DNA of 64,000 bases from an uncultured Myxococcales bacterium (GCA_964554495.1 CAZKOY010000006.1:4796-68795); one strand, 5' to 3'; counted from the first letter of the stretch, positions 1 to 64,000 are shown. Program-made: numbers and translations. Notes: a model not told the origin generated them from the letters alone.

Positions 1-820
1 GAAGCCGCTTTTGGTCGAGGGACCCGCGGGCTGTGGCAAGACCGAGCTTTCAAAAGTGATCGCCGCCTCGCTGGATCTAGAGCTGATTCGCTTGCAGTGC
101 TACGAAGGGCTGGATGAGCCCAAGGCGCTGTACGAGTGGGCGTATCCCAAGCAGCTTCTGTACACGCAGATGCTGCGCGACAAGATCGGCGAGCGCTTGG
201 CAGGGTCTGGCACGCTGCGCGACGCCGTCGAGCGGCTGGCCGGCGAAGAGGACGCGTTCTTTTCCGAGAAGTTTCTGCTGCCGCGACCGCTTCTGCGGGC
301 ACTGCGCTCGCCTCATCGCTGTGTGCTTTTGATCGACGAAGTGGATCGCGCCGAGGCCGAGTTCGAAGCCTTTCTTTTGGAAGTGCTGTCCGACTTCCAG
401 GTGTCAATTCCCGAGCTAGGGACACTGCGGGCGCAGCATGTCCCGATCGTTGTCTTAACGTCGAACAACGCTCGCGAGATGACCGATGCGCTGAAGCGGC
501 GCTGCCTGTATCTGCACATCGGCTTCCCCGACGCCGAGCGCGAGCAGGCCATCGTGCGCGCCCGCCTTCCCGAGGCGCCGCAGCAGCTTGTTGCGGAAGT
601 GGTGCGGGTGATCCACGCGCTGCGCAAGCTCGACCTAAAGAAAGATCCCAGCATCGCCGAGACGCTCGAATGGGTGCGGGCTCTGGCGCTGCTGCACGCC
701 GACACGCTCGACAAGAGCTTGGTCGAACAGACGCTGAACGTCGTGCTGAAGTACGACGGCGATCTCGAACGAGCCCAGGAAAAGCTCGGCGAGATCCTGA
801 CGCCAAAAGCTGGGCGCTAG
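1..820 (+). CDS. CbbQ/NirQ/NorQ/GvpN-family (MoxR-like) AAA+ ATPase, 5'-partial (continues upstream of the window)
   Basis: Walker A 'VEGPAGCGKTEL'. Family-typical 'QCYEGLDEPKALYEWAYPKQLL'. Walker B 'VLLIDEVDRA'. The reading frame is open to nt 2, so the N-terminus is outside the window. Confidence 0.75.
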   Translation, partial: KPLLVEGPAGCGKTELSKVIAASLDLELIRLQCYEGLDEPKALYEWAYPKQLLYTQMLRDKIGERLAGSGTLRDAVERLAGEEDAFFSEKFLLPRPLLRALRSPHRCVLLIDEVDRAEAEFEAFLLEVLSDFQVSIPELGTLRAQHVPIVVLTSNNAREMTDALKRRCLYLHIGFPDAEREQAIVRARLPEAPQQLVAEVVRVIHALRKLDLKKDPSIAETLEWVRALALLHADTLDKSLVEQTLNVVLKYDGDLERAQEKLGEILTPKAGR

Positions 821-3800
821 TGCTGTGACGGGCTGCGGCGCTTGATGCGGCGACGCTGCAGCAACAGCGCGAGCAGGGCGAGCCACATGCTGCCAAGCGC
901 CGTCGGAGTCGAGCCGATGCCAACGCTGTGACAGTCGCAGCCGCTTCTTGACACGGGCTCGTCATCAGATGTGGAAAAATCAGCGGATCCTGCATCTTGG
1001 CTGACGACGCGGACAAGGCTGATTCCGTCGCTGAGTGCATCGACTGAGCGCCCAGCGGTAGACAGTGCTCGCACCGCGAACAGATAGAATACGCCGCGCT
1101 GCAGGCTGAGCTCACCAACGGTGGCTTCGCTGACAAGACCGACGTTTTTCCAGTCCGAGATCGCGCGGCCATCCGCGGTCACGACGGCGACTTCGTACCC
1201 TTGGGCGCCGGGCACAGGGCTCCAGCGGGCGCTCATGCGGTCGGAAGTGGTGATGGCGTCGACATCTCGCTCGCCGGGCTGCTCGGGATCTATGTCGAGG
1301 ACCTGGGCTGGGCTGGGCAGGCTTTGATTCTTGAGCGCATATAGATAGCCATCTGCGGCGCTGACCACGATCTCGTCTTTGCCATCGCCATCGGTGTCGG
1401 CAAAGATGGCTTCCCCGACGGCAACGCCGAACGGAACCGCGAAGTCCAGCGAGCCGTCGCAGGCGTTGATCCCGTATAGAAACCCATCGCTGGATCCCAG
1501 GACCACTGTGGGGTGGCCGGTTCCCGTCAGATCTTGATGCACCGCTGCGCTGGTTAGCTGTCCCAGGTATGCGCTTGCGGCGAGTGCGCTGGCTTCATCA
1601 ACAAAGCTGCGGCCCGCGGCCAAGACCTGCGTTGCAAAGCGCCCAAGACTTGCGCCAGACAGCGGTGTGCGCTTGAGCCGCGCGGGATACTTGAGCGAGC
1701 CTTCGACGAAGATCGGCCCCTGCGGGCAGCGGGCCACGGCGCCATAGGGGAACGGGCGATCATCGTCGGGTGACATCCACAGCGTCGAGGCCAGCGCATG
1801 ATCGTACAGCCGCACGGGCGTGAAGCCTCCGTGCAAAAGGACTTCATCGCTGCCATCGCTGTTGTTGTCGACGAGGCTTGGCATGAAATAGCCGTCGCTT
1901 GATCCGCCGCTTGCGAGAAGCGCGCCGTTGGCGCCGGACAGCACCTGGGTCTTGGGCCCTTGCGTGTATACGTCGTCAAAGCCGTCGCTGTTCCATGGAC
2001 CGACGGCGAAGCCTGCAGGCTGTCGGCCGGCACCTGGCGTCATGGGGGCCGCATCCCAAAGCTTGGCACCGTCGATACCCGAGATCCCGCGGGTCCGTAA
2101 CACGACATCTCTAGGATCGCCCCACTGCACTACCAGATCCGTGGTTGCGTCGGCGTTCAAAGTTGCTGGGACCAGGTCGCCAAGCGGGTCGCTCTCGATC
2201 GGCTTTGTCCAGCGCTCGCTGCCGTCGGCGCGAAGCACGGCCACGGACCAGCCGGCATCGCTCTGCTTCAAGCAGGCAATTGCTGGAGCGCTGCCATCTA
2301 AGCGCGGGACCAAGGTCGGTGCCTGATGGTCTTTTCGTTCCCAGACCGGAACGGGCGGCACGGCCCAGCTTGCCGACAGCGGATCCATGCGCAGAAGAGC
2401 CGCTCGACTGTCAGCGACGATGATCGAGTCAGGGCCACCTGGTCGGAACGCGATCGCGCGCGGTGCGCTGCGAAGCTCGCGCCAGCCTCCGCTTGCGTAG
2501 TAGCCGCCGATGCGCAGGCTGAGCTTGCGAGGAAACTCTTCCTCGGTGGTGATCGGCTGCAGACGCCCGTCCAAGAGCTCAAGCACACCGTCGCTGCGAG
2601 CGAGGGCGACGCGGGCACCTTGGCGGTTTGCGTCAAGCACTCGCCACATGTTGAGCATGCGCGTGCCACTTGTGAGCGGGGCTGTGCCGCGTTCCTGGAT
2701 GCTGCCGCTGACCGCAGTCAAGGCGATGAGCGACTCTGCCCCTTTGAGCGTACGGACGATCAGCTCCTCCAAACCGTCTCCGTCGAGATCTTGGCGGAAC
2801 AGGTCGAGGAGCGGTCCTCCCATCGCCAAGCGCTGCGGCTGCAGGGTATAGACGGGCGTGCGATCGGCGACCTGAAAGCGCTGGGTGACGGTTGCGCTGG
2901 GCTTTCGGGCGAAGCTCCAACCGAGCAAGGTGTTGCCCGCCTGCGTCAAAAACAGGCGCTTGCCGGGCTCTTGCATGGTGGCGCTGCCCACGAACCGATG
3001 GCCGGTGATCGCGGGTACTAGATCGGCCCCAGTGCTCGCGTCCAAGATGCGTGTACTGAAACCAGATGCCGCCGGGTCGTAGCCGGATACGACGACCTCA
3101 ACCTTGCCGTCTCCGTCGAGATCTGCCACGGGATCCAAGACCACTGCGTCCCCACTGACATCTGGGGCGAGCGTCACCTTCCAGAAGAGCTGCAAGCTGG
3201 CCGTGCCGTCATAGCGCAGGGCAAAGACCTTGCGCTGGTCCATGCCGGGCGTGTTCGAGTCATTCAGGATGCACACCACTTCGTCGCCCGCAGCACCGTC
3301 GAGGTTTGCGGCATAGCAACTGCTGGAAGAGATCCAGTTGCCCAACATCGCCGCCGACGCGAGCAGCTTGCCGTCTTTTCCGCGGAACAGCTCGACGTGA
3401 TCGTAGTGGCCCTGCATGAGCTCAGCAACGCCGTCTCCGTCGACGTCCGCCGCGATCAGGGTGGACTTACCGCCGCAGGCCACTTTGGGCAAGGTGAATA
3501 GCAGCGCGGGGCTGGCAAAGCCTGTCGCGAACGAGCGGGCAAAGCCGGTCTTGCCGCTGTTGACGCCGCAGCAGCCGCACTCGACTGACAGCACATCGGG
3601 CTTGCGATCGCCGTCGAGATCGACCACCAAGCTGCGCCCGAGTGTACCCAGCTCGCCGTCGGGCTGTTCCCACAACAGGCGGCCATCCGCGAGCGACAGG
3701 ATGAGGACCTTGCTGGTCGCATCCGCCACGATCTCACGCGTGCCATCGCCGTTCAGATCAGCAATGGCGACGACGCCGCGGACATCGTAGGGCCTGCTTT

Positions 3801-4140
3801 GCCAGATGACGCTGTCGTCCGAGCGCTTGGCCACGATGCGTCCGCTGGAAGACAAGAGCAGATCCATGCGCCCATCGGCGTCGAGATCGACGGAAGCAAG
3901 CTGCTGCGGCTGCAGCGAACCGCCCAGGTAGGTCCGCCAGTAGGGAACAGGGCTCTTGAGATCGCTCGTTCCCTGCGCTGCGCCGCTGCGTCGGCCGTCG
4001 TGGCGGGCCATGGGCCAGTCACTGCGGGCAGGCAACGGCAAAAGAAAGACCGTGAGCAAAGCGAGCAGAGAGCGAGAGTGAGTCGGCATGTGCATTGAAA
4101 ACTCCAGAACCGCAGCAGAGCGAAGTCGCAGCGGCGACAT
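817..4140 (-). CDS. Large secreted FG-GAP/VCBS-repeat protein with a MYXO-CTERM-like C-terminal anchor
   Basis: Multiple 'DxDGDGxxD' FG-GAP-like repeats (DLDADGRMDLLL, DLNGDGTREIV, DVDGDGVAELM, DLDGDGKVEVVV, DTDGDGKDEIVV). N-terminal signal peptide 'MPTHSRSLLALLTVFLLPLPA'; the probable start is the internal Met near 4089. The C-terminus 'SGCDCHSVGIGSTP...MWLALLALLLQRRRIKRR' is a Cys motif followed by a hydrophobic helix and a basic tail, as in MYXO-CTERM sorting signals. Confidence 0.7.
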   Translation of the reverse strand: MSPLRLRSAAVLEFSMHMPTHSRSLLALLTVFLLPLPARSDWPMARHDGRRSGAAQGTSDLKSPVPYWRTYLGGSLQPQQLASVDLDADGRMDLLLSSSGRIVAKRSDDSVIWQSRPYDVRGVVAIADLNGDGTREIVADATSKVLILSLADGRLLWEQPDGELGTLGRSLVVDLDGDRKPDVLSVECGCCGVNSGKTGFARSFATGFASPALLFTLPKVACGGKSTLIAADVDGDGVAELMQGHYDHVELFRGKDGKLLASAAMLGNWISSSSCYAANLDGAAGDEVVCILNDSNTPGMDQRKVFALRYDGTASLQLFWKVTLAPDVSGDAVVLDPVADLDGDGKVEVVVSGYDPAASGFSTRILDASTGADLVPAITGHRFVGSATMQEPGKRLFLTQAGNTLLGWSFARKPSATVTQRFQVADRTPVYTLQPQRLAMGGPLLDLFRQDLDGDGLEELIVRTLKGAESLIALTAVSGSIQERGTAPLTSGTRMLNMWRVLDANRQGARVALARSDGVLELLDGRLQPITTEEEFPRKLSLRIGGYYASGGWRELRSAPRAIAFRPGGPDSIIVADSRAALLRMDPLSASWAVPPVPVWERKDHQAPTLVPRLDGSAPAIACLKQSDAGWSVAVLRADGSERWTKPIESDPLGDLVPATLNADATTDLVVQWGDPRDVVLRTRGISGIDGAKLWDAAPMTPGAGRQPAGFAVGPWNSDGFDDVYTQGPKTQVLSGANGALLASGGSSDGYFMPSLVDNNSDGSDEVLLHGGFTPVRLYDHALASTLWMSPDDDRPFPYGAVARCPQGPIFVEGSLKYPARLKRTPLSGASLGRFATQVLAAGRSFVDEASALAASAYLGQLTSAAVHQDLTGTGHPTVVLGSSDGFLYGINACDGSLDFAVPFGVAVGEAIFADTDGDGKDEIVVSAADGYLYALKNQSLPSPAQVLDIDPEQPGERDVDAITTSDRMSARWSPVPGAQGYEVAVVTADGRAISDWKNVGLVSEATVGELSLQRGVFYLFAVRALSTAGRSVDALSDGISLVRVVSQDAGSADFSTSDDEPVSRSGCDCHSVGIGSTPTALGSMWLALLALLLQRRRIKRRSPSQH

Positions 4141-4176
4141 ACTCTTGCGCGTGCCGAGAGGTCAAGCGGTGCCGAC

Positions 4177-4386
4177 TCAGGAAGAGCGAGAGCCTCGCGG
4201 TAACAGATCATCAAAGCTGAGCTGACGTTGCGCCGCGATCGCGGCCCGGTGACGCTCAAGGACCATATCGATTCCTTGACGAATGTACTCAGCAACGGGA
4301 ACGCGGGTCTCGGCATGCAGGCGCTTGAGCGCTTGGTCCTGCTCTTCCGTGATGTAGATCGTCGTCGAGACCTTCCGGCGCGACAT
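4177..4386 (-). CDS. Ribbon-helix-helix (CopG/Arc/MetJ-like) DNA-binding protein, 69 aa
   Basis: C-terminal 69 codons of the 233-aa track ORF, 'MSRRKVSTTIYITEEQDQALKRLHAETRVPVAEYIRQGIDMVLERH', have the beta-strand then two-helix RHH pattern. The ATG start at 4384-4386 follows from codon arithmetic. The longer upstream extension is Arg/Ser-rich and probably not translated. Confidence 0.55.
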   Translation of the reverse strand: MSRRKVSTTIYITEEQDQALKRLHAETRVPVAEYIRQGIDMVLERHRAAIAAQRQLSFDDLLPRGSRSS

Positions 4387-4495
4387 GACGATAGAATACA
4401 CAAGTCGGCAGGGATTGTGTGGTAAGACGCCCGATGTGCAGGCGCGCCTGGATTCACACACAGCGAACGAAGGAAGCCCACGACGTGACAAGACG

Positions 4496-5647
4496 ATGTC
4501 GACGGCAGGCTGGTCGGCGGGCCAGCGGTCGCTCGTATGGCGCCTGCTTGGGGTGACGCTCGGGCTCTTGCTGCTGAATGGCCTTTTGCTTCTGCCGGCC
4601 GGAAGTTCGACGGGAAAAACGGCGGCGGTGGCCAGCCATGATCGACTGCGTGTCGGCTTGGTGTTCGATGTTGGTGGGCGCGGCGACAAGTCGTTCAACG
4701 ACGCGGCGTATCGCGGTGTCGAGCGAGCGCAGCGCGAGCTAGACATCGAGGCCGAGTTCATCGAGCCCGGCGAAGGCACCGATCGCGAGTCGGGCCTGCG
4801 CTTGCTTGCTGCGCGCGGCTTCGATCTGATCATCGGGGTCGGCTTCGTGTTTTCCGACGACATGCTGATGGTGGCCAAGGACTACCCACTGCGGCGCTTC
4901 GCCAATGTCGATTACGCCAAGTTCGACGAGCACGGCTTTGTGATGCCGCCCAAGAACATGGTGGCGCTGAAGTTTCGGGAAGAAGAAGGCAGCTATCTGG
5001 TGGGGGCCATCGCCGGCCTGTCCACGAAAAGCCACGTGGTTGGCTTCGTCGGTGGCATGGACATTCCGCTGATCCACAAGTTTGAAAACGGCTATCGCCT
5101 GGGCGTGCTTTCCGTCTGCCCAGACTGCCGCGTGTTGGTTGGTTATGCCGGGACCAGCGGGGATGCGTTCAAGAACCCCACGCGCGGCAAAGAGCTAGCG
5201 ATGGCGCAGTATGCGGCCAACGCCGAGGTGATCTTTCACGCGGCTGGCTCGACGGGCCTGGGGGTCTTTGAAGCAGCGCGCGAGCACAAGCAGAAGGCGA
5301 TAGGTGTCGACTGCGATCAGTGGGATGAGGCGCCGGGTGTGATCCTGACGTCGATGATCAAACGTGTCGACGTAAGCGTCTTTGAAGTGATCGCCGATCT
5401 GAAGCGGGGTCGCTTTGAAAGCGGCGTGCGCGTGTTCGGCTTGGCCGAAGGCGGCGTCGACTATGTCTATGCCGAACCCGAGCGCGGCATGATCGCCCCT
5501 GCAGTGCGGGCTCGTGTCGAGTCGCTGCGTCAGCAGATCGTGGCGGGCGCCATCCAAGTCGACGGCGAGCGCGCACCGGCCTCACCAATCAAGGCCGAGC
5601 CACGTGGCACACCGCCGGGCGAAGCAAGAAAAGGGGGTGCGCTCTGA
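4496..5647 (+). CDS. BMP-family (PnrA/Med-like) ABC transporter substrate-binding lipoprotein
   Basis: 'RVGLVFDVGGRGDKSFNDAAYRGVERAQRELDIEAEFIEPGEG' and 'VGFVGGMDIPLIHKFENGY' are typical of the basic-membrane-protein family. There is an N-terminal hydrophobic signal. Start placed at the internal Met (ORF index 37). Confidence 0.8.
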   Translation: MSTAGWSAGQRSLVWRLLGVTLGLLLLNGLLLLPAGSSTGKTAAVASHDRLRVGLVFDVGGRGDKSFNDAAYRGVERAQRELDIEAEFIEPGEGTDRESGLRLLAARGFDLIIGVGFVFSDDMLMVAKDYPLRRFANVDYAKFDEHGFVMPPKNMVALKFREEEGSYLVGAIAGLSTKSHVVGFVGGMDIPLIHKFENGYRLGVLSVCPDCRVLVGYAGTSGDAFKNPTRGKELAMAQYAANAEVIFHAAGSTGLGVFEAAREHKQKAIGVDCDQWDEAPGVILTSMIKRVDVSVFEVIADLKRGRFESGVRVFGLAEGGVDYVYAEPERGMIAPAVRARVESLRQQIVAGAIQVDGERAPASPIKAEPRGTPPGEARKGGAL

Positions 5648-5670
5648 GTGCCGCAACGCAAGGTTCGCCG

Positions 5671-7383
5671 TTGATAAGCGGCACATCGGATGTCGCCGAG
5701 CATGTTCGTCCGCCGCTTTTTGCGTCGTCATCGGCGGCCCTGTGTGAGCTTCGCAGAGCCTCGGTTCGCTATGGCGCTCATCTGGCCAACCAGGATGTCT
5801 CGATCGCGGTGCGGCCGGGCGAAGTCGTAGCGCTGCTTGGGGAAAACGGGGCGGGAAAATCGACGACGCTGCACGCGCTGTATGGCCTGGTACCGCTGTC
5901 CGCTGGTGATGTCTGCTATGGCGGAAGTGCGGTGCCAGCTTCGCCCGAGCGCGCCATTTCTGGCGGCGTGGGCCTGGTCAGCCAGCACTTCTTGCTGGTG
6001 CCCACCCTGACGGTGGCCGAGAACATTGTCCTTGGGCGCGAGCCGCGAAGGCGGGGCGTTTTTTTCGATCGCCGACGCGCCGAGGCCGAAGTGCATGCGC
6101 TCGCCGAGAGCTATGGCCTGCACGTGCAGCCCGAGCGGATCGTGGGCTCGCTAAGCGTTGGGGAAGCGCAGCGGGTCGAGATCCTAAAGGCGCTGTATCG
6201 CGGGGCCCGCTGCCTGCTTTTGGATGAACCCACGGCGGTGCTGACCCCGAAGGAAGCGATCACCATGCTGCGGGCGCTGCGGGCGCGCTTCGTCGGTGAG
6301 CGCCGTGAACGCGGTCTGCTTATCGTGACGCACAAGCTCGATGAGGTGCTGGAAGTAGCCGACCGGGCGGTCGTGCTGCGCGCTGGGCGCGTCGTGGCTG
6401 AGGTGGAACGGGCGAACTTTTCGGCCCGCGAGCTAGCGCACGCCTTGGTGGGCCGCGAGCTGGTGCCAATTACGCGACAAGGAACCGCCAGCCTGCACGG
6501 CTCGTCGGTCGCGGCCTCGACGGCGTCGAGCCTGTCGCTGCGCAATGTGCAGGTGGTGCGGGACGGGGTCGAGCGAGTTCGGGGCATCAGCCTGGACCTG
6601 CAGCCGGGCACCATCGTCGGCATCGCTGGCGTCGAGGGCAATGGACAGACCGAGCTGTGCTTGGCGCTGGCAGGGCTTCTGCCCTTTTCTGCGGGACAGG
6701 TTGCCCTGCATGGCCGCGACATCACACAGGCTCGGGTTGCTGAGCGTCGCCAGGCGGGCATGTCATGGGTGCTGGAGGATCGCCAGCGGCATGGCTTGGT
6801 GCTGGACTTCACGCTGGCCGAAAACCTGCTTTTGGGACGCCAAACGCTCTATCGAAAAGAGCGCGTGGCGGGCCATTCCGCGGGAGGCTTGGTGAGGCGG
6901 CTTGCCGGCTGGCTCATCGATCGGCAGCGCTTGGCACAGGACGCAGCCGCACTGCTGACACAACACGACGTGCGACCGATGGAACACACGGCCTTGGCGC
7001 GGTCGCTTTCCGGTGGCAATCAGCAGAAGCTGCTGCTGGCCCGCGCGCTGGCCGATGCCGAGCAAGCGCAGCGACAGGTTCTCGTGGTGGCACAGCCAAC
7101 GCGTGGGGTCGACATCGGCGCCGTGCAGTCGCTTCATCAGATGCTGCTTGCGGCTCGCGATCGCGGGGCTGCGATCTTGCTGGTGTCCTCCGAGCTCGAC
7201 GAGCTACGCGCGCTGTGTGATCGCATTGCCGTGTTGTATCGCGGCCGGGTGATTGCTGAGCTGAACAATCCTGCGAGCGCGCCCGTCGAGCGAGAGCGTT
7301 TAGGCGAGCTCTTGGCGGGTCTGGGGGCAGAGCCCGTGTCGGCACGAATCATCGACGAAGCCCCGCACGGCCAAGCGCGCTGA
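5671..7383 (+). CDS. ABC transporter ATP-binding protein with two fused ATPase domains (sugar/nucleoside-uptake type)
   Basis: First Walker A 'LGENGAGKSTTL' and second P-loop region 'GIAGVEGNGQTEL'. Signature 'LSGGNQQKLLLARAL'. Walker B 'LLLDEPT' and 'ILLVSSELDE'. The start is TTG per the ORF track, immediately after the BMP gene. Confidence 0.85.
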   Translation: MISGTSDVAEHVRPPLFASSSAALCELRRASVRYGAHLANQDVSIAVRPGEVVALLGENGAGKSTTLHALYGLVPLSAGDVCYGGSAVPASPERAISGGVGLVSQHFLLVPTLTVAENIVLGREPRRRGVFFDRRRAEAEVHALAESYGLHVQPERIVGSLSVGEAQRVEILKALYRGARCLLLDEPTAVLTPKEAITMLRALRARFVGERRERGLLIVTHKLDEVLEVADRAVVLRAGRVVAEVERANFSARELAHALVGRELVPITRQGTASLHGSSVAASTASSLSLRNVQVVRDGVERVRGISLDLQPGTIVGIAGVEGNGQTELCLALAGLLPFSAGQVALHGRDITQARVAERRQAGMSWVLEDRQRHGLVLDFTLAENLLLGRQTLYRKERVAGHSAGGLVRRLAGWLIDRQRLAQDAAALLTQHDVRPMEHTALARSLSGGNQQKLLLARALADAEQAQRQVLVVAQPTRGVDIGAVQSLHQMLLAARDRGAAILLVSSELDELRALCDRIAVLYRGRVIAELNNPASAPVERERLGELLAGLGAEPVSARIIDEAPHGQAR

Positions 7384-7471
7384 AGAAGAGCGGCTGGCGG
7401 AGCTGCGTATCGCGGACCCTGCCGATGGAGCCCTTGGTTCGCGGACCGGTCAGAGTTGAGAGGCGCTGCGC

Positions 7472-8263
7472 TTGCGCGTACAACCTATCCTTATGCCGAG
7501 ATCGATGTTCTGTTCGAGTGACTCGCGGGATGAAGCGGGCCTAGTGTTGCAGAGACGCGGGCTTTTTGGCGGTGCAGTCGCGCGCTGGCTGGGGCTGCTG
7601 CTTGTGTGGGGAGCGCTGCTGAGCTGCAAGCGCCCGCCGCCCGAGCCGCTGGTCAAGCCGGGTATGTATCAAAGCAGCCCCGAGGAGCTTTCGCGTCTGT
7701 GGCATGACATCTTGGCTGCTTGCAAAGCCGACGATCGCAACCGTGTACACGAGCTCATGCGATCGTTCGTCATGACCCAGCCCGAGCTTACGAGCTTGCT
7801 CGGGCCGATGCAGGGACAGGCTCTGTGGGCGCGCTATCAGGCGATGCTGGGATCGCTGGTCAACGCCGGAGCTGTCGAGCTCGTCGCGCATGTCTACGAG
7901 AAAAAGTACGACGACATCTCGGTCACGCGCATCGATCAACTGCCACTTGTCGAACAGGCGGACACCGATCGCGCGGTGCTGGCGGCGCTCGTCAACAAGC
8001 CACCGATCTACACGGTGCGTGTGAAGCGCAAGACCGAGGCCAAGGGCCTGCGCTATGACTTCTTCGTGTATCTCGACGGGTATTGGCGCAGCGGCAACCT
8101 GCTTGGCAAGTTCTTGCCGCCCGCTCCGGCTCCGGCTTCCTCAGCCGCATCGGCGCCGGCTGAGGGGGCTGGTGATGCGGGTGCGCCTCCTTCTGCAGCG
8201 CCTACGCTCCCACCGGCTGCATCGGCGGATCTGGGGACGCAAAAGACCGCCTCCGAGAAGTGA
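7472..8263 (+). CDS. Hypothetical lipoprotein with an Ala/Pro-rich C-terminal tail
   Basis: Signal plus lipobox 'WLGLLLVWGALLSCK'. No recognisable catalytic motif. C-terminus is 'PPAPAPASSAASAPAEGAGDAGAPPSAAPTLPPAA'. Confidence 0.45.
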   Translation: MRVQPILMPRSMFCSSDSRDEAGLVLQRRGLFGGAVARWLGLLLVWGALLSCKRPPPEPLVKPGMYQSSPEELSRLWHDILAACKADDRNRVHELMRSFVMTQPELTSLLGPMQGQALWARYQAMLGSLVNAGAVELVAHVYEKKYDDISVTRIDQLPLVEQADTDRAVLAALVNKPPIYTVRVKRKTEAKGLRYDFFVYLDGYWRSGNLLGKFLPPAPAPASSAASAPAEGAGDAGAPPSAAPTLPPAASADLGTQKTASEK

Positions 8264-8356
8264 AGCTCTCAGCTTGGCGACGGGGCAGGCGCGGTTCTTG
8301 AGAGGTCAGAGCCCCGTTGTGCAAGGCCCTATGGTGCGGTTTCTGGACCACCAAAT

Positions 8357-8397
8357 GCACGTGGAAGTCGTTGCACTATTTGAAAAAAATTTGTAAT
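8357..8397 (+). promoter_or_regulatory. Sigma-70-like promoter candidate in an AT-rich island (TTGCAC, 17 nt, TAATGT)
   Basis: 'TTGCACtatttgaaaaaaatttgTAATGT' sits in an unusually AT-rich stretch, directly upstream of the small Fis-type HTH ORF and the kynA-arfB genes. Confidence 0.3.
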
Positions 8398-8406
8398 GTA
8401 GCTCTG

Positions 8407-8670
8407 GTGACAACTGCAAGAAGACCACGATCCGAAGGGCGCCTAGCGAAGTATCTTCGCAGGTGCGAACGCGACTTCATCCTCAAGGCCCTCAAGATGC
8501 ATCGCGGCCACAACAGCCAGACGGCTTCGTGGCTGGGGGTCAGCCGACGCGCGCTGTACGACAAGATGCGCGACTACGGGCTAGACGGCGAAGCATCGGC
8601 GATGCGGACCGAGGCCGGCATCATGGGGCCGCGCAAGGTCGACCTGAACGGCAGCGAAGCCGGCGACTAG
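8407..8670 (+). CDS. Small Fis-family helix-turn-helix DNA-binding protein (about 87 aa, GTG start)
   Basis: 'ERDFILKALKMHRGHNSQTASWLGVSRRALYDKMRDYGL' is a canonical Fis/NtrC-C-terminal HTH. A GTG at 8407 is in frame. The upstream ATG at 8317 would lie inside the promoter-like AT-rich island. Confidence 0.45.
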   Translation: MTTARRPRSEGRLAKYLRRCERDFILKALKMHRGHNSQTASWLGVSRRALYDKMRDYGLDGEASAMRTEAGIMGPRKVDLNGSEAGD

Positions 8671-8723
8671 GCACGCCAGCTATGCCGGTGACGGGCTAGC
8701 GTGGGGCGTGATATCCATGTCCT

Positions 8724-9443
8724 ATGCCTGCGCCGCCCACCGATTATGAGCTGTACCTGCGTGTGCCTGAGCTGCTGAGCCTGCAAAAAAAGCCTGAGCA
8801 GCTCGCGTGTCCCGACGAGCTTTTGTTTCAAGTCGTGCATCAAAGCGCCGAGCTGTGGATGAAGCTCATTGACCATGAGCTTGGCCGCGCTGCGACGCTG
8901 CTCGACCGAGATGACCTGGGGGAAGTCGCGGTGCTCCTGCGACGCGTCCATGCGGTTCAGAACCTGCTTCTGGACGGCATGGAGACGCTGTACACGCTGA
9001 GCTCTGCCGACTATATGCGCATCCGCGCCGTGCTGGGGCGTGGCTCGGGCCAGGAGTCGCCTGGCTTTCGTCGCATGCTGGCCGCGCCGGGCGAGCTTTG
9101 GCCGCACTTCGAGTCGCTGCTTGAGCGCCAGCGCCTGACGCTGACCGAGATCTATCGCGAGCCGCGTCGCTTTCCGTCGGTGTACGCCGCTGCCGAGGGG
9201 CTCATCGAGCTGGATCTGCGTCTGCAAGAGTGGCGCAACCGCCACATCCTGCTTGTGTACCGGACGATTGGCGTCGGCACTCCCTCGCTAAAAGGCAAGC
9301 ACTCAGAGCTTCTAGAGCGCGGCCTGCGGACGCAGTTTTTCCCGGCGCTTTGGCAGGTGCGCGACGAGCTGTTCGCCGAGTGGACGGCAGAACACCCAAA
9401 CGGCGCAGAGTACACGCTGGTCAGCCCGAACAGCACACGCTAG
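8724..9443 (+). CDS. kynA: Tryptophan 2,3-dioxygenase
   Basis: N-terminus 'DYELYLRVPELLSLQKKPEQLACPDELLFQVVHQSAELWMKL' matches the conserved TDO start (Y-x-x-YL-x-L-x-x-LL-x-x-Q). Length 239 aa. Confidence 0.85.
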   Translation: MPAPPTDYELYLRVPELLSLQKKPEQLACPDELLFQVVHQSAELWMKLIDHELGRAATLLDRDDLGEVAVLLRRVHAVQNLLLDGMETLYTLSSADYMRIRAVLGRGSGQESPGFRRMLAAPGELWPHFESLLERQRLTLTEIYREPRRFPSVYAAAEGLIELDLRLQEWRNRHILLVYRTIGVGTPSLKGKHSELLERGLRTQFFPALWQVRDELFAEWTAEHPNGAEYTLVSPNSTR

Positions 9444-9466
9444 GCGTCGCAGAGCGCGGAGCGTCG

Positions 9467-9850
9467 ATGAAGTTCCCCGAAGATGCGCCAGTCACTCCCG
9501 AGAAGCGTGCAGCCCTGCGCCATCGGCTAGAGGCGCTGCGCATCGACCTGTCGGCGATCGACGAGCAGGCGGTCAAGGGCAGTGGTCCCGGTGGACAGAA
9601 GATGAACAAGACGGCAAGCGGCGTGCTCTTGCGGTACCTGCTGGGAGATGAGCAGCTCGTCGTCAAGTGGCAGCGAGAACGCCAGCATTCGCTGAACCGC
9701 TTCCTGGCTCTGCGCGAGCTGTGTGATGAAGTTGAGGTACGAGTTTCTCCGCAGACAAGCAGACGCCTGCATGCAGAGGCTCGGCGACGAAAGCAGAAAG
9801 ATCGCTCGCGCCGACGAAGCGAGAAAAAGCACGCGAGTTCCTCGGACTAG
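9467..9850 (+). CDS. arfB: Peptidyl-tRNA hydrolase ArfB (class-I release-factor-like ribosome rescue factor)
   Basis: 'GSGPGGQKMNKTASGVLLRY' carries the catalytic GGQ motif in its expected context. There is a basic C-terminal tail (RRRKQKDRSRRRSEKK). Internal Met at ORF index 79. Confidence 0.7.
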   Translation: MKFPEDAPVTPEKRAALRHRLEALRIDLSAIDEQAVKGSGPGGQKMNKTASGVLLRYLLGDEQLVVKWQRERQHSLNRFLALRELCDEVEVRVSPQTSRRLHAEARRRKQKDRSRRRSEKKHASSSD

Positions 9851-9976
9851 CGCCGCTTGGTCGCAGGCTGCTCACGCTGGATTCGTTGTCGCCGCTGACT
9901 CGGGAGGAAACCCGGCAGTTTATGCGCCGATAATATTCGTTAATCGAATTACAATTGCCTCGGAGGCAGTCGGCTC

Positions 9977-12900
9977 ATGTTCGAGACAGCCAGTGCGCAG
10001 CCCATCGGCTTGTTTCAGTCACCCGCGCTCACCGCTCTTGAGCGCCTACTTGCCCGTCTCAGCCTGCGGGCTGGGGACTTGGAGAGTAGGTTTCTCAGTC
10101 GGCAGCAGAGCTTCCTTGATCGCGTGTTTTCGCGCCACTTCGAGGTGATTGGCCTGCCGACGGAACGGTCGGCTTTTTCGTCGCGGGATGTCGAGCCCGT
10201 GTCGCTAAACCTGCCTCAGAGCTGGGTGCCGGCGCCGCGGTCACTGCGTGTGGCCCAGTCGCCCGCTGCGAAGCGAGCCGAGGCTTCGCCTGCAGCGACA
10301 GGTGCTGCGGCTCGACGGACGATCGGGGCTGTGCCGCCTGCAGAGCGGCCTGGCATTCTGCCGGTCGTGGCACCAGAGCCGGCGTTGGCCGTCGGCAGCG
10401 CTGCTCGACAGCCGGATGCTGCGGGTCTCGTCAGGGGCACGCCGAATACAACGGCAGCCTCGACCACACAGTCGATTCTGCCCGCGGCAGCGCGGCGAGA
10501 GCCCGATGCCAGCGTGTCGGCAGAGGCGGTAGCTCCGCTGGCTGCGGTAGCTCCGCTGGCTGCCGAGCGGGCTGCAGAAGTGGCGGCGCCAGAGGTGAGG
10601 CGCGACGCGCCGGCCGAGCCTGGTGCTGATCTGGCTCTGCCGAGCCCGGTTGTTCTGCCTCGCCTGCAGCAGATGATTCCGTTGACGGAAAGCCAGTCCA
10701 TCGGGCTGCCTTCGCAGTCGGACGCGAGCGAGCGCAGCGCAGGCGCAAGCGCAAGCGCACAAGTGGCCGATCCAGCCGCTTCCAGCGTCGAGCCTTCGAC
10801 GGAGCTGCGCGTGCGCGATCTGCTGAACGCCACTGGCAGAGGAACCGTGGCCTCGGCCTCGGTCACCGCGGCGAACCAACCTTCTGCACGGTCTGCGTCA
10901 GTTCGCGATGTCGGAGCCGCTGACGCGACACTTCCAGCCACGGTGGCGCGACAGCCAGCGATGGCCTCGCCGGCATCGAGTTCGGGCGCCTCTGCAGCGC
11001 CACCGACGAGCCTAGGCAAAGCACGCTCATTTTTGCACCTGGGCTGGGCGGACTCTCAGCTCAGTCGCTCGCCGTGGTGGCGGGCCGCGGCGCTACCCAA
11101 TCGCGTCGATCAGGGCGGCAGTGCTGCTGCCTCGTCGATGGTTCCTGCCATGCCGGTCGTTCAAACCCCGGACTTGGCTCCTGTGGCTCGGCGGGCTGCG
11201 GCGGCTGGTGCAGCGGGCTCTGCGAGTCTGCAGCGCCCGACGACACCGCTCGCCAAAGAACGCCCGACTGCGCCATCCCACGTGCCCACGCCATCGGCGG
11301 CGAGCGTTCCTGTCGCGCCGGAAGAGGCAACCCGCAGTTCGTCCGATGCCGCGGTGCCGCCCGTCACTATGTCGTCTGCTGCCGTCGCAGAAACGGCGAC
11401 GCGTACACAAGCGGCTCAGGCTTTGCGACCCCAGGCCCAGGATGCGTTGGCGCGGACCGTACGTTCCGTCGAGCCGCCGACTGAAGCGCCGACTGAAGCG
11501 CCAGAGTTCGAGGCGTCGGCCTCTCATTCGAGCGCCGCGAGCCCGGTGTTGGCTGCCGTGACTGCCTCGCCAACGACCGCCGATGCGGCACCTGCGCTCG
11601 CTGACTTCTCGGCACATGCTGCGGAGTCACGTCGCGCATTCACGCTGCCACAGCCACGGGCGCCGCGCGCTGGGTCGCACGCTGGCATGGGCGAGGCCGT
11701 GCGTCTCGACCCTGGCCTGCTTCCCTCGCACGCGTCTCCAGAGCTCGTCCAGCTCCTCTCTGGGAATCGCGCTCCTCAGGTCACCAGGGCCGCTACGGGT
11801 GTCCCGATGGGTGTCTCGTGGGGGCAGCCCGGCGGACTCTGGACGCAGCCCGCGTGGTCTTCTGCAGGCATCCTGACGCGCTTGGCGCAGCGATCCATCG
11901 TCTCGCAGATGGACCGTTGGCAATCGGCGCCGGGGGTGCCCACGCCGATCGCCCGCTCACTTGCCAGCGCTGAAGCTGGACGGACTTTGCAGCACCCTGC
12001 GTCGCGTGAGCTACCGTGGGTTGCTCCGTCTGTCGTGGCGCGCAATGCCCAGCCGATCGTGAATGGGGCAGATTCGTCTCGGCCGGGGCGAGAGTCTCCG
12101 TCGCTGGAGCGTTCGAATCTGCCGGCAGGGCGAGGTGTGCAGCTCACGCCAACCCATTCTTTCGTCGCTGGTGCCGAGCTGGGCCGCGACGCCGTAGCGC
12201 TGCCCTACGCACAGCCGTGGCGCGAGCCGGGCGGTCTGGGGGCATTAGCCGAGCTGTTTGCGGCGGGGATTGGCATCGGCAGTGGTGCCGCAGCCACGTT
12301 GGCTCAGCACGATGCGGGCGTCCCTGCGCCCTCGCTGCTTGCCGACTGGATTCGTCCGAACTTGACCCGTGCCGCTCCACTTCCTGCGGCAGTCGCGTTC
12401 GGGGTGGATGCTCTATCGCGGGTGTCGACGGCAGCGCTGCCTTGGTTGTCCGCACCGCGGCCTGATTCGCCGACACCACAGCCACGCAGCCTGCAGACCC
12501 TGGCGCCGCGTCCTGCACGCGAGCAGTCAGAATCAGCGACGGGCCGTCCCGCTGCAGTCACTGCCACGCCGCCAATGCTGTCGGCGGCGGCGCGGGCAGT
12601 TGGGGACGTGCCAGATCAGTTCCAAGAACACAGCGTCGTTTCGCTGCTGTCGGGTCAGACCGAGATCGCGACGCCTGCCTCGGGCTATCGCGCGTCCCCG
12701 GCTTTGCCTGCCCTGCAGCTTGGCGGCATCGGCCTTTTGGCGCAGCGCTTCGCCGGAGAGCAGGGCCTGCGCGCGGTCAGCCGTGGCCTACCGCTTCATT
12801 CCGACCCTCAGACATGGGCGGCGGCTCCGGGGCTGCCGACAGCGCTTTCGCAAAACCTGCGGCAGATCGCGGGGCCGGCTGCGTCGGTGATTGGGCGAGC

Positions 12901-15097
12901 CACGACTCAGATGCCGTATCTGGACGTGCTGCCGCAGCGCCGCGCGTCAGGCTCTGGAGTCTCGCTGGCTCCGTCGGGTCTTTCACCGCGCGAGGCCGCG
13001 AGCGTACCTGCTTCAACGCGTGCCGATCGGGCTGCGGCTGTGCCTCCGCTTGTTCCTCAGGCACCGACGGCAGCTCAGGTCGAGACTGCGCACGGCCAGG
13101 CGGCTGCAGTGCCATGGTTTTCACCAGGAGGGGGCGGCACACTGGCCGAGCTCTTTGCCGCCGGCATTGGCATGACCAGCGGTGCGACGGCCTGGCTCGG
13201 GCAACTGGCGACGGGCTCGTCGAGCGGAGTGGTTCCGCCGTGGGTCAGCGCGCTTCTGTCAGGCGTTCCGGCGCCGCAAGCCGCAAGTGATGTGCAGCCT
13301 TCCGTCGCTGGGTCACCGCAGCGTCGCCCGGTATGGTCTGCGTCGCTGCCATGGATCCAGCCGCCGCGGGCCGATGTCGCTTCGGCTCCTGGTTCGATGC
13401 GTTTAGCGACGGAATTACGCACAAATTCATATCCCATGGTCACAGCGTCGCTGCCGAGCGCAGGTCGCACGTCGGTACGTGCTGAGCAGTTTGCTTCGCA
13501 GCAAGGCCTGATCGCCGCTACTGGCGACGCGGGGCGCTACCAGCCTGTCGCGGGCGGCTTGGTCTTTTTGCCATCGCCAGAGGCTGGCCGCGCCGCCAGC
13601 GAGTCTATCGCCAAACCGCAGGCCACCGCGATCCCGACGGCCACTGCGTCGCGAGTGGGCTCGCCGCTGGCTCTTGCCACGGGCCTTGGTGGCTTGGGTC
13701 TGCGCAGCGAGCTGTTTGCCAGGGCCGAGCAAGCTCGCATGTTGGGCGCGGGTGAGCTCATCAGCCAGAGCTTGGGAGGGGCCGAGAACTTCAATCCAGC
13801 GACGGACGAGGGCATGGTTCCCACGGCCGGCGCGGGCAGCTTGCGGGGTGCTGGTGGACTCGTCTATCTGCCACGGACGGCGAACGAGGCGACCACGTCT
13901 GCCACGCAGTCGCCACGGCTTCCGACGGCGGTACCGCCTGCTGCAGCGAAGCCGGCGGCGCGCCGAGTACACGTCTCGCCGCTCAACTTGGCTCAGCCAT
14001 GGCCGACGCTGCCGCGAGAGCTTGGGCGACTGGGGCTGCCATCGCTGGCACTGCCCAAGGCCCAGCCCTCTTTGAGCGCTGTCGCTACGCCGACGGTGAT
14101 GCGCTCGCCTCTGCCTATGGTCTCTGCGACGGCTGCCGCAGCTCCGCGGCTTCCGGCGGGAGGCCTGTCGGTCCTGGGTGGTTCGTCTTTGAAGGCTGCG
14201 CCAGAGGCGGAGCCGCGCCGGGCGACCGTGGCTCCGCGTCAGCCGTATGAGCTGGCGGCTCGCTTTGCGTCATCGATGCTGACGGCGTTTCCGCAGCCGG
14301 ATCGGCCCGCAGCAGCGTCCACAGTCAGCGAGGGGGCCAAGCCAGCGATGCTTTGGCCGCAGACTGCGTCGGCCACGGGTGAGAGGGTACAGCGACTGCT
14401 GGCGATGCTTCCTGCGGTTGTTCCGTCGATGGCTCCTTTGGCTGCCCTCAGTGAGCTAGTCAAGACCAGCGCGGCGGGCAGTGGCGTGGGGATGCCTCTG
14501 TGGCAGCGCCTGCCGTCTTCCCCTGCGCTGTCGCTTTTCGCTGGCACCAAAGCGGTAGAGCGCTCGTCCGACGACAGCCATGACGACGCAGAAGACGATG
14601 ACGAGACGAGTCGACCTTCGCTGACCCTGGTGTCCGGTGATCAGCCTGGAAATGCTCGCTCGCGCCGCGCCGCGCCGACGCCGAGTGTCTCGACGGCGAA
14701 GCCGGCCGCTCCGCCTCCTGTGGAAGTGTTCAAGGCGGCGCTCTCAGCAAGTGGCATCAGTCGCGAACAGGTCGAGGCCTCGGCAAAGCTCATGCAGGCC
14801 ATGGGCGGGGCCAGCGGTGGATCGAGCGGACGCAGCGACGATCGACTTTCGCTGGATGACTTGACCCTGGTGGCGATCTCGATGGGGCAGGGGCGCATGG
14901 CTGCGTCACAGAACGCCGCGCTGACTTCGATTCCCAGCGTCGAGTCGGCGCTTCGCCTGCCATCCGTGCAGCATCCGACGGTGAGCCAAGACGACAAGGA
15001 CGTGCGCAAGAAGATCGACACGATGGCGGATTCCGTCATCAAGATGATCAAGCAGATGAAAGACAACCAAGCGATTCGCGGCGGCTTCGATATGTAG
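9977..15097 (+). CDS. Giant (1706 aa) Ala/Pro/Ser-rich low-complexity protein of unknown function
   Basis: Uninterrupted 5.1-kb ORF with codon usage like the neighbouring genes. The N-terminal roughly 80 aa and C-terminal roughly 150 aa are of normal composition (ending '...DDKDVRKKIDTMADSVIKMIKQMKDNQAIRGGFDM'). Internal motif 'GG[LT]GALAELFAAGIG[IM]xSGA' is repeated with synonymous nucleotide divergence. No signal peptide and no catalytic motif recognised. Confidence 0.55.
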   Translation: MFETASAQPIGLFQSPALTALERLLARLSLRAGDLESRFLSRQQSFLDRVFSRHFEVIGLPTERSAFSSRDVEPVSLNLPQSWVPAPRSLRVAQSPAAKRAEASPAATGAAARRTIGAVPPAERPGILPVVAPEPALAVGSAARQPDAAGLVRGTPNTTAASTTQSILPAAARREPDASVSAEAVAPLAAVAPLAAERAAEVAAPEVRRDAPAEPGADLALPSPVVLPRLQQMIPLTESQSIGLPSQSDASERSAGASASAQVADPAASSVEPSTELRVRDLLNATGRGTVASASVTAANQPSARSASVRDVGAADATLPATVARQPAMASPASSSGASAAPPTSLGKARSFLHLGWADSQLSRSPWWRAAALPNRVDQGGSAAASSMVPAMPVVQTPDLAPVARRAAAAGAAGSASLQRPTTPLAKERPTAPSHVPTPSAASVPVAPEEATRSSSDAAVPPVTMSSAAVAETATRTQAAQALRPQAQDALARTVRSVEPPTEAPTEAPEFEASASHSSAASPVLAAVTASPTTADAAPALADFSAHAAESRRAFTLPQPRAPRAGSHAGMGEAVRLDPGLLPSHASPELVQLLSGNRAPQVTRAATGVPMGVSWGQPGGLWTQPAWSSAGILTRLAQRSIVSQMDRWQSAPGVPTPIARSLASAEAGRTLQHPASRELPWVAPSVVARNAQPIVNGADSSRPGRESPSLERSNLPAGRGVQLTPTHSFVAGAELGRDAVALPYAQPWREPGGLGALAELFAAGIGIGSGAAATLAQHDAGVPAPSLLADWIRPNLTRAAPLPAAVAFGVDALSRVSTAALPWLSAPRPDSPTPQPRSLQTLAPRPAREQSESATGRPAAVTATPPMLSAAARAVGDVPDQFQEHSVVSLLSGQTEIATPASGYRASPALPALQLGGIGLLAQRFAGEQGLRAVSRGLPLHSDPQTWAAAPGLPTALSQNLRQIAGPAASVIGRATTQMPYLDVLPQRRASGSGVSLAPSGLSPREAASVPASTRADRAAAVPPLVPQAPTAAQVETAHGQAAAVPWFSPGGGGTLAELFAAGIGMTSGATAWLGQLATGSSSGVVPPWVSALLSGVPAPQAASDVQPSVAGSPQRRPVWSASLPWIQPPRADVASAPGSMRLATELRTNSYPMVTASLPSAGRTSVRAEQFASQQGLIAATGDAGRYQPVAGGLVFLPSPEAGRAASESIAKPQATAIPTATASRVGSPLALATGLGGLGLRSELFARAEQARMLGAGELISQSLGGAENFNPATDEGMVPTAGAGSLRGAGGLVYLPRTANEATTSATQSPRLPTAVPPAAAKPAARRVHVSPLNLAQPWPTLPRELGRLGLPSLALPKAQPSLSAVATPTVMRSPLPMVSATAAAAPRLPAGGLSVLGGSSLKAAPEAEPRRATVAPRQPYELAARFASSMLTAFPQPDRPAAASTVSEGAKPAMLWPQTASATGERVQRLLAMLPAVVPSMAPLAALSELVKTSAAGSGVGMPLWQRLPSSPALSLFAGTKAVERSSDDSHDDAEDDDETSRPSLTLVSGDQPGNARSRRAAPTPSVSTAKPAAPPPVEVFKAALSASGISREQVEASAKLMQAMGGASGGSSGRSDDRLSLDDLTLVAISMGQGRMAASQNAALTSIPSVESALRLPSVQHPTVSQDDKDVRKKIDTMADSVIKMIKQMKDNQAIRGGFDM
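10526..10561 (+). repeat. Perfect 18-bp tandem duplication (gcggtagctccgctggct x2) inside the giant ORF, in frame (AVAPLA x2)
   Basis: Seen directly in the sequence. A second perfect 12-bp duplication (ccgactgaagcg x2, 'PTEAPTEA') lies at about 11477-11500. Confidence 0.8.
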
Positions 15098-15144
15098 CTC
15101 TGTCTGCAGTCTGTGCCTCGAAGCGTCCTCGGTCTTATCGCTTT

Positions 15145-17142
15145 TTGCTGCCCCACTTCCTGCCGCGACTTCATGCCACAATGCGACGCATGCATGGTCC
15201 AAACGAGGCTCACGCACGAGCCGTTTCTTGTCGACGAGCCGGGCATCTCGGCATAGCTCTCGCCACGGCGGCAGTTTGTGGGGGGCTGGCTGCTGAGCCA
15301 ATGGCGCTGGCTCAGCTTGTGGCGCCGTCACCGGCTAGCGTTCTGCGAGTCCACGCCCGCAGCCTGGACGCCACGCTGCAGATCTTGCGCACCTATCTGC
15401 CCATTCCGCTGAAGCCCGAGGCGGCGCTGGATAGCTTGCTAGGTGTGTTGGGGTCGCAGGTCGTGCTGTCCGCCCCCGCTGACCTGGTGGTCGCTCTGGA
15501 CCAGAAGTCCGTCGACAATCCTGCGCCCCCGCAGTGGGTCATTGCCTGCACGCTGCGCAGTCTGGACGAGGCGCGCAAGGTGGCAGCCAGCGCCAATCTA
15601 TCGATGGAAAATCAAGGCAAGTGGACTCGTCTGCAGCTGTATGCAGGGGGCGACACTTGGCGCTGCTTGCTGGGTCCAGACGGGGGCGGCGCGGCCCGCT
15701 TGGCCTGTGGCCAAAGCGAGCGCAGTCGCGACGAGCTTGCGCCCTATGCGGTGACCCTGGCTCCGCTGCGCATCAAGAGCGATCTGCGTGCTGAGCTTTC
15801 CGTCGAGACGCTGGTGCGGACGTATGAAGGGCTGCTCCAGCGCGGGCTGCAGATGGCTTCGATCTTGGCGCCGCAGAAGCTGCAGCTTGGCAATCCGATG
15901 TTTGATCGCGGCCTGACCGACTTGACGCAGACGCTGGTCGGCCAAGTGGGACACATGGCAGCGGATCTGCGGCAGCTTGCCCTGGATATCAGTCTGACCA
16001 ACACCGGGGCCGAGGCGATGCTGGCGTATCAGCTAGGCAGCGAGACCTCGTGGTGGGGGCAGGCGGACGCGCTGGCTGCGCAGCAGTCGACCACGGAGAC
16101 TCCGTCGATCTTCTGGGCCCTGCCCAAGGACGCGGGCTCTGCGTCGTTTGCGGTCAGCGAGCTTCGCTATGGACAGCAGTTGCTGAAGCTGCTGCAGCCT
16201 CTGATCGACGGTTTTTTGACCCATGACGGGCTGGCCGCGGCGGATCGGCAAGCGCTATCCGATCTGCTGCATGGTGTTCCGATGGCGAGCGGGCGCCTGA
16301 CGACAGCAGTTGCCGAAGTCGCTGTTGCTGGGGCTGATACACAGCCTCGCGGTGAGCGGGTCGACTGGCAGCAGCTCTTGGCGGGCAGCGTGTACTTGCT
16401 GACCAGTGATGGCGCGGACCGTCTCGCGGTGTCGTGGCTGCAAAGCGTCGTCGCGGCGTACAAGCGACCGGGCGTGCAAGCGTACATGCGCGCGAAGTGG
16501 AAACTGCTCGGCATCCGTGAGCCGCTGCCCGTCTTGCGCGTTCAACCAGCCGGCAAGCCGCTTGGACCGGGAGCACAGTGGTTCTCGCTGAGCCTGTCTT
16601 TGCCTGCTGGTCTGGACAAGGGGGCGCTCGGTCGAGGGCAAGTTGCCTCCGCGTCGCCCAAGCCCGCGCCAAAAGCGACGCCGATCGTGCTGCATCTGCT
16701 GACCGCCGAGCAAGGTGGCCGAACCTGGATGGCGGCTGGCAGTGATCCCAGGCTGCTTGCCACGCGGCTCAGTGAACAGCTGAGCATTGCGAGCGAGCGC
16801 TCGCTGATGCCGCGACCGGATCTCGAAGCGCTGCGGCAACCGGGGCTGCGCAGTGGTGGCTTCACGACGCTGCGCAGCCTGGCGCGTTACCTCGAAGGGG
16901 CGATGAGCCTTTCGCGTCGACGGAGCACGCGCTCAGCGGATGGAAACGTTGCCGCCTCGGACATCGCGTCCATCTTCAACCGGCTGCCGCACCACGGCGA
17001 AACCACCGTGGTCCATTTCTCGCGTGTGCGGCGCACGATCGTTGCTGGCGACGGCGGGCCGCTGATCGGCGAGTGGACCGTACGCATTCCGCGAACCGCC
17101 CTCGAAGACCTCGTGGCTTTGGCTATGCACCTGGCGATGTAG
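15145..17142 (+). CDS. Hypothetical secreted protein (665 aa), probably co-transcribed with the giant ORF
   Basis: It starts 48 bp after the giant ORF on the same strand. An N-terminal hydrophobic segment 'GIALATAAVCGGLAAEPMALAQLVAPSPA' suggests export. No known motif recognised. Confidence 0.5.
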   Translation: MLPHFLPRLHATMRRMHGPNEAHARAVSCRRAGHLGIALATAAVCGGLAAEPMALAQLVAPSPASVLRVHARSLDATLQILRTYLPIPLKPEAALDSLLGVLGSQVVLSAPADLVVALDQKSVDNPAPPQWVIACTLRSLDEARKVAASANLSMENQGKWTRLQLYAGGDTWRCLLGPDGGGAARLACGQSERSRDELAPYAVTLAPLRIKSDLRAELSVETLVRTYEGLLQRGLQMASILAPQKLQLGNPMFDRGLTDLTQTLVGQVGHMAADLRQLALDISLTNTGAEAMLAYQLGSETSWWGQADALAAQQSTTETPSIFWALPKDAGSASFAVSELRYGQQLLKLLQPLIDGFLTHDGLAAADRQALSDLLHGVPMASGRLTTAVAEVAVAGADTQPRGERVDWQQLLAGSVYLLTSDGADRLAVSWLQSVVAAYKRPGVQAYMRAKWKLLGIREPLPVLRVQPAGKPLGPGAQWFSLSLSLPAGLDKGALGRGQVASASPKPAPKATPIVLHLLTAEQGGRTWMAAGSDPRLLATRLSEQLSIASERSLMPRPDLEALRQPGLRSGGFTTLRSLARYLEGAMSLSRRRSTRSADGNVAASDIASIFNRLPHHGETTVVHFSRVRRTIVAGDGGPLIGEWTVRIPRTALEDLVALAMHLAM

Positions 17143-18175
17143 GCAGAAGCTGCGGCAGCGTTCGCACGTCGACATTGCCACCGCACAACAGGGCCACTAC
17201 CCGTCGGCCAGCCAGCGGGATTCGCCCACTTAGGGCGGCGGCTGTCGCGAGCGCACCGGTCGGCTCAACAAGCTGCTTGGTGCGCGTCAGAATCCGCTCT
17301 AGCGCGTGGCGAATCTCATCTTCACTGACGGTAACAATGTCGTCGAGAAGAGCCCGCATGATGGGGAACGTGTGCTGCCCGATGGCCTGCGTTGCGACGC
17401 CGTCGGCGATCGTCTTGGGCTGCGCAATCCGCACAATGCGGTCCGCCTGCAGCGACCTGCGGGCGTCGTCCGCCAGTTCGGGCTCGACGCCAATTACGGA
17501 AATGGTGGGTCGAAAGGCTTTTAGCGCCAGCGCAATACCGCTGATGAGTCCGCCGCCTCCGACGGGCACCAGGGCGACTTCCAGATCCGGCCACTGCTTG
17601 ATGAGCTCGTGACCGATCGTGCCTTGCCCCGCAATCACCCACGGATCGTCGAAGGGCGGAACCAGCGTGCGGCCCTGCTCGACGGAGAGTCGGCGCGCGA
17701 TGGCCTCGCGATCTTCCGTGTCGCGATCGTACAGCACGATCTCGGCGCCGTACCCGCGGGTCGCGGCAAGCTTCACCTGTGGGGCATCGCGGGGCATCAC
17801 GATCGTCGCTGAAAGGCCCAAGAGCTTGGCTGCTAGAGCAAGTCCTTGCGCGTGGTTTCCTGAGGAAAACGCGACGACACCTGCCTGCTTTTCGGCATCC
17901 GACAGGGTCAGCAAGCGATTCAGTGCGCCGCGAACCTTGAATGACCCGCTGCGCTGCATGTGCTCGCCCTTTAGGCGCAGGTCGCAGCCGCTTGCCTCGG
18001 ACAAAGCGCGCGAGGTGAGGAGAGGCGTCACGTGGACGAAGCGAGCGATGCGCAGAGCAGCCGCAGCGACATCCGCGGGGGTAACCGGCAGCGTCGAAAG
18101 CGCCGCTGGCAAGCGCACAGCCGGGCCGAGAGTACCGAGGTCAGCCATCACAGTTCCCAAGGTGAAGGGCTTCAT
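17123..18175 (-). CDS. Threonine dehydratase / threonine ammonia-lyase (PLP-dependent, fold type II)
   Basis: PLP-lysine motif 'SGSFKVRGALN' and glycine loop 'VPVGGGGLISG'. Without a C-terminal ACT domain its length fits the catabolic/short type. Start at Met 18175 or 18148. Confidence 0.8.
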   Translation of the reverse strand: MKPFTLGTVMADLGTLGPAVRLPAALSTLPVTPADVAAAALRIARFVHVTPLLTSRALSEASGCDLRLKGEHMQRSGSFKVRGALNRLLTLSDAEKQAGVVAFSSGNHAQGLALAAKLLGLSATIVMPRDAPQVKLAATRGYGAEIVLYDRDTEDREAIARRLSVEQGRTLVPPFDDPWVIAGQGTIGHELIKQWPDLEVALVPVGGGGLISGIALALKAFRPTISVIGVEPELADDARRSLQADRIVRIAQPKTIADGVATQAIGQHTFPIMRALLDDIVTVSEDEIRHALERILTRTKQLVEPTGALATAAALSGRIPLAGRRVVALLCGGNVDVRTLPQLLPTSPGA

Positions 18176-18193
18176 GGTATAGCGCAGGCCGTC

Positions 18194-19204
18194 ATGCGCT
18201 CCGGTGGAATTGCTCCTTCTCGATGGAATATTCGTCACTCTGCTGTCCTGGCTGCGTTTCTCGTGCTGACTGCCGCCGTGCAGAGCCGAGCCCAAGCAAA
18301 CGATCGCCGAGGCAAGATCGGCTCGTCTTCAGGCGGCGGCTCTGAGACGCGCGAGATCAAAGCGCGCGAGCTTATGGCCGAGCGCGAGGGCCTGCGGCTC
18401 AAGCTGTACGAGAAGTATCGTGTCGGCTACGAGGACACGTGGAAGAACACAGGAAAGGTGATCATGCTGGTCCACGGCGCTACCTGGGCCAGCCGCTGCA
18501 CATTCGACCCCGACCCTGAGCATGGCTATTCGCTGATGGAGACCTTGGCGGATGCCGGCTATGACGTCTTCGCTCTCGACATGCATGGTTATGGGCGCTC
18601 GCAGGGCAGTGATCGCGACTGGACAGATACTCAGGCTGCTGCTCGCGACATTGAAGCGGCGGTCGAGTTTGTTCGCGCGCTGCGCTGGGTCGAGCGCATC
18701 CACCTGTTCGGATACCAGTGGGGCTCCCAGCCTGCGGCGCTCTTTGCGACGCAGAAACCGAACAAGATTGCCAAGCTGGCTCTGCTTGGTATGCGCTGGC
18801 GGCAGGTCGACAAGGCAGCAGTCGCCCCAAGCGGTCCCTTGCGTTCTTTGGGGCAGCAAGCCTCGCTGCTCAAGCCCGAAGACGGAGACCTGGATCCCGA
18901 GTTCGTTCGTCGTCGAGCCGCGGTTTGTCGTGGTGAGTCGGCGACGGCTCCAAACGGAGCACTGGTCGACTTGACTCGTCCCAGCCCCGTCGATCCCGCA
19001 AAGCTCAAGGTCGCAACGCTAGTGATCCAGGGGGAACGAGATGGCTCACCTGAGCAGTTCTCCGACCGCGTGGACTTTTTTCACCACATTGGCGCTGCCG
19101 CGAAGTTCTATGCCTTCCTGCCCGGCCTCGGCAAGTATGCGCCGATTGAGCGTGGGCACGGTCGTTTTGACCAAGCGCTCCTCAGCTTCTTGGATCAGCA
19201 GTAG
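18194..19204 (+). CDS. Alpha/beta-hydrolase fold protein with signal peptide
   Basis: 'IMLVHGATWASRCTFDPDPEHGYSLMETLADAGYDVFALDMHGYGRSQ' matches the start of an alpha/beta hydrolase fold. N-terminal signal 'AVLAAFLVLTAAVQSRAQA'. Confidence 0.7.
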   Translation: MRSGGIAPSRWNIRHSAVLAAFLVLTAAVQSRAQANDRRGKIGSSSGGGSETREIKARELMAEREGLRLKLYEKYRVGYEDTWKNTGKVIMLVHGATWASRCTFDPDPEHGYSLMETLADAGYDVFALDMHGYGRSQGSDRDWTDTQAAARDIEAAVEFVRALRWVERIHLFGYQWGSQPAALFATQKPNKIAKLALLGMRWRQVDKAAVAPSGPLRSLGQQASLLKPEDGDLDPEFVRRRAAVCRGESATAPNGALVDLTRPSPVDPAKLKVATLVIQGERDGSPEQFSDRVDFFHHIGAAAKFYAFLPGLGKYAPIERGHGRFDQALLSFLDQQ

Positions 19205-19362
19205 CCAGCATGCCGGCCTGGCGGCCAGCCGTGGCTCTGCTCTCACTGCTGCAGTGCGCACGTAGGGGGCTGCGGCAGGCGACGAAAAAGGCGCCTATGG
19301 AACGGCCTCAGCCCTGCTGATACACTGCCGTAGATCTTGGCCAGTATCGGAGACGACAAGCC

Positions 19363-21387
19363 ATGAGTCCCGCAGAATCGCCCCAAATCTCGCACGGCCG
19401 CCCTGGGCCTGCTTATGCAAGCGGCCGCGCAGGGCAAGCCGCCCACGATCGTCCTCCACCTGAGCTGTTGGCCATGGCCGGCGGCCCCGGTGGCGGCGGA
19501 GCACCGGGCTACGGTGCAGGCTCGGGGGCGGCAGGTGGGGCGTCGGGCGCTCCCCCATTAGGGAAGTTCGGCACCCTGCGCGTGATGAGCGGCAACGATC
19601 AGGGCAAGGTGATCGAGCTCAACCGACCGACGACGAGCGTCGGTCGCGGTGCGGATCAGATGCTGGTCATCGCGGATATCGCCGTATCGCGACGGCACCT
19701 GCAGATCCAAATGACACCGACGGGATATCGCATGCAGGACATGGGCTCGCCAAACGGCACCATGGTCAACGGCAAGCGAGTCGCCGAAGTGCAGCTCATG
19801 GATGGCGACCAGATCGAGCTGGGGAACTCCTTGCTGCGCTTCGAGCACCCTCCGTCGAGGCCGCAGCCAGAAGCACCGCCCCCGGTGGCGCCTGCCTACG
19901 CGCCTCCGATGCAGCAACCCATGCAGCAGCCTATGGGTTACCCACCGCCGGGGTATCCACCGCAGGCGGCGCCCGGCTATCCGATGCAGCAGATGGCTCC
20001 GCAGCCCATGATGCCGGCTGGCTATCCGCCGGGGCCGGCTTCCGTGGTGCAGCCCTTGGCGATGGCGCCGCCCGTGCAGGCGCAGTCGATGCCTCAGCCG
20101 TCGCTGTTTATGGAGCCCAGTGCTATCGCGATGTCGACGGCGGGGCCGCTGGCCTTTCTGCAGAACCAGCAGAAGCAGAAAATGTACTTTGGCGCGCTCG
20201 GCGGTGCGCTGCTCGTTGGGCTTATTGGCCTCGGAGTGACATCACTGCGCAGCGGCAATCCTGCCAAGGCCATCGACAAAGCCACTGAGCTGTACATCGC
20301 GGGCACCAAGGACTTCACAGCCAGCCACTACGACACGGCGCGCAAAGCATTCGAGGAAGCCCAGAAGTTGGCGCCGGACTCGGCCGAGCTCAAGCACTAC
20401 ATCGAAGCCTGTGATGCCGAGGAAAAGACCCACAAGCTGATCGAGGCGGCAAAGAAGGATCTAGAAGACCGCAAGTATGCAGAGGCGATCCGCGTCTTCG
20501 CGAGGGTTGAGAAAAACTCGGTGCAGTATGAAGACGCGCAGCAGCAAGTGCGCAGCGCGCGTCGCGAAGCGGTCAAAGAGATCCTCGGTCAAGCGAACAA
20601 CTTGGCCCGCAATGACACCGCGGCGGCACTCGAGAAGGTCAACAAGGGGCTCGAAGACATCGATCCAGACAACAGCGAGCTACAGGAGCTCAAGAGCAAG
20701 CTGAGCAGTGCTCCGACAAAGGCGGCGCCGCCTCCTGAAGATCCGCCTGTGGCTAAGGATGAGCCAAAGGACGAGAAGCCCGAAAAGCCCGCCAAGCCAG
20801 AGCCCAAGCAGACCAAGGCCGCCAGCAAGCCCGAGAAAACGGAGAAGCCTGAGCCGTCGGCGGGGGGGGACTTGGCGAGCAACAAGCAAGCCCTCGCTGC
20901 GTACAAGAGCAAGGACTTTGCGAGCGCTATCAGCGCGATGAAGTCGGCCAAGGGCTCCAAGGCGGCACAGACGGTCAAGGACCTAGAAGAGGTCAAGGCC
21001 AAGAACGACCAGGGTAGCAAGGCAGAAGGGAGCAACCCGAGCGCCGCTGCGACGGCATACAAAGTCGCCGCCGACGCGGACAAGCGCCTTGGCGGGGCCT
21101 TGGCCAGTTACTTCAGCGGCAAGATCAGTGCGATGTCGAGCAAGGGCGGAGGCAGCACCAGCAAAGCTCCGCCTGTGGCCGGCGGCGATCCAGGCAAGGA
21201 CGCCGAAGCCGACAAGCTGCTCGGCCAAGCGAAGGGCCTGGTCAGCAAGAACCCGGCTCAAGCACGCACGCTGTGCCGTAAGGTCATGCAGCTCTACAAC
21301 AACAGCCCGAAGAACCCCAAGGTGCAGGAAGCCTACCGTCTGTTGAACAGCATCAAGGGTGGCAAAGACGACGACGACGACTTCTAG
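19363..21387 (+). CDS. FHA-domain protein with Pro/Gln-rich linker, one transmembrane helix and a Lys/Ala/Glu-rich C-terminal region
   Basis: FHA core 'TSVGRGADQMLVIADIAVSRRHLQIQMTPTGYRMQDMGSPNGTMVNGKRV'. TM helix 'MYFGALGGALLVGLIGLGVTSL'. The tail ends in DDDDDF. Confidence 0.75.
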   Translation: MSPAESPQISHGRPGPAYASGRAGQAAHDRPPPELLAMAGGPGGGGAPGYGAGSGAAGGASGAPPLGKFGTLRVMSGNDQGKVIELNRPTTSVGRGADQMLVIADIAVSRRHLQIQMTPTGYRMQDMGSPNGTMVNGKRVAEVQLMDGDQIELGNSLLRFEHPPSRPQPEAPPPVAPAYAPPMQQPMQQPMGYPPPGYPPQAAPGYPMQQMAPQPMMPAGYPPGPASVVQPLAMAPPVQAQSMPQPSLFMEPSAIAMSTAGPLAFLQNQQKQKMYFGALGGALLVGLIGLGVTSLRSGNPAKAIDKATELYIAGTKDFTASHYDTARKAFEEAQKLAPDSAELKHYIEACDAEEKTHKLIEAAKKDLEDRKYAEAIRVFARVEKNSVQYEDAQQQVRSARREAVKEILGQANNLARNDTAAALEKVNKGLEDIDPDNSELQELKSKLSSAPTKAAPPPEDPPVAKDEPKDEKPEKPAKPEPKQTKAASKPEKTEKPEPSAGGDLASNKQALAAYKSKDFASAISAMKSAKGSKAAQTVKDLEEVKAKNDQGSKAEGSNPSAAATAYKVAADADKRLGGALASYFSGKISAMSSKGGGSTSKAPPVAGGDPGKDAEADKLLGQAKGLVSKNPAQARTLCRKVMQLYNNSPKNPKVQEAYRLLNSIKGGKDDDDDF

Positions 21388-21657
21388 TCACAGGGCCGCA
21401 GACGCGGCAGCCATCATCTTCCCTCGCCGTTCAGCATCCTCTTCCGCGTTTCGTTCCATCCTTTCTTCGTCCATCAATCCCGCTAGCTGACAAGGCCCGC
21501 CTTCCACGGCGTTGAGCCGCCTTCGGCCATGCGCTTGTGCTGGTGCGCACAGCTCGCCCTGGCTATCAAGAAATCCAGTAGGGCCAGCTGTTCAGCGACG
21601 AGAAGTCGCTCTCTAGCTCGCGACGAACCGTCGCGCAGCTGTCGGCGAGATCAGCGC

Positions 21658-21723
21658 TGTCAACTTTCTTGTCAATTTCTTACTTTTCGCTTGCATGGAT
21701 TCTATTGAATGGAATACATTCAA
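21658..21723 (+). promoter_or_regulatory. Candidate operator region: two abutting direct repeats (TGTCAAcTTTCTT / TGTCAAtTTCTT), then the 19-bp palindrome TTGAATGgaataCATTCAA
   Basis: Seen directly in the 430-bp AT-rich intergenic region upstream of the two small regulator genes at 21820 and 22639. Confidence 0.4.
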
Positions 21724-21819
21724 ATCAGTTGAACGAGCCACTCACATCAGGCATGGCGCTCGCGTGTTTCTTCGGTTCGTGGCGACGGAGCTCGGTCGCC
21801 TGAGGTTTGTGTCGCGAGC

Positions 21820-22596
21820 GTGTCCATCGGACAAGACCGGAAGCTATCCGAGAAGCAATCGAAGACCAGCACGAGACGGGGGACTGCCATGTGGGGCGAG
21901 CTGATTCAGGAAGTTGGAAGGACACGCACTGCGTCCATGTCGCCATCGAACGCAAAGAGAGCTCGCAAGGTACGCGGCAGCGAAGGTCCGCGCCCAGCCC
22001 GGATGACGAGCAAGCGCGGCCGGGAAGTCGAGGGCGATGCTCACCTTTTGAGCGAAGACGCTCTCTGCGAGATCGAGCAGCGGTATCCCGAGGGTCTGAC
22101 TCTGTCGCAGATCATCGAGTCCTTCGTGCGCCAAGGCCTGCACCTGTCGGAAGCGACGTTTCGCAAGTATGTGCAGCTTGGTCTGCTCGGACGCAGTCGC
22201 CGCGTCGGGCGCAAGGGCAAACACCAGGGCTCGCTGGGGGTCTATCCCGCCACCACGGTGCGGCGGATCAACGTCATCAAGCAGATGATGGCCGCCAACT
22301 ACACCATTGAGGATATTCAGCGCTCGTTCCTGCGTTTTACCGACGAGATCGAGGTGCTGCGGCGCGGACTGAGCCAGCTCCTGTCCGGCTTTGCGCTGGA
22401 GCTCAAGCGCGGCTCGTTTGGCAGTGAGCAGCGACGGAACCTGGAACGCGAGATTCGCGCGGTCGGCAAGCTCGGAGAGGAGCTAGTCGGGCGTGTTGAA
22501 TCTCTCGAAAGACAGCTTGTTTCACCGCTTGAGCGCGAGGCGCGCGAGCGGGCGTTTGGCGCCGGCACAAAAGGGGGCGCTGAGGAACTTCTTTAG
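21820..22596 (+). CDS. MerR-like helix-turn-helix protein with basic N-terminal extension and C-terminal coiled coil
   Basis: 'LTLSQIIESFVRQGLHLSEATFRKYVQLGLLGRSRR...GVYPATTVRRINVIKQMMAANYTIEDIQ' resembles the MerR-type HTH plus wing ('RYYxxxGLL...R...R.Y'). The real start could be the Met at 21889. Confidence 0.4.
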   Translation: MSIGQDRKLSEKQSKTSTRRGTAMWGELIQEVGRTRTASMSPSNAKRARKVRGSEGPRPARMTSKRGREVEGDAHLLSEDALCEIEQRYPEGLTLSQIIESFVRQGLHLSEATFRKYVQLGLLGRSRRVGRKGKHQGSLGVYPATTVRRINVIKQMMAANYTIEDIQRSFLRFTDEIEVLRRGLSQLLSGFALELKRGSFGSEQRRNLEREIRAVGKLGEELVGRVESLERQLVSPLEREARERAFGAGTKGGAEELL

Positions 22597-22638
22597 CCCC
22601 GCTAGCGCGAGGCTGAGTTTGCATTTGGAGGGAGTCGT

Positions 22639-23166
22639 ATGCACGAGGACACCATGGATGCGTTCGCTTCGTCTGAGCACGAAGGCCTGGACGCAGACGG
22701 CACGCAATCTGAAGGCACGCCAGAGCTTGAGCGCCCGGTGCGACGACACCGCAAGCGCTCGCGCAGCAAGACCATCGCACCTCGTCGCTTAACCAAAGAA
22801 GAGCTGCGGTTGAGTCAGACTCTGTCGACGCCCGAGGTCGAGCGCCCAGTCATGCGCGCCGACTGCGCCAGCGGTCCGCGACCGTGCCCATGGGTCTCGT
22901 GCAAGTACCATTTGTTCTTGGACGTCAATCCAGAGACGGGAAGCATCAAGTTGAACTTCCCCGATCTGGATCTGGAAGACATGCGGGACACGTGTGCGCT
23001 GGATGTGGCGGACCGTGGCGGCATCACGCTGGAAGAAGTCGGTGAGATCTTGAACCTCACGCGCGAGCGTATTCGCCAGGTCGAGGTTCGCGGCTTAGTG
23101 AAGCTGCGCCAAGTGAGCCCTGATGGAGACATCGGGCGCGACCTGCCGAGCTTTCGCAGCGAATAG
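22639..23166 (+). CDS. Sigma-70 region-4-like HTH domain protein (no regions 2 or 3)
   Basis: '[30 protein letters not shown]' is a textbook sigma-70 region 4.2 motif. The upstream part carries '[11 protein letters not shown]' and an acidic N-terminus. Confidence 0.5.
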
Positions 23167-23173
23167 TCGAAGC

Positions 23174-23911
23174 TCAGCGACGTAGCAAGACGTACACCGC
23201 GCCTGCGCCACCATCTGTGGGGCGAGCGGAGGCGAAGGCCAGCACCGAGCGGCTGATGCGCCCGCGGGTCAGCCAGATGCGGACGCTTTCTTTCAGCACC
23301 GGGATCTGGTCTTTCGAATTCAGGCCGCGGCCGTGAACGATGAGTACACAGCGCCGGCTGCGCAAGCGCGACTCGTGAAGAAAACTCTCGACGCGAATGC
23401 GCGCTTCGTCGCGGGTCAGGCCGTGCAAGTCAACATGCGCCTGTACCGAAAAATCACCCCGCCGCAGGCGTGACAGCAGGCGTCGATCGAGCCCGCTGGC
23501 GATGCCCTCGATGTATTCATCGGTATCGCTGATATCGAAGTTCCCCGTCCCATCGACGAGATCCGACAGCTGGGCATAGGCCTCGGCATCTTCCGACTGA
23601 CGGATCTGTGCCTCACGCGCCTGCTCAAGAGGAAGCTCGCGTCCGCGCCCTAGCTGGCCCTTTTGGGGGCTATTCCCGCGCTGCACGCCTGCCATCTCGC
23701 GACGGAAAAGTTCCTCATCGGACAGGCGCTCTTCCTCTTGCGTGTGCGTGACAGGCGGAGGCTTTCTTGCGGCAGGAATCGCTTTTGCCGCCGGGGCAAT
23801 CAGCGCGAGAAGCTCCTTGCGTGCTTCGCGGAACGGAGAGTTCAACGGCGGCGGTTCGTCCTTGGCTCCGCCTCCGCCTTTTTTTGTCTGCTTTCTTAGC
23901 TGCGCCATCAA
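23174..23911 (-). CDS. Smr-domain protein (MutS2 C-terminal-like small endonuclease domain)
   Basis: '[40 protein letters not shown]' matches the Smr core (DLHG...HG[KR]G). Confidence 0.75.
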
Positions 23912-23992
23912 CCATTACTGTTAGCGCAACTGCGGTCGCTTGCGAGACTGAAAAGCCAGGTCCGCGGTAGCTGCTGCGTCGTCACAGCGTCG

Positions 23993-25906
23993 TTGCTTTC
24001 GCCGAGAGCGAACCGTAACATGGGTTCCCTAATGTCGGTGATGCCGCATTCGTCGGCCGGCAAGCCAGCCTCGCACTCTGAATTTCCGGTCGCCTTCGGG
24101 CGCTACCTGTTGCTGAAGCGCTTATCGCGCGGCGGCATGGGCGAGATCTTCTTGGCGAAGCTCGGGGAGATCAAAGGCTTCGAGAAGTTCGTCATCATCA
24201 AAAAGATCCTGCCGCAGCTTGCCGAAAACGAAGACTTCATCAATCGCTTCATCGACGAAGTGCAGATCGCCATCAAGCTGCATCACGTCAACATCGCGCA
24301 GGTATACGAAGCCGGCACCGTCGACAAAGAGTATTTTCTAGCCATCGAGTACATCGAGGGCCGCGATCTGCGCCGCATCATTCGTCGCTGCAAAGAGCTA
24401 GGCCGACGATTGCCTATCGATCAGTGTGTACACATCGCTCGCGACATGGCGGCGGGCTTGGCCTATGCGCATCGACGGACGGGCCCCAAGGGGCAGGCGC
24501 TGTCGCTGGTCCACTGCGACATCTCGCCGCCGAACCTGATGGTGTCGTATGAGGGCGAGGTCAAGGTCATCGACTTTGGCATCGCCCGCAGCGCCATCCG
24601 CACCGCCGATTCGAACCCCAATATCGGCTTTGGCAAGTTCGGCTACATGGCGCCAGAGCAGCTTCTGCGCGGCGGCGTCATCGATCGGCGTACCGATATC
24701 TATGCTGCTGGTGTTGTGCTGTATGAGCTACTGACCGGCGAGCGTCTGTACCAGTTTCCCGAGGGAACGGACTATCGCCAGATGGCGCGAGCAGTGTGCC
24801 AGGGCAAGTTCATTCCGCCATCGCAGAAAGATCCAGCAATTGACTCGGTGCTCGACGCCATCGTCTGCAAGGCTCTGGCGACGCGACCAGAGGATCGATA
24901 CCAGTTCGCCGAAGAATTTCGCGATGCGCTGCAGCAGAAGCTGTACCAACTGAACCCGACGATCTCGACGGACACGCTCGCGCGCACGATGGACGAGCTC
25001 TTCCAGGGCGAGCGCAACACCGAGCTAGAAGAGCTGAACCAGATGCGTGCCGTCGATGCGGCCGCGTATCGCGACGAGCTGACCGAGGCGGTTGGACACA
25101 CCGTCACCTTTGCTCGCGCACTTGAGGAGGGGCGCCTGGGGGGCGCGGCGCCAGCGGAAGCCGACGGTGAAGACGCCAAGACGACCGCGATGCCGCAGAC
25201 CGATGTCGTGGGGCGCACGGCGGCACCGGCAACGTCTGGAACCCCATCCGTCATCGTATCGTCGGGGGCTTTGCGCCCCGCCGGTCTGAGCGGGCAAGCG
25301 CCAGCGATGTCTGCCGGGCCGCTGGTCAGCCCCGTAGCTTCGGGCCGTGCGGGTCAGTCGCTGACGGCTGCGGTGGTGCCGCAAAAAGGCGAAAGCCCAT
25401 GGCGTACCCTGCGCTGGGGAGTCATTGCCTTTCTGTTGGTGTTTGTCGGGGGAGGGCTGTGGTGGATGCGCAGTCGGCCTAGCGTGACTTCCGTCGGCAG
25501 TCACACGGGCCCCGTGACTCCGACTGAGCAGCCGGCACCGCCTGTTCCGGTGGTGGAAAACTTGCCTCCGCCTCCGCCTCCCGAGCCAGCACCTAGGCCA
25601 GTGCCAGAGCCCGTCGTCAAAAAGCCAAGCCCGCGTCCGGGGCTGCGACCGCGTCCAGCGGCGCCCAAGCCGGTCGAAGATGCCTCGCCTGCGGCGATGG
25701 AAAAGCGCCGCTTAGAAGTCGATCGCAAGTTCCAGCAGGTCAAAGCCGAGTATCTGGACTTCAAAAAGAACTTCGGCAGCCGTCTCGAAGATCGCTGGCA
25801 GTCGATCTTGAGCGACATTGCCTTGGGTCGTCGCGATCAGGGGCTCAGCGACTCGCTGGATGCGCTGCGCCGCGACATGAAGCAGATCCGCAGCAAGAAC
25901 GAATAA
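23993..25906 (+). CDS. Ser/Thr protein kinase (Hanks-type), membrane-anchored with a Pro-rich C-terminal region
   Basis: Gly-loop/Lys 'GRYLLLKRLSRGGMGEIFLAK...FVIIKKI'. Catalytic loop 'HCDISPPNLMV'. 'DFGIA'. TM helix 'VIAFLLVFVGGGLWWM'. Start probably at Met 24020. Confidence 0.85.
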   Translation: MLSPRANRNMGSLMSVMPHSSAGKPASHSEFPVAFGRYLLLKRLSRGGMGEIFLAKLGEIKGFEKFVIIKKILPQLAENEDFINRFIDEVQIAIKLHHVNIAQVYEAGTVDKEYFLAIEYIEGRDLRRIIRRCKELGRRLPIDQCVHIARDMAAGLAYAHRRTGPKGQALSLVHCDISPPNLMVSYEGEVKVIDFGIARSAIRTADSNPNIGFGKFGYMAPEQLLRGGVIDRRTDIYAAGVVLYELLTGERLYQFPEGTDYRQMARAVCQGKFIPPSQKDPAIDSVLDAIVCKALATRPEDRYQFAEEFRDALQQKLYQLNPTISTDTLARTMDELFQGERNTELEELNQMRAVDAAAYRDELTEAVGHTVTFARALEEGRLGGAAPAEADGEDAKTTAMPQTDVVGRTAAPATSGTPSVIVSSGALRPAGLSGQAPAMSAGPLVSPVASGRAGQSLTAAVVPQKGESPWRTLRWGVIAFLLVFVGGGLWWMRSRPSVTSVGSHTGPVTPTEQPAPPVPVVENLPPPPPPEPAPRPVPEPVVKKPSPRPGLRPRPAAPKPVEDASPAAMEKRRLEVDRKFQQVKAEYLDFKKNFGSRLEDRWQSILSDIALGRRDQGLSDSLDALRRDMKQIRSKNE

Positions 25907-25957
25907 CCCTCACGCATCGACGGCTAGACGCACGCCGCTTCGACCGTCTGCCTGGCC

Positions 25958-28294
25958 TTGCTGAATCCCATCGACATGCCTTCTGTGAACACAGGTAATC
26001 CGCTCTCTACTTCACCTTCTTCGTCGGGTCCCGAGGGGGATCTTGGTCCGCCGCTTCTGCTGCGGCCTCGACACATCGTGCTGTCGTTCCTGCTTGCGGC
26101 CGTGATGGTGGCGGTCAGCGATGTCGTCTTGGCGGTCCAGCGTGCATCGCTGCCGGTGCCAACGACCAGCATGACCGCGGCGGTGAAAGCGGCCGTTGGT
26201 TTTTATGGTCTGCCGGCGCTGTTTTTGGGCCTGATCCTCGCGTGGATCTGGGCTGCGCTGCTCGCCTTGTTCGGCCCCGCGCTGCTCGCCCGCGCGACGA
26301 AGGCATGTCGCGACGAAGGCACGGATGCTCACCTGACCGCGCTTCTGCTTTCGGCATTGGGTGTTTTGGTGCTGGACGCGATCGTGCTGTACGGCTTTCT
26401 GCGCGGAGCCGCGTTCGAGATGCAGAACCGTCGCAACGGCGCGCTGTCAGCCGCCTTGGTGGCTGCGTTCGCACTGCCTGCGCTTTCGCTGTTCGGTTTT
26501 CCCCTGTACCGCATCGCGCAACGACTGGTGCTTGTGTTGCCGCGACCGCGCCTGCTGTGGATGCTGGGCCTGTGTACGCTGGGTGCTGTTGGTGTCGTCG
26601 CAGTCGCCGTGCTTTCGGTGGACTGGCGGATCCTGCACTTTGGGCCATGGAAGGCACTCGGTGCGACGCTGTTCTTGGCGACGCTGTTTCTGATTTGGCT
26701 GGGACGCCCTGGCAGTGGCAGTGCGCGTCGTGTCACGCGTGATGCGGCCGTGATCTGCATGCTGTTCTTGTTGGTGATGAGTTCCCTTGTGCAGACGCTG
26801 CGAGGCTTCGGCGACGAGCCGCGAGCACGAGCGCTGATCGCCGAAGAGACGGCAGGCGCCCGTCTGTTCTTTAAGCGCTGGCAGGCTGCCTATGACCGCG
26901 ACGGCGATGGCTATGCTGCGCGCTTGGGCGGCGGGGACTGCAACGATCACGATCCCGATGTCCATCCCGGCGCTGAAGACGAGCCCGGCAACGGTCGCGA
27001 TGAAGACTGCGATGGCCAAGATGCGCCGCTGCCAGCACCCGAGCCTGCCGCTGCCAAGACACCTGTTGAGCCTGCGGCTCAGCCCGTTGCGAAGCCAGTC
27101 AAAGACACAAAGCCTGCGCGCTTTGCGGGCAACTGGCTTTTCATCACCATCGACACCCTGCGCGCCGATCGCATCAAGCCCGAGATCGCACCGGTCTTGG
27201 CTGAGCTTGCGGGTCGCAGCACGCACTTCACACAGGTGTATGCCCAGGCGCCGAACACACCGCGTAGCTTTCCTTCATTTCTGACCTCGCGCTTGCCTTC
27301 CGAAGTTCACTTCGTAAAGCAGTCGCTGAACTTTTCGCCGCTCACGGGCAAAGACGCGACGCTGTTTTCCGCGCTGGCGCAGGCTGGCGTGCAGCCCGTG
27401 GGAGTGTTCTCGCACTTCTATCTTGAGACCAAGACCAATCTCGGGGCGGGCTTTGTCGAGTGGCAGAACCCGACGGCGCGAAACCTGAAGGACTCGAACA
27501 GCGATATCGCGGCACCGCGCATCACGCAGGCCGTGATCGACAAGCTCAAGCGCTTGGCGCAGGCGCAGAAGAACACGCCCAACGCGCCGCGCTTTGCGCT
27601 GTGGACGCACCTGTTTGATCCGCACAGCACGTACATGGATCACCCCGAATACCCAGTACCCAAGGGCTGGAAGTTCTTGGAAGCGCGCTACGACGGCGAG
27701 GTGAAGTACACCGACAAGCACGTCGGGCTGATCCTGCAGGCGCTGCGTGACGCCGGGCTTTCGGACAACACCGCGGTGGTGATCTTCGCCGATCACGGTG
27801 AGGCCTTTGGCGAGCACAAGCTGGGTGGCGAGCCGCTCTACTTCCACGGCGAGTCGCTGTACAACGAAGTGCTGCGTGTGCCGCTGGTCATCCACGTGCC
27901 GGGCCAAGCGCCGCACGTGATCAGTGAGCGCGCTAGCCTGATCGACTTGGCTCCGACGGTCTTGGAGCTTGCCGGGGTCTCGTTGCCGCCGGGGTTTCGC
28001 GGTCGATCGCTGGCGCCGCTGGTCCTGGGCGAGCCGCTTTCGGGCAGCGCTCCTCGGCCGCCCGTGGTGGCCGAGATGCTGCCGTGTACCGCGTGGCCCA
28101 AGAACGAGCGCGCGATCATCGACACGCTCGATGGGGTCGAGTACGCGCTGTACGCCAAGTTCACCGACAACCTGAACGAGCTTTACAACCTGAAGGACGA
28201 TCCCACGCAGCAGAAGAATCTGGCTCTGGCCGAGCCGGCCAAGGTGCGCGAGCTTTTGCGTCGGCATGCCGAGTACGTGCGCCAGAAAAAATAA
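25958..28294 (+). CDS. Polytopic membrane protein with a C-terminal sulfatase / alkaline-phosphatase-superfamily domain
   Basis: About 6 N-terminal TM helices. 'WLFITIDTLRADR' is the sulfatase metal-site motif region. 'VVIFADHGEAFGEHKLGGEPLYFHGESLYNEVLRVPLVIHVPG'. An Asp-rich Cys motif 'DRDGDGYAARLGGGDCNDHDPDVHPGAEDEPGNGRDEDCDG' follows the TM region. TTG at 25958 or ATG at 25976. Confidence 0.75.
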   Translation: MLNPIDMPSVNTGNPLSTSPSSSGPEGDLGPPLLLRPRHIVLSFLLAAVMVAVSDVVLAVQRASLPVPTTSMTAAVKAAVGFYGLPALFLGLILAWIWAALLALFGPALLARATKACRDEGTDAHLTALLLSALGVLVLDAIVLYGFLRGAAFEMQNRRNGALSAALVAAFALPALSLFGFPLYRIAQRLVLVLPRPRLLWMLGLCTLGAVGVVAVAVLSVDWRILHFGPWKALGATLFLATLFLIWLGRPGSGSARRVTRDAAVICMLFLLVMSSLVQTLRGFGDEPRARALIAEETAGARLFFKRWQAAYDRDGDGYAARLGGGDCNDHDPDVHPGAEDEPGNGRDEDCDGQDAPLPAPEPAAAKTPVEPAAQPVAKPVKDTKPARFAGNWLFITIDTLRADRIKPEIAPVLAELAGRSTHFTQVYAQAPNTPRSFPSFLTSRLPSEVHFVKQSLNFSPLTGKDATLFSALAQAGVQPVGVFSHFYLETKTNLGAGFVEWQNPTARNLKDSNSDIAAPRITQAVIDKLKRLAQAQKNTPNAPRFALWTHLFDPHSTYMDHPEYPVPKGWKFLEARYDGEVKYTDKHVGLILQALRDAGLSDNTAVVIFADHGEAFGEHKLGGEPLYFHGESLYNEVLRVPLVIHVPGQAPHVISERASLIDLAPTVLELAGVSLPPGFRGRSLAPLVLGEPLSGSAPRPPVVAEMLPCTAWPKNERAIIDTLDGVEYALYAKFTDNLNELYNLKDDPTQQKNLALAEPAKVRELLRRHAEYVRQKK

Positions 28295-28324
28295 GCGCGT
28301 AGCCGGTCATCGATAGAGTGCGGT

Positions 28325-29764
28325 ATGACGGGCCGCATGAAGCGGATGACGCAAGCCCAAGGCATGTACTCGTGGCGGTCTGTCGTGTCCTTCCTGTCGC
28401 TGGGCGCACTGCTGCTTTCCTGCGCGGCGCCGCGCGATCGCGTCAACGACACCGAAGGGGAAGGCAAGCCCGTCGTCGACATGAGCCTGCCACGCGAGGA
28501 TCTGCCGTCGTGTATCGGGCTTGGCTGCTTCGTCGCCAACTGTCCCGTGGGGCAGGACACGACGGTGGTGGGCAAGGTCACGGCCCCAAATGGCGTCGAC
28601 CCGATTCGCGAGGCCTTGGTCTATGTTCCATCGGGCGGATTCCCCGAAGAGTTCCCGCCCAAGGTCGCGTGCGAGACCTGCAACACCCCGATGGGCGGCA
28701 CACCCGTGACAGCAGTGTCGACCGAAGTCGATGGCTCGTTTTCGCTGCGCCGCGTGCCCGTGACGACGTCGACGCCGATCGTGATCCAAAAAGGGCGCTG
28801 GCGAAAGGTCGTCTATCTGAACGTTGGCCGCTGCGAGACGCAGGGCATCACCGCCGAGCAAGGTCGCCTGCCCAAGGATCGCTTCGAAGGCTCGCTGCCC
28901 AGGATGGCGCTGGCTACGGGGCAGTGGGACGCCATCGAGTGCGTGCTGCGCCGCATTGGCATCGCGGAGAGCGAATTCGGCGCACCCTCGACGGCGGGCA
29001 GCGTTCACATCTATGACAACGATGCGAGCGGCACAGCGGTCGCGCCGGGCGGGGTCAACATCGGCACGCTGTTGCGCGATTTCAACCGCCTGCTCGACTA
29101 TCACATTCTGTTTTTGAACTGCTCGGACGTCGCCTATGCACGGTCGCTGCTGTCCGATCCGCTAGTGAAGAAGAACCTAGCCGATTACGTCGCGCGCGGC
29201 GGGCGCATGTACGTCACCGATTACTCGTACAACTTTATCCAGCAGTTACCAGAGTTTGCGCCGTATATCTGCTTTAACGATGACAAGCCATGTACAGATA
29301 CGTCGCCGCATGGCTTCCACACCGCGACGGGTATCGGCAAAGTCGGTACGCAGAACCTATTTTATGCCGATGTCGAGACCACGCATTCGGGGGGTAAAGC
29401 GCTTTCGACTTGGCTGACTTATCTGCCAAACCCAATTCGCGGCGGCAAGGTGCGCATCGAAGACTCGATCGCGAGTTATGTCCTGATTCGCCAGATGGCG
29501 CAGGATCTGAACAAGCATCCGTCGACGGTGTGGCTGACGGCGGATCTGAACAGCCAGCGGCGGCCAGTGACCGTGACCTTTGACTATCCGGCTGGACCTG
29601 CGGCCTGTGGGCGCGTGCTGTTCAGCACCTATCACACGCGCCATCACGCGTCGTCGATGACGACCTTCCCCAACTACTGCCCCGGCGGGCAGATGCTGCC
29701 GCAAGAAAACGTGCTCGAATTCTTGGTCTTCGAGCTAGGCGCCTGCATCCAGCCCCCTGGCTAG
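28325..29764 (+). CDS. Hypothetical lipoprotein (479 aa), Cys-containing, possible CarbopepD_reg-like beta-sandwich near the N-terminus
   Basis: Lipobox 'LGALLLSCA'. 'TTVVGKVTAPNGVDPIREALVYVPSG' resembles carboxypeptidase-regulatory-like domains. No catalytic motif recognised. Confidence 0.45.
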   Translation: MTGRMKRMTQAQGMYSWRSVVSFLSLGALLLSCAAPRDRVNDTEGEGKPVVDMSLPREDLPSCIGLGCFVANCPVGQDTTVVGKVTAPNGVDPIREALVYVPSGGFPEEFPPKVACETCNTPMGGTPVTAVSTEVDGSFSLRRVPVTTSTPIVIQKGRWRKVVYLNVGRCETQGITAEQGRLPKDRFEGSLPRMALATGQWDAIECVLRRIGIAESEFGAPSTAGSVHIYDNDASGTAVAPGGVNIGTLLRDFNRLLDYHILFLNCSDVAYARSLLSDPLVKKNLADYVARGGRMYVTDYSYNFIQQLPEFAPYICFNDDKPCTDTSPHGFHTATGIGKVGTQNLFYADVETTHSGGKALSTWLTYLPNPIRGGKVRIEDSIASYVLIRQMAQDLNKHPSTVWLTADLNSQRRPVTVTFDYPAGPAACGRVLFSTYHTRHHASSMTTFPNYCPGGQMLPQENVLEFLVFELGACIQPPG

Positions 29765-29841
29765 AAGCCAGCTCACGAACCTACTGCGGGCCCAATCCAG
29801 CCGGCTGTGCGTCCTCACGGCCCCGAGGCCGCTCCGGGCGG
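29750..29841 (+). repeat. Roughly 90-nt repeat element, copy A, spanning the stop codon of the 28325..29764 gene
   Basis: 'cccc(t/g)(g/c)GGCTAGAAGC...CTCAC.(G/A)ACCTACTGCGGGCCCAATCC.GCCGGCTGT.CGTCCT.ACGGCCCC..GGCCGCT.CGGG' is shared at about 85% identity with copy B at 51319..51410. It contains the 10-bp palindrome CAGCCGGCTG. Confidence 0.7.
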
Positions 29842-29995
29842 GCATCCGTCCGCCTGGGGCTCTTCGCTACGGTTTGTGGGATGGCTTGTAGTAAGGGCGC
29901 GCTCTAAGCTGTGATGAGTGGAAAGGCATAGATAGACCAATGTGTATCGACCTATCTATGTTGATTTGTATTGATTAATGCCGGTGAGATATTGA

Positions 29996-30853
29996 TTAGT
30001 GCTTCCAGTGGCCTTTGCCACCGAAGTGGCCCCAGCCGCGGCCACCTTTCCAGCCCTTGCCTTTGCCGTGACCGCGGATGATGACCGGGGCGGGAGCGCC
30101 GATGACCACCGTCGGATGCGCTGGAGCGACGACCACCGCCGGAGCCGGCGGAGCGACGACCACCGCCGGGGCCGCGGGCGCGACGACGACGGGCGGAGCC
30201 GCGGGCGCGACCACGACCGGTGGGGCCGGCGCGGCGACCACCGTGGGAGCCGGCGGTGCAACCCACACAACGCCTGGCCACTCCGGCGGCGGCACGACGG
30301 TCACCCTGGGGCGCAGCGCGACAAAAGGTCGGTACTCGACCTCGGTCGCCTGCTCGATCTGCGGCCGCACAGCAGCAACGGGGGGCGGGATGGGCCCGAC
30401 ATAGAACACGACGTCGTCTTTGACCTTGTACCCAGGGCCGTTCGGCTGCGGATAGTCGTGGTAATGCGGGCCTTTTAGGAAGCAGAACGTCGGCGCCGCA
30501 GCGACGGGAATTGGCTCAGAAACAGCGGGAGGCGGCACCGGATGGTGACCATAGAACACGGTCTTTTGCCCCTCGTAACCGAAGGGAACTGGATCGCCCG
30601 TAAAGACGTAGCTATCGCCCACCTGCTGATACAGATTGGGCCGATCCGGGCCGTAGTTGTGACTGTGCGGCACGTCGAGATAGCAGTAGCCCGCGTTGGC
30701 GCGTCCGGCCAGCGGGTGTGGTCCCATGAAGCGCGACTTGCCACGCGCGGCTGGCGGCGCCGCGTGACCCGGCGGAGCAGCCTGCGAGGTGTTGAGGCTC
30801 AGCGAGCCGACCAGCAAGGCGGATGTGAGCAGAATGCCTGGCGTCTTGCGCAT
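29996..30853 (-). CDS. Secreted Pro/Val/Ala-rich tandem-repeat protein with Tyr/His motifs and a Gly/His/Lys/Trp-rich C-terminus
   Basis: Signal peptide 'MRKTPGILLTSALLVGSLSLNTSQA'. Repeated 'YCYLDVPHSHNYGPDRPNLYQ' and 'CFLKGPHYHDYPQPNGPGYKV' modules. (V/A)3-PAAP tandem repeats. Tail 'RGHGKGKGWKGGRGWGHFGGKGHWKH'. GAGAGG Shine-Dalgarno before the ATG at 30853. Confidence 0.5.
   Translation of the reverse strand: MRKTPGILLTSALLVGSLSLNTSQAAPPGHAAPPAARGKSRFMGPHPLAGRANAGYCYLDVPHSHNYGPDRPNLYQQVGDSYVFTGDPVPFGYEGQKTVFYGHHPVPPPAVSEPIPVAAAPTFCFLKGPHYHDYPQPNGPGYKVKDDVVFYVGPIPPPVAAVRPQIEQATEVEYRPFVALRPRVTVVPPPEWPGVVWVAPPAPTVVAAPAPPVVVAPAAPPVVVAPAAPAVVVAPPAPAVVVAPAHPTVVIGAPAPVIIRGHGKGKGWKGGRGWGHFGGKGHWKH
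30100..30265 (-). repeat. Imperfect tandem nucleotide repeats (about 24-30 bp units) encoding the (A/V)PAAP(A/V)VVV repeats
   Basis: 'gaccaccgccggagccggcggagcgac / gaccaccgccggggccgcgggcgcgac / gacgacgggcggagccgcgggcgcgac / cacgaccggtggggccggcgcggcgac' seen directly. Confidence 0.7.
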
Positions 30854-31115
30854 CGTGTTGCCTCTCGGGATGGATTGCCGGGGTCCTGTGGCGGTGCTGC
30901 GTGCGGCGGTTTCCCGTCGGTAGTTACCCATCACTGCATCCAAGCGACGCGGATGCACGCACCCTCGTCCACTTTACCTTTGCCGCTCGCTCGGGCCTAG
31001 CAGAAGTTCAAGTGGCGCGGCAATCCGTCGCGTCATCACGGGCTTGGGCTGAGCCGCGCGTTCGACACCGTGTGCCTGCGATGCCTGCGGACGGCTGTGC
31101 CCTGGGTTTCGTACA

Positions 31116-31819
31116 ATGACGAGGATGCCTCCCATCGTCTTTGCCGAGCGTCGGCTCAAGCGGCTGCTGTGGAGCATGACCGCGACAGTGGCCATGCTGG
31201 GGCTTGTCGCCGAGCTTGCGCATTATCTGCTGCCCTCGCTGCAGACCGTCTTGATTCCGCTGTTTTCGCTGAGCATCGAAGGCAACTTCCCGACCTGGTA
31301 CGCCACCTGTCTGCTTCTGTGCTGTGGCCTGCTGCTGCTGGTGATTGCCGCGTCGGTGCGACAGACCGGCGCAAGCTTCGCGCGGCGCTGGCAGTTCTTG
31401 GGCTGCGTCTTTCTGTTCATGTCGCTCGATGAAGCGATCGAGATCCACGAAAACCTCGGGCGCCTGTTCGACTTGGCCGGCGTGCTGCATGGCGTCTTGT
31501 TCTTTAGCTGGGTCGTGCCGGCGTCGTTTTTCCTTTTGCTGATGGGTCTTTTGTATCTGCCGTTTCTTTTGCGGCTGCCTGCCCCGACGCGGTGGCGCGT
31601 TGTTCTGGCTGGCTCGCTGTACGTCGGCGGCGCGCTCTTGCTTGAGCTACCGCTTGGCGCCTGGACCGCGCGGCACGGCCACGACAACCTGACGTATGCC
31701 CTGATCGACTGGGTCGAAGAGACGCTTGAGCTACTGGGGGCGACGCTGTTTCTGCTCTCGCTGCTCGGCTACCTGCGCGAGACGTTTGGGCCGCTTCAGC
31801 TCAGCGAGGCGAATGCCGC

Positions 31820-31823
<4 letters not shown>
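31116..31823 (+). CDS. Hypothetical polytopic membrane protein (235 aa)
   Basis: About 6 predicted TM helices. Conserved-looking acidic motif '[18 protein letters not shown]'. The stop overlaps the next start (ATGA). Confidence 0.5.
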
Positions 31824-32845
<1,022 letters not shown>

Positions 32846-32901
32846 CAGCGCGTCCATGCGAGCGAGATCCGTCACGATTTGGCGTTTGTTAGTATCCGCG
32901 C

Positions 32902-33777
32902 ATGAACACAGCAGCGGTTTTGCGGACGCGGTCGTTTGCCATGGGCAGGGGATTGCTGGCGTCGATGAAGTGGCTGACATGGGGAGCCTCGCTTGGGCTT
33001 TTTGCATCGGCGTGGGCACAGGGCACGCCGTCGCCGCGCAGCGATGCCAAGCGCACCACGCTGAAGACCGCTATGCGTGCAGCCACACGCGATGCAGTCG
33101 CTCGACAGCCGGCACAGACCGCCCCCGCGGGAAGCCACGAGGCATCGGCAGGCTCTGCTGCGACGGCGGCACCTGAGCCGCGAGCCGGTGAGCTAGACGC
33201 CGACACGCTGGCTGAGCTGCGCGAGTGCCAGACGACGATCGCACCCGGCCAGCCCGTCGTGGCGGACACCGGCAGCCGCCCGGCGCTGGTCGTCGGGCGC
33301 CGTCGCGTATTTGATCGCGTTCGCGGGTATATGTGCATTCCGTCGTATGCCATTAGCAAAAAGCCCGTGACGCAAGCGCAGTACGAATCAGTCGTCGGTG
33401 TGCGGCCACACGGCGCGGACTTTTCGCCCGATCGTCCGGTGTTTGTTTCGTTTATCCAAGCGGCGCACTATTGCAATACCGTATCTTTGAAAGAAAAGCG
33501 GACGCCCTGTTATGAAGTACGCATCGACAAGAACGGCAAAAAGACCGTGGCGTGGCCGAATCGCAACGCCTGCAGCGGCTATCGCCTGCCCGCCATCGAG
33601 GAAGCGGCGGCGTACGAGCGCGGCACGGACAGCGAGTGGACCTGGGCCGGCAGCACGCTGCAGTTGTGGCAGCAGCTAGACGCGCGCAGCGACGCGCCCC
33701 GCGGCTTCTATCTAGCCCGCAACGCCGACCCGTCTGCGACCAACCCAGCCAGTTCCAAGCACCACAGCAGGCGCTAA
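32902..33777 (+). CDS. Formylglycine-generating-enzyme (SUMF1/FGE-sulfatase, DUF323) family protein, secreted
   Basis: 'GYMCIPSYAISKKPVTQAQYESVVG' and 'ACSGYRLPAIEEAAAYERGTDSEWTW' resemble the FGE-sulfatase-domain signature blocks (GYRLP[TS]E[AE]EWE[YF]A). N-terminal signal. Confidence 0.5.
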   Translation: MNTAAVLRTRSFAMGRGLLASMKWLTWGASLGLFASAWAQGTPSPRSDAKRTTLKTAMRAATRDAVARQPAQTAPAGSHEASAGSAATAAPEPRAGELDADTLAELRECQTTIAPGQPVVADTGSRPALVVGRRRVFDRVRGYMCIPSYAISKKPVTQAQYESVVGVRPHGADFSPDRPVFVSFIQAAHYCNTVSLKEKRTPCYEVRIDKNGKKTVAWPNRNACSGYRLPAIEEAAAYERGTDSEWTWAGSTLQLWQQLDARSDAPRGFYLARNADPSATNPASSKHHSRR

Positions 33778-33841
33778 GTCTTGAATGCTAATTTGATGTT
33801 TAGTTGTTTTGACGAATTTTAATATAAGAAATCGCGAAATT

Positions 33842-35203
33842 TTAATGACCTTTAACCCGCGGGCCCAGCAGGGCTTCGACTCGGCTCAGCATTTGATCGC
33901 GCAGCGCCTGGGTCTTGGCTTCCAGATTTAGCCGCAGGACAGGCTCGGTATTGCTGGGCCGGACGTTGCACCACCAGTCGCTGTAGCGCAGCGTGACGCC
34001 ATCTAGCTCGGCGGCTTCGGCATCGGCGAAGGTCTGCTTCAGCGTGGCGATGCAGCGGTCTTTGTCGGCCACCGAAAAGTTCAGCTCGCCCGTCGCAAAA
34101 TAGCGATTGTACGGCGCAAGGACCTGCGACACTGGCTGGCCGCGTCGGCTGAGCAGCGACAGCACGTGCAGCATCGCAAGCTCGGCGTTGTCGGTGAAGA
34201 AGGCGTCACGGAAATAAAAGTGCCCCGATAGCTCGCCGGCAAACACCGCGTTGGTCTTGCGCATGGCCTGCTTGATGAAGCTGTGGCCGACGCGGCTTTC
34301 AAGCGGAGTGCCGCCTTGGCGCAGGATCTCGTCGCGAACGATCCAGCTACTGCGCAGGTCATAGATGATTGTGCTGCCCGGATCGCGCCCCAGGAATTCG
34401 CCCGCGAGAAGCGCCGTGATGCGATCGCTGGCGACGATCTCGCCCTGCTCGTCGACGAACATCACGCGATCGCCATCGCCGTCGAAGGCGATGCCCAGAT
34501 CAGCGTGGTGCGCGTGTACCGCGGCCTGCAGATCGCGCATGTTGCTTGGGTCAAGCGGGTTCGGCTCGTGGTTGGGGAAGCGGCCGTCGGGCTCGAAGAA
34601 AAGCGGCACGACGCGGCAGGGCAGGGCGGCAAGCAGCGACGGCAGTAGCTCACCCATCATGCCGTTGCCGGTGTCGATGGCCAGCGTGAAAGAGCGCAGG
34701 TCTTTTTCATGGCCAGAAAGGCCCGTCACATGGAACAGCCAGCGCTGATAGTCGGCGACGATGTTCTTTCGCGTGACCACACCGGGTGTGGCGGCGCGCG
34801 GCAGGGGCTGCGTTCCTGTCGCCCAGCGCTCGATGTCGGCGATGCCCGTGTCATAGCTGACGGGACGGGCACCGGGGCCGCTGATCTTGCAGCCGTTGTA
34901 GCGCGCGGGGTTGTGGCTAGCGGTGATCATGATGCCGCCGTCTGCTGAAAAGGCGTTCACCGCCCAGTAGCACATCGGCGTCGAGCAGCGCCCTATGTCG
35001 ATGACCTCGCAGCCAGCGGCCGAGACGGCATCGATCATCGCATCGCGCAGCGTCTCGCCGGATTCGCGCATGTCGCGGCCGATGACCAAGCGCTTGGCTT
35101 TGAGGACTTCAACCGTCGCTGCCGCGATGCGTGCGGCCAGCGGGGCTGCAAGCTGATCAGGATAGGTGCCGCGAATGTCGTACGCCTTGAAGATGCCAGC
35201 CAT
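33842..35203 (-). CDS. Phosphomannomutase/phosphoglucomutase (alpha-D-phosphohexomutase superfamily)
   Basis: Active-site phosphoserine loop 'ITASHNPARYNGCKI'. Metal loop 'FDGDGDRVMFVDE'. N-terminus 'MAGIFKAYDIRGTYPDQL'. Confidence 0.85.
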   Translation of the reverse strand: MAGIFKAYDIRGTYPDQLAAPLAARIAAATVEVLKAKRLVIGRDMRESGETLRDAMIDAVSAAGCEVIDIGRCSTPMCYWAVNAFSADGGIMITASHNPARYNGCKISGPGARPVSYDTGIADIERWATGTQPLPRAATPGVVTRKNIVADYQRWLFHVTGLSGHEKDLRSFTLAIDTGNGMMGELLPSLLAALPCRVVPLFFEPDGRFPNHEPNPLDPSNMRDLQAAVHAHHADLGIAFDGDGDRVMFVDEQGEIVASDRITALLAGEFLGRDPGSTIIYDLRSSWIVRDEILRQGGTPLESRVGHSFIKQAMRKTNAVFAGELSGHFYFRDAFFTDNAELAMLHVLSLLSRRGQPVSQVLAPYNRYFATGELNFSVADKDRCIATLKQTFADAEAAELDGVTLRYSDWWCNVRPSNTEPVLRLNLEAKTQALRDQMLSRVEALLGPRVKGH

Positions 35204-35291
35204 GAAAGTCCGTCGACCAGGCGCGCTGGTCAGATGCTGCGAGGTGGTCTGTGGGAAACGGAAGAAACAGGAAGGAACGGCGCTGCGTCGG

Positions 35292-36245
35292 CTACTTGGC
35301 GGGCGGAGCCGGCTGCTTGTTCTTCTGATATTCCTTCATGATGCGCTCTTGAATGCGCTTCTGCTCGACGCTGGGCAGGGCGCGCTTGCCGACCACTTCA
35401 TCGATGACGCCCTCGTTGGGATCGCTCGTGCTGTCGCCTTGCGTGATGGAGTCGACGACGTGGACGTTTGTGCGACGCACGCGCGGCGGGCTGTTGGTGG
35501 CGCGCTCTTTTTCGATCGTTTCCATCGACGATTTCTGCAAGAGCGCCAAGCAGAAGTTGCCGTAAAAGCCGGTCTGATCGATGGCGCGCAGCACATAGTC
35601 GCTCTGCGACGGCCACTGATAGTAATCAAGCGCCATCTCGTCGTCGGTCTGCTTCTTGGCGAAGCTCATCTCGGCCTTGCCATAGCGAATCTGCATGCCC
35701 TCGATGAACTCTTCAAACGACTTCCCGGCGAAGCGCTCCGAGTTGTAGGCGATGAACTGCTTGTACAGCTTCTCTTTCCAAAAGAAGAGGAAGCGGCGCT
35801 GGTCCTTTTCCCACATGACCAGCATCGACTCGCTGTTGCGATGACCGAACTCGCGGTCGACGATCGACACGTCCCAGCCGGTCTTCTGACCGTTGAAGCG
35901 AATGTACGAGTTGCGCATCTGCTCGACGGCTTCACGCATCTCGCGCCGGACCGCGTCCTGCTTCTCAGCCTCTTTTTCGTTTTCGATCTTGGGCTGGAAC
36001 TTGGCGCGGATCTCCGTCTCGATAAGGCCCATGGCTTCCTCTGGGCTCATCCCCCACTTGAACTTTCCGCCTAGCTCGACATAGGAGCGCGAGTTGCCCG
36101 AGGACTCCTTTGGCGCCGCCGCCGGCTTTGCGGCTCCCTTCTTTTGCGCCGTGGCGAAGCCTGCTCCCAAGATCAGCGCGGCGCTCGCAGAGACCGTCAC
36201 CAGGTGGCGGGCCAGGGGCTGAAATAGACGATTGCGCGTAAACAT
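35292..36245 (-). CDS. Hypothetical secreted protein (317 aa), Lys/Glu-rich
   Basis: Signal peptide 'LVTVSASAALILGAGFATAQ'. No recognised motif. Confidence 0.5.
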   Translation of the reverse strand: MFTRNRLFQPLARHLVTVSASAALILGAGFATAQKKGAAKPAAAPKESSGNSRSYVELGGKFKWGMSPEEAMGLIETEIRAKFQPKIENEKEAEKQDAVRREMREAVEQMRNSYIRFNGQKTGWDVSIVDREFGHRNSESMLVMWEKDQRRFLFFWKEKLYKQFIAYNSERFAGKSFEEFIEGMQIRYGKAEMSFAKKQTDDEMALDYYQWPSQSDYVLRAIDQTGFYGNFCLALLQKSSMETIEKERATNSPPRVRRTNVHVVDSITQGDSTSDPNEGVIDEVVGKRALPSVEQKRIQERIMKEYQKNKQPAPPAK

Positions 36246-36509
36246 CGTGGTTCGCTCTCCTAATTGACCATGCCGAACAGGCGGACTGGACGGGCTTGCC
36301 GCACAGGTCCGCTCACGTTTGAACTATCACAGACGAGACCTCGCCGCCACAGCGTCCTTTGTTCGGCCAATCTCTCGACGCAGAGTGGTGCGCGCGGCGC
36401 CAGTGGACCGCTGGTTTCTTGTGTCTGCATGTCAAAGACGCAGTGCAAAGAACGAACATTCTCAAGGTCCGATCCGGGTAAAATTGACACCTCATCGCGC
36501 GTTCCCAAA

Positions 36510-37298
36510 ATGGTGTCTCTCATGAAGTGGCTGTGGCTTCCGTCGACGTTTTGCGTGCTGCTGATGTTTGGTGGCTGCAAGCCGAACTATCCGAACTGCA
36601 ATGGCGACAAGGACTGCCCCGGCTTTGCCGCCGGAAAAGAGTTCTGTGTCGACAACAAGTGCCAGCAGTGCCGCCCCGACCACGACGACTGTGGCGCCGG
36701 CAAGAGCTGCAGCAGTGGCCGCTGCGAGGCCATCCCAGGGTACTGCGCCCGCAATGCCGACTGTCCGAGCGGCCTGTGCGAAAAGAATCGCTGCGCCGCT
36801 TGTACCCTCGACAAGCACTGCCCAGGGGGCACGGTGTGCAGCGCTGGGAAGTGCCAGACCGACAGGCGCAAGCCGTGCAAGGTCAACGACGAGTGCGCCG
36901 AGACGGAAGACTGCGTCAATGGCCGCTGTACTCCCGTCGGGGGCAACCGCTATGCGGCGCAGGGCCCCGGATCCTGCTCGCTTGAGACGGTGCGCTTTGG
37001 CTACAACGAATTTGAGCTGAATCCGCAGAGCACCGCCGTCGTCGATCGCAACGCCGACTGCGTCAAGAAGAACAACGGCCGACCCGTGCGCTTGATCGGC
37101 CGTACCGATCCGCGTGGCACGCCGGAATACAACCTGGCCTTGTCTGACAAGCGGGCTCAGGCGGTGAAGCGGCGCATGGTGGCCTTGGGTCTTTCCGATG
37201 ACAAAGTGGTCCCCATCCCGCGCGGCGAGACCGAGGCCATCGGCACCGACGAAGGAAGCTGGGAACAAGATCGCCGCGTCGATACGGAGTGGCGATGA
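36510..37298 (+). CDS. OmpA/Pal-family peptidoglycan-associated lipoprotein with N-terminal Myxococcus-type Cys-rich repeats
   Basis: Lipobox 'VLLMFGGC'. About 7 repeats of C-x(3-6)-C-x(3-5)-C ('CPGFAAGKEFCVDNKCQQC', 'CPSGLCEKNRCAAC', 'CPGGTVCSAGKCQ'). C-terminal OmpA-like block 'RLIGRTDPRGTPEYNLALSDKRAQAVKRRMVALGLSDDKV'. Confidence 0.7.
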   Translation: MVSLMKWLWLPSTFCVLLMFGGCKPNYPNCNGDKDCPGFAAGKEFCVDNKCQQCRPDHDDCGAGKSCSSGRCEAIPGYCARNADCPSGLCEKNRCAACTLDKHCPGGTVCSAGKCQTDRRKPCKVNDECAETEDCVNGRCTPVGGNRYAAQGPGSCSLETVRFGYNEFELNPQSTAVVDRNADCVKKNNGRPVRLIGRTDPRGTPEYNLALSDKRAQAVKRRMVALGLSDDKVVPIPRGETEAIGTDEGSWEQDRRVDTEWR

Positions 37299-38119
37299 AG
37301 ATGCGTGCCGTTTGTTCTGCCGTGGCCTGGGTGAGCCTGTCGCTGAGCCTGCTTCCCGCCTGTTCCTATGTGACGCAGGAAGAAGGCCAGCGCATGCAGC
37401 AGCAGATCACGCAGCTTCAGATGCTGTCGCAGCAGTCGAGCCAGCAGGTGGCGGAAAAGCTGCAGCGGCAGAGCGAAGAGCTGAACCGGCTCCTCGACGA
37501 AGCGCGGCGGCTGACATCGAGCCTGGCCGACTCGGCGCAGAAGACCAACCAGCTCACCGCGGATCAGCTGGTGCTGCAGGGCAAGATCGAAGAGCTACAG
37601 CGCAGCGTCGATGCGCTGCAGAAGCAGTTCAACGACTATCGCGCCGCGTCGGACACCAAGCTGGAACAGCTCGGCAACACCGTCGCGACCGTCAAGAACC
37701 CGCCTCTGCCCGAGACGCCAGATGCCCTGTTTGCCGAGGCGCAGAAGAAGCTAGATGCACGCCAGTACAACGATGCGCGGCGCATGTATGACGCCTTCAT
37801 CAACCGCTTCCCGACGGATGCCCGAGCTGCCAAGGCGCAGGTAGCCATCGGCGACTCGTACTTCCAAGAAACCAAGTACGCCAACGCCATCATCGCGTTT
37901 CGCAAGGTCATCGATCAGCATCCGAAGTCGGAAGAGGTCGAATCGGCGATGTTCAAGGCGGGTCAGGCGCTGTTTCTGATCAAGCGCTGCAGCGAAGCCA
38001 AGATCTATTTCCAAGAGCTCTTGCGCGTGTATCCCAAGACGCGCTTGAAGAATGACGCCAACGAGCAGATCAAGGAAATTGGTCGCCAGAGCAAGAACCG
38101 AGCGGCGTGTGAGTCCTAG
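37289..38119 (+). CDS. cpoB: Tol-Pal system protein YbgF/CpoB-like (N-terminal coiled coil plus C-terminal TPR)
   Basis: Signal plus 'LLPACS'. Gln-rich coiled coil 'QQQITQLQMLSQQSSQQ'. TPR block 'YDAFINRFPTDARAAKAQVAIGDSYFQETKYANAIIAFRKVIDQHPKSEEVESAMFKAGQALF'. Overlaps the Pal-like gene's stop. Confidence 0.55.
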   Translation: MAMKMRAVCSAVAWVSLSLSLLPACSYVTQEEGQRMQQQITQLQMLSQQSSQQVAEKLQRQSEELNRLLDEARRLTSSLADSAQKTNQLTADQLVLQGKIEELQRSVDALQKQFNDYRAASDTKLEQLGNTVATVKNPPLPETPDALFAEAQKKLDARQYNDARRMYDAFINRFPTDARAAKAQVAIGDSYFQETKYANAIIAFRKVIDQHPKSEEVESAMFKAGQALFLIKRCSEAKIYFQELLRVYPKTRLKNDANEQIKEIGRQSKNRAACES

Positions 38120-38693
38120 CACTCGACTGCGAGGCTTCCTGTTCGGCCTTGCCTGGTTGGGCTGCGTCGGCTGTCAGAAGCAGCCAGAACGCAGCAGCGC
38201 GGCGGCGGCTCAGGTCAACGCTGCAGCATCGGCAAGCAAGGACTCGGCAGCAAGCGATCGACCTAGCCAGCCCGCCCCTCTGGAACCAGTGCCCCATCGT
38301 GAGCCCTTCGTCGATCCGCTGGGCGCTGCCACGCTGGAGCTAAGCGGCGCCGTCGTGTTTCCGCCCGGTGCTCCGCCGCCGGGGCGCGTGTTTGTCATGG
38401 TCAGCCAAGGCGACTGCCTGGATGCCGCAAACCCGCCGCTGCGGCGCATGCCTGCGACAGAAGATGGCGCGTTCATCCTGCACACGCTGGCTGCCCCAGG
38501 CAGCGAGCTAACCGTGTGCGCCTTCGTGCTGGCGGGCGCTTTGGATGCGAGTCCGGCGCTGTTCTATGGCCAGGCCGCGACCCGCATTCGCGTCGAAAAG
38601 ACCGACGATCTGGTACTGCGCGATCTGCAGGTGCCGCTGCGAGCCGGGCCGCCGCGACGCTTTGCCGCCGCACCCAAGAGCAGCAAGCGCTAA
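38109..38693 (+). CDS. Hypothetical lipoprotein (GTG start overlapping the cpoB-like stop)
   Basis: 'LFGLAWLGCVGCQ' lipobox. No recognised motif. Position suggests membership of the Pal/CpoB-like operon. Confidence 0.4.
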   Translation: MSPSTRLRGFLFGLAWLGCVGCQKQPERSSAAAAQVNAAASASKDSAASDRPSQPAPLEPVPHREPFVDPLGAATLELSGAVVFPPGAPPPGRVFVMVSQGDCLDAANPPLRRMPATEDGAFILHTLAAPGSELTVCAFVLAGALDASPALFYGQAATRIRVEKTDDLVLRDLQVPLRAGPPRRFAAAPKSSKR

Positions 38694-38857
38694 TTGCCAA
38701 TAATATTCGTTGATTAATTAAGAAATCACCGAATCGGTATATATAATTAAAATTGCATTATATTGATTTTTAATTGGCGAGTGATTCGCCTTCGATTGCA
38801 GCATTCCGCGGCTCTTGTGGCATGCCGCGTCCTCGCTGTGGGCGGTAATGAAGGGCG

Positions 38858-39181
38858 CTATTCCGGCTCCATCGTGCAGAGCAAGGGGAACTCTGCTTCG
38901 CGCGCTAGCTCCATCACATTTCGCACCTTGGTCTCGGCGATCTCTGCGGTGAAGACTCCGGCCACGCCGACGCCATGGTTGTGAATGTGCAGCATGATGC
39001 GCGTCGCCGAGCTTTCCGAGTGATGGAAGACGGTCTGCAAGATCGCCACGACGAACTCCATCGATGTGTAGTCGTCGTTGTGCAAGAGCACCTTGTACAT
39101 CTGTGGCGGCTTCAGACGGGTCGACGGTTTCTTATCGAGGACAACGTTGGTGTCGTCCTTATGCGGGCGCTCGCGAGCCAT
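38858..39181 (-). CDS. clpS: ATP-dependent Clp protease adaptor ClpS
   Basis: 'MYKVLLHNDDYTSMEFVVAILQTVFHHSESSATRIMLHIHNHGVGVAGVFTAEIAETKVRNVMELAREAEFPLLCTMEPE' is near-identical in pattern to canonical ClpS. Start at Met index 60 (107 aa). Confidence 0.85.
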   Translation of the reverse strand: MARERPHKDDTNVVLDKKPSTRLKPPQMYKVLLHNDDYTSMEFVVAILQTVFHHSESSATRIMLHIHNHGVGVAGVFTAEIAETKVRNVMELAREAEFPLLCTMEPE

Positions 39182-39387
39182 GGTGACTCGCCTACTAATA
39201 CCGCATTCCGGCCTGGCGATGGGCGCCTCATTGCGCGGCGCGGCGGCTTCGCGTATGCCGGCGGGCGGAACGTGAAAAAAACCGAGCGCGCTGCACTTTG
39301 GGGATTCCACGCCGCTGGCTGCGCGGGACAGACTGTGCGGCAACGACGTTACGTCGCCCAACGTGACGAAAACGCACGGAGGTTTCC

Positions 39388-40446
39388 ATGGCCGCAGCGC
39401 ACAAGTCTTGGACTTTTGTATCGCAGCTTCGCACCTTGGCCCTTTTCATCTTGAGCGCTGTGCTCGTGGCCTGCTCGCCACCAGAGCCGCCTCCTTCTGA
39501 CGAGCTACCCGGCTTGCCACCGGGGCGTCCGCCGGCCGCCGCGCCTCCGGCAAACAGCGTCGGTGGATTCGAAATCGAGGTGCCCGCGCTGACCCTGCAG
39601 CCGGGCGAAGAAAAAGAGGTCTGCTTCGCGCTGCCGCTTGTGCTCGTCGGGCCAAGCCGCATGGTCAGCGCAGGCGTGGTCACCACCGGACCGGGCCTGC
39701 ACCATGGCAACATCACGACGCGCACCAAGACCGGCGAAGGCGTGCGTCCATGCAGCCCTGGCAGCGCCGCCGACTTGGCGCTTGAGATCGCAGCGGGCGG
39801 CAGCGTGTTGTTTGCTTCGTCTACCCAGATCCAAGGCAGCGAGTGGCAGAGCTTTCCCGCTGGCTATGCATTTCGCGTCGGGGAAGAGCAAGAGATCGTC
39901 GCCCGCATGCACTACCTGAACGCCAGCGCGCGACCGCTTGTGATCGCGCCACGTTATCAGTGGTTCACCATCGCGCCCAAAGACGTGCAGATCGAGCTAG
40001 GTCCCTTTGCCTGGACCTACTTCAAGTTTCATATTCCGCCGCGCAGCAAGTTCACCGCGCAGGCTGACTGCCCGCTGCAGCGACCGATGCACTTGGTGCA
40101 GATCCTGCCGCACATGCATGCGCTGGGGCGGCGCTTTACGCTTAGCTTTCTTGGTGGGCCGCGCGATGGGCAGGCGATCTTGGACCTCATGGACTACGGC
40201 GCACGCGGCGAGACGGATATTCGCCAGTTCCTGCCCGCCGTCGAGCTTTCGCAAGGCGGCCAGGGCGATGGGATTCGCTTTGCGTGTAGCTGGGAGAACA
40301 CCTTTGACAAGGTCATTGAGTTTGGCGTCGGCGACAATGAGATGTGCATCGCGTTTGGCTATGCCTATCCCCCCGCGCACGCTGCATCGGCGGGGGCCAG
40401 CGAGGATGTCGACTGCTTGCCGATCTTGCCGCCAATGCGCCCATGA
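39388..40446 (+). CDS. Lipoprotein with PHM/DBH-like (copper type II ascorbate-dependent monooxygenase-like) motifs
   Basis: GGAGG Shine-Dalgarno. Lipobox 'LVAC'. Motifs 'LHHGNI' (His-His), 'ILPHMHALGRRF' (H-x-H-x2-G, like the CuM site signature) and 'NEMCIAFGYAYPP' (Met ligand region, cf. 'EMC' in PHM). The arrangement parallels the CuH/CuM sites of PHM/DBH, but the first signature is incomplete. Confidence 0.35.
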   Translation: MAAAHKSWTFVSQLRTLALFILSAVLVACSPPEPPPSDELPGLPPGRPPAAAPPANSVGGFEIEVPALTLQPGEEKEVCFALPLVLVGPSRMVSAGVVTTGPGLHHGNITTRTKTGEGVRPCSPGSAADLALEIAAGGSVLFASSTQIQGSEWQSFPAGYAFRVGEEQEIVARMHYLNASARPLVIAPRYQWFTIAPKDVQIELGPFAWTYFKFHIPPRSKFTAQADCPLQRPMHLVQILPHMHALGRRFTLSFLGGPRDGQAILDLMDYGARGETDIRQFLPAVELSQGGQGDGIRFACSWENTFDKVIEFGVGDNEMCIAFGYAYPPAHAASAGASEDVDCLPILPPMRP

Positions 40447-40513
40447 TCAATTCATCACTCAGACGGAAACAACCGCTTGAAAGCTCGGCCCAGCGTGGCG
40501 GTCGGAGCCGGCG

Positions 40514-43000
40514 TTGAGCGAGCGGGCGTCTCGTTTTGGACCCAGCGCTAGTACACGGGTCGAGGATGCTGCGCTGCTTTGCGGGCGGGGTCAGTTCGCC
40601 GATGATCTTGGGTGCAAGCCAGGCACGTTGCACGCGGCGATCCTGCGATCCAGCCACGCGCACGCTCGCCTGCGCAGTGTCGACGTTGCGGCCGCCGAGC
40701 GGGCCTTGGGGGTACGCGCTGTTCTGACTGCCGAGGACACACTGCGCTGGTCACGACCGCTTCTGGCAGCGCTGCGCGTGCCGGTTCTGCAGCCGGTGCT
40801 CGCCAAAGACGCGGTGCATTACGTCGGCGAGCCGCTTGCCGTGGTCTTGGCCGAGAATCGCTATCTGGCAGAGGACGCGCTCGACGCCATCCGTGTTGAG
40901 TACGAGCCACGGCCGCCCGTGCTCGACATCGTCCAGGCCCTAGCGCTCGACGGGCCGCGTGCTCATGTAGAGCTCACGCAAAATGTCGTCAGCGATCGCT
41001 CGTACTGCTATGGCGATCCCGACGCTGCGTTTGCCGCGGCTTCGCATCGCGTGCGCTTGCAGATGTCGTATCCCCGCAACATCGCCACGCCCCTGGAATG
41101 CGGAGTGGTCGTGGCGGAGCATTTTCCCGACGGGAACGGCGGGCACGGAGCCTATGAAGTGATGTCCAACTTCACAGGACCGATGTCGCTGCACGCTGTG
41201 ATGGCCATGGCACTGCAGGTGCCCGAAAGCCATCTGCGTTTGCGCTTTCCACGTGATGTCGGTGGCAGCTTCGGCACGAAGCAGAGCCTGTTTTCCGCCA
41301 TCGTGCTTCTGTGCTTGGCGGCGCGCAAAGCCGGTGCGCCGGTCAAGTGGGTTGAAGATCGTCGCGAGCACATGACAGCGTCCACTTCGGCCACGGCGCG
41401 ATTGAGCCACATCGAGGCTGCGGTGCAGGACGATGGCCGCATTGCCGCGCTTTCGTTCGATCAGATCGACGATGTCGGCGCGTACCTGCGTGCGCCCGAG
41501 CCCGCGACATTTTATCGCATGCACGGCTGCTTGACGGGCGCGTACGCCATCCAGCACCTGCGCGTGCGCAACCGTGTGGTCTTGACCAACAAGACACCGA
41601 CGGGACTGGTGCGTGGCTTTGGTGGGCCGCAGGTCTACTTTGCGCTAGAGCGACTGGTGCAGCGCATTGCCGTGCGGCTGGGCTTGGATCCTCTCGATGT
41701 CTATCGTCGCAACTTCATCGCCAAGGAGGCCTTTCCATATCGCGCTGCGGCAGGGGCTTTGATCGACTCAGGCGACTATGCGGCGACTCTTGCCGAGGCC
41801 TTGCAAGCCGCAGACATCACGGCCCTGCGGGATCGGCAGCGCCAGCTGCGCAGCGAAGGGCGTCTGTATGGCATCGGCTTTTCCGCCGTCGTCGAGCCTT
41901 CGATCTCGAATATGGGGTATGTGACCGCGGCGCTGACCGCAGCGCAGCGAGAGCACGCGGGTCCTAAGCAAGGCGCGCTGGCCGCCGCCACCGTGCAGAT
42001 CGATCCGCTGGGCGGCATTACGGTGGGAATCGATTCCATGCCCGCTGGCCAAGGGCACCGCACCGTCTGTGCGCAGCTTGTGGCGGCGGTGTTCGGCCTG
42101 ACAGCAGGCGAAGTTGTCGTCAACAGTGAGCTCGATACACAGAAGGACGCGTGGTCCATTGCCGCGGGAAATTATTCGTGTCGCTTCTCCGGGGCCGTCG
42201 CGGGAGCCGTACAGATCGCGGCGCAGCGCTTGCGTGATCGCATCGCCCAGCGCTGCGCGGACCTGCTGGGCTGCGCGCCGCCGGAAGTTGTCTTTGCCGC
42301 GGGTTCGATACACGCTCGCGGCACGCCGAAGCACGCCCTGCCGCTGGCTCGTGTGCTCAGCGGGCCACACTGGGCGCCTGCGCTCTCGACGGAAGCTGGC
42401 CCTCCGCCGCTGCGTGAGACCGTGTTCTTCACGCCCGAGACTCTGCACGCACCAAGCCCAGACGATCGCGTAAACGCATCGGCAACCTATGGCTTCGTCT
42501 TCGATCTGTGTGCGCTTGAGATCGATCGCACCACAGGGCGCATCTGCATCGAGCGCTATGTGACCGCGCATGATGCGGGACGCCTGCTGCATCCGGCACT
42601 TGCCGATGGCCAGGTCCGCGGTGGCTTCGCACAAGCGCTGGGCGCAGCGCTTAGCGAAGAGCTTCGCTACGACGGCCAAGGCCGCTTCGTCTCGCAGACG
42701 CTGAGCGAGTACCTGCTGCCGACGTGTCTGGATGTTCCTGCGCCGATCATCGTGCATACGCAGACGCCGTCGCCGTATACGCCGCTTGGCGCCAAAGGCA
42801 TCGGCGAAGGCAACAGCATGAGCACGCCGGTATGCATCGCCAACGCCGTGGCCGATGCGCTGTCCAGCCTGCCGCAGTCTGAGTGCTGCCAGGATCTGCG
42901 CTTGCCTTTGACTCCGGCCACGCTGCTTGCGTTGGTCGCTCGTGGACAGGGCAAGGTCGCTGGCGGAACGGCCACGGTACAGACAGGGAAGACGCCATGA
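40514..43000 (+). CDS. Xanthine dehydrogenase/aldehyde oxidase/CO-dehydrogenase-family molybdopterin-binding large subunit
   Basis: N-terminus 'VEDAALLCGRGQFADDL', 'RDVGGSFGTKQS' (GGGFG-type loop) and 'GAKGIGEGNSM' near the C-terminus are typical of the Mo-hydroxylase large subunit. Confidence 0.85.
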   Translation: MSERASRFGPSASTRVEDAALLCGRGQFADDLGCKPGTLHAAILRSSHAHARLRSVDVAAAERALGVRAVLTAEDTLRWSRPLLAALRVPVLQPVLAKDAVHYVGEPLAVVLAENRYLAEDALDAIRVEYEPRPPVLDIVQALALDGPRAHVELTQNVVSDRSYCYGDPDAAFAAASHRVRLQMSYPRNIATPLECGVVVAEHFPDGNGGHGAYEVMSNFTGPMSLHAVMAMALQVPESHLRLRFPRDVGGSFGTKQSLFSAIVLLCLAARKAGAPVKWVEDRREHMTASTSATARLSHIEAAVQDDGRIAALSFDQIDDVGAYLRAPEPATFYRMHGCLTGAYAIQHLRVRNRVVLTNKTPTGLVRGFGGPQVYFALERLVQRIAVRLGLDPLDVYRRNFIAKEAFPYRAAAGALIDSGDYAATLAEALQAADITALRDRQRQLRSEGRLYGIGFSAVVEPSISNMGYVTAALTAAQREHAGPKQGALAAATVQIDPLGGITVGIDSMPAGQGHRTVCAQLVAAVFGLTAGEVVVNSELDTQKDAWSIAAGNYSCRFSGAVAGAVQIAAQRLRDRIAQRCADLLGCAPPEVVFAAGSIHARGTPKHALPLARVLSGPHWAPALSTEAGPPPLRETVFFTPETLHAPSPDDRVNASATYGFVFDLCALEIDRTTGRICIERYVTAHDAGRLLHPALADGQVRGGFAQALGAALSEELRYDGQGRFVSQTLSEYLLPTCLDVPAPIIVHTQTPSPYTPLGAKGIGEGNSMSTPVCIANAVADALSSLPQSECCQDLRLPLTPATLLALVARGQGKVAGGTATVQTGKTP

Positions 43001-43866
43001 AACCGGCGCCCTTCGAGTACGTGCGCATCGATCATCCAGACGAGCTTTCGGCGCTGCTTGCCGAGCATGGACCCGAGGCCGCAGTCCTGGCCGGCGGCCA
43101 GTCGCTGATACCGATTCTGAACCTGCGCCTGCGACGACCGCGTGTGCTTTTGGATCTGTCGCGTTGTCGTGCGCTGCACGATCTGACATCGACTTCAGGG
43201 GGGCTGCAGATTGGGGCGGCAGTCACCCAGGCAACCGTCTTGAGCTGGCCGCGGCTTGCGCACCAGGTGCCGCTGCTTGCGCTTTCGCTGCCACATGTTG
43301 GCAACCCGCAGATCCGCAGTCGCGGTACGCTCTGTGGATCGCTGGCGCACGCGCATCCGCAGGCCGAGCTTCCGCTTTGTTTGGCCGCCCTCAACGGAGA
43401 GATCGTCCTGCGGTCACAGCGAGGCGAGCGTCGGATCGCTGCCGCAGACTTCTTCATTGCAGCGCAAAAGACAGCGTGCCGACCCGACGAATACATCGCG
43501 CGGGCTCACATTCCCTGCCAGTCAAGCGATGCAGGATCGGCCTTTCTGGAAGTGGCGGTGCGCGCCACGGGGCAGGCGCAGGTGGCGTGCGCTGCCATCG
43601 CCGGGCCGCGTCACCTGCGACTTGCCGTGTTGGCTGGGCAGGCCACGCCGCAGGTGCATGACTATCCTGTGCTGCCTGAAGCGGATCTGCGCGATCAGCT
43701 CGACATCATCGCGCGCTCGCTGGTGCTGTCTTGCGCTTCGTCCGAAGACGATGCGTACCGACGGCAGGTGGTCGTGTCCTTGGGCTTGCATGCTCTTAAG
43801 CAAGCGCAGCGTGCGCGGGATCGGCGAGCCGCCGTCGACGCACAGATCGTGGAGCATCGGCGATGA
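42997..43866 (+). CDS. Mo-hydroxylase FAD-binding subunit (CoxM/XdhB-like)
   Basis: 'MKPAPFEYVRIDHPDELSALLAEHGPEAAVLAGGQSLIPILNLRL' is the conserved FAD-subunit start. ATGA overlap with the large subunit. Confidence 0.75.
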   Translation: MKPAPFEYVRIDHPDELSALLAEHGPEAAVLAGGQSLIPILNLRLRRPRVLLDLSRCRALHDLTSTSGGLQIGAAVTQATVLSWPRLAHQVPLLALSLPHVGNPQIRSRGTLCGSLAHAHPQAELPLCLAALNGEIVLRSQRGERRIAAADFFIAAQKTACRPDEYIARAHIPCQSSDAGSAFLEVAVRATGQAQVACAAIAGPRHLRLAVLAGQATPQVHDYPVLPEADLRDQLDIIARSLVLSCASSEDDAYRRQVVVSLGLHALKQAQRARDRRAAVDAQIVEHRR

Positions 43867-44408
43867 AGCGCTGGAAGCAGAGCGAGCTTGTGCCCGTGCA
43901 GCTTGAGCTGAACGGCGTGCAGCGGCGCGGCTTGTGTGAGGCGCGTGTGCTGCTATCGGACTTCTTGCGTGACACGCTGGGTGCGACGGGCACCCACGTC
44001 GGCTGCGAGACCGGCGAGTGTGGCGCCTGCACAGTCCTGATCGATGGTGTGGCCCAGCGAAGCTGCCTGACCTTGGCCGCGCAAGCCGATGGTCGATGCA
44101 TCGAAACCGTCGAGAATCTGGCGCAAGCAGATGGCAGCTTGTGCGAGCTGCAGCACGCGCTTCGTGAGCGCTTTGCGCTGCAGTGTGGCTTCTGCATTCC
44201 GGGTATTCTGATGACCTGTGCCGAGATGCTGAGGCGCCGCCCGCTGCCAGACGACGAGCAGATCCCCGGTCTACTGGCGGGTCATCTGTGCCGCTGTACT
44301 GGCTATAGCGATCTGTTGGCCGCGGTGCGACACACCGTTGCAGAAGTCCGTCGGAAAGAGGCCGCCTGTCCTGCATCTGCACCGTCATCTGGAGTTCACG
44401 ATGCTTGA
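43863..44408 (+). CDS. Mo-hydroxylase [2Fe-2S]-binding small subunit (CoxS/XdhC-like)
   Basis: 'GCETGECGACTVLIDG' (plant-type 2Fe-2S) and 'CGFCIPGILMTCAE...GHLCRCTGY' (second cluster). ATGA overlap with the FAD subunit. Confidence 0.85.
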   Translation: MKRWKQSELVPVQLELNGVQRRGLCEARVLLSDFLRDTLGATGTHVGCETGECGACTVLIDGVAQRSCLTLAAQADGRCIETVENLAQADGSLCELQHALRERFALQCGFCIPGILMTCAEMLRRRPLPDDEQIPGLLAGHLCRCTGYSDLLAAVRHTVAEVRRKEAACPASAPSSGVHDA

Positions 44409-45975
44409 TCTAGGTCGCACGTTTCTTCAGAGCTTTGAGCGCAGCCCGCAGCGCTTGGCATTGATCGATGGCGCGCTGCGTCTTTCCTATGCCGAGTGGA
44501 GCCAGCATGTCTTTGCGCTGGCTGAGTCCTTGAGCGCACTTGGTCTGCGCCGCGGTGATCACGTGCTTGTGTTGCTGCAGAACCGCTGGGAGACCGCCAC
44601 ACTGCACTGGGCATGTCAGCTTGCGGGGGTCGTGATTACGCCGCTGAACTGGCGCGCTAAACCCGATGAGGTCGCGTACTGCCTGCAGGACTCGGAGTCC
44701 AAGGCTGTGGTCTTTGAGCAGGTGAGCGCTCAGTCTGTGCTGGATGTCTGCGCGACGGCCCAGCTTCCGCGGATCGCGGTGGGAACTGGGCTGCCTGCTA
44801 CGTATCTGTTTTCCGATCTGCTCGCGAATCGTCAGGCAACGCCGCGGCTTTGTGCAACGTCGGAAGACGTCTCGATCATGCTGTACACCTCGGGCACCAC
44901 GGGGGCACCCAAGGGCGTTCCGCGTCGTCATCGCAGCGAGCGGGCTGCCGCCGTCGCGCATGTGGCGCAGAACCGCTATGCCCGCGGCGAGCGCTGCCTG
45001 GGGGCGATGCCGCTTTACCACACGATGGGTGTGCGCTCGCTTCTGTCGATGGCGCTGGTCGATGGCTGCTTTGTCTGCTTGCCGCGCTTTGATGCCGGAC
45101 ATGCGCTGTCGCTGATCGAGGACGAACGGATTACTGCGCTGTACCTGGTGCCGACGCTGTATCACGATCTTTTGGCGCATCCGCACTTTGCTTCCGCAAA
45201 AGTGGCGACGGCTTCGAAGCTGGGGTTTGCCGGGGCGCCAATGCATGAAGCACTGCTGCGGCGCGTGCATGCTGCGTTTGTTCCCGAGCAGCTGATCAAC
45301 CACTACGGAAGCTCAGAGATCTACACATTTACCGTCGAGCCCAACGCCATCGCAAAGCCTGGAAGCGCGGGTCGGGCGGGCATTCATGCTCGGATTCGCG
45401 TGGTGGCGCTTGACGGTGCAACACCGAGTCAGCCGGATCAGATCGTGGGCCCCAACGAGGAAGGGCAGATCATCGCTGAACTTCTTGGGGACGAGGCCTT
45501 CGACGGCTATTGGAAGCGCGCGGATGCCGACGCCAAGAGCCTGCGCCAGGGCTGGTACTTCACAGGCGACACCGGCTATGTGGATGGCGATGGCGATCTC
45601 TTCGTTACCGGCCGTGTCGACGACATGATCATAAGCGGCGGCGAGAACATCTTTCCCGTCGAGATCGAGAGCGTTTTGTCGACACATTCGGCCGTTGAAG
45701 AGGTCGCCGTGGCAGGGCTGCGTGATGAGCGCTGGGGCCAGCGTGTCGCGGCCTTTGTTCGTCGGCGAGCGGACGTGTTTGTCGATGCGGCGGCTCTGGA
45801 TGCGCACTGTCGGCAATCGCAGCTCAACAACTTCAAGCGCCCGCGCGAGTACATCTTTGTGCGCGAGATCCCGCGATCTCCCGTCGGAAAGCTTCTGCGG
45901 CGCAAGCTGGTAAGTGGGGACTATCAGCGCGACGAAGGGCTTGGCAGTCCAAGCGAGTCGTCACGTCTTTGCTAG
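44401..45975 (+). CDS. AMP-dependent synthetase/ligase (acyl- or aryl-CoA ligase)
   Basis: AMP-binding motif 'IMLYTSGTTGAPKGV'. 'YHTMG'. 'GYWKRADADAKSLRQGWYFTGDTGYVDGDGDLFVTGRVDDMIISGGENIFP'. Overlaps the CoxS-like stop by 8 nt. Confidence 0.8.
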   Translation: MLDLGRTFLQSFERSPQRLALIDGALRLSYAEWSQHVFALAESLSALGLRRGDHVLVLLQNRWETATLHWACQLAGVVITPLNWRAKPDEVAYCLQDSESKAVVFEQVSAQSVLDVCATAQLPRIAVGTGLPATYLFSDLLANRQATPRLCATSEDVSIMLYTSGTTGAPKGVPRRHRSERAAAVAHVAQNRYARGERCLGAMPLYHTMGVRSLLSMALVDGCFVCLPRFDAGHALSLIEDERITALYLVPTLYHDLLAHPHFASAKVATASKLGFAGAPMHEALLRRVHAAFVPEQLINHYGSSEIYTFTVEPNAIAKPGSAGRAGIHARIRVVALDGATPSQPDQIVGPNEEGQIIAELLGDEAFDGYWKRADADAKSLRQGWYFTGDTGYVDGDGDLFVTGRVDDMIISGGENIFPVEIESVLSTHSAVEEVAVAGLRDERWGQRVAAFVRRRADVFVDAAALDAHCRQSQLNNFKRPREYIFVREIPRSPVGKLLRRKLVSGDYQRDEGLGSPSESSRLC

Positions 45976-45982
45976 GCCGAGG

Positions 45983-48280
45983 CTATCCGCCAGACAGGCG
46001 TTTCTGCAACTGGTCGATCGTGGCTTGCAAGACCGTGCCTTTGCGCAGGCAGGGCCAGCAGTCATTTTGGCCACCGGGGCCGCAGCCCGTCGGCACCTGA
46101 AGCTGCTGCAGATAGTTCAGCGTGCGCAGATCGCCCTGCGTGGCCGCTCGGCGCAGCAGGTTTCGCTTGTCTTCGCAGCGTGCCGCTCCGCGCAGATCCA
46201 ACAGGATGATCGTCTGCTCAGTTGCCAAAGCGCGGACGTTGCCTTTCTGCAAGCTGGCGAAGAACTTGCTGCGCCACGGCTCCATGGTCGTGCGATCGGC
46301 CAGATCGCTCAGCGCCCCGACGCCGCGATCTCCCAAGCCGGTCTCAAGCATCGCAAGCGCAGCATCGGCGGTCTCGGGCTGCAGAGCCGCTTCGGTGACC
46401 ACTTGCAGCATCTGATCATCGCTGGCCATCGCCGGGTCTAAGCGTGACAGCGTGCCGATGGCGCGCAGCGCACCTGCATAGTTTTTTCGCTCGGCATGAG
46501 TTCGGGCCAGTGCGCGATAGATTCGCGAGTCCTGCGGATAGCGCGTCGCCAGCTTCTCTAGGCTGCTGGCTCCATCCTTGAGCCCTTTTTCCATCTCAGA
46601 ATCGCTGGCGAAGCCGGCCATCGCGCCGCTGCTTGGCGCATCAGATCCACCGCTCACAAGCACCAAGAAAAGGATGATCACGGGCAGTGCGAGAACGGCA
46701 GCAACGATCAGGCTCAGCACTGCCTGCGACATGTCGCGGTGCTTTTCGGGTAGCTTGCCGCGCACGAAGTCGAGCAGCTTGCCCCAGTAGATCGGCGCGT
46801 TTTCTTTCGTGAAGGCCCAGCCCTGCTGGCTCTTTTCGCGCAGCATCGGCCAGCCCTTGGCGCGCCACCAACCGACGGCTTCGCCGCTGGCATCTTTGAC
46901 GCGCTCGCCCAGCGTCGGGGGCGGCGCCGGAGTCAGCACGGCAGGGTTGGGCGCGTTCTCGGGCTTGATTAGGCTCAGATCGACGACACTCGGCATGCGC
47001 AGCTTGGGAGGACCCGCGCCATCCGCTGGCTTGTCGCCACCTGCTTCTTTTCCACCTGCTGCCGGTGCGGCTTCCGTTTCCTTCGTAGCGCTCGCGCTTA
47101 GCTCTTTCAGCGCGGCCGAGATGCTGCCGGCATTGCTGGGATCCGGGTTGGGATCGAGCTTGGTCTCGGCATTGGCGAAGGCCGCGGCGCTCTTCTGTTC
47201 GTAGTCGTCTGGCGCCACCTTCGTAGGATGCTCGTTGCCCGCACCGCGTCCGACGACCACGCTTCGTCCCGTCGAGATAGGGCTGGGCAGGCTCTGGCTG
47301 GGATCGTACTTGAGACCCTCGGCCGAAATCAGGTTGTCCAGCGCCTCAAGCAAGAGCTTGGCGCTCTGGATGCGGCTCTCGGGCTTCTTCTCAAGCAGGC
47401 GCATGACCAGCGCTTCCAGCGCAGGCGGGATCTTGATATGCGGTGCGCGCTCTTTCATCGTCGGCACTTTGGCCACGACGTGCATACGCAGAAGCGCCGC
47501 TGAGTCATCGCCATCAAATGGCAAAACGCCCGACAGCATCTCGTACAGCACGACACCCAGGGCGTACAGATCCGTGCGGCCATCGACTTCGCCGCCGGCT
47601 GCTTGCTCGGGCGCCATGTACGCAGGCGTGCCGAATACTGCGCCGTACCGCGTGAGGATCTCGCTGCGCCGCACGCCGTGATCGCTTTCGCCTTCCAAAA
47701 GCGCGCTTACCGACAGCTTGGCCAGGCCAAAGTCCAGCACCTTTACAAAGTTGCCATCCCCGTCGCGCAGCACCAGCATGATGTTCTCGGGCTTCAAGTC
47801 CCGATGAATGATCCCAAGGCCGTGGGCACGCAGAAGAGCACTCGCGATCTGCTTGGCGATGTGCAGCGCAGCGGGAGCCGGCAAGGGGCCATGGTTTAAG
47901 CGGTCACGCAGGCTCTTGCCATCGATGTATTCGAGCACCACGAACAGCGCACCATCGTCGGTGCGACCGCTGTCGGTGGCCGCGACGACGTTGGGGTGAT
48001 CGATGTGGGCAGCGGCCAGGGCCTCGCGTTCGAAGCGCGCCACCATCTCGGGGTTGCGCATCATCTCGCGGTTTAGGACTTTCAGCGCCAAGCGCTTGCG
48101 TATGACGTTGTGCTCGACGAGAAACACGGCGCCCATGCCGCCCTCGCCGATAAGCTGCTGCACCTTGTAGCGGCCCGCAACGGTTGTGCCGATCAGCTTG
48201 CGCACAAGCTCTTGGGCGCCTTCACTCTCACCGGAGCTAGCAGGGAACGGGGGCGATCCAGGCGAATCGGGTAGGGGCAT
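45983..48280 (-). CDS. Ser/Thr protein kinase with TM helix and C-terminal TPR-like region
   Basis: 'IGEGGMGAVFLVEH...ALKVL', 'HRDLKPENIML', 'DFGLAK', 'APE'. TM 'VLSLIVAAVLALPVIILFLVLV'. Start at Met index 14. Confidence 0.8.
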   Translation of the reverse strand: MPLPDSPGSPPFPASSGESEGAQELVRKLIGTTVAGRYKVQQLIGEGGMGAVFLVEHNVIRKRLALKVLNREMMRNPEMVARFEREALAAAHIDHPNVVAATDSGRTDDGALFVVLEYIDGKSLRDRLNHGPLPAPAALHIAKQIASALLRAHGLGIIHRDLKPENIMLVLRDGDGNFVKVLDFGLAKLSVSALLEGESDHGVRRSEILTRYGAVFGTPAYMAPEQAAGGEVDGRTDLYALGVVLYEMLSGVLPFDGDDSAALLRMHVVAKVPTMKERAPHIKIPPALEALVMRLLEKKPESRIQSAKLLLEALDNLISAEGLKYDPSQSLPSPISTGRSVVVGRGAGNEHPTKVAPDDYEQKSAAAFANAETKLDPNPDPSNAGSISAALKELSASATKETEAAPAAGGKEAGGDKPADGAGPPKLRMPSVVDLSLIKPENAPNPAVLTPAPPPTLGERVKDASGEAVGWWRAKGWPMLREKSQQGWAFTKENAPIYWGKLLDFVRGKLPEKHRDMSQAVLSLIVAAVLALPVIILFLVLVSGGSDAPSSGAMAGFASDSEMEKGLKDGASSLEKLATRYPQDSRIYRALARTHAERKNYAGALRAIGTLSRLDPAMASDDQMLQVVTEAALQPETADAALAMLETGLGDRGVGALSDLADRTTMEPWRSKFFASLQKGNVRALATEQTIILLDLRGAARCEDKRNLLRRAATQGDLRTLNYLQQLQVPTGCGPGGQNDCWPCLRKGTVLQATIDQLQKRLSGG

Positions 48281-48373
48281 CGTAACTACGATACCGGATC
48301 TCCACTCTCGGCGAGGCAGCAATCTCCTAGGTCGCGGACATCAGGTTTGGACGGTCTGACCACACGCGCGGAC

Positions 48374-49705
48374 CTATTGCACGGCGTAGATGCGGCGTTC
48401 CTGCGGATCGATCCCGAAATAGCGCGGGCGCTGGTCAATCAGATGCAAGGCGGCGCCATGGGCGGCTGTGCCGCTGCCGTCAGCAGGGCGCTGATCGGCT
48501 TGCGCGTCCGCGGTGCGCAACGCCTCGTATTCCGCGAAGCTCAAGCGCGTGCGCTCGCGCAGCGGGGCCAGCACGTCGAGGGCTAAGAGAAGCTCTGCAG
48601 CCTCGGGTCGGACGCGGCCGGCGAAGAACTCAGCGGCGCAGCCCGAGCCATAGCTGAACAGCCCGATGCGCTGCCCAGCAAGCTCGCCGGCTTGGTGGTG
48701 CAGAAGCGACAGCAGGGCCAAATACAGCGAGCCGGTATAGATGTTCCCCACCTGTGACGGCAGACGCAGCGAGGGCTCGACATCGCGCTGATAGCTGATC
48801 TCGGCCGCGGCTTCGTCGAGGCCATCGATCTGACAGCGTCGTCCGTGCGCTTTGCGCGCCATTTTTCCGTAGGGCACGTGGTAGCACGTGCGTAGCAAGC
48901 GGTCGCTGCTCGCGTCGGTCGCTGGATTCAATGTGCGCCACTCGGCATAGGCACCGGCCAGCGCGTCCAAATAGCACTGCACCGAAAAGTGTCCATCAAC
49001 GAGCGCGTCTTTGCGGTACAGCGGTCGCCAGAAGTCGTGGACGTTGGCGGAAAAGCAGCCGCTGCGACCGACCTCCAGATCGAGCAAGCGCGGGTTTTCG
49101 CGGACGAGCATGGCGACGGCTCCTGCGCCCTGCGTGGGCTCGCCAGCAGAGTTCAGCGAATAGCGCGCGATGTCCGTGCAAACGATGAGAGCCGAGCGAC
49201 CGCGCGCTGAGCCCGAGGCGATCCAGTCGAGCGCGTTCTGCAGGCCCGCTGTGCCGCCGAAGCAGGCATGCTTCGTCTCGAAGACGCGGCAGGCACTGGG
49301 CAGGCCCAGCAAGCCGTGCAAGTACGATGCGATGGGCTTGGAGTGATCGACAGCGGTCTCGGTCCCGACGATGCAAAGACCGATCTCGCTGGCGCTGCGG
49401 CCTGCGCCGCGAAGCAGGCGGCGTGCTGCGTCGGTGGCGAGCGTCACCGGATCCTCATCGGGGGCCGCGACGGCCATCTGGGTCACGCCCAGGCCCTGTT
49501 CATACTTCGCTGCCGGCACACCGCGTGCTGCGGCCAAGTCGGCAAGCGCAAGGTATCCGCGTGGTACGGCAAAGGCCATCGCATCAATGCCGATGCGTCG
49601 ATCGCCCAGCCCGACGGAGCCAGAGGTATTGGCCGTTGCGGTCTCGCAACCAGTGGCACCACGAGCAGGGCTATTCGAAGAAGAGGATTGCGGTTGGTTG
49701 GTCAT
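48374..49705 (-). CDS. mvaS: Hydroxymethylglutaryl-CoA synthase
   Basis: 'IGIDAMAFAVPRGYL' (start of the HMGS fold). Catalytic Cys region 'ETKHACFGGTAGLQ'. 'LFSYGSGCAAEFF'. Start Met 49705 (alternative 49729). Confidence 0.8.
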   Translation of the reverse strand: MTNQPQSSSSNSPARGATGCETATANTSGSVGLGDRRIGIDAMAFAVPRGYLALADLAAARGVPAAKYEQGLGVTQMAVAAPDEDPVTLATDAARRLLRGAGRSASEIGLCIVGTETAVDHSKPIASYLHGLLGLPSACRVFETKHACFGGTAGLQNALDWIASGSARGRSALIVCTDIARYSLNSAGEPTQGAGAVAMLVRENPRLLDLEVGRSGCFSANVHDFWRPLYRKDALVDGHFSVQCYLDALAGAYAEWRTLNPATDASSDRLLRTCYHVPYGKMARKAHGRRCQIDGLDEAAAEISYQRDVEPSLRLPSQVGNIYTGSLYLALLSLLHHQAGELAGQRIGLFSYGSGCAAEFFAGRVRPEAAELLLALDVLAPLRERTRLSFAEYEALRTADAQADQRPADGSGTAAHGAALHLIDQRPRYFGIDPQERRIYAVQ

Positions 49706-49897
49706 GACCGAGCGGCTAGCGCAAGGCATGTGCCACTGCGACGCGGACGCGCTGTGCCTCGGAAGCAACGAAGGCCTGGGGTGCGGCGCGGCCGCCAGTG
49801 TGCGCTGGGCCTTGCGAACCCGCACGCTTTCGGGCGCGGTCGCACGCCGAGCGTCGCGCGAATCTGCCTGCGCAATCCGCGTGATAGATTGCGCGCC

Positions 49898-50545
49898 ATG
49901 TCTTCTTTGTTGGTCTTGGCTTCTGCTTCTCCGCGTCGCATCGCGATGCTGCAGAAATCCGGTGTGCCCCATGCGGTCTATCCCGTCGAGATCGACGAGA
50001 CGCCGCGTCCGTTCGAGTCAGCCGAAGCGCTGGTCCTGCGTCTCAGCCAAGAAAAAGCCGACGCTGCTGCGCTGCGCGTGGCTCGCGATAGCGGCGGGGC
50101 CGAGTCGACCCCGATCCTGGCTGCCGATACCGTCGTCGTTGCGATGTCGGAAGGACAGCCCAGCCTGCTCGGCAAGCCACCGCACGCGGGAGCAGCGCGG
50201 CAGATGATCTCGCTGTTGTCCGGCGCAACGCATCGCGTGGTCACCGGCTATCACCTTCGCATGCCTCAGGCCAGCGACGGCAGCGTGTCGCGTGTACAGC
50301 GCGCGGTGTCGACCGATGTCGATGTTCGTCCGCTGCGCCCCGACGAAATCGAGGGGTATCTGCGCAGCGAAGAGTGGCGAGGCAAAGCCGGCGGCTATGC
50401 GCTGCAGGGCCTGTTTTCCTGCTTCGTCACGGCGATTCGCGGCAGCTATGAAAACGTCGTGGGGCTGCCCTTGGCGGCGGTGCTTGAGGATCTGCGCGCG
50501 ACAAACCTGCTGCCGGCTGGCTGGCCGGACTGGAAGCCACAGTGA
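49898..50545 (+). CDS. maf: Maf-family nucleoside triphosphate pyrophosphatase
   Basis: 'LVLASASPRRIAMLQKSGV' N-terminal Maf signature. Length 215 aa. Ends 'GLPLAAVLEDL'. Confidence 0.8.
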   Translation: MSSLLVLASASPRRIAMLQKSGVPHAVYPVEIDETPRPFESAEALVLRLSQEKADAAALRVARDSGGAESTPILAADTVVVAMSEGQPSLLGKPPHAGAARQMISLLSGATHRVVTGYHLRMPQASDGSVSRVQRAVSTDVDVRPLRPDEIEGYLRSEEWRGKAGGYALQGLFSCFVTAIRGSYENVVGLPLAAVLEDLRATNLLPAGWPDWKPQ

Positions 50546-51333
50546 GCGAGGTCGGTGAAGTGGCGGGCTCAGAGGTCGACTGGTCAGCGCGGCTTGCGGT
50601 CACGCTGCCGACGCTGCGCTCGGGGATACAGCGCGCTTGTGAGCAGGCGGGGCGCTCGCTTGCCGATGTGCGTCTGGTCGCGGTCAGCAAGCATCAGCCG
50701 ACCGCGGCCATCGTGGCGGCACTGCGAGCCGGTCAGTTCGACTTCGGCGAAAACTACGCCCAAGAGCTTCGCGACAAGGCGGCCGAGCTAAGTTGTGATG
50801 CAACGCTGGCCGCTGAATATGCGCGGCTGCGCTTTCACTTCATCGGTCCGCTTCAGCGCAACAAGGTGAACCTGATCGTCGGCCGCGTCGCGCTGGTACA
50901 CACCGTCGACAGCATCCCATTGATCGAGGCAATTTCGGCGCGGGTCTTGCGCATGCGGCAGGCGGCGAGCGATGAAGCGCAGGCGCAGCGCGTGCAGGAC
51001 TGCTTGCTGCAGATCAACGTCGGGGATGAAGCGCAAAAAGCCGGCTGCAGCCCGGCGGAGCTTCCGGCTTTGCTTGATGCGATCGCGCGGCAAGAAGGTC
51101 GGCTGCTTTGCCACGGACTGATGTGCATCCCGCCTGCCTGCAGCGATCCGCAAGCGGTGCGACCGTACTTTGCGCTTCTGCGCAGCCTGCGCGATCAGCA
51201 GGCCACGATTCCCAGGCCATTTGTGAATCTGCGTGAGCTATCGATGGGGATGAGCCACGACTATGAGGTCGCGATCGCTGAAGGCGCGACGCTGATCCGC
51301 GTCGGCACCGCCCTGTTTGGTCCCCGCGGCTAG
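50542..51333 (+). CDS. yggS: YggS-family pyridoxal-phosphate homeostasis protein
   Basis: 'VRLVAVSKHQPTAAIVAALRAGQFDFGENYAQEL' (PLP-Lys in AVSK) and 'HFIGPLQRNKVN'. GTG start overlapping the maf stop. Confidence 0.8.
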   Translation: MSEVGEVAGSEVDWSARLAVTLPTLRSGIQRACEQAGRSLADVRLVAVSKHQPTAAIVAALRAGQFDFGENYAQELRDKAAELSCDATLAAEYARLRFHFIGPLQRNKVNLIVGRVALVHTVDSIPLIEAISARVLRMRQAASDEAQAQRVQDCLLQINVGDEAQKAGCSPAELPALLDAIARQEGRLLCHGLMCIPPACSDPQAVRPYFALLRSLRDQQATIPRPFVNLRELSMGMSHDYEVAIAEGATLIRVGTALFGPRG

Positions 51334-51410
51334 AAGCGATCTCACAGACCTACTGCGGGCCCAATCCTGCCGGCTGTCCGTCCTTACGGCCCCACGGCCG
51401 CTGCGGGGGC
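51319..51410 (+). repeat. Roughly 90-nt repeat element, copy B, spanning the stop codon of yggS
   Basis: See copy A at 29750..29841. Identity starts about 10 nt before the TAG stop and runs about 80 nt past it. Confidence 0.7.
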
Positions 51411-51561
51411 GATTTGCCGTGATCGCGACGCGACTGGCAGCCTGACATCGGCAAGCGAACTCGCCGGAAGTTTTCTCCCGCTCAGAAGGCGGATTTGCTG
51501 CGCAAGCACCGCGTCCAGATCTGCCGCGACGCGTCTGCTGCGCGGGGCGCGGTGCGATACG

Positions 51562-52500
51562 ATGACAGGGATGCAGGACCTGCGCATAGCACCCCAGGTA
51601 GCCACAGGGGCCCGCGTGACACGCAGCCAGCGCCGCGCCCTGGAGCACACACAGGGGCGATGGTCCGCAGGGCGGGGACGGCGCATCGTCTGTTGGTTCG
51701 GGTTGAGTTGCCTAGGCAGCGGCTGTCTCGTTCCACAGGCGGCGTTGGCCCAGCTATCCCCCCCGACGACGCGCATCGAGGCAACAGAGATCCCGGCGCC
51801 GACGCAAGCTGCCGTCCCGTCGCCCGCTGTCCCGACGTCCGATCCTGGCCCCGCTCGCCAGGGGACCGATTCGGCGCCGAGCCCACCTGGCAGTGCGCTC
51901 GTGCGGTTGCTCGATATGCCTCTGCCGCTGCCGCCCGGTGAGTCACGCGATGCAGCCAGCCGCCATCACGTGCAGCTAGCTACGCGATACTTCAGCGAAG
52001 GGGCTTATGTGCAGACGGCGAACGAGTGCATTGCGGCCTATCGCCTGCAGCCGGCGCCCCTGCTGTTGTTCAACGCTGCGCAAGCGCTGCGCAAGGCGTC
52101 CCGCTGGCTCGATGCCGTGGCCTTGTATGAGCGCTATCTAAGCCAGGCCCCGCCGCCGAACATGGCAGCCGAAGCCCAGGCGCATATCGCCTCGGCGCGA
52201 GCGCAGATGCGCGTGCAGGCCATCAACGAACAGCTGAGCTCGGCCGAGGCGCAAGCCCGCCGCCAAGGTGAAGCCGCCGAGCGCTTGGCCCGAGAAAACG
52301 AGCGTAGTCAGCAAGAAAACCGCGAGCTGCGCATCTTGGTACGCGAGCGTCGGCCGGTCTATCAGCGCCCGTGGTTTTGGGTGGTGCTCGGCGGCTCGAC
52401 GGCAGCGGTCGGCGGCTTGGCCATCGGCTTGGCCATCGCGCTGCAGCCAGAGGTGCCCAAGGGAACTCTTGGCTCTATCCAGGGAGGCTTTCCGCCATGA
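51562..52500 (+). CDS. Hypothetical protein with signal or TM, TPR-like and coiled-coil region, and a C-terminal TM helix
   Basis: 'CWFGLSCLGSGCLVPQAALAQ', 'ATRYFSEGAYVQTANECIAAYRLQPAPLLLFNAAQALRKASRWLDAVALYERYL', C-terminal 'WFWVVLGGSTAAVGGLAIGLAIAL'. Confidence 0.45.
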   Translation: MTGMQDLRIAPQVATGARVTRSQRRALEHTQGRWSAGRGRRIVCWFGLSCLGSGCLVPQAALAQLSPPTTRIEATEIPAPTQAAVPSPAVPTSDPGPARQGTDSAPSPPGSALVRLLDMPLPLPPGESRDAASRHHVQLATRYFSEGAYVQTANECIAAYRLQPAPLLLFNAAQALRKASRWLDAVALYERYLSQAPPPNMAAEAQAHIASARAQMRVQAINEQLSSAEAQARRQGEAAERLARENERSQQENRELRILVRERRPVYQRPWFWVVLGGSTAAVGGLAIGLAIALQPEVPKGTLGSIQGGFPP

Positions 52501-54419
52501 CGTTGTCGCCTGTGGAGACATCCAGCCGTCGTCGTTTGCTGTCGCGACTGCCCTCGCTGCTCGCGGCGCTGCCTCTTTTTCTGGGCAGCGGCTGCCAGCC
52601 CGATCCGTATCTGCTTTTGCAGCTAGACGCCGTGCCTGAGGAGGCCCGCTCGGTGCAGATCCTGTATCAGCGCGGACTGCAGCCGGGCAGCCTGCTGCCT
52701 GCGATTGATCTGCCGCCCGCGCGCACCGCCGGGCTGAGCCTTCGCTTTGACTTGCCGTCGGGAACCCAGGACGAGATCGAGGTCTCGGTCGGCGCATATA
52801 GCGGCGCGTCGGCATCGGGCTGCCTGATCGCCGAGGGCAGTGCCCGCAGTGTGCCTTCGGGGACGCTGCGGGTGCCGTTTCGGCCCATCGTCGTACCCGG
52901 ACAAGACTGCGTGGCAGGCGATGTCGTGGTGCTTGGTGCCTCGCCGTCGCTGCTGTCAACGGCGCAAGCCGTGCAGAGCGAGATCGTGCTTTCGGGCTGG
53001 GGCTTCCAGCCGAGCACCGAGGTGGCCATCGACGGCGTGCCCGTGGCGCAGCAGACCTTCGTCTCGAACAGCACGCTTCGCGTCGTGCCCAGCCAGCCCT
53101 GGCGCAGTGGCGCGGTGGATGTGCGCGTACGGAACGGCGGGCAGCCCTTTGTTCGCAGCGACCTCTTGCGCTTCTGGGCGACGCAGCTTTCCTACCAGGT
53201 GACCGAGCAGCCTTGGGATGAGTATCGGCTGCCAAAGAGCAGCGATCCCATCCTCGCCACGACACTCCTGCGCTACCTATCGTCCGATCCGCGTCTCGCC
53301 ATACTGCGCAAGACGGCTGACGGGCCGGCCGCGTATGACCTGATGGCGACCATTCCGTACTCCAAGGCTCCGCCCAGGGGGGGCCTCGCGCAGCGCGCGG
53401 ACTCGCTCTTTGGGGGGACTGGGCTGAATGGCCCCAGCCAGGTCTTGCGGGCGCAGCTTGACGTCTACCCCGGCGATGACGCCATCGTCATCGATTCCCG
53501 GCCGAGAGATGCCGATGGAATTTTGTACAAGCTGGCCGTGCGTTCCCAGATAGCGCCCAGTCCTGATTACCACGCTTGCAATAATCTTCAATCGAAACCG
53601 CTGAACACGATGCGCATGACCAGCGTATTGACCGTGCCGCGAACAATATCCAGTCCTATATCTACGGATATATGGGTTGCATACGAGAATAATACCATTG
53701 GCATTTTGCGTGGTGATCCGCGTGGACTTTTTAATTATAGAACACCCGGTGTTTGTGATTCCATTAATTTTGCTCAGCCATATAAATCAATTGATGGTAT
53801 GTGGCTATATAACTCTGGACTTGTAGATCACGTACTCGTGCTCGCCAACGACCGTTCCACTCTCGCTGTCGCGTATCCGACGGGCTTCAGCTACTCCAAC
53901 CCCAACGGCGGGATGATAATCCTCTACCAGGGTACTCCTTTGTTTGAATCAAAATTGGGGCCGTTCCAGTACGTGCTGCACGAAGATATTAATCAAGATA
54001 GCGTGCCTGATCTTGGCCTTGTTTACACACAAAACGGTCAGACCATTCTCGAATTACATATGAATACAACTCAGAATGGAATTCTATCCTATTCACAGCC
54101 TGGGGTCATCATTCCTTTCGGTTTCGAGTGCGGCGCAGAAATGCATATGCGAACTGGGGATATCAATGATGACGGATTCTTAGATATCATTATTGGTTGT
54201 AATCATGATGCTCTGCATATATCGACAGTTGAGGCCGTCTTGTCCCAGGGACAGGCCGGCGTGTTTGCCAGCAAACCGCAGTCCATCCCGGCCAGCTTCC
54301 CCCAGGGCAAGGGCTCTCCGCTGTTTTTTGAGGCGCTGTATCTCAATGATCTCAGCCGCCTGTCGCTGATTGTCGTCACCCCGGAAGCGCCGTATCTGCT
54401 CACCAATCACAATCGCTAG
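52497..54419 (+). CDS. Lipoprotein with IPT/TIG-like and FG-GAP-like segments; C-terminal third has anomalous low-GC codon usage
   Basis: ATGA-coupled to the previous gene. Lipobox 'FLGSGC'. 'EIVLSGWGFQPSTEVAIDGVPVAQQTFVSNSTLRVVPS' is IPT-like. 'TGDINDDGFLDIIIGCNHDA' is FG-GAP-like. Nucleotides about 53555-54240 are about 42-45% GC. Confidence 0.55.
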   Translation: MTLSPVETSSRRRLLSRLPSLLAALPLFLGSGCQPDPYLLLQLDAVPEEARSVQILYQRGLQPGSLLPAIDLPPARTAGLSLRFDLPSGTQDEIEVSVGAYSGASASGCLIAEGSARSVPSGTLRVPFRPIVVPGQDCVAGDVVVLGASPSLLSTAQAVQSEIVLSGWGFQPSTEVAIDGVPVAQQTFVSNSTLRVVPSQPWRSGAVDVRVRNGGQPFVRSDLLRFWATQLSYQVTEQPWDEYRLPKSSDPILATTLLRYLSSDPRLAILRKTADGPAAYDLMATIPYSKAPPRGGLAQRADSLFGGTGLNGPSQVLRAQLDVYPGDDAIVIDSRPRDADGILYKLAVRSQIAPSPDYHACNNLQSKPLNTMRMTSVLTVPRTISSPISTDIWVAYENNTIGILRGDPRGLFNYRTPGVCDSINFAQPYKSIDGMWLYNSGLVDHVLVLANDRSTLAVAYPTGFSYSNPNGGMIILYQGTPLFESKLGPFQYVLHEDINQDSVPDLGLVYTQNGQTILELHMNTTQNGILSYSQPGVIIPFGFECGAEMHMRTGDINDDGFLDIIIGCNHDALHISTVEAVLSQGQAGVFASKPQSIPASFPQGKGSPLFFEALYLNDLSRLSLIVVTPEAPYLLTNHNR

Positions 54420-54617
54420 GCGGCTCTGACTCGCCGCCAGATCGCACGGCAGCGCGGGCTTGGGCGCACGCAGCGGATCAGCGAAGCCGCCACAGGGCGG
54501 CGCCCACCGGGGGTTCGCTCGCCGATGGCTGGCGCTCGGGATGACTGGGATGACGAAGCAGGAGTGTGGGTAGAGCCAGCGCTTCCGTCGCGGCTGGACG
54601 AGCACGCCCTTGTCCCG

Positions 54618-56186
54618 TCACTGTCCGTGGGCAACGTCGCGGCTGCGGCGCAGGCGGGGCAGGATCTTGACCAGGCGATCGCGAAGCTCGGAAGCGACAC
54701 GGTCTTGCAGGGCAAAGATCTGCGTGCCGCTTTTTCCCGGCGCAGTCAGCGTCAAGCTGTCGAGAATTTCGCCATTTTCGACGCGGGAAAAGCGCGCCAC
54801 GATGCGCAGCTGATCGTCGATGCGGCTGAACGCGCCTTGCACCAGCACCTCGACGCCAAGAACGCGTCCGATGCGGGCCACCGTCGCGGAATCCATGTAT
54901 TCGTCTTTGCCGCGCAGAAGCTCGGGCAGGTTCTGTTCATCGAACTGGTTGCGTTCGAGCAACACGATGCGATCCGGCGTATCGCCGCGAAGCTCACCGA
55001 GCACCGTGGTCACCTGTTCCGCAATGCCTTCGACCAAGAGATTCAAGCTGGGATCGGCGCCCAAGTTTTTGAATCGCAGGACGGCGACGCGCACTGGACC
55101 GCTGGCCGGCGGGCTCGGTGCGGTCGCTGCTTGCGGCGGTGGCGGTGGCGCGTCCGGTGGCGGTGGCGGTGGCGGCTTGGGCAGGGCGCGCGGCTTCTTG
55201 CGCAGGCCCAGCCGCGACAGAGAAAGCGGTGCCACTACCGCAGCCGCCAAGCCCAGGCCTGCAGCCACAAGCAGCGTGCGACGCTGGCGGGCGCGGCGCT
55301 CTGCTACGGCCAAGGGCACGTCGCTGGGCGCGGTGGCATCCAGGTTGTCAAGGACGCTGGCCGCAAGCTTGGCGACGTCGGCACACGTGGCAACGCGCTG
55401 CTCGCGCTCTTTGTGCGTCATGCGGGTCAGCAGATCGCGCAGCCCGGCGGATGCCGTCGGGACCTCTTTGCTAATGTCCGGCAGCGGCTCGCTGATCTGC
55501 TTCATGGCCACGCCGACCGCGCTCTCGGACTGAAACGGCGGATGGCCGGTCAAAAGGTGGTAAAGGACCAAGCCCAGCGAATAGATATCGGCGCGGGCAT
55601 CCACCGGCTTTCCCGATAGCACCTCGGGCGCCATGTAGTGCAGCGTGCCCAGCGCTTCGTTGGTCGCGGTCATGCCTTCGCTGACACCACCAGCCACGCG
55701 TGCAACGCCGAAGTCGACGAGCTTAACCTGGCCCTTTTCATCGACCAGCATGTTGTGCGGCTTGACGTCGCGGTGAACGATGCCGACATCGTGCGCTGCC
55801 TGCAGACCGATGGCCGCCTGTCGGATCAGGTTCACAGCTTCGGCGGGAGGCAAGGGGCCGCGCTCCTTGGACACCGTCGAGAGCGCTTTGCCTTTTACAA
55901 GCTCCATCACGAAATAGGGATTGCCGGCTTCATCGCGCCCAAAGTCATAGACCTGCACGATGTGCGGGTGCGACAGGCGTGCGATGGCCTTGGCCTCGCG
56001 CTCGAAGCGGATCAGATAGTCGGGGTTGTGGTCGCTGTGCCCCGGCTGCAGCAGCACTAGCTTGAGCGCGACAGTGCGATCCAGCGACGGATCGTAGGCA
56101 CGATAGACCGCTCCCATGCCCCCTGCGCCAAGGAGCGAAAGGTTCTTGTACCGGCCCACGGAAGACAGCTGTGGAATCGGCGCCAT
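54618..56186 (-). CDS. Ser/Thr protein kinase with poly-Pro linker, TM helix and C-terminal extracytoplasmic domain
   Basis: 'LGAGGMGAVYRAYD...ALKLV', 'HRDVKPHNMLV', 'DFGVAR'. 'PPPPPPPDAPPPPPQ'. TM 'LLVAAGLGLAAAVVAPLSL'. Confidence 0.85.
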   Translation of the reverse strand: MAPIPQLSSVGRYKNLSLLGAGGMGAVYRAYDPSLDRTVALKLVLLQPGHSDHNPDYLIRFEREAKAIARLSHPHIVQVYDFGRDEAGNPYFVMELVKGKALSTVSKERGPLPPAEAVNLIRQAAIGLQAAHDVGIVHRDVKPHNMLVDEKGQVKLVDFGVARVAGGVSEGMTATNEALGTLHYMAPEVLSGKPVDARADIYSLGLVLYHLLTGHPPFQSESAVGVAMKQISEPLPDISKEVPTASAGLRDLLTRMTHKEREQRVATCADVAKLAASVLDNLDATAPSDVPLAVAERRARQRRTLLVAAGLGLAAAVVAPLSLSRLGLRKKPRALPKPPPPPPPDAPPPPPQAATAPSPPASGPVRVAVLRFKNLGADPSLNLLVEGIAEQVTTVLGELRGDTPDRIVLLERNQFDEQNLPELLRGKDEYMDSATVARIGRVLGVEVLVQGAFSRIDDQLRIVARFSRVENGEILDSLTLTAPGKSGTQIFALQDRVASELRDRLVKILPRLRRSRDVAHGQ

Positions 56187-56229
56187 GGCTGCTTGCCTCG
56201 CAAATTATCGACGGTGCGGTAGACCGCAG

Positions 56230-57051
56230 TTAGAAGCGCAGCTGCGCATAAAGATAGACATAGGGCACCACCAGCAAGAGTGCATCGATACGATCGAGCA
56301 TGCCGCCGTGGCCGGGAAGAAGCACGCCCGAGTCTTTGACACCGACGGAGCGTTTGATCAGCGACTCACATAGATCTCCAAGCTGGCCCAGCAGGTTGGC
56401 GGGTGCCGCGATGGCCACGACATCCACCCAGGACAGCATTGGCAAGTACCACAGCTTGGCAACGGACAGCGCGAGCAGGCTGCCTGCCATACCACCGACG
56501 CCGCCGATCATCGTCTTCTTTGGGCTGATGGCGGGCCACAGCTTGGCGGGGATGAAGGGGCCAAGAAAGCGGCCGGCGAAGTACGCGCCCGTGTCCGAGA
56601 GCCACGCCGAGCTTAGGCAGATGTATATCCACGCCGCGCCATCCCCAGAAGGCCGCAGCTTGAACATCATAAGTGGGCTGATAAGCAGGCCGGCGTAGAA
56701 CACACCACCGACGGTGGATGAGATGCGCGACGCCACGGTTTCAATCGGCGGATAAAAGAACAGGAAGAACAGAAAGATGGCGATCGTGCTGCCCCAGACA
56801 CCGGCCAGCAGCATGCGTGTGTCAGGCACCCAGCACACCAGCGTGCCCAGCGCGACGCCGACCACGACGCCGAACCCTCGCTGCAGTCGCGGCGCAGTGG
56901 GCATCGTCATGTTCATCCACTCGCGCAGGCCGGCGACTTGGGCAAACAACACCCACATCCATACGCCATATGGCTGGTGCCAGTTGATGCTCGCGATCAA
57001 AAGCGGGATGGCCACAAGGGCCGTCAAGAATCGAAGGGCGAGGTTGGACAT
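56230..57051 (-). CDS. cdsA: Phosphatidate cytidylyltransferase (CDP-diglyceride synthase)
   Basis: C-terminal signature 'SLIKRSVGVKDSGVLLPGHGGMLDRIDALLLVVP'. Polytopic membrane protein. Confidence 0.85.
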   Translation of the reverse strand: MSNLALRFLTALVAIPLLIASINWHQPYGVWMWVLFAQVAGLREWMNMTMPTAPRLQRGFGVVVGVALGTLVCWVPDTRMLLAGVWGSTIAIFLFFLFFYPPIETVASRISSTVGGVFYAGLLISPLMMFKLRPSGDGAAWIYICLSSAWLSDTGAYFAGRFLGPFIPAKLWPAISPKKTMIGGVGGMAGSLLALSVAKLWYLPMLSWVDVVAIAAPANLLGQLGDLCESLIKRSVGVKDSGVLLPGHGGMLDRIDALLLVVPYVYLYAQLRF

Positions 57052-57068
57052 GTCGTTTCGGATGCGCG

Positions 57069-57857
57069 CTAGGTCGTAGGCGCCGTCGGTAAAGGGGAAC
57101 TTTGAGTCTGCAGCAGGTGGCTTTGACGCAGCGCCAAAAGGAGCTCCATTCGGTTGAAGTCAGGCCACAGGCAGGGCGTGGTGTAGAAGCGAGCATGCAC
57201 GCCTTCCCAAAGCAGGAAGTTCGAGATACGGCGCTCGCCCGAGGTGCGGATGATCAGGTCAACCGGCGGCAGATCCGCGGTCTGCATCGCAGCAGAGACC
57301 ATGTCTTCGTCGATGTCTTCGGGACGCAACCTGCCCTCGGCAACGGCGCGCAGCAGACTACGGGCGGCATCGGTGATCGACTCGCGACCGCCATACGACA
57401 AGGCCAAGCTCAGGGTCATGCCGCTCTGGTGCGCAGAGTCAGCGATCAGCGACTCAAGCGGTCGTCGAACGAAGGCGGGCAAGCGTGTGATGTTGCCGAT
57501 GGTGCGCAGCCGGATGCCGTTTTCCAAGATCTCACTGCGCTCGTCGACCACATAGTCATGCAAAAGCTGCATCAGGCCGCTGACTTCGTCGAGCGGACGC
57601 CCCCAATTCTGTTCAGAAAAAGCGTACAGAGTCAGCGCCGGCAGGCCCAGACGGCGGGCCGCGCGGACGGTATCGCGCACCGCTACCGCGCCTTGCTTAT
57701 GACCGGCGATCCGCGGCAGGCCGCGCTGCTGCGCCCAGCGGCCGTTGCCGTCCATGATGATCGCAACGTGTCGCGCCGTCGGGATGGCTGTCTCCTCGCT
57801 CGATGGCTCATTCGTTGCGGGCCGTGCCGCCGTCGGCTCGCCGCTGCCCGCTGCCAT
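57069..57857 (-). CDS. uppS: Isoprenyl transferase (undecaprenyl-diphosphate synthase family)
   Basis: 'RHVAIIMDGNGRWAQQRGLPRIAGHKQGAVAVRDTV' and 'LTLYAFSEQNWGRPLDEV' are hallmark UPPS motifs. Adjacent to cdsA as is common. Start Met uncertain (57857, 57944 or 57995). Confidence 0.85.
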   Translation of the reverse strand: MAAGSGEPTAARPATNEPSSEETAIPTARHVAIIMDGNGRWAQQRGLPRIAGHKQGAVAVRDTVRAARRLGLPALTLYAFSEQNWGRPLDEVSGLMQLLHDYVVDERSEILENGIRLRTIGNITRLPAFVRRPLESLIADSAHQSGMTLSLALSYGGRESITDAARSLLRAVAEGRLRPEDIDEDMVSAAMQTADLPPVDLIIRTSGERRISNFLLWEGVHARFYTTPCLWPDFNRMELLLALRQSHLLQTQSSPLPTAPTT

Positions 57858-58123
57858 GCCCAGTGCCGCGGGGTCGCCGGGATCGGCAGGGGCCAGAGCA
57901 GGGCGTGAGCGCTCTCCCAACTGCGGGCATGGTGAGGACTGCATAAGATGCAGAGGTATCACAGACGACGTCCGCCGGACAAATGACAAAACCATGAAGC
58001 TTTCATGAAGGCCGAACGTGGGGATGGCTCGCGGCTCGCCGCACGTAAATTCCCATGCCGCATTTGGCTTCCCTTCGCCGCCAGATCGGGAGCGCTAGGA
58101 CGAGTATAGGCCGGCATCCTTTC

Positions 58124-58197
58124 TGAATCCGATTTCCTCGAAAGTGGAATTTTGTTGCTCAAATTGGGAAGCATTCAGGTGTTCTAAGAAATCGGAA
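58124..58197 (+). promoter_or_regulatory. AT-rich island with imperfect inverted repeat GAATCCGATTTC ... GAAATCGGAAT (about 51-nt spacer) and a TAAGAAATC motif
   Basis: Seen directly. Lies in the 370-bp divergent region between uppS and the 58365 gene. Confidence 0.35.
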
Positions 58198-58364
58198 TGA
58201 TTAGAAAAAGGGAGCTTCGCTTGGAGCCGCGAAAATGGATGCACACAGGGAGACACCGACTGTCGACCGAGCGCCGTGGCCCACCACGACGGACTGATGC
58301 GAAAGCGGGCCGACGAGAATACGCAGCCGATGACTTGGTTCAGGCTTTGCGATAGGGTACGCGC

Positions 58365-58997
58365 ATGACCATTCTGTCTCTCAGCGACATCCAAAGCGGC
58401 TTGGCGTACCTGGCCTCTCACCCGGAATACCTGCTGCGCTGCGTCATCAATGCGGCGCGCATGCGTGTCGGCATCCCGCTCGACGCTATCAACTGGCTGG
58501 CGCACAAGTTTGGTGGGCGAAAGCTGCCCCCGGACTTGACGCTGACCTCTGAGCCACCGGGCATCCGCGTCGCGGCTACGCTGGAAGTCATGGGCACGAA
58601 GATGGCTCTGGCGGCAACGCTGACCATCGAGCAGGTGCTGTTTTCACTCGGCAGCGTGCGGGTTGAGCTTCGCGTGCGCGACTTGAGCATCAAGCCCGAA
58701 GGCGACAGCCCGATGGTGCAGATGCTTTCGATGATGGATCTGTCCAAGCCGGGCGATCTGCTCAACTTCATGCCGATGCGTCCAGCGATGATCCTCGATG
58801 CGCAGGGCGATCTGTTCATCCTCGATCTGATGAAGCTGCCGCGCCTTGCCAAGAACGAACGAGCGCAGCGCATCGTCGCGGCTCTTTCCGAAGTAGTGGC
58901 CATCCGCGAGTTCGCTACCGAAGACGATCTGTTGGTCATCGGCCTGCGCGCCATGCCGCTGGGCTTGGTCGCGGCGCTCAGTCACCTGCGCAGCTAG
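58365..58997 (+). CDS. Hypothetical protein (210 aa)
   Basis: No recognised motif. Composition normal. Followed 65 nt later by the SDR gene on the same strand. Confidence 0.45.
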   Translation: MTILSLSDIQSGLAYLASHPEYLLRCVINAARMRVGIPLDAINWLAHKFGGRKLPPDLTLTSEPPGIRVAATLEVMGTKMALAATLTIEQVLFSLGSVRVELRVRDLSIKPEGDSPMVQMLSMMDLSKPGDLLNFMPMRPAMILDAQGDLFILDLMKLPRLAKNERAQRIVAALSEVVAIREFATEDDLLVIGLRAMPLGLVAALSHLRS

Positions 58998-59061
58998 TCC
59001 AGGCTATTTCGCCTCGTCGCGCGCCCGCTGCGCCTACGATGGGCGCTGGAGATTCGGCCCC

Positions 59062-60141
59062 ATGAGCGCATCCAATCATTCCACTCCTGTCACATTGGCT
59101 CCCGTCTGTGTCACGGGCGCTGCAGGCTATATCGCATCGCATGTTGTGGCGCAGCTTCTTACGCGGGGCTATCGCGTTCGCGGCACGGTGCGCAGCCTGC
59201 GAAAAGAGAAAGAAAAAGACATCGCGCATCTGCGTGCGCTGCCCAACGCCGACACGCACCTAGAGCTGGTCGAGGCGGATCTGATGAAGCCTGGTTCATT
59301 CGACGGCGCGGTGGCTGGCTGCGAGTACGTGATGCACACCGCGAGCCCGTACATGCTCAATGCGCAGGACCCCCAGAGGGATCTGGTGGATCCCGCAGTG
59401 CAGGGCACGCGCACCGTGCTTGAATCGTGCAAGAAAGCTGGCAGCGTGCGACGCGTCGTGCTGACCTCGTCCATGGCCGCGATCACCGACGAGCCAGAGT
59501 CCGATCATGTGCTGACCGAGGCGGACTGGAACACCAAGTCAACGCTGGAGCGCAACGCGTATTACCTGTCGAAGACCTTGGCGGAAAAGGCGGGCTGGCG
59601 CTTCATCGAGGAAGAGACGCCGGGCTTTGATCTGGTGGTCATCAATCCGTTTTTGGTGATCGGTCCATCGCTGTCTGCTGCAATCAACACGTCGCCGCAG
59701 ATGTTTCTGGATCTGTTGGCCGGTGCGTACCCCGGCATCATGAACTTGGCCTGGGGCTTCGTTGACGTCCGAGATGTCGCGCGAGCACATGTCCTGGCGA
59801 TCGAGACGCAGGCGGCGCATGGTCGCTATATCTGCGCCAACACCACGATCACCATGCGCGAGCTGGTCGAGCTACTGCGCGCCTCGGGGTACGAGGGCTA
59901 CAAGCTGCCCAACCTGGGCCTGGACTGCGGCATGGGCGACTACGTCGTCAAGCTTAGCTCGTACCTGCAGCCCAAGGGCATCGGCAGCTATCTGCGCACG
60001 CACGTTGGCCGCGTGCCGCGCTTTGACCATAGCAAGATCCAGCGCGAGCTTGGCTTGAGCTTCCTGCCGCTCAAGCAGAGCATCCTCGATACACTGTCGG
60101 ATCTGAAAACATGGGGACACATCGCGCCGCCTAAGGCGTAG
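59062..60141 (+). CDS. NAD(P)-dependent epimerase/dehydratase-family SDR (cinnamoyl-CoA/dihydroflavonol reductase-like)
   Basis: Rossmann 'VCVTGAAGYIASHVVAQLLTRGYRVRGTVR'. Catalytic 'YYLSKTLAEK' (YxxxK). Confidence 0.8.
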   Translation: MSASNHSTPVTLAPVCVTGAAGYIASHVVAQLLTRGYRVRGTVRSLRKEKEKDIAHLRALPNADTHLELVEADLMKPGSFDGAVAGCEYVMHTASPYMLNAQDPQRDLVDPAVQGTRTVLESCKKAGSVRRVVLTSSMAAITDEPESDHVLTEADWNTKSTLERNAYYLSKTLAEKAGWRFIEEETPGFDLVVINPFLVIGPSLSAAINTSPQMFLDLLAGAYPGIMNLAWGFVDVRDVARAHVLAIETQAAHGRYICANTTITMRELVELLRASGYEGYKLPNLGLDCGMGDYVVKLSSYLQPKGIGSYLRTHVGRVPRFDHSKIQRELGLSFLPLKQSILDTLSDLKTWGHIAPPKA

Positions 60142-60160
60142 CGGCGAGCGAAAAAGGGAA

Positions 60161-61960
60161 TCAGCTCAGCGTGGCGCGGCCGGCTTGGCGATAGCGCTCG
60201 CAGAGCGTGCGCAGCTCGGCCTGAGACATGGCCAGATCAGCGGCAAGCTCGGGCAGCTTTCGCGGATCGACGATCAGTTGCGCGATGGCTCGCTCCAGCG
60301 CATCCACACGCTCACTTCCGCGTGGCTCACTAGGCAGCACCTGCGCTGTATTGGATCCGCTCGCCGCGGTCGCGGGCTGCGTGCTTCCTTGGCTCGCGTT
60401 GCGTGAAGACGCCAGCGTCGGTGCAACAAGAGCCTGCTGGCTCTGCTCGGTCGCGATGGGAAGCTGCACTGCGGGATCGCCTAGCAGGATGTAACCCGCA
60501 AGATCGTGTCGCTGCATCCACAGGTATGCGCGACGCGTGTCCAGCTTGGGATTTACTGGCGCGCTGGGGTTCTTGGCGATGCGGTCATAGATTGTCGCCA
60601 GCTCTGAATTGGCGGCACCCACGGCCAGCATCAGCGAGCGCAGCGCTGTACCGGCGCGGTTGCCCTTGAGCAAGTCCGCGACGACCTGCACGAAGCGCGC
60701 GGGGCGATCCACTTGCTCGCCCATGTCGAGCTCGCTGAAGCTGTAGCTCCAGGCCAGATCGACATGTCCTAGGACGCACAGTGGGCCATTGGGATTGCGC
60801 AGCGCCATCTGCGGCACGGCGGCGATGAACGGCCGCTCGCCCGGCTTCGGCAGCGCCTTGAGCACATAGTCGATGCTGCCACTAAGCTCTCCCTGCGCTT
60901 GCAGGGCCTGCAGCCAGTGGTGATAGCTGCTGCTTTCGGGAGTACCTGCGCCGAAACACGCGAACAGAAACCAGATGCCACCGGGCAGGAACGAGCGTGT
61001 GGCGACGTCGCTGCCCAGAAGCAGTCCGTCGGGGAACATCAGTCCACCTTGGCGTCGTCGCTGATCCTGTTCACTCTTCCAGCCACGCAGGGGTGCGCCG
61101 CTGCCATGGCTCATGCTGAACAGCACCGTCGGATCCGTTGCCGCCGCCGCGCGCAGAAGTTCGTCGCGCGATGGCGTCGCTTTGTCGCCTGCCTCGACGA
61201 TGGCGCGGGCCATGAGCTTGCGCTCCATCACCTTGCGCTGCGCCATGGCCACACCGGGAGCCATCAGCGACTCATAGCCCGCCTTGGTCGCATCGGTGCC
61301 GTCATGGACGGTAAAAAACAGGGCCTGCCCAGAATCGCTGCGCGCCGCCTGGGTTTCATAGCGCAGGACCTTTTCGGCATAGGCGCGATAGCCGTCGGCA
61401 TCGTCGAACGCCAAGCGACCCACAAAGCCGTCGATGTTCTGCACGTTCTGGATCGAAAGCGGCACCTGATCGAGGTTGCCCAAGATCAGTTGATAGCGCG
61501 GCAGGTCCTCGCGCGTGTCCTTGCCGGAATCGAACTGTTGCTTGCGCCACAGCGCGGCTTCGACGTCGTCGGCCTTGCTGGGAGCGCGGAAGATCGAGAT
61601 CGGCTGATCGCCCTGCTGCCGTCGGCGATGCGCGATTAGCGGCGCCATGCGATCGAGCAGGGCATCGCCTTCTTCACCCTGCGGGACGATCACTCCCCAG
61701 CGCTGCTGGGGCAGGCTGCCCGCATCGCCCCCTTCGTTCCACAAGAGCTTCGGCAGCGGACCTTTCTGAAGCGGGTTTTGCCGTCGCCCCGTCTGTTCGA
61801 TCAGTGGCTTGGCCAGGTGCGGCGTGTGGGAATCGGCGTCAGCCAACAGCAGCCCGAGTCCGCTGTACTGCGGCCGTGACTTGGCACCTGTGCTCACGCG
61901 CCACCCTGTGCTGCGGGTACCCGTGCGCTGTGATGAACCGTCAGCGCCTGATTCTTCCAC
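60161..61960 (-). CDS. Clan-CD (caspase-fold; C25 gingipain / CHAT-like) cysteine peptidase-like protein
   Basis: Candidate catalytic dyad in caspase-like context: 'TVLFSMSHGSG' (His) and, 45 aa later, 'GIWFLFACFGAGT' (Cys). Each is preceded by a hydrophobic beta-strand. The track start is GTG at 61960; an alternative GTG at about 61897 gives a GTGA overlap with the upstream metallophosphoesterase stop. Confidence 0.4.
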   Translation of the reverse strand: MEESGADGSSQRTGTRSTGWRVSTGAKSRPQYSGLGLLLADADSHTPHLAKPLIEQTGRRQNPLQKGPLPKLLWNEGGDAGSLPQQRWGVIVPQGEEGDALLDRMAPLIAHRRRQQGDQPISIFRAPSKADDVEAALWRKQQFDSGKDTREDLPRYQLILGNLDQVPLSIQNVQNIDGFVGRLAFDDADGYRAYAEKVLRYETQAARSDSGQALFFTVHDGTDATKAGYESLMAPGVAMAQRKVMERKLMARAIVEAGDKATPSRDELLRAAAATDPTVLFSMSHGSGAPLRGWKSEQDQRRRQGGLMFPDGLLLGSDVATRSFLPGGIWFLFACFGAGTPESSSYHHWLQALQAQGELSGSIDYVLKALPKPGERPFIAAVPQMALRNPNGPLCVLGHVDLAWSYSFSELDMGEQVDRPARFVQVVADLLKGNRAGTALRSLMLAVGAANSELATIYDRIAKNPSAPVNPKLDTRRAYLWMQRHDLAGYILLGDPAVQLPIATEQSQQALVAPTLASSRNASQGSTQPATAASGSNTAQVLPSEPRGSERVDALERAIAQLIVDPRKLPELAADLAMSQAELRTLCERYRQAGRATLS

Positions 61961-63291
61961 TCGACCAACGAGATCTGCACGCCGCCTTCGGCTTCGTCGG
62001 CTTCGACCAGCGCCGCGGTAAAGCGAGTGAACAGCGGCACCATGTCGCCCTTTTCTGGATTGAGCTGCGGATTCCGTCGCGCCAAGGCCAGAAATTCCGC
62101 CCAGGTGTCGTCATCGGCATCGTCGGGCGGCAGCTGAATCAGGCGAATCCACGTGCCGCTGTTGACGTAGCACAGACCGTCTGCGTGCTGAAATCGGGCC
62201 GCGTGCGTGTGCCCGAACAGCACCGCTTGCACGTTGAACTTCTGCGCCAAGCGCTGCGCTTCGTTCCACTCGGATACCTCGGGCTCAAACGAATAGAAGC
62301 GCTGTCCTTTTCCTTTCGCCAGGTTGCGCTGGGCCCCGGCGTACCAGCGCAGGCCCGAGCGGAACAGCTTCTGCTGCGCGCTCTGCAAGATCGAAAAGTC
62401 GAGCGCGAATGAGTGAGCGCGTCCCGTGCTCGGCGTGAACATCGCTTCCAGCATGGCGCGCTCGTCTTCGTCGAGGCCGGCGTTTTCGATCGCGGTCTCT
62501 AGCCCCAGGTCATCGGGATCCGGCGCAACGAAGGTGGCGGCGCCTGCTTTCTTCTGTTCAAGCTGCCACAGGATCTCAACGCTGGATCCTTTGAAGACCT
62601 CTTTTAGGGCGCTGGGACTTACCGCCATCGCCGTCAGAACGCCACCCTGAAAGTCGGGCTTGATGAGATCGATCAAGCTCAAGCCGTGCTGCCGCTTCAG
62701 CGGGTTCATGATCGTCTTTACCAAGCGTGATCCCGGCGCGTAGGCATAGTCTTGTGGCTGCGCCTCTGGGGGGCCATCCGGTCCGGGCAGGTGCAGATAG
62801 TCGACGCGGTTCCAGATGTCGTTCTGTTCGCCATGCGCCAGCAGGACGCGCACGCCACCTATGGCCAAGATGCCGGGCTTGTCGCCGCGCTCAAAGCGCA
62901 GCTTCGCCGCGATCTCGGCCGGCTGACCCAGTGCAGCGCGCAGGCAGGCCTGCACACCGGGCAGCGCAAGCTCGATGTCGTGGTTGCCCAGCCGGACGAT
63001 CACATCCCCTCCGGCAGCCAGCACGTCGCCGAGAGCGCGCAGACTGGCCGCGCTAGCGGGATGGCGGCAGATGGCCTGTGCCTGTGAAACAGCCCGCGCC
63101 TCATCTAGCTCTAGCGGATCTTCGTTCATCAGAAAGTCAACGCTGTCGCCGTTTAGGACGACGCAGCGCCCGGGCCCCGCAAACGAACGCAGCAGCGCCG
63201 GCAGATCGTTTTCACCCGCGAAGATGTCGTATCCACCCCCGTTGCCCAGGTGTAGATCGCTGACCACCAAGACCTTGCGAAAGCCCGCCAT
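61894..63291 (-). CDS. Calcineurin-like metallophosphoesterase (465 aa)
   Basis: 'KVLVVSDLHLG' (motif I), 'VVLNGDSVDF' (II), 'VRLGNHDIE' (III, GNHD), 'LLAHGEQ', 'VLFGHTHAARF' (GHxH). Confidence 0.75.
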   Translation of the reverse strand: MAGFRKVLVVSDLHLGNGGGYDIFAGENDLPALLRSFAGPGRCVVLNGDSVDFLMNEDPLELDEARAVSQAQAICRHPASAASLRALGDVLAAGGDVIVRLGNHDIELALPGVQACLRAALGQPAEIAAKLRFERGDKPGILAIGGVRVLLAHGEQNDIWNRVDYLHLPGPDGPPEAQPQDYAYAPGSRLVKTIMNPLKRQHGLSLIDLIKPDFQGGVLTAMAVSPSALKEVFKGSSVEILWQLEQKKAGAATFVAPDPDDLGLETAIENAGLDEDERAMLEAMFTPSTGRAHSFALDFSILQSAQQKLFRSGLRWYAGAQRNLAKGKGQRFYSFEPEVSEWNEAQRLAQKFNVQAVLFGHTHAARFQHADGLCYVNSGTWIRLIQLPPDDADDDTWAEFLALARRNPQLNPEKGDMVPLFTRFTAALVEADEAEGGVQISLVEWKNQALTVHHSARVPAAQGGA

Positions 63292-63484
63292 GGAATCCCC
63301 CCGAAGCAGAAATGAAAAGAACGCTGCCTGATAGATGCCGTCGATCCCCTCGCGCTCTGCAGAGCCTAGCGTACGGCGTGGCAGATTTTGCGCGGATGGG
63401 GTCGGATCATCATATACGGAAAGCGTGCCCCGTGTGGTGCTCGCTGCCGACGCACGGGCACGGCGGGTACGCGCGCGACCGCGA

Positions 63485-64000
63485 CTAGCGTGCGGTGCTG
63501 GCGAACTGCTTTTCGACTAGGCGGCGATACACGCCGTCGTGCGTGATCAGCTCGTCATGGCGACCGGACTCGACGATGCAACCACCGTCCAGAACCACCA
63601 CTCGATCGGCGCCCATCACGGTCGATAAGCGGTGCGCGATGATCAGGGTTGTGCGCCCTTGCATCAAGCGCTCCAGCGCTTCTTGCACCAGCGCTTCGCT
63701 TTCGGCATCGAGCGCACTCGTCGCTTCGTCCAGGACCAGAATGCGCGGGTCTTTCAAGAGCGCCCGCGCGATCGCCACGCGCTGCTTTTGCCCGCCCGAT
63801 AGGCGCACGCCACGCTCGCCCACCAACGTGTCGTATCCGTCGGGAAACTGGGCAACGAAGTCATGTGCGTTGGCGGCCTTGGCCGCGGCTTCGATCTCTT
63901 CCTGTGTCGCGGTCAGTCGGCCATATCGGATGTTTTCGCGGATCGATGTCGCAAACAGAATCGGCTCTTGCGAGACCACGCCGACCTGCTGCCGCAGCCA
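63485..64000 (-). CDS. ABC exporter (MsbA/type-I-exporter-like) ATP-binding domain, C-terminal part; the gene continues beyond the window
   Basis: '[36 protein letters not shown]' (signature plus Walker B) and '[11 protein letters not shown]' (H-loop). The ORF is open to the window edge. Confidence 0.8.

What the first reader, a model, noticed from the sequence alone, without database searches (positions are those of the whole stretch)
9977..17142. Giant 1706-aa Ala/Pro/Ser-rich, apparently disordered protein plus a secreted 665-aa partner, with no recognisable family
A 5.1-kb uninterrupted ORF encodes a protein that is largely low-complexity (A/P/S/V/R-rich). Its N-terminal roughly 80 aa (MFETASAQPIGLFQSPALTALERLLARLSLRAGDLESRFLSRQQSFLDRVF...) and C-terminal roughly 150 aa (acidic DDSHDDAEDDDE stretch, then ...KKIDTMADSVIKMIKQMKDNQAIRGGFDM) look globular and non-repetitive. 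It has no signal peptide. A 665-aa protein with an export-like N-terminus follows 48 bp downstream on the same strand. I recognise no catalytic, transport or structural-repeat family in either protein. The pair sits between kynA-arfB and a threonine dehydratase, so context gives no functional hint. It is a candidate novel intracellular scaffold or condensate-type protein, or a very divergent cell-envelope system.
Basis: partly seen in the sequence, partly recalled or inferred. Interest (0 to 1): 0.7.

Follow-up and report, generated by a model that had tools for sequence, protein, structure and literature searches.

The report
Giant orphan tape-measure-like disordered protein
A real, conserved 1,706-residue, mostly disordered protein of uncultured myxobacteria has ends homologous to those of a 370-residue protein at the "tape measure" position of a phage-tail-like injection machine, yet it is encoded far from any such machine, usually next to an exported protein of a large uncharacterised family.

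Summary
Both ORFs exist as described (9977-15097; 15145/15181-17142) and both are real genes. Full-length orthologues run from 99% down to about 28% identity. dN/dS is 0.38 for the giant (0.07-0.09 at its C-terminus) and 0.15 for the partner. Pfam, NCBIfam, PHROGs, PADLOC and PDB sequence searches find nothing.

The giant is not featureless. About 15 conserved islands sit in fast-evolving Ala/Pro/Ser linkers. They include a tandemly duplicated ~300-aa super-repeat carrying a W-x3-GG-x3-LAExFA-x-G-x-G motif.

The main new result concerns its ends. The C-terminal ~200 aa (hhalign 98.4%, E 1e-14) and, more weakly, the N-terminal ~46 aa match the ends of a 370-aa protein. That protein lies between the tail-tube gene and the tube-initiator and VgrG/Pvc8 genes of a contractile-injection-system operon, which is the tape-measure position. 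No such genes lie in the 64-kb window or in any other giant-bearing locus.

The partner is an exported alpha/beta protein with a confident model and no solved homologue. Its family has at least 655 clusters, many of them lipoproteins, and its distant members lack the giant. The partner follows the giant in 11 of 12 loci.

Best reading: a hugely expanded, orphan tape-measure-family protein. Its function is inferred, not shown.

The parts
9962..9966 (+). GGAGG ribosome-binding site 10 nt upstream of the giant's ATG, preceded by an AT-rich stretch (9930-9960)
   Evidence: read directly from the sequence
9977..15097 (+). Giant gene: 1706 aa, Ala/Ser/Pro-rich, mostly disordered, no Cys, net charge +18
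   Evidence: Orthologues at 99-28% identity. dN/dS 0.38, with substitutions 171:145:303 at codon positions 1:2:3.
9977..10231 (+). N-terminal conserved module (aa 1-85; M.ET.S..F.SP...ER...R...R..SF.DR.FSR). Residues 9-54 resemble the N-terminus of the CIS tape-measure-position protein of L020.
   Evidence: 17 invariant columns. hhalign prob 87%, E 4e-6. dN/dS 0.31.
10802..11176 (+). Three short conserved islands inside the linker: aa 276-283 (ELRVRDLL), aa 349-369 (ARSFLHLGWADSQLSRSPWWR), aa 392-400 (MPVVQTPDL)
   Evidence: invariant R278 V279 R280 D281, H354 L355 W357 D359 L362, P393 L400
11810..12046 (+). Degenerate pre-repeat module (aa 612-690): SWGQPGGLW..PAW, RWQSAPGV, LPWVAP
   Evidence: invariant P618 G619 W648 A651 P652 G653 P684. 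Weak match to the super-repeat: hhalign prob 76%, E 2e-5.
12203..13096 (+). Super-repeat copy 1 (aa ~743-1040). A-motif PWREPGGLGALAELFAAGIGIGSGAAATLAQ (aa 746-779); C-motif GGIGLLAQRFAGEQG (914-928), followed by W.AAPG and MPYL.
   Evidence: motif HMM E 1e-19. Aligns to copy 2 with hhalign prob 99.5%, E 1.1e-22 over 240 columns.
13097..13966 (+). Super-repeat copy 2 (aa ~1041-1330). A-motif PWFSPGGGGTLAELFAAGIGMTSGATAWLGQ (1046-1078); B-motif SVRAEQFASQQG + GRYQPVAGGLVFLP (1163-1200); C-motif GGLGLRSELFARAEQ (1238-1252) + GAGGLVYLP.
14234..15094 (+). Conserved C-terminal region (aa 1420-1706). aa 1479-1703 is homologous to the C-terminal 200 aa of the CIS tape-measure-position protein. Shared elements: PLWQRLP, an acidic run, LTLVSGD, DDRLSLDDLTLVAISMG..RMAA, VESAL, HP, and a terminal amphipathic helix ending in RGGFD.
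   Evidence: hhalign prob 98.4%, E 1e-14. tblastn 1.8e-7 to the window and down to 6e-13 to other giants. dN/dS 0.07-0.09.
15181..17142 (+). Partner gene, 653 aa from ATG 15181 (the mechanical ORF starts at TTG 15145). Exported alpha/beta protein of a large uncharacterised family.
   Evidence: Family of 655 representatives. AF2 model pLDDT 88, pTM 0.86. dN/dS 0.15.
15181..15312 (+). Export signal of the partner (aa 1-44, ...LATAAVCGGLAAEPMALA|Q). The A-x-A site is shared by close homologues. The 'CGG' aligns with the lipobox Cys of distant family members.
   Evidence: The cleavage site is inferred, not predicted by a dedicated tool.
15664..15708 (+). The two Cys residues (C162, C176 in 15181 numbering) that are the only invariant columns across 69 diverse family members. 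Probably a disulfide, which fits an extracytoplasmic location.
   Evidence: The disulfide is inferred.

Best explanation
The 1706-aa ORF encodes a hugely expanded, 'orphan' member of a family whose short form (370 aa) occupies the tape-measure position of a phage-tail-like contractile injection system (CIS).

Shown:
- It is a real gene under purifying selection.
- Both of its ends are homologous to the two ends of the CIS-encoded protein.
- About 1,300 aa of fast-evolving Ala/Pro/Ser linker lie between those ends. The linker carries about 15 conserved short islands, including a tandemly duplicated ~300-aa super-repeat with the motif W-x3-GG-x3-(L)AExFA-x-G-x-G.

Inferred:
- The protein works as an extended thread, like a tape measure.
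- The strongly constrained C-terminal module docks on a tube-initiator/spike hub, and the N-terminal module marks the distal end.
- The conserved Trp/Gly/Phe islands contact a partner surface, either the tube lumen or, after ejection, a membrane. The two A-motifs are Gly/Ala-rich hydrophobic segments.
- It would then act as the ruler of an unusually long tail, or as a lumen-loaded ejected protein, of a CIS encoded elsewhere in the genome. At the published 0.216-0.229 nm per residue, 1706 aa corresponds to about 370-390 nm.

The downstream 653-aa gene encodes an exported alpha/beta protein from a large family that usually occurs alone. It is probably co-expressed with the giant, but a functional tie is not demonstrated.
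For: Real gene:
- Nine homologues down to 28% identity keep the full-length frame.
- dN/dS is 0.38 overall, 0.55-0.72 in linkers and 0.07-0.09 at the C-terminus. Third-position substitutions are in excess.

Anatomy:
- Conserved islands cover only 253 of 1706 residues.
- The motif HMM finds 5-8 copies per protein.
- The internal duplication aligns at hhalign 99.5%, E 1e-22.

Link to a CIS:
- A metagenome scan with the C-terminal profile found the L020 ORF 7215-8327.
- C-terminal homology: hhalign 98.4%, E 1e-14 over 192 columns. This includes a 13-residue identical string, DDRISLGDLTLIA, shared with giant homologue P0007.
- tblastn from the L020 protein hits every giant at 2e-7 to 6e-13.
- N-terminal similarity: prob 87%, E 4e-6.
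- The L020 gene order is sheath, gp19 tube x2, DUF6760/GpE-like, sheath, gp19 tube (E 2e-32), [370 aa], CIS_tube (E 1e-29), Phage_GPD. The same order is seen in L021.
- NCBI names the neighbouring gene 'contractile injection system protein, VgrG/Pvc8 family'.

Literature:
- In other CIS lineages, the gene immediately upstream of the tube initiator and spike is the tape-measure-related one, and it can be over 2000 aa and about 70% disordered (Tme, PMC11126660).
- Lineage II eCIS lack Afp14 homologues and carry unannotated subtype-specific genes (PMC6899500).
- eCIS clusters occur and are expressed in Myxococcota MAGs (PMC11937823).
- The length-per-residue coefficient comes from bioRxiv 10.64898/2026.05.27.728243.
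Against: - No sheath, tube, hub or other CIS gene lies in the 64-kb window or in any of the 12 giant-bearing loci (tblastn; Pfam). Tape-measure genes are normally inside the tail module.
- The CIS link rests on one protein cluster (L020/L021, a 58-member 90% cluster). No further CIS-linked relatives were found in viral contigs, phage genomes or plasmids.
- The L020 protein is called a tape measure only from its position. It matches no curated tape-measure family.
- The repeat motif of the giant is absent from the L020 protein.
- With 10.9% Pro, the giant's centre is unlikely to be the alpha-helical rod seen in characterised tape measures.
- Giant length varies from 1521 to 2023 aa among orthologues.
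- Whether the host genomes contain any CIS could not be checked.
Confidence: 0.45

Rival explanations
1. Exapted cytoplasmic scaffold. The protein descends from a tape-measure-like ancestor but no longer works with any tail. It is an intrinsically disordered, multivalent scaffold. Its conserved islands (Trp/Gly/Phe motifs, duplicated super-repeat) bind cellular clients or self-associate, as in condensate or organiser proteins. This is.
For: - It is encoded among housekeeping genes with no CIS genes within 64 kb.
- The architecture is short conserved motifs in rapidly evolving linkers, as in multivalent scaffolds.
- The repeat motifs are absent from the short CIS-encoded relative, so they are a lineage-specific gain.
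- There is no signal peptide or membrane segment.
Against: - Both tape-measure-like ends are retained. The C-terminal one is the most strongly constrained part of the protein (dN/dS 0.07-0.09), which suggests the ancestral docking function persists.
- No client or partner domain is identifiable.
- The only conserved neighbour is exported, so it is not in the same compartment.
Confidence: 0.3
2. Effector-immunity-like pair. The giant is loaded into a CIS through its tape-measure-like ends and ejected into neighbouring cells, where its Gly/Ala-rich hydrophobic A-motifs disturb the envelope. The exported downstream protein protects the producer's periplasm or acts as its receptor or chaperone.
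For: - The arrangement is effector-then-exported-protein on the same strand, 84-242 nt apart, in 11 of 12 loci despite different flanks.
- Tape-measure-related CIS effectors exist (Tme, PMC11126660).
- The partner family is much wider than the giant family, as orphan immunity genes often are.
Against: - No toxin domain is present in the giant.
- The partner is large (about 650 aa) and its family is conserved full-length in unrelated contexts without the giant, which looks like an envelope housekeeping role.
- One giant lineage lacks the partner downstream.
Confidence: 0.1
3. Envelope-spanning linker system (TonB/TolA/FtsN-like). The giant would be a long Pro/Ala-rich tether acting with the periplasmic partner.
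For: Pro/Ala-rich composition and an exported neighbour.
Against: - No N-terminal membrane anchor or any membrane-spanning candidate.
- No signal peptide.
- No TonB_C, SPOR, LysM or OmpA-type domain.
- Its ends are homologous to a cytoplasmically assembled tail component.
Confidence: 0.04
4. Not a gene: a chance long ORF in GC-rich DNA, or a mis-framed region.
For: GC3 is not elevated relative to GC1/GC2 across the central region.
Against: - The frame is kept in all orthologues down to 28% identity, with indels in multiples of three.
- Third-position substitutions are in excess and dN/dS is below 1 throughout.
- A good RBS is present.
- The chance of 1706 stop-free codons is about e^-41.
Confidence: 0.01

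Closest known systems
Tape measure proteins of contractile injection systems and myophage tails (Afp14/Pvc14/Alg14; P2 gpT; T4 gp29)
   Same: - Homologous at both ends to a protein encoded between the tail tube and the tube-initiator/VgrG genes of a CIS operon.
- Long and thread-like, with conserved termini and a variable, internally repeated centre.
- The C-terminal end is the most constrained part, as expected for the hub-binding end (role of the C-terminus from bioRxiv 10.64898/2026.05.27.728243).
   Different: - Encoded outside any tail module.
- No match to curated tape-measure families.
- 4.6 times longer than its CIS-encoded relative.
- The centre is Pro/Ala/Ser-rich and probably disordered rather than helical.
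- Carries lineage-specific W-GG-AExFA repeats.
Tme, the tape-measure-related CIS effector of Streptomyces davawensis (PMC11126660)
   Same: - Very large (over 2000 aa) and about 70% predicted disordered.
- Has hydrophobic segments.
- Related to tape-measure proteins.
- Proposed to be ejected.
   Different: - Tme lies inside the CIS cluster immediately upstream of the baseplate genes.
- Tme carries a DUF4157 domain and a C-terminal endonuclease domain.
- The giant has no enzymatic domain and is not in a cluster.
Repeat-bearing disordered scaffolds such as carboxysomal CsoS2 (from general knowledge; functional analogy only)
   Same: A large, mostly disordered protein with short conserved repeated motifs separated by variable linkers.
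   Different: - No sequence relationship.
- No compartment-shell or cargo genes nearby.
- The ends point to a phage-tail ancestry.
TP0453 of Treponema pallidum (PDB 3k8g/3k8j), with START/PsbP-Mog1-like periplasmic alpha/beta modules. This comparison is for the partner protein.
   Same: - Both are exported, often lipidated, alpha/beta proteins.
   Different: - The scores are weak (6% identity, TM 0.19/0.40, E 0.016).
- The partner is 2.5 times larger and multi-module.

Membership tests
Tail/CIS tape measure protein | Gene lies inside the tail module, between the tube/chaperone genes and the tube-initiator/hub genes | tested here: not met
   No sheath, tube, CIS_tube or GPD homologue in the 64-kb window or in 12 giant loci (tblastn; Pfam). 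The feature is met by the short relative in L020/L021.
Tail/CIS tape measure protein | Sequence homology to a protein occupying the tape-measure position | tested here: met
   C-terminus: hhalign prob 98.4%, E 1e-14. N-terminus: prob 87%, E 4e-6. tblastn 2e-7 to 6e-13.
Tail/CIS tape measure protein | Match to curated tape-measure families (Pfam/PHROGs/NCBIfam) | tested here: not met
   0 families at E<=1 in Pfam, NCBIfam and PHROGs. No tblastn match in 50,697 phage records.
Tail/CIS tape measure protein | Predominantly alpha-helical/coiled-coil central region | tested here: inconclusive
   The composition (10.9% Pro, 19% Ala, 11% Ser) argues against a continuous helix.
Tail/CIS tape measure protein | Resides in the tube lumen, and its length sets the tail length | not testable with these tools
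   Needs particle purification, mass spectrometry or cryo-EM, and length mutants.
TonB/TolA/FtsN-type periplasmic linker | N-terminal membrane anchor plus a C-terminal TonB_C/SPOR/TolA domain | tested here: not met
   No membrane-spanning candidate. No such Pfam domain.
CIS/T6SS effector-immunity pair | Recognisable toxin domain in the effector, and a small cognate immunity gene that co-occurs strictly with it | tested here: not met
   No toxin domain. The partner is about 650 aa, and its family mostly occurs without the giant.
Exported (lipo)protein family of the partner (unnamed) | Sec or lipoprotein signal, about 640-690 aa, two invariant Cys, conserved alpha/beta core | tested here: met
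   655 representatives at E<=1e-3, 176 at E<=1e-30. Only C162 and C176 are invariant across 69 members. 35 of 69 carry a canonical lipobox, and close relatives carry an A-x-A site. Model pLDDT 88.
TP0453-like / START-like lipid-binding fold (partner) | Significant structural superposition on the solved fold | tested here: inconclusive
   [not shown]

The most novel reading that the evidence does not exclude
A phage-tail tape-measure protein has been domesticated. It has been detached from any tail gene cluster and inflated about five-fold by linker growth and by duplication of a new W-GG-AExFA module. It now serves as a giant disordered cellular scaffold, or as an exceptionally long (~0.4 um) ruler or ejected thread, working with a re-targeted member of a widespread myxobacterial envelope-protein family. 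This would be a CIS-derived two-gene system with no described counterpart.
Probability: 0.25. Interest if true: 0.8.

Novelty: new variant of a known kind. Interest (0 to 1): 0.58.

Why it matters
Tape-measure proteins are the least conserved and least understood parts of phage-tail-like injection machines. In whole eCIS lineages they are unannotated (PMC6899500).

This finding does three things:
- It defines end-modules (DDR[LI]SLxDLTL[IV]A..., PLWxRLP, SFxDR[VI]) that recognise one such unannotated tape-measure-position family.
- It shows that the same ends flank a 1,500-2,000-aa disordered protein encoded on its own in a clade of uncultured Myxococcota.
- It brings to light a family of at least 655 clusters of exported myxobacterial proteins that has a confident model but no solved homologue and no annotation.

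If the giant still serves a tail, it predicts tails several times longer than known eCIS, or a new class of thread-like cargo. That bears on engineering particle length and payload. If it does not serve a tail, it is an example of a viral structural protein turned into a cellular disordered scaffold.

Tried and rejected
- Curated libraries. Pfam, NCBIfam, PHROGs and PADLOC on both proteins gave nothing. Pfam and NCBIfam on 69 partner-family members gave nothing meaningful.
- PDB sequence profiles for the partner, the giant's C-terminus, the C-terminus plus L020, and the N-terminus gave only chance hits.
- Fold search of the first, poor partner model (pLDDT 60) was superseded by the second model. 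AFDB fold libraries were not available.
- The third homologous-protein search, with the 69-sequence alignment, returned only the same 10 close proteins.
- The search for related loci with the broad alignment A3 failed because no stretch was conserved enough. With A2 it reached only six close loci.
- Viral-contig scans with the C-terminal profile and with the L020 tube protein found nothing. tblastn against phage and plasmid collections found nothing.
A cluster member was accepted, but its contig begins inside the operon.
- The idea that the A-motifs are transmembrane helices was rejected: KD mean 1.15-1.46 and Hessa sums of about +5 kcal/mol.
- A terminator between the two genes was looked for. 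No convincing one was found, and no sigma-70-like promoter either.
- The upstream AAA gene seen in L001 (314 aa) was considered as an Afp15-like ATPase. It was dropped because it is absent from the L005/L006 loci and too short.

Full report
OBSERVATION

Their translations match the quoted termini.

The giant is 19.3% Ala, 11.3% Ser, 10.9% Pro and 7.3% Arg. It has no Cys and a net charge of +18. A GGAGG lies 10 nt upstream of its ATG, after an AT-rich stretch. It has no signal peptide and no plausible membrane-spanning segment.

Pfam, NCBIfam, PHROGs and PADLOC return nothing for either protein. The flanking genes are Trp dioxygenase and an RF-1-domain gene upstream, and a PALP enzyme downstream.

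Alignment with homologues places the partner's start at ATG 15181 or 15190 rather than the TTG. The gap between the genes is therefore 84-93 nt.

IS THE GIANT A GENE?

GC3 does not settle it. GC1/2/3 is 0.72/0.63/0.69, against about 0.70/0.50/0.74 for the neighbours. The high GC2 simply reflects Ala, Pro, Ser, Arg and Gly codons. Conservation does settle it:

- Nine homologues from 99% to about 28% identity keep a full-length frame of 1521-2013 aa. A tenth, in L012, is 2023 aa.
- Against the 83%-identical orthologue, substitutions fall 171:145:303 on codon positions 1:2:3.
- dN/dS is 0.38 overall. It is 0.55-0.72 in the linkers, 0.31 at the N-terminus and 0.07-0.09 over the last ~215 codons.
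- The partner has dN/dS 0.15.

ANATOMY OF THE GIANT

Only 253 of 1706 residues lie in islands conserved across the family. The rest is fast-evolving, indel-rich Ala/Pro/Ser linker. The islands are:

- An N-terminal module (aa 1-85).
- Three short motifs at aa 276-283, 349-369 and 392-400.
- A degenerate module at aa 612-690.
- Two copies of a ~300-aa super-repeat (aa ~743-1040 and ~1041-1330). The copies align to each other with hhalign probability 99.5%, E 1e-22.
- A conserved C-terminal region (aa ~1420-1706).

The super-repeat carries three variants of one motif, W-x3-GG-x3-(L)AExFA-x-G-x-G:
- A: PW..GG..LAELFAAGIGxxSGA
- B: AEQFA..QG followed by G.W.PV.GGLVFLP
- C: GGLGLRSELFA followed by W.(A/S)APG or GAGGL.YL

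A motif HMM finds 5-8 copies per protein. In the most distant clade the order is (A,B,C)x2. Nearly all invariant Trp, Gly and Phe residues sit in these islands. The A-motifs are hydrophobic and Gly/Ala-rich but do not score as transmembrane helices.

THE LINK TO A CONTRACTILE INJECTION SYSTEM

A metagenome scan with the C-terminal profile returned two more giants (L018, L019) and one short relative, L020 ORF 7215-8327 (370 aa).

Its last ~200 residues align to the giant's C-terminal region with hhalign probability 98.4%, E 1e-14 (97.8%, E 8e-13 against the whole-protein profile). The shared elements come in the same order:
- PLW(Q/N)RLP
- an acidic run
- (L/M)TL..GD
- DDR(L/I)SL(D/G)DLTL(V/I)A
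- a conserved E, then HP
- a terminal amphipathic helix ending in R.G

The string DDRISLGDLTLIA is identical in L020 and in giant homologue P0007. tblastn from the L020 protein hits every giant at 2e-7 to 6e-13. Its N-terminus (ERMLSSVLGR...RALSFADRV) resembles giant residues 9-54 (probability 87%, E 4e-6).

The L020 gene sits in a tightly packed operon:
- sheath (635-1858)
- two gp19-type tube paralogues
- a 140-aa ORF
- a DUF6760/GpE-like ORF
- sheath (4975-6753)
- gp19 tube (6766-7210, E 2e-32)
- the 370-aa gene (7215-8327)
- CIS_tube PF19266 (8311-8772, E 1e-29)
- Phage_GPD (8776-9966)

The order tube, 370 aa, CIS_tube, GPD recurs on a 72.8-kb contig (L021). The protein is NCBI HPH26368.1 / MBP6741269.1 ('hypothetical', from Deltaproteobacteria/Pseudomonadota MAGs). 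NCBI names the GPD gene 'contractile injection system protein, VgrG/Pvc8 family'.

The slot between the tube and the tube-initiator/hub is where phage P2 encodes its tape measure, in the gene order FI-FII-E-T-U-D (general knowledge). The tape-measure-related Tme of Streptomyces davawensis also lies there (PMC11126660). eCIS lineage II lacks recognisable Afp14 homologues and has unannotated subtype-specific genes (PMC6899500).

Calling the L020 protein a tape measure is therefore a positional inference, not a demonstrated function.

WHAT IS MISSING

- No CIS gene lies in the 64-kb window or in any other giant-bearing locus (tblastn with the L020 proteins; Pfam).
- The window is ordinary myxobacterial chromosome. 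It carries Ser/Thr kinases, FHA, FG-GAP, a sulfatase, PGM, OmpA/YfiO-like genes, a xanthine-dehydrogenase-type enzyme and HMG-CoA synthase.
- The giant's repeat motif is absent from the L020 protein.
- No further relatives were found in viral contigs, phage genomes or plasmids.
eCIS clusters do occur and are expressed in Myxococcota MAGs (PMC11937823).

THE PARTNER

- It is much better conserved than the giant: 41% identity where the giant has about 28%.
- The exhaustive profile search shows a large family: 655 representatives at E<=1e-3 and 176 at E<=1e-30, nearly all 640-690 aa. None has a Pfam or NCBIfam assignment.
- Of 69 sampled members, 35 carry a canonical lipobox, typically L-x-x-C-G-G followed by a Pro/Ala linker. 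The close relatives of the window protein instead have an A-x-A|Q signal-peptidase site.
- Only two Cys residues are invariant family-wide. This fits an extracytoplasmic disulfide (inferred).
- With the 69-sequence alignment, AlphaFold2 gives a confident multi-module alpha/beta model (pLDDT 88.1, pTM 0.86).
- It is best described as a periplasmic, possibly ligand- or lipid-binding, envelope protein of unknown function.

IS IT A PAIR?

- In 11 distinct giant-bearing loci the partner follows on the same strand after 84-242 nt. These are the window, L001, L003, L004, L005, L006, L009, L010, L011, L012 and L018.
- This holds in L005, L006 and L012, whose flanks on both sides differ from the window's.
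- In L019 the giant is followed by a convergent GH63-type gene, and no partner lies within the 3 kb to the contig end.
- Distant partner-family members are not preceded by a giant (P0100, P0035, P0024, P0040).
- The giant is therefore a lineage-restricted addition next to one branch of an older, independent family. Co-expression is likely. A functional tie is possible but unproven.

MECHANISM

My preferred reading (confidence about 0.45) is that the giant is an expanded, orphan tape-measure-family protein. It would be an extended thread whose strongly constrained C-terminal module docks on a tube-initiator/spike hub and whose N-terminal module marks the far end. The conserved islands would contact the tube lumen or, after ejection, a membrane.

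With the published eCIS coefficient of 0.216-0.229 nm per residue (bioRxiv 10.64898/2026.05.27.728243):
- 370 aa predicts about 80-85 nm.
- 1706 aa predicts about 370-390 nm.

The homology is shown. Docking, lumen residence and ruler or cargo function are inferred.

Rivals:
- An exapted cytoplasmic disordered scaffold (0.3).
- An effector/immunity-like pair (0.1).
- An envelope linker (0.04).
- A non-gene (0.01).

COMPARISON AND NOVELTY

The giant is not a member of any curated tape-measure family, and it fails the positional criterion. It does meet the homology criterion, through the L020 protein. It resembles Tme in size and disorder but lacks enzymatic domains and cluster membership.

I rate it a new variant of a known kind. 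The uncertainty comes from the single CIS-linked relative and from not knowing whether the hosts carry a CIS.

The partner family is a separate, sizeable piece of unannotated myxobacterial envelope biology.

Noticed in passing
L020 1-9966 and L021 1-4489: The CIS module holding the 370-aa protein has two sheath genes and three gp19-type tube paralogues. It ends at VgrG/GPD, followed directly by convergent lepB-lepA. No gp25/gp6-type wedge, cap or AAA+ genes are adjacent, and a minus-strand ORF precedes the first sheath gene. The baseplate genes must lie elsewhere, or this is an unusually split or minimal cluster.
   Followed up: partly
partner family (alignment A3; for example P0029-P0167): Distant members are classical lipoproteins (L-x-x-C-G-G, then a Pro/Ala linker and a DLSPVAEPA motif). 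The roughly 20 closest clusters, including the window protein, have lost the lipobox and use an A-x-A signal-peptidase site. In the window protein a 'CGG' remnant aligns with the old lipobox Cys.
   Followed up: partly
L015 2065-9906: One distant partner-family member sits beside a PP2C phosphatase, a D12-class DNA methyltransferase, a 745-aa double-AAA/WHD protein and a divergent SNF2/ResIII helicase. This looks like a defence or mobile island, and it is unrelated to the window's context.
   Followed up: no
window 19363-21387 (+): A 674-aa FHA-domain protein (Yop-YscD_cpl/FHA in the orthologue). It has a Pro/Gln/Met-rich tract, one hydrophobic segment (LGGALLVGLIGLGVTSL) and a long Lys/Glu/Ala-rich C-terminal half ending in DDDDDF. 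This accounts for the strong A-over-T skew (0.28-0.46) and the GC dip at 20100-21000. The gene is conserved downstream of the pair in L001, L003, L004, L010 and L011.
   Followed up: partly
window 28325-29764, 29996-30958(-), 31820-33777, 39388-40446, 51562-54419, 60161-61960(-), 7472-8263: Several sizeable ORFs (263-682 aa) have no Pfam family at E<=1e-4. They were not examined further.
   Followed up: no
window 817-4140 (-) and 25958-28294 (+): A 1106-aa FG-GAP/beta-propeller repeat protein, and a 778-aa sulfatase carrying an N-terminal MopE-type Cu-binding motif.
   Followed up: no
L019 4002-8831: The giant of the P0006/L019 lineage has a poly-Gln run (QQQQQQQQQQ) in place of the basic stretch before the C-terminal module. 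It is the only giant not followed by the partner; a GH63/MGH1-like glycosidase gene converges on it.
   Followed up: partly
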